From contig CAMYIF010000005.1 in NCBI GenBank assembly GCA_947258415.1, forward strand, positions 1 to 47,435: a DNA stretch of 47,435 nucleotides, read 5' to 3'. Both the position numbers and the translations under genes were made by a program. Of this stretch, positions 1 through 47,435 are shown one piece after another (positions within the stretch are counted from its first letter, which is position 1; each line of letters starts with the position of its first letter). Origin of the DNA: an uncultured Pseudomonadales bacterium (GTDB lineage Bacteria > Pseudomonadota > Gammaproteobacteria > Pseudomonadales > IMCC2047). Under the pieces are notes generated by a model, which was given only the letters and a program-made list of their open reading frames with translations, ran no database searches and was not told where the DNA came from.

Positions 1-264
1 CCGAGCCAGCACGAATTTTACCAGCTTTACGGGCTTACCAATGACAAGCTGAAATACGCCAAGCCCGATGCCATCGTCATGCATCCTGGCCCCATTAACC
101 GGGGCGTGGAAATATCTTCCAAGGTTGCCGACGGCGAACAGTCCGTGATTCTGGACCAGGTCAGCAATGGCATCGCGGTGCGTATGGCGGTCATGTCGAT
201 GGCCATGAGCGGCCAGATGACCCAGCAGAATGAATCTGCAGAACGCCCGGGTGACATGCCATGA
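1..264 (+). CDS. pyrB: Aspartate carbamoyltransferase catalytic subunit, C-terminal part (truncated by window start)
   Basis: Frame open from base 1: [12 protein letters not shown]...[20 protein letters not shown]...[15 protein letters not shown], the ATCase C-terminal signature; overlaps the next gene (ATGA). Confidence 0.95.
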
Positions 265-1535
265 GCCTCCTGATTTCCGGCGGACGAATTATTGATCCTG
301 CAAACCGTATCGACACGATTGCCGACATTTATATCTCGGAAGGCAAGGTCGCCGCTCTGGGTGAACAGGCCGGCATGTTTCAACCACAAGATTCGATCGA
401 CGCCAGCGGTATGATAGTCTGCCCTGGCCTGGTCGATCTTTACGTTCGTATTCCCGAACCCGGTTACGAGCACAAAGGCACAGTGGAGTCTGAAACCAAA
501 GCAGCGGCTGCCGGTGGCGTTACTTCCCTGTGCTGCCCACCGACCACTTTACCGGTAATTGACAGTCCCTCCGTGGCGACCTCCATCCAGAAACTGGCAT
601 CGCAAAGCGGTTATTGTCGAATATGGCCGATAGGTGCAATTACTACAGGCTTGCGCGGCAAGCAACTCAGCGAAATGGCTACCCTGAAAAAAGCCGGCTG
701 TGTCGGGGTCACCAATACCCGTGCCCCGTTTGCCAACAACCGGGTCCTGCTTCGATGCCTGGAGTATGCCGCTTCCCAGGAAATGACCGTTTGTCTCAAT
801 CCCGTGGATAGTTACCTGGAGCAGGGGGGGTGTGTACATAATGGCCAGTTCAGCACGCGCCTGGGCCTGGCGGGCATTCCCGAAACGGCCGAAACGGTGG
901 CCCTTGCGCGTGACCTTTTGCTGGTCGAGCAAACGGGTGTACGCGCACATTTTGGACAAGTATCAACATCACGCTCGGTAGACATGATTGCCGACGCGCA
1001 GGCAAAAGGCCTTCAGGTACCGGCCGATGCAAGCATTCATCACCTGCTGTCAACCGATGAGAGCATACAGGGCTTTAATTGCCTGTATCACATTCAACCG
1101 CCGCTACGTGACAAGGCCGACAGGCAAAGGTTACGCGAAGGTGTCTCTGAAGGCATAATCAGCGCAATCTGTTCCCAACATCAGCCGCACGAGACGGCCG
1201 CCAAGATGGCACCGTTTGCCGAAACCGAAGCGGGAATCTCGGGAGTTGAAACATTGCTCTCGCAGGCACTTGAACTTGTGGATAACGGCACGCTGGACCT
1301 GCCAACCCTGGTCGCCCGGCTTACCTGCAACCCGGCTGAATCGGCCAGGATAAACGCAGGCAATATCGGTGTCGGGGAAACAGCCGATATCTGTATTTTT
1401 GACCCGGAAGAATGCTGGCAATTTTCAGAAAAAAGCATGTACTCGACCGGCAGGAATTCACCCCTGCTGAACACGCAACTCAAAGGACGCGTGCGCTATA
1501 CCCTGATCGAGGGCAGGAAAGTATACCAGGCCTGA
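261..1535 (+). CDS. pyrC': Dihydroorotase-like protein (PyrC'/PyrX, probably the inactive ATCase-associated subunit)
   Basis: Amidohydrolase fold, follows pyrB; [14 protein letters not shown] in place of DxHxH and SQHQPH in place of SDHAPH. Confidence 0.88.
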
Positions 1536-1578
1536 TCTGGCCGCGGATGTCTGCTAAATAAAACTTTTCCCTGTCTGC

Positions 1579-2694
1579 CTAATTTTGCAGCGTTAAATTA
1601 TCGGCCACACCCATTGAATTCTCGATGTGTTCACCGGAATCCAGTTTTATCATCAGGCGCAGGTCGTTCATTGAGTCAGCATGTGCCAGCGCCGCTTCGT
1701 AGGAAATAGCACCCGCCTTGAAGGCCCTGAACAGGGCCTGATCGAATGTTTGCATGCCAATCTCTGTAGATCTCGACATGATTTCCTTAAGCAGGTGCAC
1801 TTCGGCTTTACGGATATGATCGGCAATCACCGGTGTATTGATCAACACTTCGGTAATAACCTGGCGCCCCTTTCCATCGGGGCGAGGTATCAACTGCTGG
1901 GCAACAATGGCTTTCAGGTTAAGTGATAAATCCATCCACGCCTGGGAATGCCGGTCGGCCGGGAAAAAGTTGAGGATACGCCCGAAGGCCTGGTTGGCAT
2001 TGTTGGCGTGCAGCGTTGCCAGACACAGGTGACCCGTATCGGCGAAAATAATCGACTGCTCCATCGTTTCCCGGGTTCGTATTTCACCGACCAGTATTAC
2101 ATCCGGCGCCTGCCGCAGAGTATTGCGCAGCGCAAGTTCAAAGCTTTCGGTATCGATACCCACTTCCCGCTGGGTAACAATACAGCCCTGGTGCTGATGC
2201 ACGTATTCGATAGGGTCCTCGATACTGACGATATGGCCATTACTGTTTTTATTACGGTAACCAATCATGGATGCCAGTGATGTCGATTTACCGGTACCCG
2301 TCGCGCCAACAAAAATAATCAGGCCGCGTTTGGTCATCGCCAGTTCATCGATAATCGGCGGTAAACCCAGGCTATCGGATGTCGGGATCTGGGTTTCAAT
2401 ACGCCGCAACACCATACCAACCAGGTTACGCTGGTAAAAAGCACTGACACGAAAACGACCGACACCCCGGGCGCTGATCGCAAAATTACACTCGTGCGAG
2501 AGCATGAACTCCTTTCGCTGCGATTCGTTCATCGCCCCCAGGACAGTTTCACGCGCCTTTTCGGGGCTCAATGCCTCCTGTGAAACAGCACGAATCACTC
2601 CATCGATCTTTATGCTCGGTGGCAAACCAGCCGTAATAAAAAGGTCGGAGGCCTTCTTGTCTACCATCAGTTTTAGCAGTTTTTCTAAATTCAA
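1579..2694 (-). CDS. pilU: Type IV pilus retraction ATPase PilU
   Basis: Walker A GATGTGKSTS, IEDPIE, LRQAPDVILVGEIR, ATLHANNANQA; directly downstream of pilT. Confidence 0.95.
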   Translation of the reverse strand: MNLEKLLKLMVDKKASDLFITAGLPPSIKIDGVIRAVSQEALSPEKARETVLGAMNESQRKEFMLSHECNFAISARGVGRFRVSAFYQRNLVGMVLRRIETQIPTSDSLGLPPIIDELAMTKRGLIIFVGATGTGKSTSLASMIGYRNKNSNGHIVSIEDPIEYVHQHQGCIVTQREVGIDTESFELALRNTLRQAPDVILVGEIRTRETMEQSIIFADTGHLCLATLHANNANQAFGRILNFFPADRHSQAWMDLSLNLKAIVAQQLIPRPDGKGRQVITEVLINTPVIADHIRKAEVHLLKEIMSRSTEIGMQTFDQALFRAFKAGAISYEAALAHADSMNDLRLMIKLDSGEHIENSMGVADNLTLQN

Positions 2695-2736
2695 CAGTAC
2701 TCTCCCGTGAAACCGTGATCAGTTTTCTGAACAGCC

Positions 2737-3774
2737 TTACATAAGGCTTTCCTTATTGTTGGCGACTTCTCTTGCTGAATCCTTGGAAATCAGCCCTTTG
2801 CGCAGTAGTTCTTTCAGTGTCTGGTCCAGGGTAATCATGCCGTGTGCAGCCCCTGTCTGGATAGCAGAATACATCTGCGCGACCTTGTCTTCACGTATCA
2901 GGTTACGTATAGCAGAAGTGGTAATCATGATCTCATGCGCAGCGACACGGCCACCACCAATTTTTTTCAAAAGGGTCTGCGATATAACGCCCTGCAATGA
3001 TTCGGATAACATGGAGCGTACCATTGATTTTTCTTCGCCCGGGAAGACATCAATCACACGGTCAATTGTCTTTGCCGCAGAAGTAGTGTGCAATGTGCCA
3101 AAAACCAGGTGCCCGGTTTCTGCGGCGGTCAATGCCAGTCGAATCGTTTCAAGGTCTCGCAATTCGCCTACCAGAATCACATCGGGGTCTTCACGCAAGG
3201 CCGAGCGTAATGCCTCGTTAAAACCAAAAGTATCGCGATGCACCTCGCGCTGGTTAATCAGGCACTTTTTGCTTTCGTGGACAAATTCAATCGGGTCCTC
3301 AATGGTCAAAACATGATCATATCGCAAGTTATTAACATGGTCGATCATTGCCGCCAGGGTTGTACTTTTACCCGAACCTGTCGGCCCGGTCACCAGCACC
3401 AGCCCACGCGGTAACATGGATAAATCTGCAAAAATATTTCCCAGGCCGAGGTCTTCGAAGGTGAGTACCTTTGAGGGAATGGTACGAAACACCGCGCCGG
3501 CACCACGATTATGGTTGAAAGCGTTGACACGGAAACGGGCAACACCGGGAACTTCAAAGGAAAAATCCGTTTCCAGATACTCTTCATAATCCTTTCGCTG
3601 CTTATCGTTCATGATGTCATATATCAGCGCGTGCACTTCTTTGTGCTCCATGGAAGGAACATTAACGCGCCGCACGTCACCATCAACCCTGATCATCGGC
3701 GGAACGCCGGCTGATAAATGCAAATCAGATGCATTCTGTTTTACAGTAAAAGAAAGTAATTCCGTAATATCCAT
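2737..3774 (-). CDS. pilT: Type IV pilus twitching motility ATPase PilT
   Basis: MDITELL N-terminus, GPTGSGKSTT, ALREDPD, AIRNLIRE motif. Confidence 0.98.
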   Translation of the reverse strand: MDITELLSFTVKQNASDLHLSAGVPPMIRVDGDVRRVNVPSMEHKEVHALIYDIMNDKQRKDYEEYLETDFSFEVPGVARFRVNAFNHNRGAGAVFRTIPSKVLTFEDLGLGNIFADLSMLPRGLVLVTGPTGSGKSTTLAAMIDHVNNLRYDHVLTIEDPIEFVHESKKCLINQREVHRDTFGFNEALRSALREDPDVILVGELRDLETIRLALTAAETGHLVFGTLHTTSAAKTIDRVIDVFPGEEKSMVRSMLSESLQGVISQTLLKKIGGGRVAAHEIMITTSAIRNLIREDKVAQMYSAIQTGAAHGMITLDQTLKELLRKGLISKDSAREVANNKESLM

Positions 3775-3885
3775 AGTACCTCAGCACCATTCATTTATTT
3801 TTTAATTAGTGTTAGCCTTGCTTGCATTATAGCAATAGCCAATAAAAGGCTTCCCAGTCATTATCCGGATAAATACCCTCAAGCC

Positions 3886-4569
3886 ATGAGCACCATTGCC
3901 GAGAATATTGCTCAGATTAACACACGTATTGAAGACGCGAAAAAAAACGCGGGCCGTACATCGGGTATAGTACAGCTTGTCGCAGTTAGCAAGACGCGCA
4001 AAGCAAATGAGGTAAGAAAAGCCTATCAGGCCGGCATTCATCATTTTGGCGAAAACTACCTCCAGGAAGCGCTTGAAAAACAAGGCCAATTAGGCGATTT
4101 AGCCATTACATGGCACTTCATTGGCCCGATCCAGTCGAACAAAACGGCAGCCATTGCCAATAACTTTGACTGGGTACATAGCGTCGACCGATTGAAAGTC
4201 GCGCAACGCCTGAACGATCAACGACCCGATCACTTGCCGCCTTTGAACATTTGCCTGCAGGTAAATGTCAGCCAGGAAGAAACAAAATCCGGTGTTGATT
4301 TAACCGACCTGGAGGCACTGGCAGCCGCTACCGCGACTATGTCCCGGCTAAAACTACGTGGCCTGATGGCTATTCCCTCACCCCGGCAAAATAAAGCACA
4401 ACTTCGTAATGACTTCAAGACCATGCGTAACACCCTGGCTTCTTTAAACACGCAGGGTTTTACGCTTGACACCCTATCGATGGGCATGTCAAATGATTTA
4501 GAATGCGCAATCATGGAAGGCGCGACAATGGTCCGTATTGGCACAGCAATTTTTGGCGAACGACATTAA
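3886..4569 (+). CDS. yggS: PLP homeostasis protein (YggS/PLPBP family)
   Basis: LVAVSKT, FGENYLQE, WHFIGPIQSNK, LSMGMS, VRIGTAIFG; divergent from pilT. Confidence 0.96.
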   Translation: MSTIAENIAQINTRIEDAKKNAGRTSGIVQLVAVSKTRKANEVRKAYQAGIHHFGENYLQEALEKQGQLGDLAITWHFIGPIQSNKTAAIANNFDWVHSVDRLKVAQRLNDQRPDHLPPLNICLQVNVSQEETKSGVDLTDLEALAAATATMSRLKLRGLMAIPSPRQNKAQLRNDFKTMRNTLASLNTQGFTLDTLSMGMSNDLECAIMEGATMVRIGTAIFGERH

Positions 4570-4582
4570 AAATGAACAATCT

Positions 4583-5410
4583 ATGAATTCATTAGCGACA
4601 GCGACAGCCAGGCTAACTTTTATCGGCGCGGGTAATATGGCCAGCAGTATTATCGGGGGGCTGGTTGACAAGGGTTACCCCGCGCAGCTGATTCACGCCA
4701 CCGACCTTGATACCGAAAAGCTCGAGGCATTACGAGGACGTTTTGGTATCCAGACCAGTACCGACAACCTGGCCGCGATCGAGCGGGCTGATGCCGTTAT
4801 TCTGGCGGTCAAACCGCAAATCATGGCCCAGGTAGTAACGCCTTTATCTGCAGGCCTGCGGCAACCGCGACCCTTATTTATCTCGATCGCCGCCGGCATC
4901 ACGGTGAGCAATCTGCAAGACTGGCTTGGACAGGACGTCCCCGTGGTCAGGGCCATGCCGAATACACCGGCGCTTGTTCAGGCGGGTGCTACCGGTTTGT
5001 TTGCCAATCATCTGGCGACTTCTGAACAAAAGGAAATCGCATTCCTCATCTTTGACGCGATTGGTACTGCCCTGTGGTTTGACGACGAAGAAGACATCGA
5101 CCGGGTTGTCGCTGTATCGGGCAGCGGGCCTGCCTATTATTTCCTGGTCATGGAAGCTATGGAAAAGGCGGCGGTCAAGCTCGGGTTATCGGCCGACGTT
5201 GCCCGCCAGTTGACCCTGCAAACGGCCTACGGCTCGGCTAAACTTGCGCTTTCGAGTGATATAGATACCGCCGAATTACGACGTCGTGTGACATCACCCG
5301 GCGGGACCACCGAGCAGGCGATCCTGCGTCTGGAAAATGGCGGACTGATTCCATTATTCGAAGAAGCCATGCGGGCGGCCATGGATCGCAGTAAAGAACT
5401 GGCTCGTTAA
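4583..5410 (+). CDS. proC: Pyrroline-5-carboxylate reductase
   Basis: FIGAGNMA, LAVKPQ, RAMPNTP, SGSGPAY, VTSPGGTT; start placed at ATG 4583 rather than inside yggS. Confidence 0.96.
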   Translation: MNSLATATARLTFIGAGNMASSIIGGLVDKGYPAQLIHATDLDTEKLEALRGRFGIQTSTDNLAAIERADAVILAVKPQIMAQVVTPLSAGLRQPRPLFISIAAGITVSNLQDWLGQDVPVVRAMPNTPALVQAGATGLFANHLATSEQKEIAFLIFDAIGTALWFDDEEDIDRVVAVSGSGPAYYFLVMEAMEKAAVKLGLSADVARQLTLQTAYGSAKLALSSDIDTAELRRRVTSPGGTTEQAILRLENGGLIPLFEEAMRAAMDRSKELAR

Positions 5411-5437
5411 TAATCTAACTAATCAACAAGGCATAAT

Positions 5438-6031
5438 ATGGCTCAATCCCTTGCAACTGTTGGCATCTACCTGGTTGAAACATTATTTACCCTTTATATC
5501 CTGACCATACTGCTACGCTTTCTCCTGCAAACCGTACGTGCTGACTTTTACAATCCCATTTCGCAGGCTATTGTAAAAATCACCGACCCCGCGCTGAAAC
5601 CGCTAAGGCGAATTATCCCGGGATTTGGCGGCATTGATCTGGCCTCGTTGTTTCTCGCACTGATCGTACAAACGGCGGCGATCTGCCTGATCGCCCTGTT
5701 GCTGGGTGGCCAGATACCGAACCTGTTGCTGGTCATCGGCTGGTCACTGGTAGGCATAATGTCCATGGTGCTCAACATTTATTTCTTTGCCATTATCGTT
5801 GTGATAATCCTCAGCTGGGTAGCGCCCAACAGCCACAATCCGGCCGCCGTACTCATTTACCAGATTACCGAACCCGTGATGCGCCGGGCGCGCAGTATTA
5901 TTCCACCCATTGGCGGGCTGGATATCTCGCCTATCTTTATTTTTATTGGTATCAACATCCTGAAGATACTGGTGATTGGCAACCTGGCCGCCGCGCTAGC
6001 CCTGCCGCGCGGCCTGATTCCCTGGGTTTAA
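5438..6031 (+). CDS. yggT: YggT family membrane protein
   Basis: Two YGGT repeats ([17 protein letters not shown]...GGIDLAS; ITEP...GGLDISP); conserved position after proC. Confidence 0.92.
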
Positions 6032-6164
6032 TTGCCCGGCTCACACCGTTAATGTGGGCAGGTTGACAAAACTGGCCGCAAATCACCGTTTGTCTTGCGT
6101 TCCGTATAGGCGCAAATTAGACTTCAAAATTATCCCGATCGACCCCGGCTATCGACATAACAAT

Positions 6165-7319
6165 ATGCCTGAAACCATACCCGAAGATTCAGTCGGCCTA
6201 GTGTCCCCGCAGACCATGCAGTTCGATGAACCGCTGGAGTTTGCCTGTGGCCGTAGCATCAAATCCTACCAGCTGGTTTACGAAACCTACGGGCAGCTTA
6301 ACGCCAACAAATCCAATGCCGTTCTTATCTGTCATGCACTCAGTGGTCACCATCATGCGGCTGGTTACCACAGCATGGACGATAAAACCCCGGGCTGGTG
6401 GGAAACATGCATCGGGCCAGGCAAACCCATCGATACCGACAAGTTTTTTGTTGTTTGCCCGAACAATATCGGTGGTTGCCACGGCAGCACGGGGCCCAAT
6501 ACAATCAATCCTGAAACCGGGAAATACTGGGGGCCAGACTTCCCCCCGTTGCGCGCCCGCGACTGGATGGAAGCCCAATTTCGCCTGGGAGTCCGATTGG
6601 GCATCGACCAGTGGGCCGCGGTGATAGGCGGCAGCCTTGGCGGCATGCAGGCGATGCGCTGGTCGCTGGAGTTCCCGGATAAAATACGCTACAGCGTGGC
6701 GATTGCATCGACCATGAGCCTGACGGCGCAAAATATCGCCTTTAACGAAATTGCGCGGCACGCCATCCAGACCGATCCTGACTTTCATGATGGCTACTAC
6801 CTGGAAAAAGGCACCATCCCAAAGCGTGGACTGGTGCAAGCGCGCATGCTGGCGCACGTTACGTATTTGTCAGATACATTAATGGGCGATCGATTTGGTC
6901 GCGTCTTGCGCGCGGGTGATTTCCAGCGCGGCCAGTACAACCCGATTCAGTTTGAAGTCGAAAGCTATTTGCGCTACCAGGGTGAGAAATTTTCAACCAC
7001 CTTTGACGCCAACACCTATATCCTGATTACCCGGATCCTTGATTATTTTGATCTGGCCCGGGAATACGATCACGACGCGGTCAGCGCCTTCAGTCACGCC
7101 AGGTGCAAATTCCTTGTTATTTCGTTTACCACGGACTGGCGTTTCGCACCCGAACGATCACGTGAAATAGCCGATGCTCTGATCGCCGCCGGCAAAGACG
7201 TTACTTATGCAGAGATAGACGCTCCCCAGGGGCACGATGCTTTCCTGCTGCCAATTGACCCCTATATTCGATTATTCAGGGAATACATGCAGCGAATTGC
7301 CGACGAGGTCAACGCATGA
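6165..7319 (+). CDS. metX: Homoserine O-acyltransferase MetX
   Basis: [20 protein letters not shown] nucleophile elbow, GHDAFL; start at ATG 6165 ([11 protein letters not shown]). Confidence 0.95.
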
Positions 7320-7924
7320 GCAGGCATATTCGCGATGACCTTTACATGCTCCAGGACTGGATTACCCCCAAAACCCGAGTGCTGGACCTGGGTTGCGGTA
7401 ACGGTGATTTTCTTCGTTTCCTGATGGATCACAAGCAGATCCTGGGCTACGGGCTGGAAATTGACCGCGAGCACATCATCGAGTGCGTCACGAAGGGTGT
7501 GAACGTCATCGAACAAGACCTGAACCGGGGCCTGACCAACTTCATGGACAAGAGCTTTGACACTGTAGTTATGACCCAGGCCCTGCAGATAATGCATCGG
7601 CCCGACCTGGTGCTCGATGATATGCTCAGGATCGGGAGCGAGTGCATCGTTACCTTTCCCAATTTTGGCAACCTTTTTTCCCGCGCCTACCTGTCTTTTT
7701 ATGGCCGCATGCCGGTCACTAAACAGCTTGCCTACCAATGGTACGAAACACCCAATATCCACTTCTGTACTATCCGTGATTTTGAAATACTGTGCCAGGA
7801 AAAGGATATCGATATCTTGCACCGGAATGTCATCGCCGAGCGATTTCCCAACCGCATATTCAAGGAATTGAGCCCTAACCTTTTTGGCGAAACCGCCATT
7901 TACCACCTGAGCAAGAACAAATAG
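7316..7924 (+). CDS. metW: Methionine biosynthesis protein MetW (SAM-binding fold)
   Basis: [26 protein letters not shown]; coupled to metX. Confidence 0.94.
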
Positions 7925-7959
7925 GTATTCCGGTTGTCACTTATGCTTGGATATAAATA

Positions 7960-8568
7960 ATGAACAGGATTGTTTTGGCCAGCTCCAATCAGGGCAAACT
8001 GCGAGAGATACAGGCGGTTCTATCACCCCTTGCTATTGAGCTGATTCCGCAAAACCAATTCTCCGTAGAGGATGCCGAGGAAACCGGACTGACCTACGTG
8101 GAAAACGCCATTATCAAGGCTCGTAATGCGGCCAGCATTACCCGCCTGCCGGCATTGGCCGATGATTCCGGCCTGAGTGTCGACGCCCTGGAAGGTGCCC
8201 CCGGAATTTATTCAGCTCGCTATTCGGGCAATGACGCAACCGATGCCAAAAACAACCGGAAACTGCTCGATGAATTACAGGCCTGCGGCAGCAATAACCG
8301 CATCGCCCGGTTTCATTGCGTACTCGTGTTGATGCGGCACGCGAATGACCCAACACCCCTGATAGCCCAGGGTGCCTGGACCGGAGAAATTCTCGAGGCC
8401 GGCCGCGGTGACAACGGTTTTGGTTACGACCCGTTGTTTTTTTGCAAGGAATTGAATGCCACATCTGCCGAGCTGTCACCCGAGGTTAAAAACCGCGTGA
8501 GCCATCGCGCCCGTGCGCTGCAGAAACTGGTTGAGCTGTTGCATAATGCCAATGAAAACCCGATTTAA
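7960..8568 (+). CDS. rdgB: dITP/XTP pyrophosphatase (Ham1/RdgB)
   Basis: LASSNQGKLRE, ENAIIKA, ADDSGL, GFGYDP, SHRARAL. Confidence 0.96.
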   Translation: MNRIVLASSNQGKLREIQAVLSPLAIELIPQNQFSVEDAEETGLTYVENAIIKARNAASITRLPALADDSGLSVDALEGAPGIYSARYSGNDATDAKNNRKLLDELQACGSNNRIARFHCVLVLMRHANDPTPLIAQGAWTGEILEAGRGDNGFGYDPLFFCKELNATSAELSPEVKNRVSHRARALQKLVELLHNANENPI

Positions 8569-9697
8569 ACCACCACCGTTAAGCCTGTACATCCATATTC
8601 CCTGGTGCATCCGCAAGTGCCCCTATTGCGATTTCAATTCCCATGCTGCCGGGGACAGGTTACCAGAAGCCGAATATGTCAGCGCCCTGCTCGAGGACTT
8701 CAGGCAGGATATGCACTGGATCCAGGGGCAGCGCCTGCATTCGGTTTTTTTTGGCGGTGGTACTCCCAGCCTGTTCACGGCTGATTCTATCGATAAAATT
8801 TTATCCGGTATCAATGACCTGGTTGCATTTGAGCCTGGCATTGAAATCACCCTGGAAGCCAACCCGGGCACATTCGAGAAAAACAGGTTCTCGGGATTTC
8901 AACGGGCGGGCATTAACCGCCTTTCGATCGGAGTTCAAAGCTTCAACGATAAGCATCTTGAAACCCTGGGACGGGTACACTCGGGCACCGAGGCTAAACA
9001 GGCGATCAAGACTGCTATCGACTGCGGATTCGATAATTTTAACCTTGACCTGATGCACGGACTGCCCGGTCAAACGGCAAAGGATGCCCTGTCGGACCTA
9101 TCGACGGCCCTTGATTACAGGCCAACCCACCTGTCCTGGTACCAGCTGACTATTGAACCCAACACGGTATTTTACTCGCACCCACCCCGCTTGCCTGCAG
9201 AAAACACCCTTGAAGATATTGAACGGGGCGGTAAAGAGATGCTTGCTGACCGGGGCCTGCACCAGTACGAAGTCTCCGCCTACAGCCAGCCCGGAAAGGC
9301 TTCACGTCATAACCTGAATTACTGGCAATTTGGTGATTACCTGGGTATCGGTGCCGGCGCCCACGGCAAAATCACATTACTCGATGACAAGCAGATTATC
9401 CGTACCCGCAAAACACGGCTGCCCGGCCAATACCTTGACCCGGACAGGAGTTTTATTAGCCAGCAAATGACCATACCTGACAAAAATATAGCCGGGGAAT
9501 TTTTCATGAACGCCCTGCGCTTGAACGATGGCTTTAACCCTGACCTGTTTGAGATCCGGACCGGAAAACATCTCAACGATTACCGGGACAAGATCGCCCT
9601 GGCGCAAGAAAAAGGATTACTGGCCAGAGGCAAAACCATTCGGCCCACCGGTAAAGGGCGCCTGTTCCTGAACGACCTGGCGGGTCTCTTCATATAG
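8552..9697 (+). CDS. hemW: Radical SAM heme chaperone HemW
   Basis: LYIHIPWCIRKCPYCDFNSH (CxxxCxxC), GGGTPS, HNLNYW; follows rdgB. Start could be 8546 or 8552. Confidence 0.93.
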   Translation: MKTRFKPPPLSLYIHIPWCIRKCPYCDFNSHAAGDRLPEAEYVSALLEDFRQDMHWIQGQRLHSVFFGGGTPSLFTADSIDKILSGINDLVAFEPGIEITLEANPGTFEKNRFSGFQRAGINRLSIGVQSFNDKHLETLGRVHSGTEAKQAIKTAIDCGFDNFNLDLMHGLPGQTAKDALSDLSTALDYRPTHLSWYQLTIEPNTVFYSHPPRLPAENTLEDIERGGKEMLADRGLHQYEVSAYSQPGKASRHNLNYWQFGDYLGIGAGAHGKITLLDDKQIIRTRKTRLPGQYLDPDRSFISQQMTIPDKNIAGEFFMNALRLNDGFNPDLFEIRTGKHLNDYRDKIALAQEKGLLARGKTIRPTGKGRLFLNDLAGLFI

Positions 9698-9807
9698 ACT
9701 GCTCTAAAAAATTGTCTGGTTAAACCTGTTACCCGATTTCATTTGTCGACTTTGTAATTTTCCTCTGGCCTGTTGTTTCTGGTGACGCATAGGCATATAC
9801 TTTGTGC

Positions 9808-9892
9808 TTCTTGTCGGAGCGCCTAGGGCTGAGACCACTAACGTGGGATCCGTAGAACCTGATCAGGTTAAAACCTGCGAAGGAAACAAGCT
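9808..9892 (+). ncRNA. TPP (THI-box) riboswitch
   Basis: GGGCTGAGA...GAACCTGATCAGGTTAAAACCTGCGAAGGAA core with P1 CTTGT/ACAAG; directly upstream of thiC. Confidence 0.96.
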
Positions 9893-9975
9893 GACGCACA
9901 GCCGCCTGATCAGGCATCTTCTATCCCCCTCAAGCGCAACGGCAATCTTGGCACTTTTGATTAACGACAAAGTGA

Positions 9976-11871
<1,896 letters not shown>

Positions 11872-11889
11872 GGGAAATCCGGAAAGGCA

Positions 11890-13032
11890 ATGCAACAGAT
11901 AGCGGTAGTCGGTGCGGGTTTATTCGGGCGGTTATTGGCGCTCCGGCTGGCCCGACTCGACTACCGGGTCAGCCTTTACGAAAAAGACGACCTTGATGCT
12001 ACCGGCAGCGCCGGTTATGTCGCGGCGGCAATGCTCGCGCCTTACGCAGAAGCATGCACAGCCAGCCCGCTTGTTATTCAACTGGGTATCGACTCGCTAG
12101 AGCTTTGGCCCGGAATTCTGGAAGACCTGCCAGAACCAGTCTTTTTCCAGCGCCAGGGCAGCCTGATCGTAGCCCATTCACAGGACCGGGGTGATTACCA
12201 AAATTTCGTTCGCCGGGTCCAGCACAAACTCGGCCACATGCACCTGGACAATGTCCTCGAGCCTTGTGATTCCCGGCAACTGCAATCTTATGAACCTGAA
12301 CTGGCAAAACGCTTTCAGCAGGGGCTGTTTATCAAAGGTGAGGGCCAACTCGATAATCGCGCCCTGTACCGGGCCACCCGGCAGGCCCTTGAATTAAACC
12401 AAATAGAGAGTTTGACAGGCACGCGTGTTGAGCAAATGGGCGATGGCTATGTGGCCAGCAACCATGGCCAGCAAAGGTACGATACGGTAATCGACTGCCG
12501 CGGAATTGGTGCCAAAAAAGATATCCCCGGCCTTCGCGGTGTTCGAGGTGAAGTGATTCGCATGCATGCCCCGGAGGTGAATTTGACCAGGCCGGTAAGG
12601 CTGATGCATCCACGCTATCCCTTATACATAGTGCCACGGCCCGGCCGGGAATACATCATCGGTGCGACGGAAATCGAAAGCGAAGATACCAGCAACATCA
12701 GCGTACGCTCAACACTCGAACTGTTGACCGCCGCCTATTCGCTGCACAGTGGTTTCGCAGAAGCGCGCATACTGGAAACGCTGGTCGGCACTCGCCCGGC
12801 ATTACCCGACAACGAACCACGCATCCTTATTGGGCATCGACACCTGCAGGTAAACGGCCTGTACCGGCACGGCTACCTGGTCTCGCCGGCGCTTTTGAAT
12901 GAAGTAGCGGGCGTACTGGGCGCCAAATCATTGGATGATTACCCGTCGACGAGCCGCTTCCCCGAACTATTCCAACCCATGGAGGCCATTGAAAATGACA
13001 ACTCATGTGATCATCAACGATCAGCCGTTTGA
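11890..13032 (+). CDS. thiO: Glycine oxidase ThiO
   Basis: VVGAGLFG FAD motif, AAAMLAP, RGVRGE, NGLYRHG; in the thi operon. Confidence 0.92.
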   Translation: MQQIAVVGAGLFGRLLALRLARLDYRVSLYEKDDLDATGSAGYVAAAMLAPYAEACTASPLVIQLGIDSLELWPGILEDLPEPVFFQRQGSLIVAHSQDRGDYQNFVRRVQHKLGHMHLDNVLEPCDSRQLQSYEPELAKRFQQGLFIKGEGQLDNRALYRATRQALELNQIESLTGTRVEQMGDGYVASNHGQQRYDTVIDCRGIGAKKDIPGLRGVRGEVIRMHAPEVNLTRPVRLMHPRYPLYIVPRPGREYIIGATEIESEDTSNISVRSTLELLTAAYSLHSGFAEARILETLVGTRPALPDNEPRILIGHRHLQVNGLYRHGYLVSPALLNEVAGVLGAKSLDDYPSTSRFPELFQPMEAIENDNSCDHQRSAV

Positions 13033-13198
13033 GCTTGCAAATGCCCGGAACCTGCAGGAAATTCTGGAAAGTTTCGGTGCAACCGAACCCTATGTCGTGG
13101 CCCTGAACCAGGAGTTTGTGCCACGCTCCTGTTATTCACAGCAAAAACTGTGCGCCAACGACCGGATTGAAATTCTTCAACCTATTCATGGAGGGTGA
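12995..13198 (+). CDS. thiS: Sulfur carrier protein ThiS
   Basis: Small ubiquitin-like protein, VALNQEFVPR, C-terminal GG; ATG 12995 after GGAGG. Confidence 0.93.
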   Translation: MTTHVIINDQPFELANARNLQEILESFGATEPYVVALNQEFVPRSCYSQQKLCANDRIEILQPIHGG

Positions 13199-13201
13199 CC
13201 G

Positions 13202-14047
13202 GTGAAAACGCACGCCTTGCGAGACAACACTGCCAAAACCGGCACACAGGAAGATTCGACAAACACCTGGAGCTTATTTGGTGTAGAACTAACGAGCCGC
13301 TTTTTCATTGGTAGCGCGCTGTATCCTTCACCGGCAATCATGTGTGATTCGATTCGTGCCAGCGGCGCGTCGGTGGTCACCGTTTCCCTTCGCCGACAGG
13401 CACCAGAAAACAAGGGGGGGAACAAATTCTGGCAAATGATCAGAGACCTGGATTGTTCCCTGCTGCCTAATACCGCCGGCTGTCATACCACCCGGGAGGC
13501 TTTGGCCATGGCACAAATGTGCCGCGAGATTTTCCAGACCGACTGGATAAAACTGGAGCTCATCGGCGATGACTACAACCTGCAACCGGATCCCATCGAG
13601 CTGGTTAAGGCGGCAGACTGCCTGGTAAAAGCGGGCTTTAAAGTCTTTCCCTATTGCACCGACGACCTGGTCATTTGCCGCCACCTGGTTGAAGCCGGAT
13701 GCGAAGTGTTGATGCCCTGGGGTTCGCCTATCGGAACCGGGAAGGGACTCGTTAACCAGTACGCTCTAACCAGTATTCGCCAACGATTTCCCGATATCCC
13801 GATGCTGGTTGACGCAGGTATAGGCACGCCATCTCACGCCTGCCAGGCCATGGAAATCGGTTACGACGGTGTGCTGCTTAATTCTGCAGTAGCCCAGGCC
13901 CGAGATCCGGTATTGATGGCCAGGGCTTTCGCCAACGCTATAAATGCCGGGCGACAGGGCTACCTGGCAGGACGCATGTCCGAAAAAAATACCGCGTCGG
14001 CTTCAACACCGACGCTAGGAACGCCTTTCTGGCATCAGGATAATTAA
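13202..14047 (+). CDS. thiG: Thiazole synthase
   Basis: [28 protein letters not shown]. Confidence 0.97.
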
Positions 14048-14076
14048 CGTCTGTTAACTCAAGGCATCAAACAACA

Positions 14077-15588
14077 ATGAACTCTTCCAATCGGGCTCCA
14101 AAGCGGCAAGACAGCCGGGCTATCGTCTGGACTGTTGCCGGTTCAGATAGCAGTGGAGGCGCAGGCATCCAGGCAGACCTGTTATCGATCACCGACATGG
14201 GTAGTTATGCCTGCACTGTCATCAGTGCCGTGACCAGTCAGAACTCGTTGGGCGTAAATAAAATAGAAGCAACAGATATTGATACCCAACTCTCTGCCCT
14301 GGCATCCGATATGCCGGCACGAGCAATAAAAATCGGCATGCTGGCCAACGATCAGCAGGTCAGCAGTCTTGCCGAGGCGCTAACGACTTACAAACAATCC
14401 TGGGAGCGACCACCGGTTGTGGTTTACGATCCGGTTTTATTCTCATCCAGCGGTGAACCTTTGTCCGATGAAGACATTCGTGACAGCATCAAGCAAAGGT
14501 TGTTGCCCTGTGTTGACGTGCTTACACCGAATACGACCGAAGCCGCTTCGCTGACCGGTGTTGAAATTACCGATCAGCGATCACTGGAGACTGCCGCACA
14601 AAAGTTAATCGGGTTCGGCTGTAAAGCGGTCGTCATCACGGGTGGGCACACGACCACCAGTACGGCGCGTGCGCGTGATTATTACACAGATGGCGAGCGC
14701 AGTATCCAGCTCGATAGCCCTTACCTGGACATCTTCAACAACCATGGCACGGGTTGCGTGTTTGCCTCTGCCCTGGCCGCCTGCATGGCCCAGAATTACC
14801 CGGTAGAAGACGCGCTGGTACTGGCAAAAGCCTACGTTACCCGCGGTCTGAAAAAGGCAACGCGGGTTGGCGCAGGACCTGGACCCGTTGCCCACACCGG
14901 TTGGCCGCGCCTGCTTGAAGATTTTCCCGAGGTCGACGGCGGTCGGCGTATTGACCAGGCATTTGCATCCTGCGAAACCCGAACGCTGAATCTTTATCCG
15001 GTAGTAGACAGTTCGGCATGGATTGAAAAGCTTCTTTCTTCGGGTATTAAAACCATACAACTACGCATCAAGGACGCTTCCGAAGACCAGCTCAACAGCG
15101 AAATCGCCAAGGCGGTTGCCTCCGGGCGTCGCCACCAGGCGCGTGTTTTTATTAATGACCATTGGCAGTTGGCTTTAAAGCACGAAGCATACGGGGTTCA
15201 TTTGGGGCAGGAAGACATCAGTAAAGCCAACCTCAAGCGCATCCAGGCTGCCGGGTTACGACTCGGTATCAGTAGTCATGGTTATTATGAAATGTTGCGC
15301 GCGCACAACTACCATCCCAGTTATATCGCCATCGGCGCTATTTATCACACCTCAACCAAAAGCATGCCCAGTAAACCGCAAGGGGTCATTCGCCTCAAAC
15401 GTTACGTTGATTTTATGGGTAAGCACTATCCCCTGGTCGCTATCGGCGGCATTTCGTTGAAACGGGCGCCCAGGGTCTGGCAACAAAAACCGGGTAGCAT
15501 AGCAGTCGTTACGGCAATTACCGAGGCACCGGATTATCAGCATGCGGTCAAGGAATTTTTCAAGATTACGGGCGAACCCGGCACTTAA
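14077..15588 (+). CDS. thiDE: Fused HMP/HMP-P kinase (ThiD) and thiamine-phosphate synthase (ThiE)
   Basis: N-terminal AGSDSSGGAGIQAD...HGTGC; C-terminal IQLRIK, FINDHW, GVHLGQED, VAIGGI. Confidence 0.93.
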   Translation: MNSSNRAPKRQDSRAIVWTVAGSDSSGGAGIQADLLSITDMGSYACTVISAVTSQNSLGVNKIEATDIDTQLSALASDMPARAIKIGMLANDQQVSSLAEALTTYKQSWERPPVVVYDPVLFSSSGEPLSDEDIRDSIKQRLLPCVDVLTPNTTEAASLTGVEITDQRSLETAAQKLIGFGCKAVVITGGHTTTSTARARDYYTDGERSIQLDSPYLDIFNNHGTGCVFASALAACMAQNYPVEDALVLAKAYVTRGLKKATRVGAGPGPVAHTGWPRLLEDFPEVDGGRRIDQAFASCETRTLNLYPVVDSSAWIEKLLSSGIKTIQLRIKDASEDQLNSEIAKAVASGRRHQARVFINDHWQLALKHEAYGVHLGQEDISKANLKRIQAAGLRLGISSHGYYEMLRAHNYHPSYIAIGAIYHTSTKSMPSKPQGVIRLKRYVDFMGKHYPLVAIGGISLKRAPRVWQQKPGSIAVVTAITEAPDYQHAVKEFFKITGEPGT

Positions 15589-15590
15589 CC

Positions 15591-16370
15591 ATGTTTAGCG
15601 ACGACGAACTGCTGCGTTACAGCCGTCATTTGCTTTTGGACAAGGTCAGTTTCGAAGGCCAGAGCAACTTTAAAAAGGCACGGATTCTCGTCGTCGGCGT
15701 CGGCGGCCTCGGCTGCCCGGCAGCGCTCTACCTGGCATCGGCCGGCATTGGCACACTGGTGCTGGCAGATGGTGACGAACTGGAACTGACTAACCTGCAA
15801 CGCCAGATTTTGTACCGTACCGACCAGCTAAACCGGCAAAAATCGGACGCCGCCCGTGAAACGCTGACCGCGCTTAATCCGGAAATTGAAATACAGGCTT
15901 TATCAAGAAAACTGGATGAAGACGATTTACCGGGTCTGGTCAAATCAATGGATATCATCCTTGATTGCACCGACAACCTGGATAGCCGTTACGCCATTAA
16001 CCGGGCCTGCGTTATCCATAAAAAACCGCACCTTGTCGGTGCCGCGATCGGCCTTGAAGGGCATTTCATTTATTTCGACCACAGCAATAACCAGTCTCCC
16101 TGTTACCAGTGCCTGGTCACTGATAACGGCAGTCGGCCCGATGCCAACTGTCACAACAGCGGTGTTCTCGGACCGGTACTTGGTGTTATCGGCAGCCTGC
16201 AGGCCCTGACGGCATTGAAACTGCTTGCCGGGCTGGAATGCACCCCGAACCGGCTGCTGCGTTTTGAAGCAGAAACTCTGGCATGTCGTCAATATGCAAT
16301 ACCGCAGGACCCCCAGTGTCCGGTTTGCCGGCATCCCGATTTTTATCAAAACAAGCCTTCTCGGGATTAG
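15591..16370 (+). CDS. thiF: ThiF/MoeB family sulfur-carrier adenylyltransferase
   Basis: RYSRH, VGVGGLG, TNLQRQ, DCTDN, CYQC and CPVC zinc motifs; last gene of the thi operon. Confidence 0.88.
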   Translation: MFSDDELLRYSRHLLLDKVSFEGQSNFKKARILVVGVGGLGCPAALYLASAGIGTLVLADGDELELTNLQRQILYRTDQLNRQKSDAARETLTALNPEIEIQALSRKLDEDDLPGLVKSMDIILDCTDNLDSRYAINRACVIHKKPHLVGAAIGLEGHFIYFDHSNNQSPCYQCLVTDNGSRPDANCHNSGVLGPVLGVIGSLQALTALKLLAGLECTPNRLLRFEAETLACRQYAIPQDPQCPVCRHPDFYQNKPSRD

Positions 16371-17116
16371 CCGGATAACTCACGACTTGACGCCGGACGA
16401 TACTCGTCGACCCATATTTTGGTAGCACCGGCAACGGCCGCCGGCATAACAACCAGGTTGAATACCGGGATCATGGTTGCACCCAGGGTGATCAAGCCAA
16501 ATCCCAGGGGTGTGATGCGCCTTTCTTTCAGCTGTGAAATCATACCAGGGAAATCTACGCGGCTGTTATCCATCGGGTAATCAAAATACTGGATCGACAT
16601 CATCCAGCCTCCAAATAAAAGCCATACAAACGGCATAACCAGATTAACTACAGGAATAAAACTGAGAATAAACAGCAATATTACCCGCGGCAGGTAGTAG
16701 ACGAGTTTTCTCATCTCCCGGCCAAGGCTATGAATAACCTCTGCCACAATCGGGCGCGAAGCCTGTGAAGGATTTTCGCCCGTCAAGTAGCGGTGCACCG
16801 CTTCAGAAAGGAAACCGTTAAAAGGCGCGGCAATAAAATTTGCCACGATGCTGAAGCTAAAGGCCACTACCAGGGTAATGATAATGTAAAATATTGCCCA
16901 CAGGAGCCAATCAAGAAAATCCAGCCAGTCCGGTAAAAAGTCCTGCACGGCGACGGCCCAGCCGCTGAATTCGCGGTAGGCAAAATAGATGAGAAACGAA
17001 AAGATCACTATATTGATCGATAAAGGAATGAGCAGATAAAGGCGGATACCGGGTTTCATCACTAGTCCAAACCCGGAAACAAAGCCATTAATGCCGGTAA
17101 AAATATTGCCTCGCAT
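16367..17116 (-). CDS. cysZ: Sulfate transporter CysZ
   Basis: IAAPFNGFLSE, QYFDYPMDN, MPAAVAGAT; start at ATG 17116. Confidence 0.92.
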   Translation of the reverse strand: MRGNIFTGINGFVSGFGLVMKPGIRLYLLIPLSINIVIFSFLIYFAYREFSGWAVAVQDFLPDWLDFLDWLLWAIFYIIITLVVAFSFSIVANFIAAPFNGFLSEAVHRYLTGENPSQASRPIVAEVIHSLGREMRKLVYYLPRVILLFILSFIPVVNLVMPFVWLLFGGWMMSIQYFDYPMDNSRVDFPGMISQLKERRITPLGFGLITLGATMIPVFNLVVMPAAVAGATKIWVDEYRPASSRELSG

Positions 17117-17266
17117 GGTTAATTTTCCAAAATTAGTGTCAATTCGATACCTTTCGATTCTACGACTATTGCCCAAATAACAGGCCGTTTAGTGCATCAA
17201 GAATACAGGTTTCCACGGGTCAATGGAACGCGCCTGGACGACAGGTGATCACCGATAAACAGGCAC

Positions 17267-17290
17267 AAAAAAGGGGCTCGCAAGCCCCTT
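17267..17290 (-). terminator. Intrinsic terminator of glnK-amtB-glnK
   Basis: AAGGGGCT-cgca-AGCCCCTT hairpin followed by a U-tract on the minus strand just after the glnK stop. Confidence 0.85.
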
Positions 17291-17308
17291 CGTTAATTGC
17301 GCCAAAGA

Positions 17309-17659
<351 letters not shown>

Positions 17660-17777
17660 TCAAGCGTGCAAGTGGTCAATACTACTTACCTTCGTGCACC
17701 TAAACAACCCTGCTAACAGTGCAAGATCAATTCCTCCAAAATCGCGCTGATCACACTGCATGAATGAGCCATAAATT

Positions 17778-19037
17778 TTATTGCTGGGTAAATTCAGGGT
17801 AGGCTTCGACACCGCATTCTGAAATATCGATACCCTCGTATTCGGCTTCCTCGCTAACCCGGATACCAAAAGCGGCTTTCAGGATAGCCCAGACGATCAG
17901 GCTCATGCCGAATACCCAGGCGAAGATTACGCCGATGCCCATTAACTGGGCCATCAATGAAGCGTCTGAATTGGTAAAACATACGGCTATAAGCCCCCAT
18001 ATACCAACTACACCGTGTACCGAAATCGCTCCCACCGGGTCATCAATTTTCAACTTGTCCAGGCTGACGATGGAGAACACCACCAGCAAGCCGCCGAGGC
18101 CGCCAATCAGTGTAGCCTGGCCGGCGGTGGGTGTCAGCGGTTCAGCTGTGATGGCTACCAGGCCAGCCAGGGCACCGTTCAGGGCCATGGTTAAATCGGC
18201 CTTGCCGTACATTAATCGCGCGATAGTCAGCGCTGCCAATAATCCGCCGCAGGCGGCAGCATTGGTGTTGACAAAGATCTGGGCGACCGCGTTGGCCTCG
18301 CTGATATTGGAAACGATTAACTCGGAGCCGCCATTAAACCCGAACCAGCCCATCCATAAAATAAAGGTTCCCAGTGTTGCCAGCGGCAGGTTGGCGCCAG
18401 GTATCGCGTTGATTTGCCCCTGTTTACCGTACTTGCCCTTGCGAGCACCCAGTAACAGCACACCCGCCAATGCACCGGCTGCACCGGTCATGTGCACCAC
18501 ACCGGACCCGGCGAAATCGAGAAAACCAGCTTCGTTCAGGAACCCGCCGCCCCATTTCCACATACCTTGCATGGGGTAAATAAAGCCGGTCATGACCACC
18601 GCGAAGGCCAGGAAAGTCCAGAGTTTCATCCGTTCAGCCACAGCGCCGGAAACGATTGACATGGCCGTAGCCACGAATACAACCTGGAAGAAAAAGTCGG
18701 ATGACCCCGAATAGTAGGAATAGTTATCAGGATCAGCGGCGGCGGCGGCCAACACACTTTCCGTGGTATTGTCGGCACCCAGAAGGCCAAACCATGCATC
18801 GGGCAAGACGCCCCCTTCGGACCCACCGTACATAATACTGTAACCACACAGCAGGTACATTGTGCAGGAAATGGCGTAAAGCGCGACATTCTTGGTTAAT
18901 ATTTCCGTGGTATTTTTGGACCGGACCAGCCCCGCTTCCAGCATGGAGAACCCCGCGGCCATCCACATTACCAGTGCACCACAAATTAAAAAATAAAATG
19001 TATCCAGCGCATATTTAATTTGAATTATATCTTCCAC
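17778..19037 (-). CDS. amtB: Ammonium transporter
   Basis: DFAGSGVVH, WFGFNGGS, DDPVGAISVHG twin-His motifs; flanked by P-II genes. Confidence 0.96.
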   Translation of the reverse strand: MEDIIQIKYALDTFYFLICGALVMWMAAGFSMLEAGLVRSKNTTEILTKNVALYAISCTMYLLCGYSIMYGGSEGGVLPDAWFGLLGADNTTESVLAAAAADPDNYSYYSGSSDFFFQVVFVATAMSIVSGAVAERMKLWTFLAFAVVMTGFIYPMQGMWKWGGGFLNEAGFLDFAGSGVVHMTGAAGALAGVLLLGARKGKYGKQGQINAIPGANLPLATLGTFILWMGWFGFNGGSELIVSNISEANAVAQIFVNTNAAACGGLLAALTIARLMYGKADLTMALNGALAGLVAITAEPLTPTAGQATLIGGLGGLLVVFSIVSLDKLKIDDPVGAISVHGVVGIWGLIAVCFTNSDASLMAQLMGIGVIFAWVFGMSLIVWAILKAAFGIRVSEEAEYEGIDISECGVEAYPEFTQQ

Positions 19038-19127
19038 AAATCCTTCCTCTTTTCTATTGGTTCAAGCAAACAAGTGGGCAATCTTGCCCCAATGCTGTTC
19101 ATCTTTGATGCAATTGCACTCTACATC

Positions 19128-19469
<342 letters not shown>

Positions 19470-19572
19470 TTACCTCATTATTTCTGTCGTTACCCGGAGG
19501 ATCCTGACGGGATCTTCCAATAGCCGGCATCAAACCCGGTTAGATTGAATCGAATCACTACAAGCTGGCTAA

Positions 19573-19589
19573 TGCACATGGCAGGCCAA
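19573..19589 (-). promoter_or_regulatory. Sigma54 -24/-12 promoter of glnK-amtB
   Basis: Minus strand TTGGCCTGCCATGTGCA = GG-N10-GC, upstream of glnK and downstream of NtrC-like sites. Confidence 0.85.
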
Positions 19590-19651
19590 CTTATTATTCT
19601 TTATAATATTCAATGTGTTAGGTTAAACCTGATGAATAGCGACATCCTGTT

Positions 19652-19699
19652 TGCACCAATTATGTGCGCGTTAAAGCCGCATATAGCCAAGATGGTGCG
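19652..19699. promoter_or_regulatory. Two NtrC-like binding sites
   Basis: TGCACCAATTATGTGCG (19652-19668) and ATAGCCAAGATGGTGCG (19683-19699) resemble TGCACC-N5-GGTGCA, upstream of the sigma54 site. Confidence 0.75.
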
Positions 19700-19792
19700 T
19701 TAAACATGGCGCCCTGGTTTTTAAACCGTAGTTTGTTCATTCATAGTCGTGTTACTATGCAGCGAAAGAGCGGATTTATTCGAGAACAGCGC

Positions 19793-20041
19793 ATGCTTAA
19801 CCCTGAAATAATCACGCAAATCGGCAAACAACTGATCGACGTGTTGCCCGAAAGCGCCAAAACTGCCCAGCAAGACCTGGATAAAAACATCCGTGCGGTT
19901 TTACAAAGTGCGTTTTCCAAACTCGACCTGGTTACCCGGGACGAACTCGATGCACAGTTGGCGGTTTTGCGACGGACCCGCAGTAAACTGGAAAGGCTGG
20001 AGAAAAAAGTAAGCGCACTCGAGCAACAAACAAAAGACTGA
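19793..20041 (+). CDS. ubiK: Ubiquinone biosynthesis accessory factor UbiK (YqiC/BMFP family)
   Basis: KLDLVTRDELDAQLAVLRRTRSKLERLEKKV; conserved position between glnK and comM. Confidence 0.9.
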   Translation: MLNPEIITQIGKQLIDVLPESAKTAQQDLDKNIRAVLQSAFSKLDLVTRDELDAQLAVLRRTRSKLERLEKKVSALEQQTKD

Positions 20042-20088
20042 CGGTCTTTATACCCACAACACAAAGACACATTTCCAGGGAAGGAAAT

Positions 20089-21603
20089 ATGAGCTTAGCC
20101 ATTATTTATTCGCGGGCAAAATACGGAATAGATGCCCCTCTGGTCACCGTAGAGACTCATTTATCGAACGGCTTGCCGAGTGTGTCCATTGTCGGCTTGC
20201 CAGAGGCCGCCGTTAAAGAAAGCAAGGATCGGGTGCGCAGCGCGATAATCAATTCGCACTTCGAATTTCCTGCGCGGCGCATCACTATCAACCTGGCGCC
20301 GGCCGATTTGCCCAAGGAAAGCGGGCGTTTTGACCTGGCAATAGCAATCAGTATTCTGGCAGCCTCTGGCCAAATCTCGAACAAACAACTCGAAAATTAC
20401 GAATTTTTGGGAGAACTTGCGCTTACCGGAAGTCTTCGGAAGGTTCAAAGCGCTTTACCTGCATCACTGCAATGCGCCAGCGAGCAACGGGTTTTGTTTA
20501 TCCCGAAAATGAACGCCAGCGAGGCCAGCCTGCCGGAAAAGGCGCGCGTGTTGGCGGTTAGTCATTTGCTCGATGTTTGCGCGCACCTTGACGGCCGGCA
20601 AACGCTCGAAGATTTTCATCCCTGCATGGAGTCTTCTCCGGCAGTCAGCAATCTCGACCTGAATGAAATAAAGGGACAATTCCAGGCAAAACGCGCGCTG
20701 GAAATTACCGCTGCGGGTGGCCACAACCTGCTGCTTATCGGACCCCCCGGCACGGGTAAAACAATGATCGCGTCCAGGCTACCAACCATTCTTCCAGAGT
20801 TGTCAGAAAAAGCAGCGATGGAGGTGGCAACAATAGGTTCCTTAACCAACCGGGTATTTTGTCCGTCTAACTGGCGGACACCGCCGTTCAGGTCCCCGCA
20901 TCACACTGCCTCGGCAGTTTCACTGGTCGGTGGTGGCAGCAACCCGAAACCCGGAGAAATTTCGCTGGCACACAATGGTGTCCTGTTCCTGGATGAACTG
21001 CCCGAATTTGATCGCAAGGTCCTTGAAGTGCTACGCGAGCCCATTGAAGCCGGTGAAATTATTATTTCTCGCGCAAATCACCAGGCAAGGTTTCCGGCCA
21101 GGTTCCAACTGATTACCGCCATGAACCCGTGCCCGTGCGGTTACCTTGGCGACGCGAAAAGCAGTTGCCGTTGTACCCCTGACAAGATCAGGCGTTACCG
21201 GCAACGCATTTCGGGTCCATTGCTCGACCGCATCGACATGCACCTGGAGGTGATGACAAATACCCGGGAATTATTAACCGATGGCATGGACCTGGAAGCA
21301 TCAAGCGCTGTGGTAAAAAGTAGAGTAATCGATGCCCGGCAAAGGCAAATCGAACGCCAGGACTGCATTAACAGCGATTTGACCATCAAGGAGATTGAAA
21401 GGGTCTGCAAACTTGGCGCGGAAGATACCGATCTGCTGAGGCAGGCAATCGATAAACTTAACCTTTCAGCCCGGGCGTATCACCGAGTACTCAAAGTCGC
21501 TCGTAGCATTGCCGATTTAGCCAACTCTGAGCTGATAAAAAGCATTCATTTAATGGAAGCTTTAGGCTATCGGAAAATGGACAGGATGAACGATTATTAC
21601 TAG
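20089..21603 (+). CDS. comM: YifB/ComM Mg-chelatase-like AAA+ ATPase
   Basis: IVGLPEAAVKESKDRVR, GPPGTGKT, PFRSPHH, LFLDELPEF, ISGPLLDRID. Confidence 0.95.
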   Translation: MSLAIIYSRAKYGIDAPLVTVETHLSNGLPSVSIVGLPEAAVKESKDRVRSAIINSHFEFPARRITINLAPADLPKESGRFDLAIAISILAASGQISNKQLENYEFLGELALTGSLRKVQSALPASLQCASEQRVLFIPKMNASEASLPEKARVLAVSHLLDVCAHLDGRQTLEDFHPCMESSPAVSNLDLNEIKGQFQAKRALEITAAGGHNLLLIGPPGTGKTMIASRLPTILPELSEKAAMEVATIGSLTNRVFCPSNWRTPPFRSPHHTASAVSLVGGGSNPKPGEISLAHNGVLFLDELPEFDRKVLEVLREPIEAGEIIISRANHQARFPARFQLITAMNPCPCGYLGDAKSSCRCTPDKIRRYRQRISGPLLDRIDMHLEVMTNTRELLTDGMDLEASSAVVKSRVIDARQRQIERQDCINSDLTIKEIERVCKLGAEDTDLLRQAIDKLNLSARAYHRVLKVARSIADLANSELIKSIHLMEALGYRKMDRMNDYY

Positions 21604-23348
21604 CCGGTTACCGGCTGGATCTGTGCCTGCATTTTTTCTTTTTGCTTTAACAGGCTCTTGCAAATATTACTGAATGGAATGGCCTCCTGGTAAAAATAAC
21701 CCTGCACCTGGTCGCAATCGTTTTCACGAAGCAGGGCCAATTGCTGTAAATTTTCTACGCCCTCCGCAATCACATGCATGCCCAGGTTATGTGCCAGGTT
21801 AATAATGGCTTTGACAATCACGGCATCACCCGCCTCATTGACGGCATTCTGGACAAAACTTTTGTCTACTTTTAGCGCAGTAATCGGCAGGCCTTGAAGA
21901 TGGGCAAACGATGAATACCCCGTGCCAAAATCATCCAGCGAAAAGTGCACACCCAGGTTACTCAAATCGTCCATACAGCGACGCGTTTCTCCTTCGCTGG
22001 CCATCACCGCCGTTTCTGTTAACTCGAATTCGAGGAAGCGGGCGTCAACCTGGGTTTTTTTAATTATCCTGGAAACTGTTTCTTTTAATTTTTTGTCCTG
22101 GAACTGGCGAAAAGATAGATTGACGGCGATTCGTACGAAAAAGCCCTGGTCCTGCAAATATTTAAGGCCCAGGCAAGCTTGATGAATCACCCAGTAACCC
22201 ATGGAAACAATTAACCCCGACTCCTCTGCCAGCGGGATAAATTCGTCAGGCGTCAACATACCCCGGTCCGGGTGCTGCCAACGTATTAAACCTTCCATGC
22301 CGACAATTTCGCCACTGTCTATATCTACCCGCGGCTGAAATAACAGGCGAAACTCGTTGCGTCTCAGGGCACGCCTGAACTCGGCCTCCATAACCAGTTG
22401 ATTGGACGCATTCGTGCTTAATTCACGCGAATAAAAACAAAAACTCGATCCCTGCTCTTTTTTTGCCTGGCTGACAGCAAGGTTAGCTGCCCGCATCAGT
22501 GCTTCAGCGTTCTGGCCACTGGTCGGGTAAAAAGCGATGCCGATACTGCTGGTTAAATATACCTGGTCACCGGGCACGGTGTAGGGTTTACCAAGCTCGT
22601 CGCTAATCTGGTGCACCATCCTCAGGACATCTGACTCTTCCATCACACCTTCGAGAATAATGGCAAACTCATCACCGCTATTACGCGCCAGGCTGTCACT
22701 TTTTCGAATACAGGATTGCACCCGATCGGCCGCAGTCCGGATCACTATGTCACCGGCTTCACGCCCGTAAGTATCATTGACTCCCTTGAATTTATCCAGA
22801 TTCAAGGCAAGCAAAACTACTTTTTGTCGCGATCGTTCCGCCCTTTGTAACGCATGGGTAAGGCGATCATTGAACAGTGTCCGGTTGACCAGGCCCGTCA
22901 GGGCATCGTAATGATCGTGATAATCGAGTTTGACTTGCGCGTCTTTTAACTGCAGGACATAGCGCAGGGAGCGCTCGAGCGAGATAACATCCAGTGAACC
23001 CTTATCGAGGTAATCGGCAGCACCTGCCTTGATCAACGAAGAACCCAGGGCAGCGTCCATGTCAGAGCTGACAATAATAATTTGCGCCGAGGGGTTAAGT
23101 GATTTAACTTCGCTGAAAAAATCCGTATCGCCTTCAGTACCCAGGTAGTACTCGGTAATAATTATATCGTACGGCTGACTGCTCAATTTTCTGAGTGCCT
23201 TGCCAACGGTGCGACACCAGGTCAGCTTGTGGGTGAGGCCGTCAATCTGGCGGAGAGTATAATCCAGATGCAGTTTCTCGGAGTGCTGCTCGTTGACAAG
23301 TAAAATGCGAACCTGGTCGCCCTGTAAACACTGCTCTAGTAAGCCCAT
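21600..23348 (-). CDS. Receiver-like + GGDEF(SGDEF) + EAL protein, likely c-di-GMP phosphodiesterase
   Basis: N-terminal REC-like fold; DALTGLVNR, RNSGDEF; EGLIRW, ELTE, DDFGTGYSS, AEGVE. Confidence 0.9.
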   Translation of the reverse strand: MGLLEQCLQGDQVRILLVNEQHSEKLHLDYTLRQIDGLTHKLTWCRTVGKALRKLSSQPYDIIITEYYLGTEGDTDFFSEVKSLNPSAQIIIVSSDMDAALGSSLIKAGAADYLDKGSLDVISLERSLRYVLQLKDAQVKLDYHDHYDALTGLVNRTLFNDRLTHALQRAERSRQKVVLLALNLDKFKGVNDTYGREAGDIVIRTAADRVQSCIRKSDSLARNSGDEFAIILEGVMEESDVLRMVHQISDELGKPYTVPGDQVYLTSSIGIAFYPTSGQNAEALMRAANLAVSQAKKEQGSSFCFYSRELSTNASNQLVMEAEFRRALRRNEFRLLFQPRVDIDSGEIVGMEGLIRWQHPDRGMLTPDEFIPLAEESGLIVSMGYWVIHQACLGLKYLQDQGFFVRIAVNLSFRQFQDKKLKETVSRIIKKTQVDARFLEFELTETAVMASEGETRRCMDDLSNLGVHFSLDDFGTGYSSFAHLQGLPITALKVDKSFVQNAVNEAGDAVIVKAIINLAHNLGMHVIAEGVENLQQLALLRENDCDQVQGYFYQEAIPFSNICKSLLKQKEKMQAQIQPVTG

Positions 23349-23526
23349 ATGATTATTATCTTAGAGCGAGTAAATAGTCAGGTACAACTCTAATATTCAA
23401 GTAGATATTTTTAGAGGATGTAACGCTCGCTACCCATTAGAATTATCAATGTCAGGGTCGTTAATGATGCCCCCGCCAGACCAGAAGATAGACCAGGAAG
23501 ATTAGCTTTTTAACAAACCGGCTTTT

Positions 23527-23976
23527 TTATTTACTATTATCCAGCATATATTTGATAGCCGCCTTGATATCGTCATCCGAACAACTGGCGCATGTTCCAC
23601 GAGGGGGCATTGCACCTTTGCCGGCTATGGCGCTTTTCGTTAAGCCATCAAGCCCGGCACCACTTCTCGCTTTCCATGCTGCGGCGTCGCCAAACTTGGG
23701 CGCACCTGCTACACCGGTACCATGGCAACCAAAACAGCTTGCTTTATAAATATCTTCTCCGGAACGAGCAGCAGAACTTGCCGCCGGTGTAGAGGCAACT
23801 GCTATATTTCCACAATCCTTGCCTTCTACACAAACTTCACCTGCGGGTTTAATTCGATCAATGATTGCCTGATCCTGGCTCTCGGCAGAATTAACGGAAA
23901 CACCGGACAAGAGGCCAATAAAAAGTATCATTGTTAGGGAAATGAGTTTAATGCCATTAATTTTTATGCGATTCAC
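23527..23976 (-). CDS. Cytochrome c5
   Basis: Signal peptide, IDRIKPAGEV, CFGCH, GAMPPRGTCASC; start placed at GTG 23976 after GAGG. Confidence 0.9.
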   Translation of the reverse strand: MNRIKINGIKLISLTMILFIGLLSGVSVNSAESQDQAIIDRIKPAGEVCVEGKDCGNIAVASTPAASSAARSGEDIYKASCFGCHGTGVAGAPKFGDAAAWKARSGAGLDGLTKSAIAGKGAMPPRGTCASCSDDDIKAAIKYMLDNSK

Positions 23977-24364
23977 TACAACTACCTCGTTATAAATCAG
24001 ATGAAAATGTGCCATTGCAGGCACATTAACTTTTGAAAATTAATCAGGATATACCTGCGAGTATAACGATTATTGGCGTATTGGAAAATAAAAAGATGCC
24101 GGTTGTTTATTTTCAAATACTTTATGCATGCCCGGAATGAACTCTTTTGCATACTTTCAGGGTTAAAAATAATTCCTGGCTTCGGCTCGAAACCCTGATT
24201 GATATCGATATCTCCAATTAAATGAAACGGCACCGGGGCGGACGAATTCCAAAACTTTACAGCGAGCAATACCCTCGTTATCGCAGTGAATGCAGGCGAC
24301 TCGCCCAGTGATAATTATCGCCTGGCAGCACAGGCAGGCGATACCATCAGGCAAGGACTGTTGA

Positions 24365-24393
24365 TGGACTAAGCCGGGCAAGGTGCGTATTAT
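24365..24393 (+). promoter_or_regulatory. Putative sigma70 promoter of the tRNA pair
   Basis: TGGACT-N17-TATTAT ending 17 nt before the first tRNA. Confidence 0.6.
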
Positions 24394-24409
24394 TGCGTTT
24401 CCTGAAATT

Positions 24410-24486
24410 GCGCCCGTAGCTCAGCTGGATAGAGTAGTGGCTTCCGAAGCCATTGGTCGCAGGTTCGAATCCTGCCGGGCGCGCCA
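24410..24486 (+). tRNA. tRNA-Arg(CCG)
   Basis: Cloverleaf GCGCCCG...; anticodon arm GTGGC-TTCCGAA-GCCAT; GGTTCGAATCC; encoded CCA; 77 nt. Confidence 0.97.
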
Positions 24487-24550
24487 AAAATTAAATGTAC
24501 ATGGGCCCTATTGTGTATAAAATGGTGCCTGCATTTAATACTTCAATTAC

Positions 24551-24627
24551 GCCTCCGTAGCTCAGCTGGATAGAGTAACCGGCTTCGAACCGGTTGGTCG
24601 GGAGTTCGAATCTCTCCGGGGGCGCCA
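24551..24627 (+). tRNA. tRNA-Arg(TCG)
   Basis: Acceptor GCCTCCG/CGGGGGC, anticodon arm ACCGG-CTTCGAA-CCGGT, T arm GGGAG-TTCGAAT-CTCTC, encoded CCA; 77 nt. Confidence 0.95.
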
Positions 24628-24693
24628 TATTTTGATCCTGAGAATTTCCTTATAGGCTGTTGTGCTTGCAGAAGCTGGCAATTAGAGACAGGT

Positions 24694-27600
24694 CTAGACT
24701 GTGTTCTTGTTAAAAACCAGGAATGATTTTTCAAATTCTTCCGCAGAAACAGGCTTGCCGAGATAATAACCCTGCATGTAGTTACATTTTTTCTCGGTTA
24801 AATATTCTTTCTGCAATTTGGTTTCAACACCTTCGGCAATGACTTTTACGCCCAGGCTATGCGCCAGGGTGATAATGGTGGTAACAATGTCGCCATCGAC
24901 TTTATCGCTGGTGATATTCGATACGAAGGCGCGGTCAATTTTCAACAGGTCGATGGGGAATTTTTTCAAATAATTCAGCGATGAATAACCCGTACCGAAA
25001 TCATCAATTGCCAGCATAACCCCCATATTTTTAAGCTGTTTAAGCGTTTCAATAACCTGTTCAGCGTTTTTCATAATGGTGCTTTCGGTAATCTCCAGCT
25101 CCAGGAAATGGGCAGGCAAACCGGTCTCATTGAGTATTTCTGCAACGTGAGTCGTTATATCACCTTTATCGAGCTGACGCCCGGCCAGGTTGACCGCTAT
25201 CCTGATCGGTGACTGACCCTTGTCCAGCCACTGCTTCAACTGCGCGCAGGCTTCTCTCATAACGAATTCACCCAATTCAAAAATCTGCCCCGTTTCTTCG
25301 GCCAGTGGTATGAACTCCATTGGGCTAACCAGGCCGCGCTCCGGATGTTGCCAACGCACCAGCGCCTCCATGCCGATCAACTCCCCGGTTTGAAGGTCTT
25401 CCTGTGGTTGGTAATAAACAACCATTTCATTTCGGGCAATGGCGCCGCGCAAATCAATTTCTATCCCCAGGCGACGCGCAACATCTGCTTCCATTTTTTG
25501 TTCATAAAACTCGTAACAATTTCCTTTTTCCTTGGCTCGGTACATAGCGATGTCGGCATTTTTTAGCAATACACCAATTTCTTCTCCGTCGTTCGGGTAT
25601 AACGAAATGCCGATACTGGTTTTTACGTGCATTTCCTTGCCCAGGAAAACGAACGGTCGCGACAGGGTATCGTGAATTTTTGAAGCAATTTTCTCTACGG
25701 CCGAGAATGACTTTATCCTGTTCAATACGATGGTGAATTCATCGCCGCCAAACCTTGAGACAATATCCCCTTGCCTGAGGCATCGTTGCAGGCGCTCGGC
25801 GACGACCTTGAGCAACAGGTCACCGGCATCATGACCGAAGGTGTCGTTCACCAGCTTGAAGCGATCCAGATCAAGAAACAGGATCGCAGCCATATTTTCT
25901 TCTGACATCTCTTCGAGAGTTTTCGTTAATTGCTCGGTAAACAGTGTCCGGTTTGGCAAACCGGTAAGGGTATCGTTATAGGCGAGCTTAAGCACATGTT
26001 TTTCAGCTCGACTGGCCTGCAGAATACGCGCGATACGTTTGCGAAGTACGGCAAAATTAACCGGTTTGGATATGTAATCGGTCGCCCCCGCCGCAAAGGC
26101 CCGACCAATGGATGTTTCATCGTTAAGGGAGGTAATGATCAGCACCGGGACATGCTTGCCGCCAGCCAGGGACTGAATTTCCGAACAGGCCTTGAAGCCA
26201 TCCATTTCAGGCATAATGGCATCCATGAGTACAAGTTCAGGCAAAAAGCGTTCACAGTAAGCCAGTGCCTGCTCTCCATTGTTTACATGGTCGACACGAT
26301 ATCCATCCTTTTCCAGCACTTTTCGCATGGCAAAACGCATGCCGCGATCATCGTCGACTATTAGTATTCTCTGCTGGCTATGATCCATGGCCGGGCTTTC
26401 GCTAATACCATAGAGCAGCTCATACGACTGATCCTGTTCGGCAGGATCTTTATCGGGACGGACTTTTCTTTCCAGTGCAAGCTGCAATAGTCCACACTCA
26501 GCGATAACCTTATCCATTAATTCTTCAACGCCCTGGTTATCACTCGCCCTGCTTTTAGCTTCGAGCTCGGCGCATACTTTGGTGAGGCGATGCGCACCGA
26601 AATTACCGGCAGCGCCCTTGATGCTGTGGGCAAAATCTCCGCTGGCCTGACTATCCTTAACCTTGACAGCATCTTTCAGTGAACGAATATAGGAAGGCAT
26701 ATCGTCAAGGAATACCTTGACCATTGTTGGCAGGGCAGCGCCAATTTGCTTGCGCAATTCATTGAAAACCTGCACGTCGATTACTTCATTGTCTACCTCT
26801 TTTACATCACAGACTGCGACCTCATTTTCCGAACTGATATTCCCGGTTTCGGCGCTAACAAATTCTTTAACTTCAAGCCACTTGCTCAGGGTAGCCCGCA
26901 GGCACTCAAGTTTTAAAGGTTTGGGCAAATAATCGTTCATTCCAACAGCAAGGCATTTTTTGCTTTCGCCTTTTTGAACATTCGCGGTCATGGCAACAAT
27001 CGGCACCCTGGAAGAATCGGTTTCAAGGCGCCTGATTTGCGAGGTCGCCTCATAACCATCCATTTCTGGCATATGGCAGTCCATGAGAATCAGGTTGAAT
27101 GTTTCCCTGGAAAGAATTTCCAGTGCTTCGCGTCCATTATTTACATAAGCCGATTTACACCCCAGTCGCTCCAGCATTCCGCTTGCGACTTGTTGATTGG
27201 CTCGATTATCTTCGACAATCAATATCTTGTTGCCGCCAAAAGTTTCTATTTTACTCGTATTCGCATTCCCTCCATCGACCCGAGTATCCTTATCTTCAAC
27301 AAATTCAAGTTTGCGATACAATGCATCGATTTTGTCGGCCAGGTCTTTAAACAACACCGGCTTGGACAGGAAGCCGGCAATATTTAAACGGTGCGTGTCT
27401 TCGTAGGTTGGATTAACCCTGTTGACCATCATCAGGACTTTAGTATTTGCAATCGAAGGCTCGTTAACAATCAGGTGCGCAAGGTCAGAGCCTTTCAGGC
27501 CGGGCATGACTTCGTCCATCAATACAAGGTTATAATTTTGATGATTTGCTGCCGACAATCGGAGTTTATCCAGGGCAACCGCACCATTCTCCGCGATATC

Positions 27601-29232
27601 GTAGGGAATTTTTAGTCGTTCCAGCATGCCGCCCAGGTAACGACGGTTGAGCGGGCTATCGTCGACTACAAGCACGCGCAACTTCTCCGGCTCGGATATC
27701 GTTTCGTGGCTGGGCACAGGCGCGTCAACCTGGACCGGAACCGGCAGGGTAAACCAGAATTCGCTGCCTTTACCCTGTTCGCTTTCAACGCCGATTTCAC
27801 CCCCCATAAAATGTATAATTTGCCTCGATATAGCCAACCCCAATCCCGTCCCGCCATACTTCCGCGTGGTAGAACCGTCTGCCTGGGAAAAAGCTTCAAA
27901 TATTTTTTCCCTGACTTGTTCCGTCATCCCTATACCTGTATCGGTAACCTTAAATAAAAGCTCGAGATGATCCTCGTGCTTCTGTTTCAGACTGACCTCG
28001 ATTCCCACTTCACCCCGATCGGTAAACTTAAGCGCATTGCCAACCAGGTTAATTAATACCTGGCGCAAGCGTCCAATGTCGCATTGCAAGTTGACGGGAA
28101 CCTCGCTGCCCAGGATATAAGCGATATCGATATCCTTACGTTGCGCCTGGGTACTAAGCAATAAGATAATATCCTCGAGCAGGGCATCCAGATCAAACGA
28201 CACATTTTCAGAATTAATTTTCCCCGAGTCGATCTTGGAGAAATCGAGAATATCGTCAATTAAAAGCAACAATGATTCTGCGGAATCACTGGCAATATCA
28301 ATATACTCGGTCTGCTTTTCGTTTAAGCCCATGTCTTCGAGCAACTCGAGCATACCCAGCACGCCGTTTAACGGAGTGCGCAATTCATGGCTTACATTTG
28401 CAGCGAATTCGCCTTTAACGCGCGCCGCCTCGAGCGCCAAATCCCGGGTTCCCCTGAGCTCCTCTTCGCGTGCGTCCAGCACGTTCATCATCTGGTTAAA
28501 CGCAATTTCCATTTCAATGACGTCGCGCGTACCCTTGATATCGGCCCGGATATCTTTTTCACCCTCTTTGGCGCGGCCCATGATGGTTGCCAAGTCCCTT
28601 ATCGGGTTAGTTATACGCGTGGTAATTGCTAAAAGTATAACAAGCAGCAATGCGGCAAGGGCCAGCGATACCAGCAGGTTGTAACGGAAAATATCTGCTT
28701 CCATACGATGTATGGATTCTTTGCCCAGCACAATTCGCACATAACCGACCAGTTCGGCCTGCGCCTCCTGGCCTAAAAAGGGTGAATCATCTTCAACCTG
28801 GGTACCGGTATAAACGGGCGAAACAAAATGCCAATGCTCGCTGTTTTCCGAGACAAGGCTCAATGAATCTGGCCAACTCGAATCTTGTTCCAGTTGGTTA
28901 ACTTTTTTGTCGGTTCCGTAGAGGAGTTTTTTCTCGTTATCGAAAATGCTTACTTCTACCAGGTCTGGAAAAGCAAGCATGGTGTCAGCTATGTACTTGG
29001 CTTCTGATTCGCTGAGGTAGAGCAGGGAAACGCGACTGCGTTCTGCAGTCGTTTTAGTCAGGTTTAAACCTTCCTGCAGCAATCGATCGCTAACCGAGCG
29101 AGTGGACAGCGTTGTCGTCACCATAGTAGTGATTAACGCAAGCAGTAAAATCCCGATGCTAAAGGTCCAAACCAGAAGCTTTCTGAATCCTACGCGATTA
29201 ATCCATTTATTTGGTAACGATTTCATGGTCAT
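24694..29232 (-). CDS. Membrane hybrid sensor: 2TM/periplasmic-HAMP-HisKA-HATPase-REC-REC-HPt-REC-GGDEF-EAL
   Basis: SHELRTPLNG, NLVGNALKFT, DTGIG, GGTGLGL; three receivers (LMDEVMP, LMDCHMP, LMDAIMP, each with KP); HPt AHSIKGAAGNFGA; RFGGDEF; EALVRW, DDFGTGYSS. Confidence 0.93.
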   Translation of the reverse strand: MTMKSLPNKWINRVGFRKLLVWTFSIGILLLALITTMVTTTLSTRSVSDRLLQEGLNLTKTTAERSRVSLLYLSESEAKYIADTMLAFPDLVEVSIFDNEKKLLYGTDKKVNQLEQDSSWPDSLSLVSENSEHWHFVSPVYTGTQVEDDSPFLGQEAQAELVGYVRIVLGKESIHRMEADIFRYNLLVSLALAALLLVILLAITTRITNPIRDLATIMGRAKEGEKDIRADIKGTRDVIEMEIAFNQMMNVLDAREEELRGTRDLALEAARVKGEFAANVSHELRTPLNGVLGMLELLEDMGLNEKQTEYIDIASDSAESLLLLIDDILDFSKIDSGKINSENVSFDLDALLEDIILLLSTQAQRKDIDIAYILGSEVPVNLQCDIGRLRQVLINLVGNALKFTDRGEVGIEVSLKQKHEDHLELLFKVTDTGIGMTEQVREKIFEAFSQADGSTTRKYGGTGLGLAISRQIIHFMGGEIGVESEQGKGSEFWFTLPVPVQVDAPVPSHETISEPEKLRVLVVDDSPLNRRYLGGMLERLKIPYDIAENGAVALDKLRLSAANHQNYNLVLMDEVMPGLKGSDLAHLIVNEPSIANTKVLMMVNRVNPTYEDTHRLNIAGFLSKPVLFKDLADKIDALYRKLEFVEDKDTRVDGGNANTSKIETFGGNKILIVEDNRANQQVASGMLERLGCKSAYVNNGREALEILSRETFNLILMDCHMPEMDGYEATSQIRRLETDSSRVPIVAMTANVQKGESKKCLAVGMNDYLPKPLKLECLRATLSKWLEVKEFVSAETGNISSENEVAVCDVKEVDNEVIDVQVFNELRKQIGAALPTMVKVFLDDMPSYIRSLKDAVKVKDSQASGDFAHSIKGAAGNFGAHRLTKVCAELEAKSRASDNQGVEELMDKVIAECGLLQLALERKVRPDKDPAEQDQSYELLYGISESPAMDHSQQRILIVDDDRGMRFAMRKVLEKDGYRVDHVNNGEQALAYCERFLPELVLMDAIMPEMDGFKACSEIQSLAGGKHVPVLIITSLNDETSIGRAFAAGATDYISKPVNFAVLRKRIARILQASRAEKHVLKLAYNDTLTGLPNRTLFTEQLTKTLEEMSEENMAAILFLDLDRFKLVNDTFGHDAGDLLLKVVAERLQRCLRQGDIVSRFGGDEFTIVLNRIKSFSAVEKIASKIHDTLSRPFVFLGKEMHVKTSIGISLYPNDGEEIGVLLKNADIAMYRAKEKGNCYEFYEQKMEADVARRLGIEIDLRGAIARNEMVVYYQPQEDLQTGELIGMEALVRWQHPERGLVSPMEFIPLAEETGQIFELGEFVMREACAQLKQWLDKGQSPIRIAVNLAGRQLDKGDITTHVAEILNETGLPAHFLELEITESTIMKNAEQVIETLKQLKNMGVMLAIDDFGTGYSSLNYLKKFPIDLLKIDRAFVSNITSDKVDGDIVTTIITLAHSLGVKVIAEGVETKLQKEYLTEKKCNYMQGYYLGKPVSAEEFEKSFLVFNKNTV

Positions 29233-30170
29233 CTATCAGGAAAAATCAAATTAAATTCCCGCATTTGGGAGCGGGTTATTTTTAACTTCAAATGCTCGGC
29301 CGTTCGCACGTTGACGGCAATTAATAGATTTTCCAATGCCTCGACTGTTTTACTTTCACCCCTGGCAACAAGTCCGGCCTTTTTTGACAGGCTTTTACCC
29401 ATCTGGATATTATCCGGGAACAGTGAAAATAATGCGCCACGCTTTACATGCGACGGGTTGCTCGAAAAAACAACCGTGTGCCGGTCCCATGCCTCACTCA
29501 TCAGCCTGGGTAACATGCCTTTTTCGTCCAGGGTTGGGTCCGCCTGTAATAGCCAGATTGCATCAGCCCCGCTTACCTGTTCACTCAGGAGTTTCTGGTA
29601 GGTTTTTGCAGCGTCTCGTGCACCATCGGCCGGCACAGTGACCAACTCCAGATCCAGTTCTTTTGCAGCCTTACTGGCCAATCTAACAAGCCAGCCGTTG
29701 CTTTCTTCGTGGTATACAACAGAAACACGACGAATATCAGGCACCAATTCCTTGAGCTTTGTAAACAGCATTTTCGGCGAAGGTGCCAATGATATCCCGA
29801 CTATTCCATGCTTAATATCCTTATCGGATAAAAGCGCTGCGCCTGTGACAACATTTAAACCGGTGGGTAACTGAGTTACAACAGATTTGACTCGGCTACC
29901 GAGAGAAATGACAACCTCGGGATTTGCTTTATTTAACCAGCTTTCCAGCTCTTCGATATCATCGCCTGCCCGAATTGCGTACATCCGGACCTTGCCATTT
30001 GCCTCGCGCGAAATACCCTTGATGATATCGCCAAAAATACTACGATAGGGCTCGCGCACATCAGGGTATAACACGGCCAGTGTTGGCCCCCTGGCGTTAG
30101 CGCTTAAAGACAATATCAAAGCCGCTATAATACATAACGTTTTGAATGTCAGCCCAATTTTATTCTTCAA
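29229..30170 (-). CDS. Periplasmic ABC-substrate-binding-like protein (orphan, no permease/ATPase in the window)
   Basis: Signal peptide (SANA), LFTKLKELVPDIRRVSVVY, GALFSL, AVNVRTAEHLKL resembling ABC_sub_bind-type proteins; TTG start overlapping the upstream stop. Confidence 0.75.
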   Translation of the reverse strand: MKNKIGLTFKTLCIIAALILSLSANARGPTLAVLYPDVREPYRSIFGDIIKGISREANGKVRMYAIRAGDDIEELESWLNKANPEVVISLGSRVKSVVTQLPTGLNVVTGAALLSDKDIKHGIVGISLAPSPKMLFTKLKELVPDIRRVSVVYHEESNGWLVRLASKAAKELDLELVTVPADGARDAAKTYQKLLSEQVSGADAIWLLQADPTLDEKGMLPRLMSEAWDRHTVVFSSNPSHVKRGALFSLFPDNIQMGKSLSKKAGLVARGESKTVEALENLLIAVNVRTAEHLKLKITRSQMREFNLIFPDR

Positions 30171-32290
30171 CCCCGTTCCCTTTTCCGTAACTCGGATAAA
30201 TTCTTTTTATTAGGTACACAAGAGCACTTTCTGACTTCGGCGAACACACTGCGTCCTGCCTGAGGTAAATCACCGGGTATAGCAACTGTTCCTGTGAGGG
30301 GGTCGTAGAGCGATGGCTCCAGCACCTTGTCATCGGTCAAATTGCGAATCGAAACAGCAACGCTGAGGCCATACGCCAGTTTTTTGCCCCTGAGGGTAAG
30401 GTCAATGGTCGTATAGTCATCAATATCACTACGCATATCACCTGAAGCACGTTTTCTGTCCATCACATGATTGAGCTGGGTATTGATCGACCAATAGTGC
30501 GATAACTCAATATTGGCCTGCAGGTAAATTTGATGTTGCGGTGCATTTGCCGCATCGGTATCGGTCTGTTCATCCTCCGATTTCTGATAGGCGTAGTTAC
30601 CTTTTATTTTCAGCCTGCGCATTGCATCCCAATCAAATTCAAGCTCAAGACCATGGCCAGTCTGGTTGCCGGAATTCTGGGCTACCGGCGTAAACCGGAT
30701 GATGTCCAGGAATTCGTAATAAAACAGGTTCATGCCAAACCGCAGGTCGCTGGTATGGTTGTAGTCAAATGCCAGTTCGTAGGTATCGATCCTTTCAGGG
30801 TCCAGGTTGGGATTACCGATGGCAATCGGGTTGGCCTGGTTAAACTGTTCGGCAAAGGAGGGCGCCCGAAATGCCGAACCGTATAAAAACTTGCTGGTCA
30901 GGTCGATGGTCGTATCCCAAACCAGCGCGAGACGTGGATTGGTCGTGGTACCAAAATCAGAATAATCATCAATTCTCAAACCGGCTGTCAGTGACCAGTC
31001 GCGGACAAAATCCCATTCGTCCTGAACAAAAACATACCTGACTGTTCGGTCCTCTTCCCGGTTAAAAATGGCCGCGCCACTGACGGGCATCACTGAACCC
31101 AGAAATGGCGGCGGGAACCCTGCACCAAAGTTTTTAGATTCTTCGATTCGGTATTGATCCAGCAGGTGATAGCCGGTGCCAATGCGAATCACATGATTTT
31201 CAAAACCGGTATAGAAGGTCGACAGGTCAAAACGGTAGTGCCGCTCGTAGTAGTCGGGGTTCCCGATAACCCCGTTAGGGAATGTGCCAAAGGCACCCGG
31301 AGGGTAGAGTTCCAGGTCCAGTTGCGTGGCCACATCATAAAAGCTGAAGCGGGTTTCCAGCTCCCAGTGTTCGTAGATTTCCGGATTTAGGTAAGTCACA
31401 TCCAGGTTGAACCGGTCGCTATTGCCTTCACCTTCGGTGTCCAGCGCTTGCGCTGCGCCACTACCGGTTTCAATATCTCGCCGTCCCTGGTAGCCCAGGC
31501 GAATACGCCAATACTCCTTGCTCAGGTCGATACGGGCATCGATGGATTCCCTGCCGGTATTGACACCACCAGGGGCCAGCGAGGCAGATGTTGCGAACAG
31601 GCCGTCAAAAGCAGTCTGGGCATCGGCGCCTATTTTTTCGTCATGACCTGAGGTATCGAGCAATTCCAGCGAAAATGCCACATCCCAACCTCTGACTTCA
31701 GTCCCGTAAAGGGCCCATGCTCGATGCTCATCGAAGCTGCCCGCCGAAATACCGGTTTCAACGCCATTAATTTCGTCGGCTGTTTTGGTGACAATATTGA
31801 TGGTACCGGCAAAGGCATCGGCGCCGTAGACGGCAGAACCCGGTCCGCGGATAACCTCAATCCTGGAAATATTTTCAACCGGCATCCCGCCCCAGGCTTC
31901 ACCCCTGTTGCCAAAAAGCAACTGGGTGGTTGGTATACCATTGATCAGCACAAGTACTTGCGGGTTAAATTCGGAATAGATTCCCCGGAAAGTAAAAATC
32001 GGCTCATAACCGGCGCCTTTCCTGGCGACATGAACGCCGGGCACCGATTCGAGTACTTCTGTTATGTCCCTGGCTCCCGTCTGCTGAATTTCTTCGGCCG
32101 TAATCAGCGTGGTAACCGCTGGCGCTTTTGAAATTAGTTGTTTTCTGCCAGTAGCGATGGAAACAAAATCCTCATCGCCGTACGAAAGTAATAAATCATT
32201 TCCTTCTACAACCTGATTTCCATATCCGTATTGGGAAAAACCGAGCAGGCAAATAATGCCACCCAAAAAGCACGGAATGTGATTTTTCAT
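30167..32290 (-). CDS. TonB-dependent outer membrane receptor
   Basis: Signal peptide, plug motifs (APAVTTLITAEEI, RIEVIRGPGSAVYGADAFAGTINIVTK), barrel motifs (AFRAPS, NPNLDPE, IRNLTD, GRSVFAEV). Confidence 0.93.
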   Translation of the reverse strand: MKNHIPCFLGGIICLLGFSQYGYGNQVVEGNDLLLSYGDEDFVSIATGRKQLISKAPAVTTLITAEEIQQTGARDITEVLESVPGVHVARKGAGYEPIFTFRGIYSEFNPQVLVLINGIPTTQLLFGNRGEAWGGMPVENISRIEVIRGPGSAVYGADAFAGTINIVTKTADEINGVETGISAGSFDEHRAWALYGTEVRGWDVAFSLELLDTSGHDEKIGADAQTAFDGLFATSASLAPGGVNTGRESIDARIDLSKEYWRIRLGYQGRRDIETGSGAAQALDTEGEGNSDRFNLDVTYLNPEIYEHWELETRFSFYDVATQLDLELYPPGAFGTFPNGVIGNPDYYERHYRFDLSTFYTGFENHVIRIGTGYHLLDQYRIEESKNFGAGFPPPFLGSVMPVSGAAIFNREEDRTVRYVFVQDEWDFVRDWSLTAGLRIDDYSDFGTTTNPRLALVWDTTIDLTSKFLYGSAFRAPSFAEQFNQANPIAIGNPNLDPERIDTYELAFDYNHTSDLRFGMNLFYYEFLDIIRFTPVAQNSGNQTGHGLELEFDWDAMRRLKIKGNYAYQKSEDEQTDTDAANAPQHQIYLQANIELSHYWSINTQLNHVMDRKRASGDMRSDIDDYTTIDLTLRGKKLAYGLSVAVSIRNLTDDKVLEPSLYDPLTGTVAIPGDLPQAGRSVFAEVRKCSCVPNKKNLSELRKRERG

Positions 32291-32375
32291 TAACCCTCAC
32301 CTCAACTTACTGGGTATTACACCGAATATTTACAAACTTATTTTTATAGCTGTTTCATTAGTTTAGTCGGTATTT

Positions 32376-33188
32376 CTAGTTTTCCCATTTCCTTTGAGGT
32401 TTTCCTTCGTATGAAATGCGCTTGCACCTGAGCGGGAAGAAGGTTCCGGCGGGTTTATCAACGGCATCGATGTAACAGGCCATCATGCCAGCAGAATATA
32501 TCACAGCGCCCATTCGATAAAACTCTTTAGCTGTCAGCCCCTGATCTGCATATAACGCTGATGCAAAACCAGCGATATTGAGTTTCGTTCTATAGCGCAT
32601 TTTGATAAGTATTTTTTCTATTTCAAAGGCGAGCTTTACATGCGGGCCGTCGGAAGCACCCAACTCTTCCGCCAACCTTAATGCAACAGGAACCCTTTCA
32701 TCATTATTGGTTATTGGCCGACCAAAACCATAGGGCACGTTTTTACTAGCATCTATTTCATGCTTAACGACATCTACCAGTTCCTTGCCTTCGTCCACTA
32801 CTAATGTTTTAACCCGTGTAATAAAGTCCGCAGCAGCAAAACTTGCTTGCCCTCCGAAAAATTTGCTTTCAGATATCGCGGTTCCACAGGCTATTGCTAA
32901 CATACCCGTTGTTTTGGCAGATCCCGATATTGCCGCAACCCGATTGTTCCAGATTCTCGGTTCGGGGAAGCTGGTGCAAATGGCCCAGGTTCGGCTAAAA
33001 AGCTCGATTTGTTTTTTGCTAAGAAACTTGCCGGTGATGCTAAAAAACCAGATTTCAACCCAGTCTTTATCAAAAAATTCGGTAAACACATCCAGGCCCC
33101 TGAACACCACCCGTTCGCCCGCAAACCAGGCACCCATATCGGTTTCCCAGTTGTCTTCTCTCTCGATTAAAGTATCCGGTCCTTTCAT
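32376..33188 (-). CDS. Citrate synthase/citryl-CoA lyase-fold protein B, catalytic residues divergent
   Basis: RVVFRGLDV, FFGGQA, PYGFGRP, DERV, LNIAG align by eye with the YRG, HGGA, GFGH, DPR and NVD motifs of the fold. Confidence 0.7.
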   Translation of the reverse strand: MKGPDTLIEREDNWETDMGAWFAGERVVFRGLDVFTEFFDKDWVEIWFFSITGKFLSKKQIELFSRTWAICTSFPEPRIWNNRVAAISGSAKTTGMLAIACGTAISESKFFGGQASFAAADFITRVKTLVVDEGKELVDVVKHEIDASKNVPYGFGRPITNNDERVPVALRLAEELGASDGPHVKLAFEIEKILIKMRYRTKLNIAGFASALYADQGLTAKEFYRMGAVIYSAGMMACYIDAVDKPAGTFFPLRCKRISYEGKPQRKWEN

Positions 33189-34036
33189 TTGTTTATCTTT
33201 TCGAGATTATCTTTAACAGGTCCGGGATCGTTGGAAAGCTTTAACCCATCGGCAAAAAACGGGTATTTAGCCAGGCCATTATGCCTTTGTTCAAGCGCAT
33301 GCGCGCCTGCGCCGGGTAGTCGCAGAATCATAAACAGCATTTCAGCCTGCTCGTCCGTGAAGCCCAAATCGATAAAAGCAGCTGCGATTACTCCTACCAT
33401 AGCCAAGGGATTTCCGCTAAAGCCTTCAACGGATTCCCTGTTTTGTTTTAACCACTGCAATTGGCCTGCTTCCCCGATCTCGATCGACGACAGGTAATCC
33501 AGGGTTTGCTTAACGGGTGTTGAACAACTGCTACCGTAAGGATCAAAACCCGGGATATGCTCGATGTCCGGCCACGCTTTTACATCATCCTGTTTTTCAT
33601 AATTAGTCAGTTTATCCTGCCAAATTGCCAAATCCTTTCCACAGGTATTAATTAACCTGATGGCCAAAAACATTTCCCGGGCACCACCATATTGCCCGGA
33701 ACCGGGCCCAAGTGCGCCAATCAGGCAAGATGCAGCAATAGACCCACCTGCACCCCCGCTCATGGCAGCCCTGACACTTAGGTCGCGAGGCCCGGGATTT
33801 GCCAATGCTACGGCGACTCCTTCCAGAAGCTTTGTTTGAGTTTTTGAGGGTGGCTCAAGTTTGAAGAGAAGGTACAGATACTCGACCCAGCTGACTTTTC
33901 CCAGCAGGTCGCCGTAGACGTCAAAACCCGAGCAATAGCAGGCTTGTGCAGCGAAGGGATTATCGGGTTCGGGGATTTCTTGCCAGATTTTACTGTGAAT
34001 GACATCTTTTTGCCTAGGCTTGCCCGCGTCCGTCAT
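33185..34036 (-). CDS. Citrate synthase/citryl-CoA lyase-fold protein A, catalytic residues divergent
   Basis: GFDVYGDLLGK, NPGPR, YGGARE, IPGFDP, RLPGAGAHALEQ (like RxxGxxAHxxE of citryl-CoA lyases). Confidence 0.72.
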   Translation of the reverse strand: MTDAGKPRQKDVIHSKIWQEIPEPDNPFAAQACYCSGFDVYGDLLGKVSWVEYLYLLFKLEPPSKTQTKLLEGVAVALANPGPRDLSVRAAMSGGAGGSIAASCLIGALGPGSGQYGGAREMFLAIRLINTCGKDLAIWQDKLTNYEKQDDVKAWPDIEHIPGFDPYGSSCSTPVKQTLDYLSSIEIGEAGQLQWLKQNRESVEGFSGNPLAMVGVIAAAFIDLGFTDEQAEMLFMILRLPGAGAHALEQRHNGLAKYPFFADGLKLSNDPGPVKDNLEKINK

Positions 34037-34042
34037 CGCGTT

Positions 34043-35914
34043 TTATTTCAATCCATTTATGCGGGTAGCCAAGGGTGGCACTTCGTCAGCATCGATAACG
34101 ACATCAATAACGGTTGGTCCATTGCGTTTCAATATCGCCTCGATGTTCAGTTCGTGTAGTTCATCAGGCTTGGTAATCTGGTAACCTGGAATGCCCATGG
34201 ATTCTGCCAGTTTTGCGTAATTAGCAGCGGGCAATTGATGGCCGATGCTTGCAGATTTATTCATGATTTGTCCATGCTTGACCATACCCAGTGACGAGTC
34301 ATTCATAATCAGGAAGGTCACTTTCAGGTTATTTTGTAAGGCCACGGTGATTTCATTGCCGTACATCAGGAAGCCGCCGTCACCAATGATGCAAACTATG
34401 TGTTCATCCGGATTTGCCAACGACGCGCCAATGGCACTACCCACCGACCATCCCATCGAGCAGAAATCTGTGCACACCTGGAACAGCCCGCCATGTTGAT
34501 GCCGCCGACCGTCTTCATACCAGCGATCAAGTGATCGACGCTGACCCAACCGCCGGTCGAAAGGGTTCAGGTAATGTATTGCCCAGGCAAGGTTGTTACC
34601 TGCGTCTGCAAAGTATTTTGTATGAGCAGGGAAGATTTTCGTCAACTGGTGCATCAGCCACTGGGGTTTGATCGGCACCGAGTCATCAAAGATTTTTCGA
34701 GGCTCATCCAGGGTAAAATGCATGATATCATCGTATTTGGAATCATCTTTTTTGGCATTTTCCAGCCGTTCGCTTAATTCAATACCACTTTGAAGGCTGG
34801 TGTTTTGGGTAATGCCCTGGATAATCAGTTCATCCAGCACCTTGCTGAAAATGGAGAGAATATTTCCCCTGACATGCAGTTTTGCCATCGGTGTGCGAAT
34901 AAGGTTTGCCTCATCCGCTTCCACGTGGATAAGCCGATCATTCAGCAGTGTGTCTGCATCCCAGGCATTGCTGTTGAATTCGCCCAAAGAGGTTCCCACG
35001 GCGACCACGGTTTCAACTTCGGGATCGGCAAGCGCTTCATTGGCGCTTTTATGTCCGGCGAAACCAATCACACCCTTAAACTGCGGGTGGTAAGGGCTGA
35101 TAAAGCTTTTAGCATCGGGCATGGCGACAACCGACGAGCCCAGCAGACAAGCAATATCTATAATTAAACTTGCCGCGTCCCTGGTGCCGACGCCAAGAAC
35201 AAATACAACCTTTTTACCCTTCGACAACTGTTTGCAGAGCTCTGTTACAGCCTCTTTATCCTGCATTAACGGTCGCTTAACGGCTTTGTTTAAATCATAG
35301 GACGGCCCGTGTTGAGGCAAGCTTGCCTTTAAAATATCAGAAGGGATACTTAAATGCACTGGACCGTAGGGTGGGCGCAGGGCTGTCATAATGGCCGAAA
35401 TTAATTTGTTTTCAAGCTGGCCGATATGACTGACGAAGGAATTATAGAGTGTACAAAATTGATACATACCGACCACATTGACGCCGGTATCGCCTGACTC
35501 CTGCAAGGCTTTACGGCCAAACTTATCATGGACAGTTTGTGGCGTAATCACCAAGAGGGGAACGTTGTTCTCGTAAGCCGAAGCAACGCCGGTAAGCATG
35601 TTGGTTGCCCCCGGGCCTGTGGTTGAGCAACATACACCCAGATGGCCCGAGTTTTTTGCATAGCCACTAGCCATGAATGCAGCGCCGGTTTCGTGCCGGG
35701 CGATGATTGAGCGAATGCCATTGCTTGCTTCGCTTCGGGCCAGGGCATTGTAAAGCGCTTCTATTGCGCCACCCGGTATGCCAAACACATACTCGACATC
35801 GATTTGCTCAAGGTATTGGAGGATCAGGTCAGCGACGCGGACTTCCAGTTCGACACTTGACACGCTCGGGTCATCAAGAGACTTTTTGGCCAGGCCAAGC
35901 GCGTTTATACCCAT
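34043..35914 (-). CDS. Thiamine-diphosphate-dependent enzyme (acetolactate synthase/acyloin carboligase-like)
   Basis: VFGIPGG, ARHETGAAFMA (catalytic Glu), TTGPGATN, GDGGFLM...MNDSSLGMV ThDP-Mg motif; no ilvH/ilvC neighbours. Confidence 0.9.
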   Translation of the reverse strand: MGINALGLAKKSLDDPSVSSVELEVRVADLILQYLEQIDVEYVFGIPGGAIEALYNALARSEASNGIRSIIARHETGAAFMASGYAKNSGHLGVCCSTTGPGATNMLTGVASAYENNVPLLVITPQTVHDKFGRKALQESGDTGVNVVGMYQFCTLYNSFVSHIGQLENKLISAIMTALRPPYGPVHLSIPSDILKASLPQHGPSYDLNKAVKRPLMQDKEAVTELCKQLSKGKKVVFVLGVGTRDAASLIIDIACLLGSSVVAMPDAKSFISPYHPQFKGVIGFAGHKSANEALADPEVETVVAVGTSLGEFNSNAWDADTLLNDRLIHVEADEANLIRTPMAKLHVRGNILSIFSKVLDELIIQGITQNTSLQSGIELSERLENAKKDDSKYDDIMHFTLDEPRKIFDDSVPIKPQWLMHQLTKIFPAHTKYFADAGNNLAWAIHYLNPFDRRLGQRRSLDRWYEDGRRHQHGGLFQVCTDFCSMGWSVGSAIGASLANPDEHIVCIIGDGGFLMYGNEITVALQNNLKVTFLIMNDSSLGMVKHGQIMNKSASIGHQLPAANYAKLAESMGIPGYQITKPDELHELNIEAILKRNGPTVIDVVIDADEVPPLATRINGLK

Positions 35915-36115
35915 TCAAGCTCTCAGTTATAGTTATCTTTTCAGGAAATACTCAAACCAACAGACGCGCCCCCAGCACCATGGGGGACAAAATATAATGA
36001 AACGCCCAGCCTATGCAAGCCTAACTTATTGAATTAACGAAAATTCACAGAAGTTTCGTTATTTAAATCCCTATTATTATCGGCTTTACTCATGTCGACT
36101 TGATGGCAATTTGGT

Positions 36116-36979
36116 TTAGTGAAAAGCGTTGAAATGCAATGGTAGCTCGACTTCCATAGCGATAGGAAGGTGGTCAGAAGTGCAGCAGGGCAATACTTCC
36201 GCATGCTTGATGTTCAAGCTTGGGCTGACCAGAATATGGTCCAGATGATGGGTTGGTCGCCAACTGGGATATGTATTGAATGTTCCTGTTGCCGATTTTA
36301 ATTTGATCTCGGATAAGGGTGACAGGTTTAAAATATGGTCAGCACCACTATTCAGGTCGCCCATAATAATGACATGCTTGAAATCGGAGATTATTTCTTT
36401 CACGTATGATAATTGGTTTTGCCTGGCACGGGCACCCAGAGACAAGTGAAGTACAACCAGGACCAGCGGGTTATCAGCGGTACCAAAATGAGCCACGATG
36501 GCACCACGTCCCGGTATCAGGCCGGGCAGCTTATAGTCTTCGATTCGTTGCGGGCGCAGTTTACTCAACACGCCATTGCTGTGTTGCCCCCACTTACCCA
36601 GGTTGCGGTTGAGTTGCTGATACCAATAAGGGAATCCTGCGCTACATGCCAAATACTGAACCTGGTTTGTGTACCCACTTCTCCGGCTGCCACCATCAGC
36701 TTCCTGAAGGGCAACAAAGTCAAATCGGGCCAGTTGAGCCGCGATGGCATCAAGGTTTTTTGTTCTGCGTGGGTGCGGCAGCAAGTGCTGCCAACCTCGG
36801 GTCAGGTAATGACGATACGCAGCACTCTGGATGCCAACCTGTATGTTGTGGCTTAACAGCTTAATCGTTTTCCTGTTTTGGTTAAAAACATGACTCTCTT
36901 GCACTTGACGAAACGACGCCACGGAGACAGGTGCGGCCTCGGCGGATTTTGATAGATGAGGAGTCAAATGTCTTAGCAT
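36116..36979 (-). CDS. Endonuclease/exonuclease/phosphatase (EEP) family protein
   Basis: LSHNIQVG, VALQEAD, MGDLN, LDHILVS, SDHLP; conserved position after dsbA. Confidence 0.9.
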   Translation of the reverse strand: MLRHLTPHLSKSAEAAPVSVASFRQVQESHVFNQNRKTIKLLSHNIQVGIQSAAYRHYLTRGWQHLLPHPRRTKNLDAIAAQLARFDFVALQEADGGSRRSGYTNQVQYLACSAGFPYWYQQLNRNLGKWGQHSNGVLSKLRPQRIEDYKLPGLIPGRGAIVAHFGTADNPLVLVVLHLSLGARARQNQLSYVKEIISDFKHVIIMGDLNSGADHILNLSPLSEIKLKSATGTFNTYPSWRPTHHLDHILVSPSLNIKHAEVLPCCTSDHLPIAMEVELPLHFNAFH

Positions 36980-37010
36980 TACAATTGCCTATGATAAAAC
37001 TGCAGCAATG

Positions 37011-37646
37011 TTACGGTCTGGCCGACCGCTCTTTTTCGACAAGAAAGTCGACCACGTCAAATAGTCCTTGCGGGCCTGCTTTCATTGTCGTGCTGACCCG
37101 ATATTTACCATTTACTATAATAGCAGGTACCCCGGATGCGCGATAATTTCTTTGCTTTGCTTTTGCCTGGTTTATTTTACTTTTTACAGCAAATGAGGAG
37201 AATACCTTGTTAAATTCGTCCTCATTCACGCCCTGGCTTGCATAGAACCCGGCCAGTGAGGCCTGGTCGGCGAGCTGTTGTCCGTACCTGTGAATCGCGG
37301 TAAATAACGCTTCGTGCGTCTTGTCAACAACACCAAGCACCTCGGCTGCATAGTAGGCTTTACCATGATCCAGCCAACTAGAGGCCATCAACCCGGGCAT
37401 GCGCTTGAATTCAACGTAATCAGGAGCTTCTGCGACCCATTTATTCAGGCTTGGCTCAAGTGCATAACAGTGGGGACAGCCATACCAGAAAAGCTCAAGC
37501 ACCTCCACTTTGTCAGCATTCGCCGTAGCCACTGGCTTGGATAGTTGCACATAATGATCGCCTTCCTGGTATTTGTCTGATTCTGCGCAGGCTGCCAGGG
37601 GAAAGATCAGTAAAAGCAATACGGCTCGCTTTAAAAGCACAAGCAT
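37011..37646 (-). CDS. dsbA: Thiol:disulfide interchange protein DsbA
   Basis: ELFWYGCPHCY, GVPAIIVNGKY, signal peptide. Confidence 0.95.
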   Translation of the reverse strand: MLVLLKRAVLLLLIFPLAACAESDKYQEGDHYVQLSKPVATANADKVEVLELFWYGCPHCYALEPSLNKWVAEAPDYVEFKRMPGLMASSWLDHGKAYYAAEVLGVVDKTHEALFTAIHRYGQQLADQASLAGFYASQGVNEDEFNKVFSSFAVKSKINQAKAKQRNYRASGVPAIIVNGKYRVSTTMKAGPQGLFDVVDFLVEKERSARP

Positions 37647-37740
37647 AAAATACTCCTTATAAGTAATTCTTGGTCACTCAGACAAGTATAAGACAAATAA
37701 TTTCATTCGTGAGTGAAAATAATTCTTGTGATTCCGAACA

Positions 37741-37768
37741 AAAAAAGGCGGCTGTCGCCGCCTTTTTT
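37741..37768. terminator. Intrinsic terminator after cytochrome c4 (symmetric A/T tracts)
   Basis: AAAAAAGGCGGC-tgtc-GCCGCCTTTTTT. Confidence 0.88.
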
Positions 37769-37794
37769 AACTGTTTGCTTTAGGCTAACTATGT

Positions 37795-38400
37795 CTAGTG
37801 CAATCCGGAGATGTAACTGGCAAGTGCTTCAATTTCATTGTCATTTAAACGAAAGGCTGTGGCTCGCATGATTTTACTATCGCCATCGTTGGTGCGTTCA
37901 CCGGCACGAAACGCTTTCAATTGCGTTGCAATATATTCGGCATGCTGGCCACTTAAGGCCGGGAAGCCTGCAGGCGCATTGCCCGAACCGGTTGGAGAAT
38001 GACAAGCAGTGCAAGCCGCTACGCCGGTTTCCTTGTTGCCGGACCGGTAAAGTTTTTCTCCCAGGCTAACCAGCTCTTCTTTAGCCTTGCCAATACTCGA
38101 ATTTTGGCTTGCAAAATAGGCGGCGATATTTTCCAGATCCTTATTGGACATACCGTCAAGAATACCTGTCATCGCAGCGATAGAACGCCTGCCTTCTTTA
38201 ACGTCCTGCATTTGCTTAACCAAATAGCGTGTATTTTGTCCGGCCAACTTGGGAAAACTTGGCACCACACTATTTCCATCCACCCCATGACAGCCTGCGC
38301 AAACTGCCGACTTGGCCTTGCCTGCTGCCGCATCACCAGCTGCAAATGCAAGGCTGCTCATGCCCATAAAGATAAAGAAAAATGCTACTAATTTTTTCAT
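37795..38400 (-). CDS. Diheme cytochrome c4
   Basis: Signal peptide, CAGCH and CTACH, FPKLAGQ and FPALSGQH; start ATG 38400. Confidence 0.95.
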   Translation of the reverse strand: MKKLVAFFFIFMGMSSLAFAAGDAAAGKAKSAVCAGCHGVDGNSVVPSFPKLAGQNTRYLVKQMQDVKEGRRSIAAMTGILDGMSNKDLENIAAYFASQNSSIGKAKEELVSLGEKLYRSGNKETGVAACTACHSPTGSGNAPAGFPALSGQHAEYIATQLKAFRAGERTNDGDSKIMRATAFRLNDNEIEALASYISGLH

Positions 38401-38444
38401 TGAATTTCTCGCGATCAATTGAAAAGAATCGTCACTCTAACCTG

Positions 38445-38744
38445 TTATTGACCACTCATACGCATGATGATTGCCTTGTAATCGTCAGCCGAGCAGTCTG
38501 CACACATACCCTTGGGAGGCATCGCACCCTTGCCATTAACAACACTGTTAACCAGTTCGTCCATGCCTTTTTCCAAACGTGGTTTCCAGGCTTCAGCGTC
38601 GCCGATTTTCGGAGCACCAGCAACACCTGAGGTATGACAAACACCGCAAGATTTGGCAATTGTGTCATCAACCGCATCGGCAGATACAAAAGATGCTGCC
38701 AGGGAGAAAAAACATAACGTTAAAAGCTTACAAAAATTTTGCAT
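38445..38744 (-). CDS. Small cytochrome c5-family protein
   Basis: Signal peptide, CGVCH, GAPKIGDAEAW, MPPKGMCADC; start ATG 38744. Confidence 0.9.
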   Translation of the reverse strand: MQNFCKLLTLCFFSLAASFVSADAVDDTIAKSCGVCHTSGVAGAPKIGDAEAWKPRLEKGMDELVNSVVNGKGAMPPKGMCADCSADDYKAIIMRMSGQ

Positions 38745-38907
38745 AGCCAACTCCTTACTATTAAGAAACAAGATCTGAATCTGGTTTGATTGGCAGGCAG
38801 GACCGCCTCTTGTCTACCAACGATACTGGATAATTATATACTATTATTTTCCAGAACGGGAGACCGAAATTGGATACAGGCCGACATAGCTTCTCTATAA
38901 TGATGCG

Positions 38908-39516
38908 ATGAATAACCCGACATACAACACATTCCAGAAGGCCCGATTCCTGACCAGCGCTTCACGTTTGCAACAATGTCCTCCGGATGAAGGCGCAGAA
39001 ATTGCCTTTGCCGGCCGGTCAAATGCCGGGAAATCCAGCGCGATTAATACCATTACCCGACAAAAAAAACTGGCTCGGACCAGCAAGCAACCGGGACGCA
39101 CGCAACTGTTGAATTTTTTCGCCGTTAGCGCTGAACAGTATCGCCTGGTAGACCTTCCCGGCTATGGCTACGCCAGGGTGCCACTGCAGACCAAGAAAAA
39201 ATGGCAGACCCTGATTGATGATTATTTGCGCAATCGATCCAGCCTTGTTGGCCTGTTTTTGATTATGGATATCCGTCACCCCCTGGCCGAGTTTGACCAG
39301 ATGATGCTCGATTGGGTAAGCCAATGCCGAATACCAACGCACATCTTGCTGACAAAAGCTGATAAATTAAAGTTTGGCCCTGCAAAATCTACTTTGCTCA
39401 AGGTGCGGCGAGCACTTGGTGGCTGCGACTCGACCTCTGTGCAGCTTTTCTCTTCCACGACTGGCATGGGAGTCGACGAAGCGTGCGCGGTACTAGCTTC
39501 ATGGCTTGAAATATAA
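38908..39516 (+). CDS. yihA: Ribosome biogenesis GTPase YihA/EngB
   Basis: [27 protein letters not shown]. Confidence 0.97.
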
Positions 39517-39625
39517 AAAAACCTCATACATCCTTGGGGAAGATATATGAGGTCAAGGACTCCGGTAGTGGGGATTCCGGAGATGTTTCGACTGAATAAG
39601 AAAAGGGGAAAATCAGTCATTCACG
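39515..39625 (-). ncRNA. Putative sRNA (ErsA/Spot42 position) with three UCCCC-loop hairpins
   Basis: Hairpins at 39590-39618, 39560-39582 and 39521-39553, the last followed by a U-tract on the minus strand; upstream sigmaE-type promoter. Confidence 0.7.
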
Positions 39626-39630
39626 GTAAC

Positions 39631-39659
39631 TATGACTGACAATGCCTCAAATAAGTTCC
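39631..39659 (-). promoter_or_regulatory. SigmaE (RpoE/AlgU)-type promoter
   Basis: Minus strand GGAACTT-N16-GTCATA. Confidence 0.75.
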
Positions 39660-39732
39660 CGATAATATCTTATGTTTTTATCGCTATATTTTATTGATAT
39701 ATTTCAATAATTTATTGTTTTATTTCGATCGT

Positions 39733-42441
39733 TTAATGCGCCTCGTCCCAGTTGTCGCCTACGCCAACATCAACGATTAACGGGATATCCAGACTGGCTG
39801 CCCCTGCCATTTTATTTTTCAACCCGGTGACCATCTTTTCGACATGAGCTTCCGGCACCTCGAGTACCAATTCGTCGTGCACCTGCATCACCAAATGGGC
39901 GCCTGTGTCGCTGCCGGTTAACCAATCGTCGACATTAATCATGGCTTTTTTAATGATATCGGCCGCGGTTCCCTGCATCGGCGCATTGATTGCCGTACGC
40001 TCGGCGGCCTGTCGTTGCATGCCATTGGCGGAGTTAATCTCCGGCAGGTAAAGCCGACGGCCAAACAGGGTTTCTACATACCCCTTTTCGGCCGCGTTGC
40101 TGCGTATACTGTTCATATACTCAAGTACGCCCGGGTATCGATTGAAATACCGGTCGATATAGGCCTGCGCCTCGTTCCTGCCAATACCAAGCTGGCGACC
40201 CAGGCCAAAAGCCGACATCCCGTAAATCAAACCGAAGTTGATCGCCTTCGCGCTGCGCCGCTGGTCGTTATTAACCTCGTCAAACGGTACGCCAAACACC
40301 TCCGAGGCCGTTGCCCTGTGCACATCCATCCCCTGTGTAAAGGCTTTTAACAGACCCCTGTCCTGCGACAGGTGCGCCATGATTCTAAGTTCAACCTGGG
40401 AATAATCAGCTGCTACCAGTTTGCTGCCCGGTGGCGCAATGAATGCCTGCCGGATACGTCGTCCTTCTTCGGTCCTGATCGGGATGTTCTGCAAGTTCGG
40501 GTCTGAAGAAGACAAGCGACCGGTAGCGGTCACCGCCTGGTGATAGGAGGTATGAATCCGTTTGCTGCCCGGGTGAATCTGAAGTGGCAACTTGTCCGTG
40601 TAGGTGGACTTGAGCTTGCTCAGGCTGCGGTATTCCAGGATGATTTTTGGCAAAGGGTAATCCAGCGCCAACTCCTGGAGCACAGGTTCTGCCGTTGATG
40701 GCTGGCCCTTGGGTGTTTTTTTCAGGACCGGAAGATTGAGTTTTTCGTAGAGTATCTTCTGTAACTGTTTGGGCGAACCCAGGTTAAACTCCTCACCGGC
40801 AAGCTCAAAGGTTGAACGCTCTATTTCCAGCATCCTGGTGGCCAGTTCCTGGCTTTGTCTGTGCAACAGTTTTGGATCAACCAGCACGCCCCGGCATTCC
40901 ATCTTCGAAAGTACCGGCACCAGGGGAATCTCGAGTTGTTCGTATACCTTGTTTAACGTCGGCGTTGTGGCAAGCTTTGGTCTCAGTGCCTGGTGCAATC
41001 GCAATGTCACATCCGCATCCTCGGCGGCGTACAAGCCAGCCTGTTCCAGGTCTATATCATTGAATGTCAATTGCTTCTTACCCTTGCCGGCGATGTCCTC
41101 AAAATGAATCGTCTGGTGATCGAGGTGTTCCATTGCCAGGCTATCCAGATTATGCCGCGAGGTAGAATTAAGCACGTATGACTGCAGCATGGTGTCTTCG
41201 GCAACCCCTTTTAGCTGAACCCCGTGATTGGCCAGGATATTCATATCGTACTTGAGGTTTTGTCCGACTTTTTTACTGTCCGGGTCTTCCAGGATCGGTT
41301 TCAGGGCCGACAATACCGCCTCGCGATCCAGTTGTGCAGGCGCGCCCATATAATCATGACCCACCGGGATATAGACAGCCTGTGACGGCTTGACTGCCAG
41401 AGAGATACCTACCAGGCGAGCGGCCATGTAATCCAGGCTGGTGGTTTCCGTGTCAATGGCAAACAGCTCGGCCTGCTGTATCTTGTCCAGCCATTGTCCG
41501 AGATGCGTATCATCGAGCACCAACTGGTAATTTGCCTCAAGTTTGGCCCCCGGCCCGTTGCCATTATTGGAGGCATCATCAGCACCAAGATCGGCCATCC
41601 AGCTTTTGAATTCGAGCTCTGTAAAAATAGCCAGCAAGGTTTCATTATCCGGATCATCATGTTTGAGTTGTTGTGGCTTCTGCTCGAGGTCAAGGTCAAC
41701 CTTGATGGTAGCCAATTGATACGAAAGGGGCAGGTGTCCCAGACTGGCGCGAAGATTCTCTCCCACCTTGCCCTTGATTTCGCTGGCGTTGTCAATGACG
41801 CCTTGCATCGAACCGTAGGTATTGAGCCATTTCACGGCTGTCTTCGGGCCCACCTTGGGTACACCCGGAATGTTGTCGACCGGATCACCCACCAGTGCCA
41901 GGTAATCAATAATCCTGTTGGCCGGTATGCCGAACTTTTCCACCACATCCTGCTCGTTCATTGTCGAGCTATTCATGGTGTTAACAAGGCTGACGTGCTC
42001 ATTGACCAGCTGCGCCATATCCTTGTCGCCTGTGGAAATCACCGTGTCCATACATAACGCCGATGCCTGTGCTGCAAGGGTACCGATGACATCGTCAGCT
42101 TCGACGCCGTCGACTACCAGCAAGGGCAGGCCCATGGCACGAATGATGTTATGAATAGGTTCAATCTGGACGCGCAAGTCGTCTGGCATGGGCGGACGGT
42201 TGGCCTTGTACTGCTCGTAGAGCTGATTCCGGAAAGTCTTGCCCTTGGCATCAAACACAACGGCAACATTCGATTCGGGGTAATCCTGCATCAATTTGCG
42301 AATCATGCTGATAACTCCCCTGACGGCGCCGGTTGGCACCCCTTTTGAAGTCGTCAGGGGTGGCAATGCATGGTAGGCCCTGAACAGGTAAGACGATCCG
42401 TCAACGAGAACAAGCGGGGCTGGTTGCTGAGATTTTGTCAT
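39733..42441 (-). CDS. polA: DNA polymerase I
   Basis: LVDGSSYLFRAYHA, EADDVIGTL, DTETTSL, ADYSQVELR, KAINFGLIYG, QVHDELV; start ATG 42441. Confidence 0.99.
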   Translation of the reverse strand: MTKSQQPAPLVLVDGSSYLFRAYHALPPLTTSKGVPTGAVRGVISMIRKLMQDYPESNVAVVFDAKGKTFRNQLYEQYKANRPPMPDDLRVQIEPIHNIIRAMGLPLLVVDGVEADDVIGTLAAQASALCMDTVISTGDKDMAQLVNEHVSLVNTMNSSTMNEQDVVEKFGIPANRIIDYLALVGDPVDNIPGVPKVGPKTAVKWLNTYGSMQGVIDNASEIKGKVGENLRASLGHLPLSYQLATIKVDLDLEQKPQQLKHDDPDNETLLAIFTELEFKSWMADLGADDASNNGNGPGAKLEANYQLVLDDTHLGQWLDKIQQAELFAIDTETTSLDYMAARLVGISLAVKPSQAVYIPVGHDYMGAPAQLDREAVLSALKPILEDPDSKKVGQNLKYDMNILANHGVQLKGVAEDTMLQSYVLNSTSRHNLDSLAMEHLDHQTIHFEDIAGKGKKQLTFNDIDLEQAGLYAAEDADVTLRLHQALRPKLATTPTLNKVYEQLEIPLVPVLSKMECRGVLVDPKLLHRQSQELATRMLEIERSTFELAGEEFNLGSPKQLQKILYEKLNLPVLKKTPKGQPSTAEPVLQELALDYPLPKIILEYRSLSKLKSTYTDKLPLQIHPGSKRIHTSYHQAVTATGRLSSSDPNLQNIPIRTEEGRRIRQAFIAPPGSKLVAADYSQVELRIMAHLSQDRGLLKAFTQGMDVHRATASEVFGVPFDEVNNDQRRSAKAINFGLIYGMSAFGLGRQLGIGRNEAQAYIDRYFNRYPGVLEYMNSIRSNAAEKGYVETLFGRRLYLPEINSANGMQRQAAERTAINAPMQGTAADIIKKAMINVDDWLTGSDTGAHLVMQVHDELVLEVPEAHVEKMVTGLKNKMAGAASLDIPLIVDVGVGDNWDEAH

Positions 42442-42570
42442 TATATTTTTGATATGGGTCAATTGAGGGGTAAAATATTGCTACATACTGGTATCAAGTC
42501 GAGTGATGCAGTGATTTTACCCGGTATTCTATACCAGATTATCCAGTGACCTATACCTGTTCGGTGCTTT

Positions 42571-42858
42571 ATGATGAAAAAACTAGTTGGTGTTTTCCTG
42601 TTAATGATGCTGCCATGCCTGTCCCTGACAGCCAAGGAAGAGACTAAAGATGCTTCGACCGAGCCCGATATCGTGATCAGGGAATTTGAAGATAAAACTA
42701 TCCATGAATACCGCGTGAACGGCTTTTTATACGCTATAAAAGTCTTCCCAAAAAATGGCAAGCCGTATTACCTGGTAGCCGAAGATGGCAGTGATAATTT
42801 CACCAATCCTGATCAACCCGACATGCTTGTTCCCAAATGGGAAATTTTCACCTGGTAG
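42571..42858 (+). CDS. DUF2782-like small exported protein
   Basis: Signal peptide, EYRVNGFLYAIKVFPKNGKPYYL, VPKWEIFTW; divergent from polA. Confidence 0.85.
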   Translation: MMKKLVGVFLLMMLPCLSLTAKEETKDASTEPDIVIREFEDKTIHEYRVNGFLYAIKVFPKNGKPYYLVAEDGSDNFTNPDQPDMLVPKWEIFTW

Positions 42859-42862
42859 CCAT

Positions 42863-43798
42863 TTACTGGGGTAACCTGCAAAGACTGGCGATCAACGCAT
42901 CTTTCTCACGCCACAGCTGCGCAACCCAATCCTGGAATTCGGCGCGAAATGCATCTGACTCCTGATAATCACCCGCCAGAATACGGGGCGGAATAGTTCG
43001 CTCCCTGATATCAACCACGATCGGGTCAATCTGGCCGCACAAAAACCCGAAAAAGTCCTGCCTCCCGCCCCGGTAAATGATGGTAACGTCGACTAATTTG
43101 TCTATTTGATCACCAATAGCTCCAATAACGTAAGCCATCCCACCTGACTTTGGTTTCAGTAAATACCGGTAGGTTGAAGCCTGCGCTTTATGTTTTTCGG
43201 GAGTAAAACGCGTACCCTCGACATAGTTAATGATCGAGGCCGGGTTATTTCGAAGCTTTTCGCAGAACCGACGCGTTCTTTCCTGATCCTGGATCCTTAG
43301 CGCCGGATTTGCTGCAATCTCTTCTTTTGAATAACGTTTCATAAACGGGAAATCCAGCACCCAGCAGGCGATACCTACAAAAGGCAGCCAGATCAATTCT
43401 TGCTTTAGAAAAAATTTCATCGGGGAAGTGCGACCAATTAACAGGAAGATAAGCACCGCAATATCGGTCCAGGACTGGTGGTTCGAAATAATCAGGTAAC
43501 AGCGATCCGGGGACAGGTTGTCGAGCTTACTGACCTGCCATTGCGGACTGTGTACCATGAAATAAAAGCGACGGTTAGCAAGTGCCCAGTAAGTCCCAAC
43601 AAGACTTGCCTGATGTGTGCACATGCTTTTAACACGCTCGCCCGGCACCAGATACTTGATGATGGCTAACAAAAGGATGGGGAATGTTGCGGCAACTGAT
43701 AACACAAGGCTTGCCAGCAAGCATATGCAGCCCTTGAAAATCTGTATGAATTTATTTTTCAGTAAAGCCTCCCGTGCATTGCCCGAACCCCTCGCCAA
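42863..43798 (-). CDS. Acyltransferase (PlsC/YihG-like); start uncertain
   Basis: SNHQSWTDI (HxxxxD), KFFLKQELIW, EGTRF, LLKPKSGG. Confidence 0.88.
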   Translation of the reverse strand: MARGSGNAREALLKNKFIQIFKGCICLLASLVLSVAATFPILLLAIIKYLVPGERVKSMCTHQASLVGTYWALANRRFYFMVHSPQWQVSKLDNLSPDRCYLIISNHQSWTDIAVLIFLLIGRTSPMKFFLKQELIWLPFVGIACWVLDFPFMKRYSKEEIAANPALRIQDQERTRRFCEKLRNNPASIINYVEGTRFTPEKHKAQASTYRYLLKPKSGGMAYVIGAIGDQIDKLVDVTIIYRGGRQDFFGFLCGQIDPIVVDIRERTIPPRILAGDYQESDAFRAEFQDWVAQLWREKDALIASLCRLPQ

Positions 43799-44642
43799 CT
43801 TCCCTGATAAAATTCAGGTACGCACCGGTACCCGGTGGTATATCAGCCGCCATCGGGTCCAGCTCAATGAGCCTTATATCAAAATCTTGCACAACAAGAT
43901 TGACGACACTCAAATTACTCCCGGGCTCGACGATAATACAACCAATGTCCTGCTTTTCGACAATATGTCGCAAGTGCAACAGATGTTTTGCCCCCGGTTT
44001 TACTTCATGGTGGTCACTGATCACCCCGGCGTGCGCAAGACCATATTCGGCCTCGAATAACGGGTAGGCATTATGATAGACCAGGTAGCGGCTACTACCC
44101 TGTGCAAGCTTTATTTTCAGCTCGGCATCGAGTTGCGCCAGTTTATCCAGGAAATCAGCAAGGTTGCGCCTGTATTGTTCGCTCCCGGCCGGGTGCAACA
44201 GCGTAAGCCGGTCGGTGAGTCGCCTGGCAATGTGCCCGGCATTAGCCACGCTGAGCCACACATGGGGGGGTTCTGCTGCCCGGATTGAAGATGCCGATGA
44301 AATACCGACATTCAGAGACTTTCCGTGTTCTTTTTTCGCCCCGGCCTGTTTTAGCACCTTGCCAAGATAGGGCTCCGTGACTGGGCCCAGCCATATAACC
44401 AGGTCGGCGTCCCGGATTTTTTTAAAATCGGAGGGCCGCAAGGCATAATCGTGTATCGACATACCCGTCGGCACCAGCACCTCAACGGTCTGCTGCTCAC
44501 CCGCGATGGCCTGAGCGATCAGCTTGACGGGCTTGATACTGGCAAGAATGCTAATCTCTTTTGATTGCGGTTTTTCATTGGCCACGACAGCCCAGGAAAG
44601 AGCCATGCCGGCCAAGAGTACAAAACAATAACTTCGAAGCAT
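43752..44642 (-). CDS. znuA: Zinc ABC transporter substrate-binding protein
   Basis: ASIKP, IHDYALRPSD, PHVWLS, YHNAY; divergent from zur-znuCB. Confidence 0.88.
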   Translation of the reverse strand: MLRSYCFVLLAGMALSWAVVANEKPQSKEISILASIKPVKLIAQAIAGEQQTVEVLVPTGMSIHDYALRPSDFKKIRDADLVIWLGPVTEPYLGKVLKQAGAKKEHGKSLNVGISSASSIRAAEPPHVWLSVANAGHIARRLTDRLTLLHPAGSEQYRRNLADFLDKLAQLDAELKIKLAQGSSRYLVYHNAYPLFEAEYGLAHAGVISDHHEVKPGAKHLLHLRHIVEKQDIGCIIVEPGSNLSVVNLVVQDFDIRLIELDPMAADIPPGTGAYLNFIREVGEGFGQCTGGFTEK

Positions 44643-44662
44643 ATTATTCAACAACAAATAAA

Positions 44663-44683
44663 CAATGTTATAATGTAACAAAT
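44663..44683. promoter_or_regulatory. Zur box in the divergent znuA/zur promoter
   Basis: TGTTATAATGTAACA (44666-44680), a near-palindrome matching the proteobacterial Zur motif TGTTAT-N3-ATAACA. Confidence 0.85.
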
Positions 44684-44701
44684 TATTTCTCGCGAGGGAA
44701 A

Positions 44702-45196
44702 ATGTCTCAGAAAAATATTTCCAATATTGTTTACGAACCGCACAACCACAATCGCTGCATCCAGACCGCGCTTAAACAGGCCCGGGAAGTATGCCGCACC
44801 AAACGCGTCAGGCTGACACCGATGCGTGAGAGGGTGTTGAGCATAATCTGGCAAAGCCATAAACCACTGGGCGCCTACGATATTCTGTCGATGCTGAGTG
44901 AGCCGGGCAAGATAGTTGCCCCACCAACGGTTTATCGTGCCCTCGATTTTTTGATGGCGCAGGGCTTGATTCACAGGATTGCCTCGTTAAATGCCTATAT
45001 AGGTTGCAACACCCCGGAAGACGAGCATTTGAGCCAGTTTCTTTTATGCCACCAGTGCGGGGTTGCACTGGAACTGGTTTCCGGGTCGATCAACAGCGCG
45101 ATACGGGATAACGCATCGCATTATGGTTTTCATATCGACAACGAAACCATCGAAATAACCGGGCTTTGCCGTCCCTGCCAGAATAATCGCTCATAA
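44702..45196 (+). CDS. zur: Zinc uptake regulator Zur (Fur family)
   Basis: [37 protein letters not shown] and CRPC; start ATG 44702. Confidence 0.93.
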
Positions 45197-45228
45197 TTCT
45201 TGATCATCGTGACAGGAATTCAGACCTT

Positions 45229-46038
45229 ATGATCCAACCAGGTACATTAATTGAACTCGAACATGTCGGGGTAACCCTCTCGGGCAAGTCCATTATTGAC
45301 CATATTGATTTATCTATTTCTGACAATGAAATCGTTTCGCTTATTGGCCCCAATGGCGCCGGGAAAACCACTCTGGTGAAAGTCGTGCTCGGTTTGATCA
45401 AACCCACGTCCGGGTATTTTCGAAAGCAAAAGGGTTTGCGCATCGGTTACATGCCGCAAAAGCTGCACATTGAAAACACTATCCCCCTGAACGTAAAAAG
45501 CTTCCTGTCAATCTCAAAGAAAGCCAGCCCCCAAAAAGTTTCAAGGGTGCTCGATCAGGTAAATATAGCTCACCTGGCACACCATCCCATGCAGGCCTTG
45601 TCAGGGGGCGAACTGCAGCGCGTTTTGCTGGCAAGGGCTTTATTGCGCCAGCCGCAATTGCTGGTTCTGGACGAACCCGCCCAGGGCGTCGACATTAATG
45701 GCCAGGCCGAGTTATATAACCTGATTACTGAAATCCGGGTTCAATATCAATGCGCTGTATTGATGATTTCCCACGATTTACACCTGGTCATGTCGGCTAC
45801 CGACAGGGTGGTCTGCCTGAACCATCATGTGTGCTGTTCGGGTCACCCGGAATATGTCAGTAACGACCCGGCCTACCGTGAATTATTTGGCCTGGAAAAG
45901 GCCGACGGTCTGGCCGTCTACGCACACCATCACGACCATGTCCATGACGAGCATGGAAACATCATTCCTGAGCACCCGCGCCAGGGCCAGGAGGAAGAAA
46001 GTAATTCCGCATTCAGCAAGGGTAACCGGGATGGCTGA
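45229..46038 (+). CDS. znuC: Zinc ABC transporter ATPase
   Basis: [33 protein letters not shown], His-rich C-tail. Confidence 0.95.
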
Positions 46039-46825
46039 TTTTATCTGGAATGCATTATTGGCTGGTATCGGTGTTGCTCTTATAGCCGGACCATTGGGCT
46101 CGTTTGTTGTCTGGCGACGTATGTCCTATTTTGGCGATACGCTGGCACATTCGGCTTTGCTTGGCATAGCGCTGGGTATCGCGCTGGATATCAACCTGAA
46201 TATCGCCATTATCCTTTGTTGTGTATTACTGGCGGTTACCCTGGTTTCGCTCCAGCAACGACGCATTATTTCCACCGACACCTTGCTGGGAATCCTGGCG
46301 CACAGCACGCTCTCCCTGGGCATTATCTTCATTGGTTTGCTCGATATTCGGCTGGACCTGATGGCTTATCTTTTCGGTGACCTGTTGACCGTTACCTCCA
46401 CCGATTTAATGTGGATCTATATCAGCGTACTTGTTTGCGCGGCGCTACTGCTGGTATTCTGGCGCCCCTTGCTCGCCATATGCATTGATGAGGAACTGGC
46501 CGAGGCCGAGGGTTATCCCGTTGCCGCGCTGCGCCTGTTAATGATGCTGCTAATCGCTATCGTTATTGCCCTGGCCATGAAAGTCGTCGGGGTACTGTTA
46601 ATCACCTCATTAATGATTATTCCCGCGGCAGCGGCCCGGCGACTGGCGCTGACTCCTGAAAGCATGGCCCTTTCGGCCAGCGTACTCGGCTGCATGGCAG
46701 TGGCCATGGGTCTGTTTGCCTCGGCAACATTTGATACGGCTACCGGGCCCTCTATCGTGATCAGCGCGACCCTTATTTTTCTTTGCGTCTACGCGCTCCC
46801 GGCCAGGATTTCCAAACCAACCTGA
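46031..46825 (+). CDS. znuB: Zinc ABC transporter permease
   Basis: [36 protein letters not shown]; start ATG 46031. Confidence 0.95.
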
Positions 46826-46843
46826 CACCGGAAACCCGGCAGG

Positions 46844-47435
46844 CTAATAAGAATTGATAATCTGCTTGAGGCTGTTTTCCAGAACCGGGACCCTGTGAGG
46901 TATTTTGAAAAACGCGTGGAATTTCGCTTGCGGATTGATCAGCAAAATATAGGCGCTGTGATCCATCAGGTAATCGCCGCTTTCATCGGTCACCACTTTT
47001 GCAAAAATACTGTTCAGGTCAATCGCGAAATTATAGATTGGCTCAACGGCATCACTGGTAACCCCGATAAAAGCCGGGTTGAAATAACCCACGTACTTGG
47101 CCAGTTTTTCGGGTGTATCGCGAGCCGGATCAACCGTTGCCATGATGGTTTGTATCTGGTCATCGAGCCCGGTGTCCTGCAACCGGGTGTGCAGTTGATT
47201 GAGCAACGCCAGGGTTGTCGGGCAAATATCCGGGCAATAGGTATAACCGAAGAAAACCAGGCTCCATTTTCCTTCAAGCCGTGCCTGAGTAAAAGCCTGC
47301 CCCCTGTGGTCAATCAGGGTGAAAGGCTGCAGTGCTTTTGGCTCGGCCTGCAACAGGACACCATTGCGTGCCAGTTGCTCGACGTCCAGCGTAGGCGATT
47401 TTAATGCACGCGCAAACAACAGGGCAACGATAGCT
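46844..47435 (-). CDS. SCO1/SenC family copper chaperone (N-terminus outside window)
   Basis: FFGYTYCPDICPTT, VDPARDT, DHSA. Confidence 0.92.
   Translation of the reverse strand, partial: AIVALLFARALKSPTLDVEQLARNGVLLQAEPKALQPFTLIDHRGQAFTQARLEGKWSLVFFGYTYCPDICPTTLALLNQLHTRLQDTGLDDQIQTIMATVDPARDTPEKLAKYVGYFNPAFIGVTSDAVEPIYNFAIDLNSIFAKVVTDESGDYLMDHSAYILLINPQAKFHAFFKIPHRVPVLENSLKQIINSY

Follow-up and report, generated by a model that had tools for sequence, protein, structure and literature searches.

The window, that is, the whole 47,435-nt stretch of DNA analysed, contains six co-oriented open reading frames on the minus strand at 24694-35914, verified from their coordinates and translations. 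In gene order, their putative products are a cytoplasmic ThDP-dependent carboligase-like enzyme (34043-35914, 623 aa); CS_A, which has the citryl-CoA-lyase fold but not the canonical catalytic triad (33185-34036, 283 aa); CS_B, its paralogue with the same fold (32376-33188, 270 aa); a TonB-dependent outer-membrane receptor (30167-32290, 707 aa); a periplasmic binding protein of family PF04392 (ABC_sub_bind), with a TTG start (29229-30170, 313 aa); and a membrane sensor with a phosphorelay and GGDEF-EAL domains (24694-29232, 1512 aa). The first two genes are 6 nt apart, the second and third overlap by 4 nt, 85 nt separate the third from the fourth, and the last two junctions are again 4-nt overlaps. 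Two tRNA-Arg genes lie at 24410-24627, and the upstream flank encodes an EEP-family protein, DsbA, and a cytochrome c. The preliminary description of this DNA is borne out in its gene arrangement and tight junctions, in both flanks, and in its domain assignments, which agree with Pfam and NCBIfam matches.

The sequences of the 5′ intergenic region (35915-36115, minus strand), presumed to hold the promoter or leader of the ThDP gene, and of the 85-nt spacer between the CS_B and receptor genes (32291-32375, minus strand) were read directly. An Rfam search of the former gave no family at E ≤ 1, promoter-like sites were not in excess (17 seen; 18.1 expected from shuffles), and the spacer contains no terminator-like site.

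The six-gene arrangement recurs far more often than chance would allow. It is complete at 58 of the best 80 related loci; of the other 22, 21 run into a contig or fetch end and a single one, L028, keeps just the enzymes. An even sampling of about 400 genomes across the class Gammaproteobacteria gave 39 loci, 24 of them complete; of the remaining 15, 11 lie close to a contig end and 4 lack genes despite having room. At the level of whole genomes in this sample, the counts are 41 for CS_B, 53 for the binding protein, 44 for the ThDP enzyme, and 35 for the three together; three of the 41 CS_B-positive genomes have no binding-protein match. Carriers include many marine and freshwater Gammaproteobacteria. 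A divergent clade, with CS_B identities of 30-36%, has the same six genes in the order ThDP-TBDR-CS_A-CS_B-SBP-sensor, the receptor gene thus sitting within the enzyme block. The expectation that enzyme and sensory modules would co-occur across taxa is therefore strongly upheld, even through a reshuffling of gene order. The ABC permease, ATPase, and transcription factor said earlier to be missing are indeed missing: neither an ABC permease or ATPase, cognate to the binding protein or otherwise, nor a DNA-binding regulator is encoded anywhere in the window, and none of these, nor any inner-membrane transporter, reductase, exporter, or catabolic gene, recurs beside 76 complete related loci. The commonest extra neighbours are CheB-like genes (12 of the 76 loci) and MCP genes (9 of 76).

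The enzyme trio and the receptor-binding protein-sensor triad could also be two modules placed side by side for co-regulation only, the intracellular metabolite of the first having nothing to do with the ligand of the second. In two genomes (G072 and G269) the cluster is split exactly at the boundary between trio and triad, by about 14 kb; the ThDP gene stands alone in five loci (L136, L138, L141-L143), and other enzyme-only loci or lone ThDP genes exist (L028, L082). Nor do FastTree trees give a clean co-divergence of the six genes: the divergent clade holds together in the CS_A and CS_B trees (1 change) and almost does in the receptor tree (2 changes), while the trees for the ThDP enzyme (6 changes in 10 rows), the binding protein (7 in 12), and the sensor N-terminal domain (7 in 12) do not track the CS clades and scatter it. 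Against this, the gene content survives the reshuffling in the divergent clade, receptor gene within the enzyme block included; 41 of the 44 ThDP-positive genomes also have the binding protein, only three binding-protein-free genomes having a ThDP gene; and in four loci (L015, L019, L032, L058) tailoring genes lie between the receptor and binding-protein genes. An association by co-regulation only therefore seems to us quite improbable.

The ThDP enzyme has TPP_enzyme_N, M, and C domains by Pfam. Its ARHE motif (Glu75) and its GDG...ND motif (511-539, with the ND at 538-539) are kept across 103 aligned sequences; the three-domain layout, cofactor-activating Glu, and diphosphate motif are those of the ALS/POX-like superfamily. 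Its top NCBIfam match is acetolactate synthase, but it does not qualify as a biosynthetic acetolactate synthase large subunit (TIGR00118), scoring 277 bits (275 in the genome search) against a cut-off of 538; the genuine enzyme of this genome is encoded by a separate gene on another contig (C57) and scores 855. The nearest solved chains, named BbmA (266.5 bits) and CsmA (247.3 bits) in the PDB, are closer than E. coli ALS I (183.5 bits).

CS_A has no Pfam match, and in NCBIfam the best citryl-CoA lyase scores of CS_A and CS_B (53.3 and 53.7 bits) amount to between a fifth and a third of the cut-offs (193-261 bits). Both proteins are nonetheless predicted to have the citrate-synthase C-terminal fold. 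For CS_B this comes from sequence profiles (PF00285 at 32.1 bits; its family profile matches PDB 6hxp with E 1.6e-10); for CS_A, which also matches 6hxp by sequence (E 3.5e-9), it comes from an AlphaFold2 model (pLDDT 90) with 6hxp as top Foldseek hit (TM 0.69/0.75, probability 1.0). The catalytic triad is referred to 6hxp, where it lies in the HGGA, GxGH, and NVD motifs; its Asp is the one mutated in ACLY D1026A entries. By HMMER alignments to 6hxp at about 20% identity, on which all residue equivalences here depend, CS_A has Tyr for the HGGA His and gaps for the GYGH His and the NVD Asp, while CS_B has a non-His residue at the HGGA position, GFG-RP in place of GYGHR, and NIAG (Ala) in place of NVDG. 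The triad motifs are likewise absent from 82 and 90 aligned CS_A and CS_B orthologues, respectively. CS_B retains DER Arg165, equivalent to the oxaloacetate-site arginine in the DxR motif, and CS_A has invariant residues of its own among orthologues. Since both lack the canonical His/His/Asp triad, they do not appear to be ordinary citrate synthases or citryl-CoA lyases, and might bind instead of catalyse: of the two citrate-synthase-fold proteins recognised earlier, the fold stands, and the ordinary catalytic identity does not. They resemble the citryl-CoA lyase module of ATP-citrate lyase (PDB 6hxp, 6hxn, 6z2h) in fold and size, and CS_B in its DxR arginine, but differ in the missing triad and in forming a pair of paralogues, sometimes fused, rather than a homo-oligomer. 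Five natural CS_A-CS_B fusions were found, in gene order (P0181, P0223, P0225, P0251, P0257).

Some loci carry additional genes. An O-methyltransferase gene (PF00891 + PF08100) is found inside the cluster in 8 of the 76 complete loci, or in 9 when every locus is counted, at three different positions; other inserts are an SDR with a carbamoyltransferase (L015), an SDR (L019), and a carbamoyltransferase (L007). These inserts mark the cluster as biosynthetic. They strengthen the earlier suggestion that the three enzymes make a small molecule, as does the presence of a genuine acetolactate synthase elsewhere in the genome; the identity of that product we can still only infer. In two further loci (L125 and L134), the only ones from which this displacement is known, the CS slot between the ThDP and receptor genes is filled by a FabH-like KASIII and, beside it, either an SDR or a 131-aa protein. 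By enzyme class, these recall carbazole core synthesis, where a ThDP enzyme (NzsH/CqsB3) works with NzsI/CqsB2 and with a KASIII-like enzyme (NzsJ/CqsB1) that condenses the intermediate with an acyl thioester, according to the account in PMC7466098. The window and most loci differ from that pathway in having two citrate-synthase-fold proteins in the KASIII role, and no ACP or prenyltransferase.

The receptor has a signal peptide, a TonB-box-like DFVSIATG (assigned by eye), a plug (residues 55-163, 88 bits in Pfam) and a barrel match (281-651, 147 bits), the features expected of a TonB-dependent receptor with its 22-strand barrel; it reaches no NCBIfam subfamily cut-off. A FecA-type transducer was considered and set aside: the Pfam matches include no N-terminal signalling extension, the plug beginning at residue 55. 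The closest solved chains are CirA, BtuB, and PirA, with the match confined to the plug. The classical cargo of TonB-dependent receptors is nutrients and metallophores rather than autoinducers, and FecA/FecR reports the periplasmic arrival of ferric citrate. The product might accordingly be a metallophore or other shared public good, a hydroxy-carboxylate or acyloin chelator whose metal complex would be imported and its arrival reported in a FecA/FecR-like manner, with behaviour adjusted through c-di-GMP. Such receptors are the classical metallophore gates, the nearest solved relatives here being siderophore, colicin, and B12 receptors; a citrate-synthase fold suggests poly-carboxylate chemistry; and tailoring genes within a cluster are typical of siderophore clusters too. 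However, permease, ABC ATPase, reductase, and exporter genes all fail to recur in the 76 complete loci, the receptor lacks a signalling extension, the CS pair is without the residues needed for citrate-type products, and the conserved neighbours are chemosensory rather than concerned with metal homeostasis. The best Fur-box match upstream of the ThDP gene (12/19) is not above background, 46 of 237 200-nt windows having an equal or better one. On balance a metallophore role is unlikely, if the strongest of the other explanations.

The binding protein has a signal peptide, matches PF04392 (39.1 bits; gathering threshold 25.9) and PDB 3lkv (E 2e-5), and is the sole PF04392 copy in the 2.49-Mb genome. 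Solved members of the family bind L-Trp, L-Tyr, and L-Phe, as listed in Table 1 of PMC10443332, and this could be taken to mean that the triad senses an exogenous compound, for example one derived from an aromatic amino acid, which the trio degrades or detoxifies after entry by an unlinked route. ThDP and citryl-CoA-lyase-fold enzymes are also catabolic in general, and pairs of binding protein and sensor exist without an enzyme gene nearby: three (L123, L127, L129) have neither a ThDP nor a CS gene in the surrounding 10 kb or so, although the genome of L129 (G289) has a ThDP orthologue on another contig. Yet neither an inner-membrane transporter nor a follow-up catabolic gene is recurrent, the inserted O-methyltransferase, carbamoyltransferase, and SDR would decorate rather than degrade, and the replacement by KASIII speaks for the making of C-C bonds, so that we give a degradative role for the trio little credence. 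The three enzyme-less pairs would be consistent with carriers that listen for a common molecule from outside.

The sensor is laid out as TM - sCache_4 - TM - HAMP - HisKA - HATPase - Rec - Rec - Hpt - Rec - GGDEF - EAL, with sCache_4 at 28711-29094 (24.8 bits; gathering score 22.1), GGDEF at 25519-25983 (motif at residue 1162, RxxD at 1153), and EAL at 24751-25455 (EAL at residue 1290, DDFGTGYSS at 1410), all on the minus strand. With an H-box (SHELRTP at 281), receiver Asp sites, an Hpt His (HSIKG at 869), and GGDEF/RxxD and EAL/DDFGTGYSS motifs, it is predicted to be a hybrid histidine kinase with a phosphorelay and a c-di-GMP output. Across loci the conserved part is the N-terminal ~260 residues: the sCache_4-HAMP input is kept and the outputs are exchanged. 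The full relay-GGDEF-EAL architecture is found in 43 of 60 sensors, the rest being PAS-GGDEF-EAL, HK only, or PAS-HK-Rec-Hpt; the c-di-GMP output proposed earlier is thus the commonest predicted one, and not universal. The sensor's top NCBIfam match is BarA (522 bits), and it resembles the BarA/GacS hybrid kinases in its sCache_4, HAMP, and HisKA-HATPase-Rec-Hpt. It differs from BarA in falling below the cut-off (890), in an additional Rec-GGDEF-EAL that ends the relay within the protein, and in the pairing of its gene with a binding-protein gene.

A model of the binding protein in complex with the sensor periplasmic domain gave an ipSAE of 0.43 (best control 0.01). Among 80 solved complexes 58 reach that mark, as do 2 of the 110 mismatched pairs, but values up to 0.60 came from only 7 of the 80 and from both mismatches; agreement between runs was at least 88%, and partner pLDDT at least 78. 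The model lends weak support to a contact between the two.

Taken as a whole, the cluster looks like an undescribed chemical signalling system. The reading we prefer, though we hold its chances to be evenly balanced, is that the six genes work as a unit that produces, recaptures, and senses a self-made, acyloin-derived signal, which enters through the TonB-dependent receptor, binds to the PF04392 protein, and is relayed to c-di-GMP. At least one substrate of the ThDP enzyme may be an aryl-pyruvate. CS_A and CS_B would form a heterodimer of citryl-CoA-lyase fold with a non-canonical active site, adding an acyl-thioester-derived unit to the acyloin or cyclising it, with KASIII standing in for them in two lineages; in some lineages the product might be further O-methylated, reduced, or carbamoylated. 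No exporter is linked to the cluster, which counts against this reading; the product, if it leaves the cell, would do so by an unlinked route. The receptor would bring the product back through the outer membrane, and the orphan PF04392 protein would bind it in the periplasm and dock on the sensor's sCache_4 domain. A relay from His281 through Rec and Hpt His869 to the last Rec would then, in this genome, set the GGDEF/EAL balance, and hence c-di-GMP.

Such a circuit would resemble two known systems, ScrABC and LuxPQ, with new enzymes and an outer-membrane gate. ScrA is a PLP-type enzyme; no PLP-type gene is found in the present cluster, where the candidate makers are the ThDP enzyme and the two citryl-CoA-lyase-fold proteins. 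The cluster also has a TonB-dependent receptor, which ScrABC does not, and its sensors, which take their input through sCache_4, mostly place a full phosphorelay before GGDEF-EAL. What the two share is a single operon with one or more candidate signal-making enzymes, a periplasmic binding protein, and a membrane GGDEF-EAL sensor. In Vibrio parahaemolyticus, the ScrABC operon enzyme makes an autoinducer-like “S signal,” and the periplasmic protein binds it and switches the membrane GGDEF-EAL protein (as described in PMC10269520). The preliminary description did not recognise the circuit as a characterised one, and no printed description of the six-gene system was found in the literature; its logic is not without parallel, however, because ScrABC is a working operon of this kind. 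The cluster would work like ScrABC, but we do not file it as a member.

In LuxP-LuxQ, a periplasmic binding protein presents self-made AI-2 (from LuxS) to a hybrid histidine kinase, and the products of CqsA, sensed by CqsS, are alpha-hydroxyketones, a compound class made by ThDP carboligases. The present candidate synthases, binding-protein family, and sensor input are unrelated to those of LuxS/LuxPQ and CqsA/CqsS; the proposed signal, unlike theirs, would pass a TonB-gated receptor, and the predicted output is c-di-GMP from the same polypeptide rather than LuxU/LuxO. LuxQ is itself among the sensor's NCBIfam matches, at 371 bits against a cut-off of 1200.

The six open reading frames proposed as a signalling operon at 24694-35914 were found at exactly the coordinates claimed, all on the minus strand, and the labels attached to them agree with Pfam and NCBIfam calls. 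In 5′ to 3′ order they encode a ThDP enzyme (34043-35914, 623 aa); two proteins with the citrate-synthase/citryl-CoA-lyase fold, CS_A (33185-34036, 283 aa) and CS_B (32376-33188, 270 aa); a TonB-dependent receptor (30167-32290, 707 aa); a PF04392 periplasmic binding protein (29229-30170, 313 aa, with a TTG start); and a sensor (24694-29232, 1512 aa). Neighbouring genes are separated by 6 nt, overlap by 4 nt, are separated by 85 nt, and then overlap by 4 nt twice, in that order. The setting is also as described: two tRNA-Arg genes lie on one side (24410-24627, on the opposite strand), with a cytochrome c, a Rec-GGDEF-EAL protein, ComM, and AmtB past them, while upstream of the cluster are an EEP-family protein, DsbA, a di-haem cytochrome c, an EngB-like GTPase, and PolA. 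The Rec-GGDEF-EAL protein (582 aa; 21600-23348, minus strand), encoded just past the tRNAs and the cytochrome c, is separate from the sensor and may be another participant in c-di-GMP signalling, or a target of the phosphorelay, close to the cluster.

No riboswitch or leader RNA was found between 24000 and 37000 (Rfam, E ≤ 1; two tRNAs and sub-threshold noise only), and promoter and terminator scans gave no excess over shuffles. The source genome is a 2.49-Mb draft in 229 contigs, 95.8% complete; the sole sequencing run containing this stretch is a DNA run labelled as marine sediment metagenome.

Whether the enzyme and sensory modules occur together elsewhere was a check suggested in the preliminary description, and they do. 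A profile of CS_B relatives was run against one genome for each prokaryotic species, yielding 299 pattern matches and confirming 265 relatives. The loci of the best 80 were then searched by tblastn with the six window proteins. All six genes are present in 58 of these best 80 loci; in 21, a contig or fetch end within 5 kb cuts the cluster; and in just one (L028), which has room on either side, are the enzymes found alone. The window gene order holds in most of the 58, with the binding protein-sensor pair inverted in L016, L026, L038, and L067, and L004 rearranged. The carriers include Porticoccaceae, Cycloclasticus and other Piscirickettsiaceae, Methylococcales, Chromatiales, Thiotrichales, Thiohalobacter, Thiogranum, Sedimenticola, Acidiferrobacterales, a Gallionella, Ca. 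Parabeggiatoa, and the isolate Shewanella salipaludis (L079); homologues are also recorded in Nitrosococcus, with N. oceani (Noc_1268) a cultured example. Two loci (L057 and L069) are short contigs with cluster genes, binned in MAGs labelled Flavobacteriales and Mycobacterium; their proteins are 48-57% identical to gammaproteobacterial ones, so that mis-binning seems likelier than transfer. An IS200-like transposase (PF01797) lies between the ThDP and CS_A genes in L030 (8017-8553) and L046 (8068-8604).

A less biased view comes from 400 genomes sampled evenly across the class Gammaproteobacteria. CS_B was matched in 41 of 400 (34 of 321 genera), a ThDP orthologue (E ≤ 1e-95) in 44 of 400, and the binding-protein profile in 53 of 401; these counts take in the window's own genome and an unpublished one (G039), and for the binding protein also the unpublished G141. 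CS_B and the binding protein occur together in 38 sampled genomes, the ThDP enzyme and the binding protein in 41, and all three in 35. CS_B loci were examined from 39 of the 40 other CS_B-positive genomes (G039 was skipped), eight of them being the same contigs as loci of the best-80 set: 24 have the six genes, 11 lie near contig ends, and four are incomplete with room to spare. In two of these four (G072 and G269), the receptor, binding protein, and sensor genes are about 14 kb off on the same contig. Elsewhere the cluster has apparently decayed or scattered: L120 (G044) has partial CS_B and ThDP matches only, and L116 (G178) has a partial CS_B about 0.5 Mb from a ThDP-CS_A pair.

The strongest single result for linkage of the six genes is a divergent clade whose CS_B is only 30-36% identical to that of the window. 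The same six genes are present there in the order ThDP-receptor-CS_A-CS_B-binding protein-sensor, with the receptor gene within the enzyme block, so the content of the cluster has been kept through both deep divergence and rearrangement. This survival of the six-gene content bears on the possibility that two unrelated modules are merely co-regulated, and so does the genome-level association of enzyme and binding-protein genes; both argue against that explanation, which we regard as improbable. Quick trees (FastTree) divide the clades cleanly for CS_A and CS_B alone, and almost cleanly for the receptor; those of the ThDP enzyme, binding protein, and sensor do not track the CS clades, and co-evolution is not claimed for all six genes.

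The ThDP enzyme has an activating Glu (ARHE, residue 75) and a GDG...ND motif, both conserved in 103 aligned sequences. It can be rejected as a plain acetolactate synthase: it scores 277 bits against a model cut-off of 538, and the real acetolactate synthase of this genome is another gene, at 855 bits. The closest solved relatives are chains deposited as BbmA (266.5 bits) and CsmA (247.3 bits; PDB 8x3x, 8x3z, 8xod for the two), which outscore E. coli acetolactate synthase I at 183.5 bits; a ScyA-related NCBIfam model matches at 254 bits. Over half of the orthologues lack an Arg-rich insertion (RRSLDRWYEDG...) that the window enzyme has at about residues 458-468 (34460-34540).

CS_A and CS_B are paralogous to each other and have the citrate-synthase fold in its short, citryl-CoA-lyase form. 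The best solved relative of both is the citryl-CoA lyase structure 6hxp (E 3.5e-9 and 1.6e-10, respectively); Foldseek likewise ranks 6hxp first (TM 0.69/0.75) for an AlphaFold2 model of CS_A (pLDDT 90), with the ATP-citrate lyase modules of lyase type next, and an ESM Atlas search with CS_A returned only "citrate synthase (unknown stereospecificity)" clusters. The two proteins are supported as to fold, but they lack the canonical catalytic residues. In HMMER alignments to 6hxp the catalytic His/His/Asp is absent from both: CS_A has Tyr, gap, and gap at these sites, while CS_B has no His at the first, GFG-RP in place of GYGHR, and NIAG in place of NVDG, although it retains the Arg of the DxR motif. 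On these residues and the scores, an ordinary citrate synthase or citryl-CoA lyase can be rejected; databases label the family no more specifically than "citrate synthase" or "hypothetical protein."

CS_A and CS_B are always adjacent, and the orthologue alignments give them different invariant residues (among them R84, H246, and E249 in CS_A, and R157, D163, E164, R165, C238, and Y260 in CS_B). The family proved small in an exhaustive profile search (147 proteins at E ≤ 1e-30 out of 1.84 billion representatives). It includes five natural CS_A-CS_B fusions of 503-574 residues, in gene order, and a single CS_B-CS_B tandem (P0143, metagenomic, 523 aa), from which the family would appear to form pseudo-homodimeric versions as well. 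Because of the missing triad, the constant adjacency, the matching tree splits, and the fusions, we conclude that CS_A and CS_B probably act as an A/B pair with a non-canonical site.

Variant loci carry further signs of biosynthesis. A small-molecule O-methyltransferase (PF00891 plus dimerisation domain) occurs within the cluster in three positions. L056, L062, and L074 have it between ThDP and CS_A; L043, L044, and L107 have it between CS_B and the receptor; and L032 and L058 have it after the receptor, ahead of the binding protein. The cut locus L008 carries it too. L015 has an SDR and a carbamoyltransferase between receptor and binding protein, L019 an SDR, and L007 a carbamoyltransferase after CS_B. 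Independent insertions of hydroxyl- and keto-modifying enzymes would be expected around a scaffold with both groups, such as an acyloin. These decorating enzymes do not fit catabolism of an imported compound, for which a transporter and follow-up enzymes are absent as well, and catabolism seems to us a poor prospect.

Fifteen sampled class genomes have the binding protein without CS_B. Two of them (L125 and L134) have a FabH-like KASIII between ThDP and the receptor, with an SDR or a 131-residue protein; in L130 a methyltransferase occupies this slot. The KASIII loci resemble the carbazole core pathway, whose logic is a ThDP enzyme, a KASIII-like enzyme, and a small protein (PMC7466098). By this analogy, in two loci, KASIII may have displaced an analogous function in place, in which case the CS pair would carry out a C-C step, dependent on an acyl thioester, on what the ThDP enzyme makes. 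There is only a hint of an aromatic substrate, from the ScyA-related match, the phenol-type methyltransferase, and PF04392 ligands (three solved proteins that bind aromatic amino acids, as tabulated in PMC10443332, Table 1).

The receptor has a signal peptide, a TonB-box-like segment, a plug, and a barrel; it falls below every curated NCBIfam subfamily cut-off, and its likeness to CirA, BtuB, and PirA is confined to the plug. Because it is without an N-terminal signalling extension, a FecA-type transducer was rejected. TonB receptors usually serve nutrients or metallophores, which counts against signalling, and the chief rival explanation is a metallophore whose uptake is sensed. It would account for the receptor and for a citrate-like fold; however, inner-membrane uptake genes are missing, no Fur box was matched above background, the CS catalytic residues are absent, and the neighbours are chemosensory, so we think it rather unlikely. 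The binding protein has a signal peptide and is the sole copy in this genome. As had been noted, no ABC permease or ATPase accompanies it: none is present in the window, and none recurs beside 76 non-duplicate complete loci.

In the sensor, two TM segments surround an sCache_4 domain (residues 44-186; 24.8 bits, against a gathering score of 22.1), after which come HAMP, HisKA, HATPase, Rec, Rec, Hpt, Rec, GGDEF, and EAL; the H-box, Hpt His, RxxD, GGDEF, EAL, and DDFGTGYSS motifs are intact. A complex model of the binding protein with the periplasmic domain gave an ipSAE of 0.43, against 0.01 for the best control, with at least 88% contact agreement between runs and partner pLDDT of at least 78. 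Of 80 solved complexes, 58 reached this mark, as did two of 110 mismatched pairs; scores at or below 0.60 take in only seven of those 80 complexes and both mismatches. The model thus lends weak support to docking of the binding protein on the sensor.

Across loci the conserved part of the sensor is its first ~260 residues, with outputs swapped. The proposed c-di-GMP output is the commonest but not a universal one: 43 of 60 complete sensor ORFs are full-length relay-GGDEF-EAL proteins, and the remainder are PAS-GGDEF-EAL, kinase only, kinase-receiver, or PAS-kinase-Rec-Hpt (one has a GAF insert). No extra neighbour family occurs in more than 12 of the 76 complete loci. The commonest across lineages are a CheB-like Rec-methylesterase (12 of 76: L015, L021, L023, L030, L031, L033, L045, L046, L089, L098, L099, L106; the L015 flanks are at 5300-6379 and 19805-20803) and an MCP (9 of 76); families in 10-11 loci each reflect lineage-specific synteny in one related group (L034, L039, L047, and kin). 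As the CheB-like and MCP flanks occur mostly where the sensor lacks GGDEF-EAL, they suggest that the signal feeds a chemosensory pathway in some lineages.

The explanation we favour, at about even odds, is a scheme in which the three cytoplasmic enzymes would make an acyloin-derived small molecule, which would leave the cell by an unlinked route, be concentrated in the periplasm by the TonB-dependent receptor, and be bound by the PF04392 protein; this would dock on sCache_4, and the relay would set c-di-GMP in this genome and other outputs elsewhere. A more far-reaching possibility, somewhat less likely than not, is a new and widespread class of cell-to-cell signals: acyloin-derived molecules made by a ThDP carboligase and a citrate-synthase-fold heterodimer of previously unseen mechanism, with O-methyl, carbamoyl, or reduced lineage "dialects," perceived only once TonB-powered, energy-dependent import has brought them across the outer membrane, and controlling c-di-GMP or chemosensory pathways in methanotrophs, hydrocarbon degraders, sulfur oxidisers, and ammonia oxidisers. 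Arguments against the scheme are that no exporter linked to the cluster was found, that the CS pair may not be catalytic, and that three of the gene trees depart from the CS clades, with genes dispersed in some genomes.

The cluster is not a member of the LuxP-LuxQ family, although its proposed working is similar. Nor does it belong with ScrABC, where the S signal is produced by ScrA and bound by ScrB, and ScrC alternates between cyclase and phosphodiesterase activity (PMC10269520); here too the proposed working is alike. A search of openly accessible full-text literature found no account of the cluster or its Nitrosococcus locus tags, and no combination of ThDP, citrate-synthase-fold, TonB, binding-protein, and c-di-GMP components. 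The preliminary description had not recognised a characterised system, and on this coverage none came to light, but its circuit logic is paralleled by ScrABC; we rate that logic as having precedents, and the enzymes, the outer-membrane gate, and the sCache_4/PF04392 pairing as without.

If the signalling reading is true, about a tenth of the sampled gammaproteobacterial genomes (41/400; 34/321 genera) carry an uncharacterised signalling system. It would represent a third chemical route to hydroxyketone-type signals, using ThDP instead of PLP or SAM, a TonB-gated step in signal perception, and a new catalytic use of the citrate-synthase fold. It would also offer a candidate ligand source for two large orphan groups: PF04392 proteins without transporters, and BarA/GacS-type sCache_4 sensors, for most of which no ligand is known. 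As cultured carriers exist (S. salipaludis and N. oceani), the signalling question is directly testable.

Some binding protein-sensor pairs lack ThDP and CS genes in the surrounding 10 kb or so: L123 (G324), L127 (G302), where a receptor accompanies the pair, and L129 (G289), whose genome has a ThDP gene on another contig. These may be "listener-only" genomes or assembly gaps. At L134, one of the two KASIII loci, a Rec-SpoIIE phosphatase and an MCP adjoin the cluster.

Follow-up and report, generated by a model that had tools for sequence, protein, structure and literature searches.

A conserved pair of citrate-synthase-fold proteins without the His/His/Asp catalytic set beside a ThDP-dependent carboligase-like enzyme

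What do two adjacent citrate-synthase-fold proteins do when the catalytic residues of that fold are gone from both? The question is raised by a locus in a window of 47,435 nucleotides (the whole stretch of DNA that was analysed) from an uncultured Pseudomonadales bacterium. The gene of protein A (33185-34036, minus strand) encodes 283 aa and the gene of protein B (32376-33188, minus strand) encodes 270 aa. Both products have a citryl-CoA-lyase fold without the His/His/Asp set. The motifs of A are NPGPR, xGGARE, EHxPGFDP and RLPGAxxHxxEQ, and those of B are PEPRIWNNR, (Y/F)G, G(Y/F)GRP...DER and NIAG. Direct reading of the bases bore out the overlap described in the original prediction, with the A stop and the B start sharing the four bases ATGA. 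The two proteins were also as dissimilar as had been claimed, with a BLASTP identity of 32% over 81 residues (E 5e-6) and an hhalign probability of 95% at 21% identity between the family profiles.

The citrate-synthase fold proposed for A and B was upheld by both HMMER and Foldseek, with the citryl-CoA lyase of Hydrogenobacter (PDB 6HXP) as the best match. The HMMER E value against this protein was 3.5e-9 for A and 9.4e-10 for the B-family profile. The AF2 models reached pLDDT values of 84.4 for A and 85.9 for B, and 6HXP was the top Foldseek match of each (E 7.4e-9, TM 0.65/0.71 for A; E 4.1e-9, TM 0.74/0.78 for B). Similarity to solved structures thus placed both proteins in the citrate synthase fold. 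In Pfam PF00285, B scored 32.1 bits, above the cut-off of 27, and A only 17. An ESM Atlas search with B yielded nothing beyond the protein's own clusters, which were unnamed or labelled 'citrate synthase'.

The catalytic motifs were altered in both proteins. In the HMMER alignment of A to 6HXP, DHG was replaced by NPG, aHGGA by qYGGA, GYGhRY by GFD-PY and lNVDGa by am--vGv. For B, alignments to the citrate synthases 2h12 and 4xgh and of the B-family profile to 6HXP revealed changes from HGGA to FGGQA, from GFGH/GYGH to GFGR and from NVD to NIA. We take these motifs to mark the catalytic residues His274 (HGGA), His320 (G(F/Y)GH) and Asp375 (NVD) of pig citrate synthase. A and B have none of the three. 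A His at position 116 or 166, or an Asp at 212-215, occurred in 0/55 relatives of A; a His at 111 or 157, or an Asp at 206, occurred in 0/60 relatives of B. Position 116 of A was Y, N, L, F or A in 55/55 relatives, and the G(F/Y)GH site read GFDP (D in 54/55, P in 54/55). All 60 B relatives had Y, F or L at position 111, A, G, T or S at position 206, and the Arg of G(Y/F)GR at the G(F/Y)GH site. A more distant A clade (loci L021-L027) kept the first His, as 'HLGA', with GFG[TS][RH] as the second motif. Because of this clade, the loss in A is clade-specific rather than universal. The predicted absence of the His/His/Asp set therefore held for the 55 A and 60 B relatives and failed in the distant A clade.

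Conservation mapping placed NPGPR and PEPRIWNNR, which the original prediction had singled out, among the invariant motifs of the same relatives. N80, G82, R84, E121, R239 and H246 of A were kept in 55/55 relatives, and H160 in 54/55. In B, R78, W80, N82, R157, R165, N204 and C238 were kept in 60/60, and the polar set R78, W80, R157, D163-E164-R165 and N204 was common to both clades and to the fusions. The universally conserved residues of A were mostly Gly, Pro, Ala and Leu, while its polar residues differed between the two clades; the distant one lacks R239 and has a His274-like His. This makes a single active site common to both A clades doubtful. As for the binding of CoA, the evidence from sequence is mixed: of the basic residues that citrate synthases carry before 'NVD' and after 'GFGH', A has no conserved counterparts, and B conserves them within its main clade only.

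In a sample of 300 genomes from the class, 30 had a match to A and 32 a match to B; of the 33 genomes with either protein, 29 had both. A ThDP orthologue was present in 27 of these 29 genomes, and in the remaining two it was cut by a contig end in one and broken in the other. Of 25 related loci, 22 had A adjoining a full-length B, 23 contained the ThDP gene and 22 a TonB receptor. The pair nearly always adjoined a CybE/ScyA-like ThDP carboligase, and its usual further companions were a TonB receptor, a binding protein and a c-di-GMP sensor kinase. Outside the class but within the phylum, the A-B-ThDP trio remained intact even where the receptor set was swapped for other sensor kinases, and it was also found without any receptor. 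The B family comprised 149 representative clusters at E<=1e-30 in a search of 1.84 billion proteins. The dN/dS value was 0.05-0.11 in one genome pair (L001/L002), a rough figure with dS near saturation, and it comes from this pair only, as dS was saturated or undefined for L003/L006. The numerous clusters and the dN/dS value indicate that A and B are not decaying. Carriers named by databases include cultivated Cycloclasticus, Nitrosococcus oceani (Noc_1268) and Methylogaea oryzae.

In the window, the ThDP-dependent carboligase-like enzyme (34043-35914, minus strand, 623 aa) lies 6 bases upstream of A. The TonB-dependent receptor (30167-32290, minus strand, 707 aa) lies 85 bases downstream of B, and is followed by a periplasmic binding protein of the PF04392 family (29229-30170, minus strand, 313 aa) and a hybrid sensor kinase (24694-29232, minus strand, 1512 aa). 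The kinase contains HisKA-HATPase, three receiver domains, Hpt, GGDEF and EAL, a domain content that indicates c-di-GMP as the output and not a transcription factor. No terminator-like site was found in the 85-base gap between B and the receptor. Scans of 24400-36300 gave 12 promoters against a shuffled expectation of 15.8, and 14 terminators against 14.5. These counts, at or below expectation, add nothing on operon structure to the short or overlapping gene spacing. No ABC transporter genes lie beside the binding protein gene, and the cluster contains no exporter and no acyl-CoA-forming gene. At a related locus (L031), an AMP-binding enzyme directly follows B. Searches with the receptor and the binding protein yielded generic or weak matches only; for the latter, TrpX came out best with 40.6 bits, where the cut-off is 390. 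The sequencing runs listed for 29000-36100 comprised one DNA run, from a marine sediment metagenome, and no RNA run.

The proposed heterodimer was supported by co-folding, by gene fusions and by the co-occurrence in 29 of 33 genomes. In a check of the AlphaFold-multimer type, as the original prediction had suggested, A and B gave a predicted complex with an ipSAE of 0.80, compared with 0.00 for the best control; 116 of 157 solved complexes attained the ipSAE mark, as did 2 of 215 mismatched pairs. Contacts agreed by at least 97% between runs, and the partner pLDDT was at least 88. The predicted interface joins residues 83-118 and 255-265 of A with 77-114 and 243-258 of B, and conserved motif residues of both proteins fall within it. 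The predicted dimer has a helical subunit interface with crossing C-terminal arms, although the co-fold score may reflect solved homodimers of citrate synthase and CCL that the model had learned. Natural A-then-B fusions also exist (P0245 and P0246, and five among the best 150 B representatives), as do four natural ThDP-A fusions of 870-886 aa with 53-81% mutual identity. On the co-fold score and both kinds of fusion, A and B probably work as a heterodimer. The four ThDP-A fusions, together with the synteny kept across classes, supported a functional link of A/B to the ThDP enzyme. The word 'obligate' did not stand, because the same clade also contains ThDP orthologues that lack A/B. Three of these have no partner enzyme, two lying beside a FIST and a kinase gene (L044/L045) and the third beside sucAB (L046). 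These orthologues indicate that A/B are dispensable for the ThDP enzyme.

All three ThDP domains are present in the 623-aa enzyme, and its nearest solved relatives were BbmA (E 3.5e-78) and CsmA (E 2.4e-72). It fell well below the ScyA-related profiles NF035927 (254 vs 1000 bits) and NF035923 (223 vs 1020). AHAS was rejected as an identity for it, since it scored 277 bits against a cut-off of 538 for the large subunit (TIGR00118) and the genome has a true AHAS of its own elsewhere (contig C57, 855 bits). According to PMC12395478, BbmA and CsmA are homologues of CybE. As described in PMC12395478 and PMC8777810, the ThDP enzyme CybE yields an alpha-hydroxy-beta-keto acid, which its partner CybF, an acyl-CoA-using furanolide synthase of the KAS III family, then processes with an acyl-CoA.

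The place of A/B is taken by other enzymes in three related modules, by a KAS III (FabH-like) protein in two and a methyltransferase in one. The gene orders are ThDP-SDR-KAS III-receptor-kinase-binding protein (L039), ThDP-131 aa-KAS III-receptor-binding protein-kinase (L042) and ThDP-methyltransferase-receptor-binding protein-kinase (L041). In a quick tree, the ThDP genes of all three nested among those linked to A/B. L041 paired with L014 (SH-aLRT 99), while the branches of the KAS III modules were long or poorly supported (L042, length 2.28; L039, support 90). Both KAS III proteins are related to FabH at family level, and their likeness to CybF is one of family only. A protein of CybF's family in this slot is in keeping with an accessory enzyme that takes the product of the ThDP enzyme as its substrate.

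Based on these observations, we regard it as an even question whether A and B form a heterodimeric tailoring module that has given up His/His/Asp chemistry and is physically coupled to the upstream CybE/ScyA-like carboligase. An alpha-hydroxy-beta-keto acid would form when the ThDP enzyme joins two 2-oxo acids. The A/B dimer would bind this hydroxy-acid where its subunits meet, in a remnant of the pocket for oxaloacetate/citryl-CoA. The putative pocket of B would keep Arg165 of 'DER' and Asn204 and add the invariant Arg78, Trp80, Asn82 and Arg157; that of A would keep Arg239 and His246 and add Asn80, Arg84, Glu121, His160 and Asp165. The hydroxy-acid may then be converted by acyl transfer, condensation or cyclisation, probably with an acyl-CoA. 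The product would be a small molecule that is taken up and sensed by the TonB receptor, the binding protein and the c-di-GMP kinase. A more specific form of this proposal, which we put forward tentatively, is that A/B is a new acyl-CoA-dependent tailoring enzyme with a non-His/Asp site at the heterodimer interface, whose products are re-imported signals or metal carriers with a c-di-GMP readout.

Alternatively, A and B may have no catalysis of their own and serve the ThDP enzyme as a regulatory or scaffolding pair, with the degenerate pocket as an allosteric ligand site at most. The parallels would be AHAS small subunits, or the citryl-CoA-lyase core on which the assembly of ATP-citrate lyase depends. 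The loss of all three catalytic residues, the ThDP-A fusions, the predominance of Gly, Pro, Ala and Leu among the universal residues of A and the many conserved motif residues within the predicted interface are consistent with such a role. However, the polar set of B, kept in both clades and in the fusions, is a pattern more usual for binding or active sites. Enzymes (KAS III, SDR, methyltransferase) occupy the slot in the variant modules, and ThDP orthologues occur without any partner gene nearby. We consider such a non-catalytic role rather unlikely on balance.

The cluster might also be catabolic. Lyase activity is established for citryl-CoA lyase and for several ThDP enzymes. The TonB receptor would import a compound such as a 2-hydroxyacyl or hydroxy-keto acid, the ThDP enzyme and A/B would cleave it in the lyase direction, and the binding protein and kinase would report it. 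The co-encoded receptor, binding protein and kinase agree with this scheme. However, no inner-membrane transporter or further catabolic gene was conserved across 26 loci, the kinase output is c-di-GMP and not a transcription factor, the trio occurs without any receptor in other classes, and the solved structures nearest to the ThDP enzyme are those of biosynthetic carboligases. A catabolic role thus seems improbable.

Databases label the relatives of A and B 'citryl-CoA lyase', 'citrate synthase' or 'citrate/2-methylcitrate synthase'. The NCBIfam citryl-CoA lyase profiles (NF004864, NF004866, NF004868 and NF004869) have cut-offs of 193-261 bits; the best scores were 53.3 bits for A (cut-off 212) and 53.7 for B (cut-off 245), about a quarter of what is needed. 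An ordinary citryl-CoA lyase or citrate synthase activity of A, B or both, in line with these names and with the Pfam PF00285 match of B, is highly improbable given these scores, the missing catalytic residues in every one of the 55 A and 60 B relatives and a gene context without a citryl-CoA synthetase. As had been anticipated for an automatic annotation, 'citryl-CoA lyase' is very probably the wrong name for A/B. Taken at face value, the name would give hydrocarbon degraders, ammonia oxidisers and methanotrophs a false reverse-TCA step in metabolic models.

If the tailoring proposal is right, a citrate-synthase fold has been re-tooled for new chemistry in a ThDP-docked heterodimer, and the six-gene module is an uncharacterised make-import-sense circuit controlling c-di-GMP. 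In its more specific form, the products of A/B and the CybE-like carboligase would be a family of small signals or metal carriers derived from hydroxy-keto acids (butenolide- or acyloin-like), which cells would re-import through a dedicated TonB receptor and read out as c-di-GMP. Such signalling, between cells or between cell and environment, would be undescribed; it would operate in Cycloclasticus, Nitrosococcus, methanotrophs and other Pseudomonadota, with different chemical 'dialects' provided by the swappable second enzyme (A/B, KAS III or methyltransferase). The literature search, with subscription papers and supplements outside its scope, found no description of the pair or the module and no paper on the Noc_126x locus tags. 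Two sources that mention 'citryl-CoA lyase' (10.1101/540435 and PMC7522526) were unrelated in content to the A/B pair.

Among known systems, the citryl-CoA lyase of Hydrogenobacter thermophilus (6HXP) and the core of ATP-citrate lyase have the same short citrate-synthase-type fold as A and B. Citryl-CoA lyase also shares the helical subunit interface and crossing C-terminal arms of the predicted A-B dimer, and in ATP-citrate lyase the lyase module is fused to the enzyme feeding it, comparable to the ThDP-A fusions. However, citryl-CoA lyase has identical subunits and a citryl-CoA synthetase as partner, whereas A and B are unlike subunits (21% identity between profiles) without His/His/Asp, and their partner is a ThDP enzyme. 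Citrate synthase and 2-methylcitrate synthase (PF00285) belong to the same fold family. The Arg of 'D-P-R' (as DER) and the Asn of 'NVD' are kept in B, and the 'R..G..AH..EQ' helix in A, but A and B are about 100 residues shorter, lack the catalytic residues and have new invariant motifs (NPGPR and EHxPGFDP in A; PEPRIWNNR and GxGRP in B). AHAS likewise combines a ThDP enzyme of the same superfamily with small partner genes that follow it; its small subunits are ACT domains, in contrast to the citrate-synthase fold of A/B, and the ThDP enzyme here lies below the AHAS cut-off in a genome with its own AHAS. The CybE/CybF pair of cyanobacterin (furanolide) biosynthesis supplies the working model, a ThDP acyloin synthase with an acyl-CoA-using second enzyme (PMC12395478 and PMC8777810). 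The likeness to CybE/CybF goes through the CybE homologues BbmA and CsmA, the solved structures most similar to the ThDP enzyme, and through family membership: a KAS III gene follows the ThDP gene, in the place of A/B, in two variant modules. CybF has a fold unrelated to A/B, and the present cluster, which lacks a conserved acyl-CoA ligase, is associated with a TonB receptor and a sensor kinase instead of tailoring enzymes.

A and B belong by fold to the citrate synthase/citryl-CoA lyase superfamily, but they are neither enzyme when judged by the defining catalytic residues and by curated HMM cut-offs. In citrate synthases, the catalytic residues are the His of HGGA, the His of GxGH and the Asp of NVD (His274, His320 and Asp375 in the pig enzyme). 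A matched the Hydrogenobacter citryl-CoA lyase (PDB 6hxp; E 3.5e-9), and in this alignment DHG became NPG, HGGA became YGGA, GYGH became GFD-P, and the Asp of NVDG fell in a gap. The B-family profile also matched 6hxp (E 9.4e-10), and B itself aligned with citrate synthases; here HGGA was changed to FGGQA, G(F/Y)GH to GFGR and NVD to NIA. Confident AlphaFold models were obtained, with pLDDT values of 84.4 (A) and 85.9 (B). For both models, Foldseek ranked 6hxp first, the citryl-CoA-lyase cores of ATP-citrate lyases second, and citrate and methylcitrate synthases third, so the predicted fold was confirmed. The two proteins are very unlike each other, with 32% identity over 81 residues in BLASTP, and 21% identity at 95% probability in a profile comparison. 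The NCBIfam citryl-CoA lyase models scored 53 bits on A/B against cut-offs of 193-261, and Pfam PF00285 (cut-off 27 bits) scored 17 for A and 32 for B. With the catalytic residues absent and the lyase scores far below the cut-offs, the original prediction that a citryl-CoA lyase annotation would be wrong held, and it is nearly certain that A/B is not such an enzyme. No description of the pair was found in the literature searched.

Judged from the sequences, the loss of the catalytic residues is a family trait and not decay. His or Asp occurred at the three catalytic columns in none of 55 A relatives and none of 60 B relatives, sampled out of the best 120 listed of 2481 and 412 matches, respectively. 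Other residues were fixed, namely N80, G82, R84, E121, R239 and H246 in all 55 A relatives (H160 and D165 in 54), and R78, W80, N82, R157, R165, N204, C238 and C255 in all 60 B relatives. For a Cycloclasticus pair (L001/L002), dN/dS was 0.05 in A and 0.11 in B, at a dS close to saturation. When 1.84 billion representative proteins were searched with a profile, 149 B-type clusters passed E<=1e-30, 367 passed E<=1e-10 and 774 passed E<=1e-3. In a distant clade of loci (L021-L027), A kept the His in 'HLGA', carried GFG[TS][RH] and lacked R239. B retained its polar set in the two clades as well as in fusion proteins; thus B looks like the subunit with a conserved pocket, though it evolves faster overall (mean column identity 50% vs 68% for A). 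Between the close genomes of L003 and L006, the identity was 91% for the ThDP enzyme, 73% for A and 61% for B, so the A/B pair diverges much faster than its ThDP partner.

Six tightly packed minus-strand genes make up the module in the window. The ThDP enzyme (34043-35914, 623 aa) is followed 6 bases downstream by A (33185-34036, 283 aa) and then by B (32376-33188, 270 aa), and the predicted overlap was found, with ATGA common to the A stop and the B start. The TonB-dependent receptor (30167-32290) lies 85 bases downstream of B; its gene, that of the PF04392 binding protein (29229-30170) and that of the hybrid kinase with GGDEF and EAL domains (24694-29232, 1512 aa) each overlap the next by 4 bases. 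A promoter and terminator pattern scan of the cluster gave counts at chance level. Directly downstream of the hybrid kinase is a stretch with a cytochrome c gene (23527-24024, minus strand) and, further on, a receiver-GGDEF-EAL gene (21600-23348, minus strand); only the latter has relatives in related loci, and only in some. Upstream of the ThDP gene is an endonuclease/exonuclease/phosphatase-family gene (36116-36979, minus strand), which we place outside the module because it is shared, with DsbA and cytochrome c4, only by the closest relatives, L003 and L006.

The ThDP enzyme contains all three ThDP-enzyme domains. It scored below the AHAS and ScyA cut-offs, and the genome has a separate true AHAS. 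Its best solved relatives were BbmA (E 3.5e-78) and CsmA (E 2.4e-72), with E. coli AHAS I behind (E 5e-53), and a quick tree grouped it with other module-linked ThDP enzymes apart from two outgroups (SH-aLRT 98). A passage of PMC12395478 names CsmA and 'BpmA' as CybE homologues, crediting Liu et al. 2025, and describes CybE, of the furanolide (cyanobacterin) pathway, as performing an acyloin condensation of two 2-oxo acids to an alpha-hydroxy-beta-keto acid. At one locus (L043 5077-7758, in G085), an open frame of 893 aa has its ThDP domains at residues 309-864, which leaves an N-terminal extension of about 300 residues without a Pfam match, which may be an over-long ORF call.

Co-folding A and B with both family alignments gave an ipSAE of 0.80 (0.79-0.80 over three runs), against 0.00 for the best of three controls; in calibration, 116 of 157 solved complexes reached the ipSAE mark, as did 2 of 215 mismatched pairs. 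Contacts agreed by at least 97% between runs, and the pLDDT of the partners was at least 88. The predicted interface joins A 83-118, 154-166 and 255-265 with B 77-114 and 243-258, and takes in the new invariant motifs and two crossing C-terminal arms. In citrate synthases, the two subunits jointly form the active sites in such an arrangement. Since homodimers of citrate synthase and citryl-CoA lyase have already been solved, the score may reflect likeness rather than binding. Independent support came from natural single-chain A-then-B proteins, two of which (P0245 and P0246) share 28% identity; the same order occurred in 5 of the best 150 B representatives (P0298, P0346, P0347, P0374 and P0381). 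The heterodimer part of the original prediction was thereby strengthened, and A and B very probably form one. Four further proteins are ThDP-A fusions of 870-886 aa, one of them read as an uninterrupted ORF in L008. Their mutual full-length identity is 53-81%, and a fusion kept through such divergence is not an assembly error. Coupling of A/B to the ThDP enzyme is highly likely.

Among 300 evenly drawn gammaproteobacterial genomes, A matched in 30, B in 32 and both in 29; the four with only one comprised three short fragments and one 79%-complete genome. A ThDP orthologue (E<=1e-90) was present in 37 of the 300, including 27 of the 29 with both A and B; the other two had contig-end truncation (L021) and a broken gene (L026). 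Binding-protein orthologues occurred in 36 of 301 genomes and in 27 of the 29. The unpublished genome G039 is one positive in each of these tallies and enters no other result. Across 25 related loci (L001-L003, L005, L006 and L008-L027; L004 and L008 are one contig), adjacent A and full-length B were found in 22, the ThDP enzyme in 23 and the receptor in 22, and no further gene family was common to more than a few. Gene order varied, being ThDP-receptor-A-B in the distant clade, and the kinase was split in some loci. B was also found in 11 of 401 Pseudomonadota genomes, nine of them from other classes, where A, B and ThDP were again kept together. The trio was accompanied by receptor, binding protein and kinase in one family outside the class, and in two others by a Ser/Thr-kinase-AAA-GAF-histidine-kinase protein and a LuxR-type regulator. 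Sensor kinases thus recur as neighbours of the trio.

Individual loci showed further variation. In L030 (8988-14797) and L031 (331-2292), the multidomain kinase neighbour is 1727 aa and the LuxR-type protein is a response regulator; in L031, B is immediately followed by an AMP-binding enzyme, and a GNAT acetyltransferase is encoded upstream. Decay affects the entire module in L026 (2968-14256; G044, one complete contig), where receptor, B and ThDP gene each match as two or three shifted pieces, while A, binding protein and kinase parts appear intact. In G178, a 54-residue N-terminal remnant of B adjoins A (L018 8813-8974), and the rest of the split protein (residues 49-269; L035 8001-8654) is encoded elsewhere on that chromosome, at a distance of about 517 kb. 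In G276 (L034 5295-7957), receptor and B are separated by an ISL3 transposase and a cohesin/TSP3-repeat protein, and the A-like gene is on a separate contig (L027). L020 (9717-13878) has two tandem receptor copies after B.

As the most likely mechanism, we propose that the A.B complex would be an accessory enzyme that docks on the ThDP carboligase. It would act on the hydroxy-keto-acid product of the latter in a remodelled pocket between A and B, probably together with an acyl-CoA, and yield a compound perceived by the receptor, the binding protein and the c-di-GMP kinase. We give this whole mechanism an even chance. A catalytic rather than a regulatory role of A.B is mildly favoured; the use of CoA thioesters is a tentative suggestion, and sequence hints on putative CoA binding were mixed. 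The mechanism has weak points: the two clades carry different polar residues in A, the gene cluster has no conserved exporter or acyl-CoA ligase, ThDP orthologues also occur on their own, the co-fold score may stem from homodimers known to the model, and the phylogeny is from a quick tree.

Of the new findings, the replacement of A/B in its slot was the most informative. Among the 37 genomes carrying a ThDP orthologue, ten lacked an intact pair, and we inspected eight (L039 and L041-L047). L039 (G193) has the order ThDP, short-chain dehydrogenase, KAS III, receptor, kinase, binding protein; its KAS III carries PF08541 and PF08545, with FabH enzymes as best PDB matches. The order in L042 (G043) is ThDP, 131-aa ORF, KAS III, receptor, binding protein, kinase, and in L041 (G018, a complete genome) ThDP, SAM methyltransferase, receptor, binding protein, kinase. 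In L044 (8896-11006) and L045 (8869-11012), the ThDP orthologue without A/B adjoins a FIST-domain protein and a small HisKA-HATPase kinase, which is another sensor pairing of this enzyme. The ThDP enzyme of L046 lies beside sucAB without a partner, and contig borders end L043 and L047. In the quick tree, ThDP genes without A/B nested among A/B-linked ones (L041 with L014, 99; L046 with L025, 100; L039 with L013, 90), and that of L042 was on a long branch.

Citrate synthases and KAS III enzymes both form C-C bonds in a thioester-dependent manner, so an exchange of A/B and KAS III is chemically sensible. Passages of PMC8777810 and PMC12395478 assign the furanolide synthase CybF to the KAS III family and have it convert the CybE product and an acyl-CoA into a lactone. 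Because of this shared family, the variant modules look like CybE/CybF-like pairs linked to the same set of receptor and kinase and, by analogy, A/B looks to hold the place of the acyl-CoA-using second enzyme.
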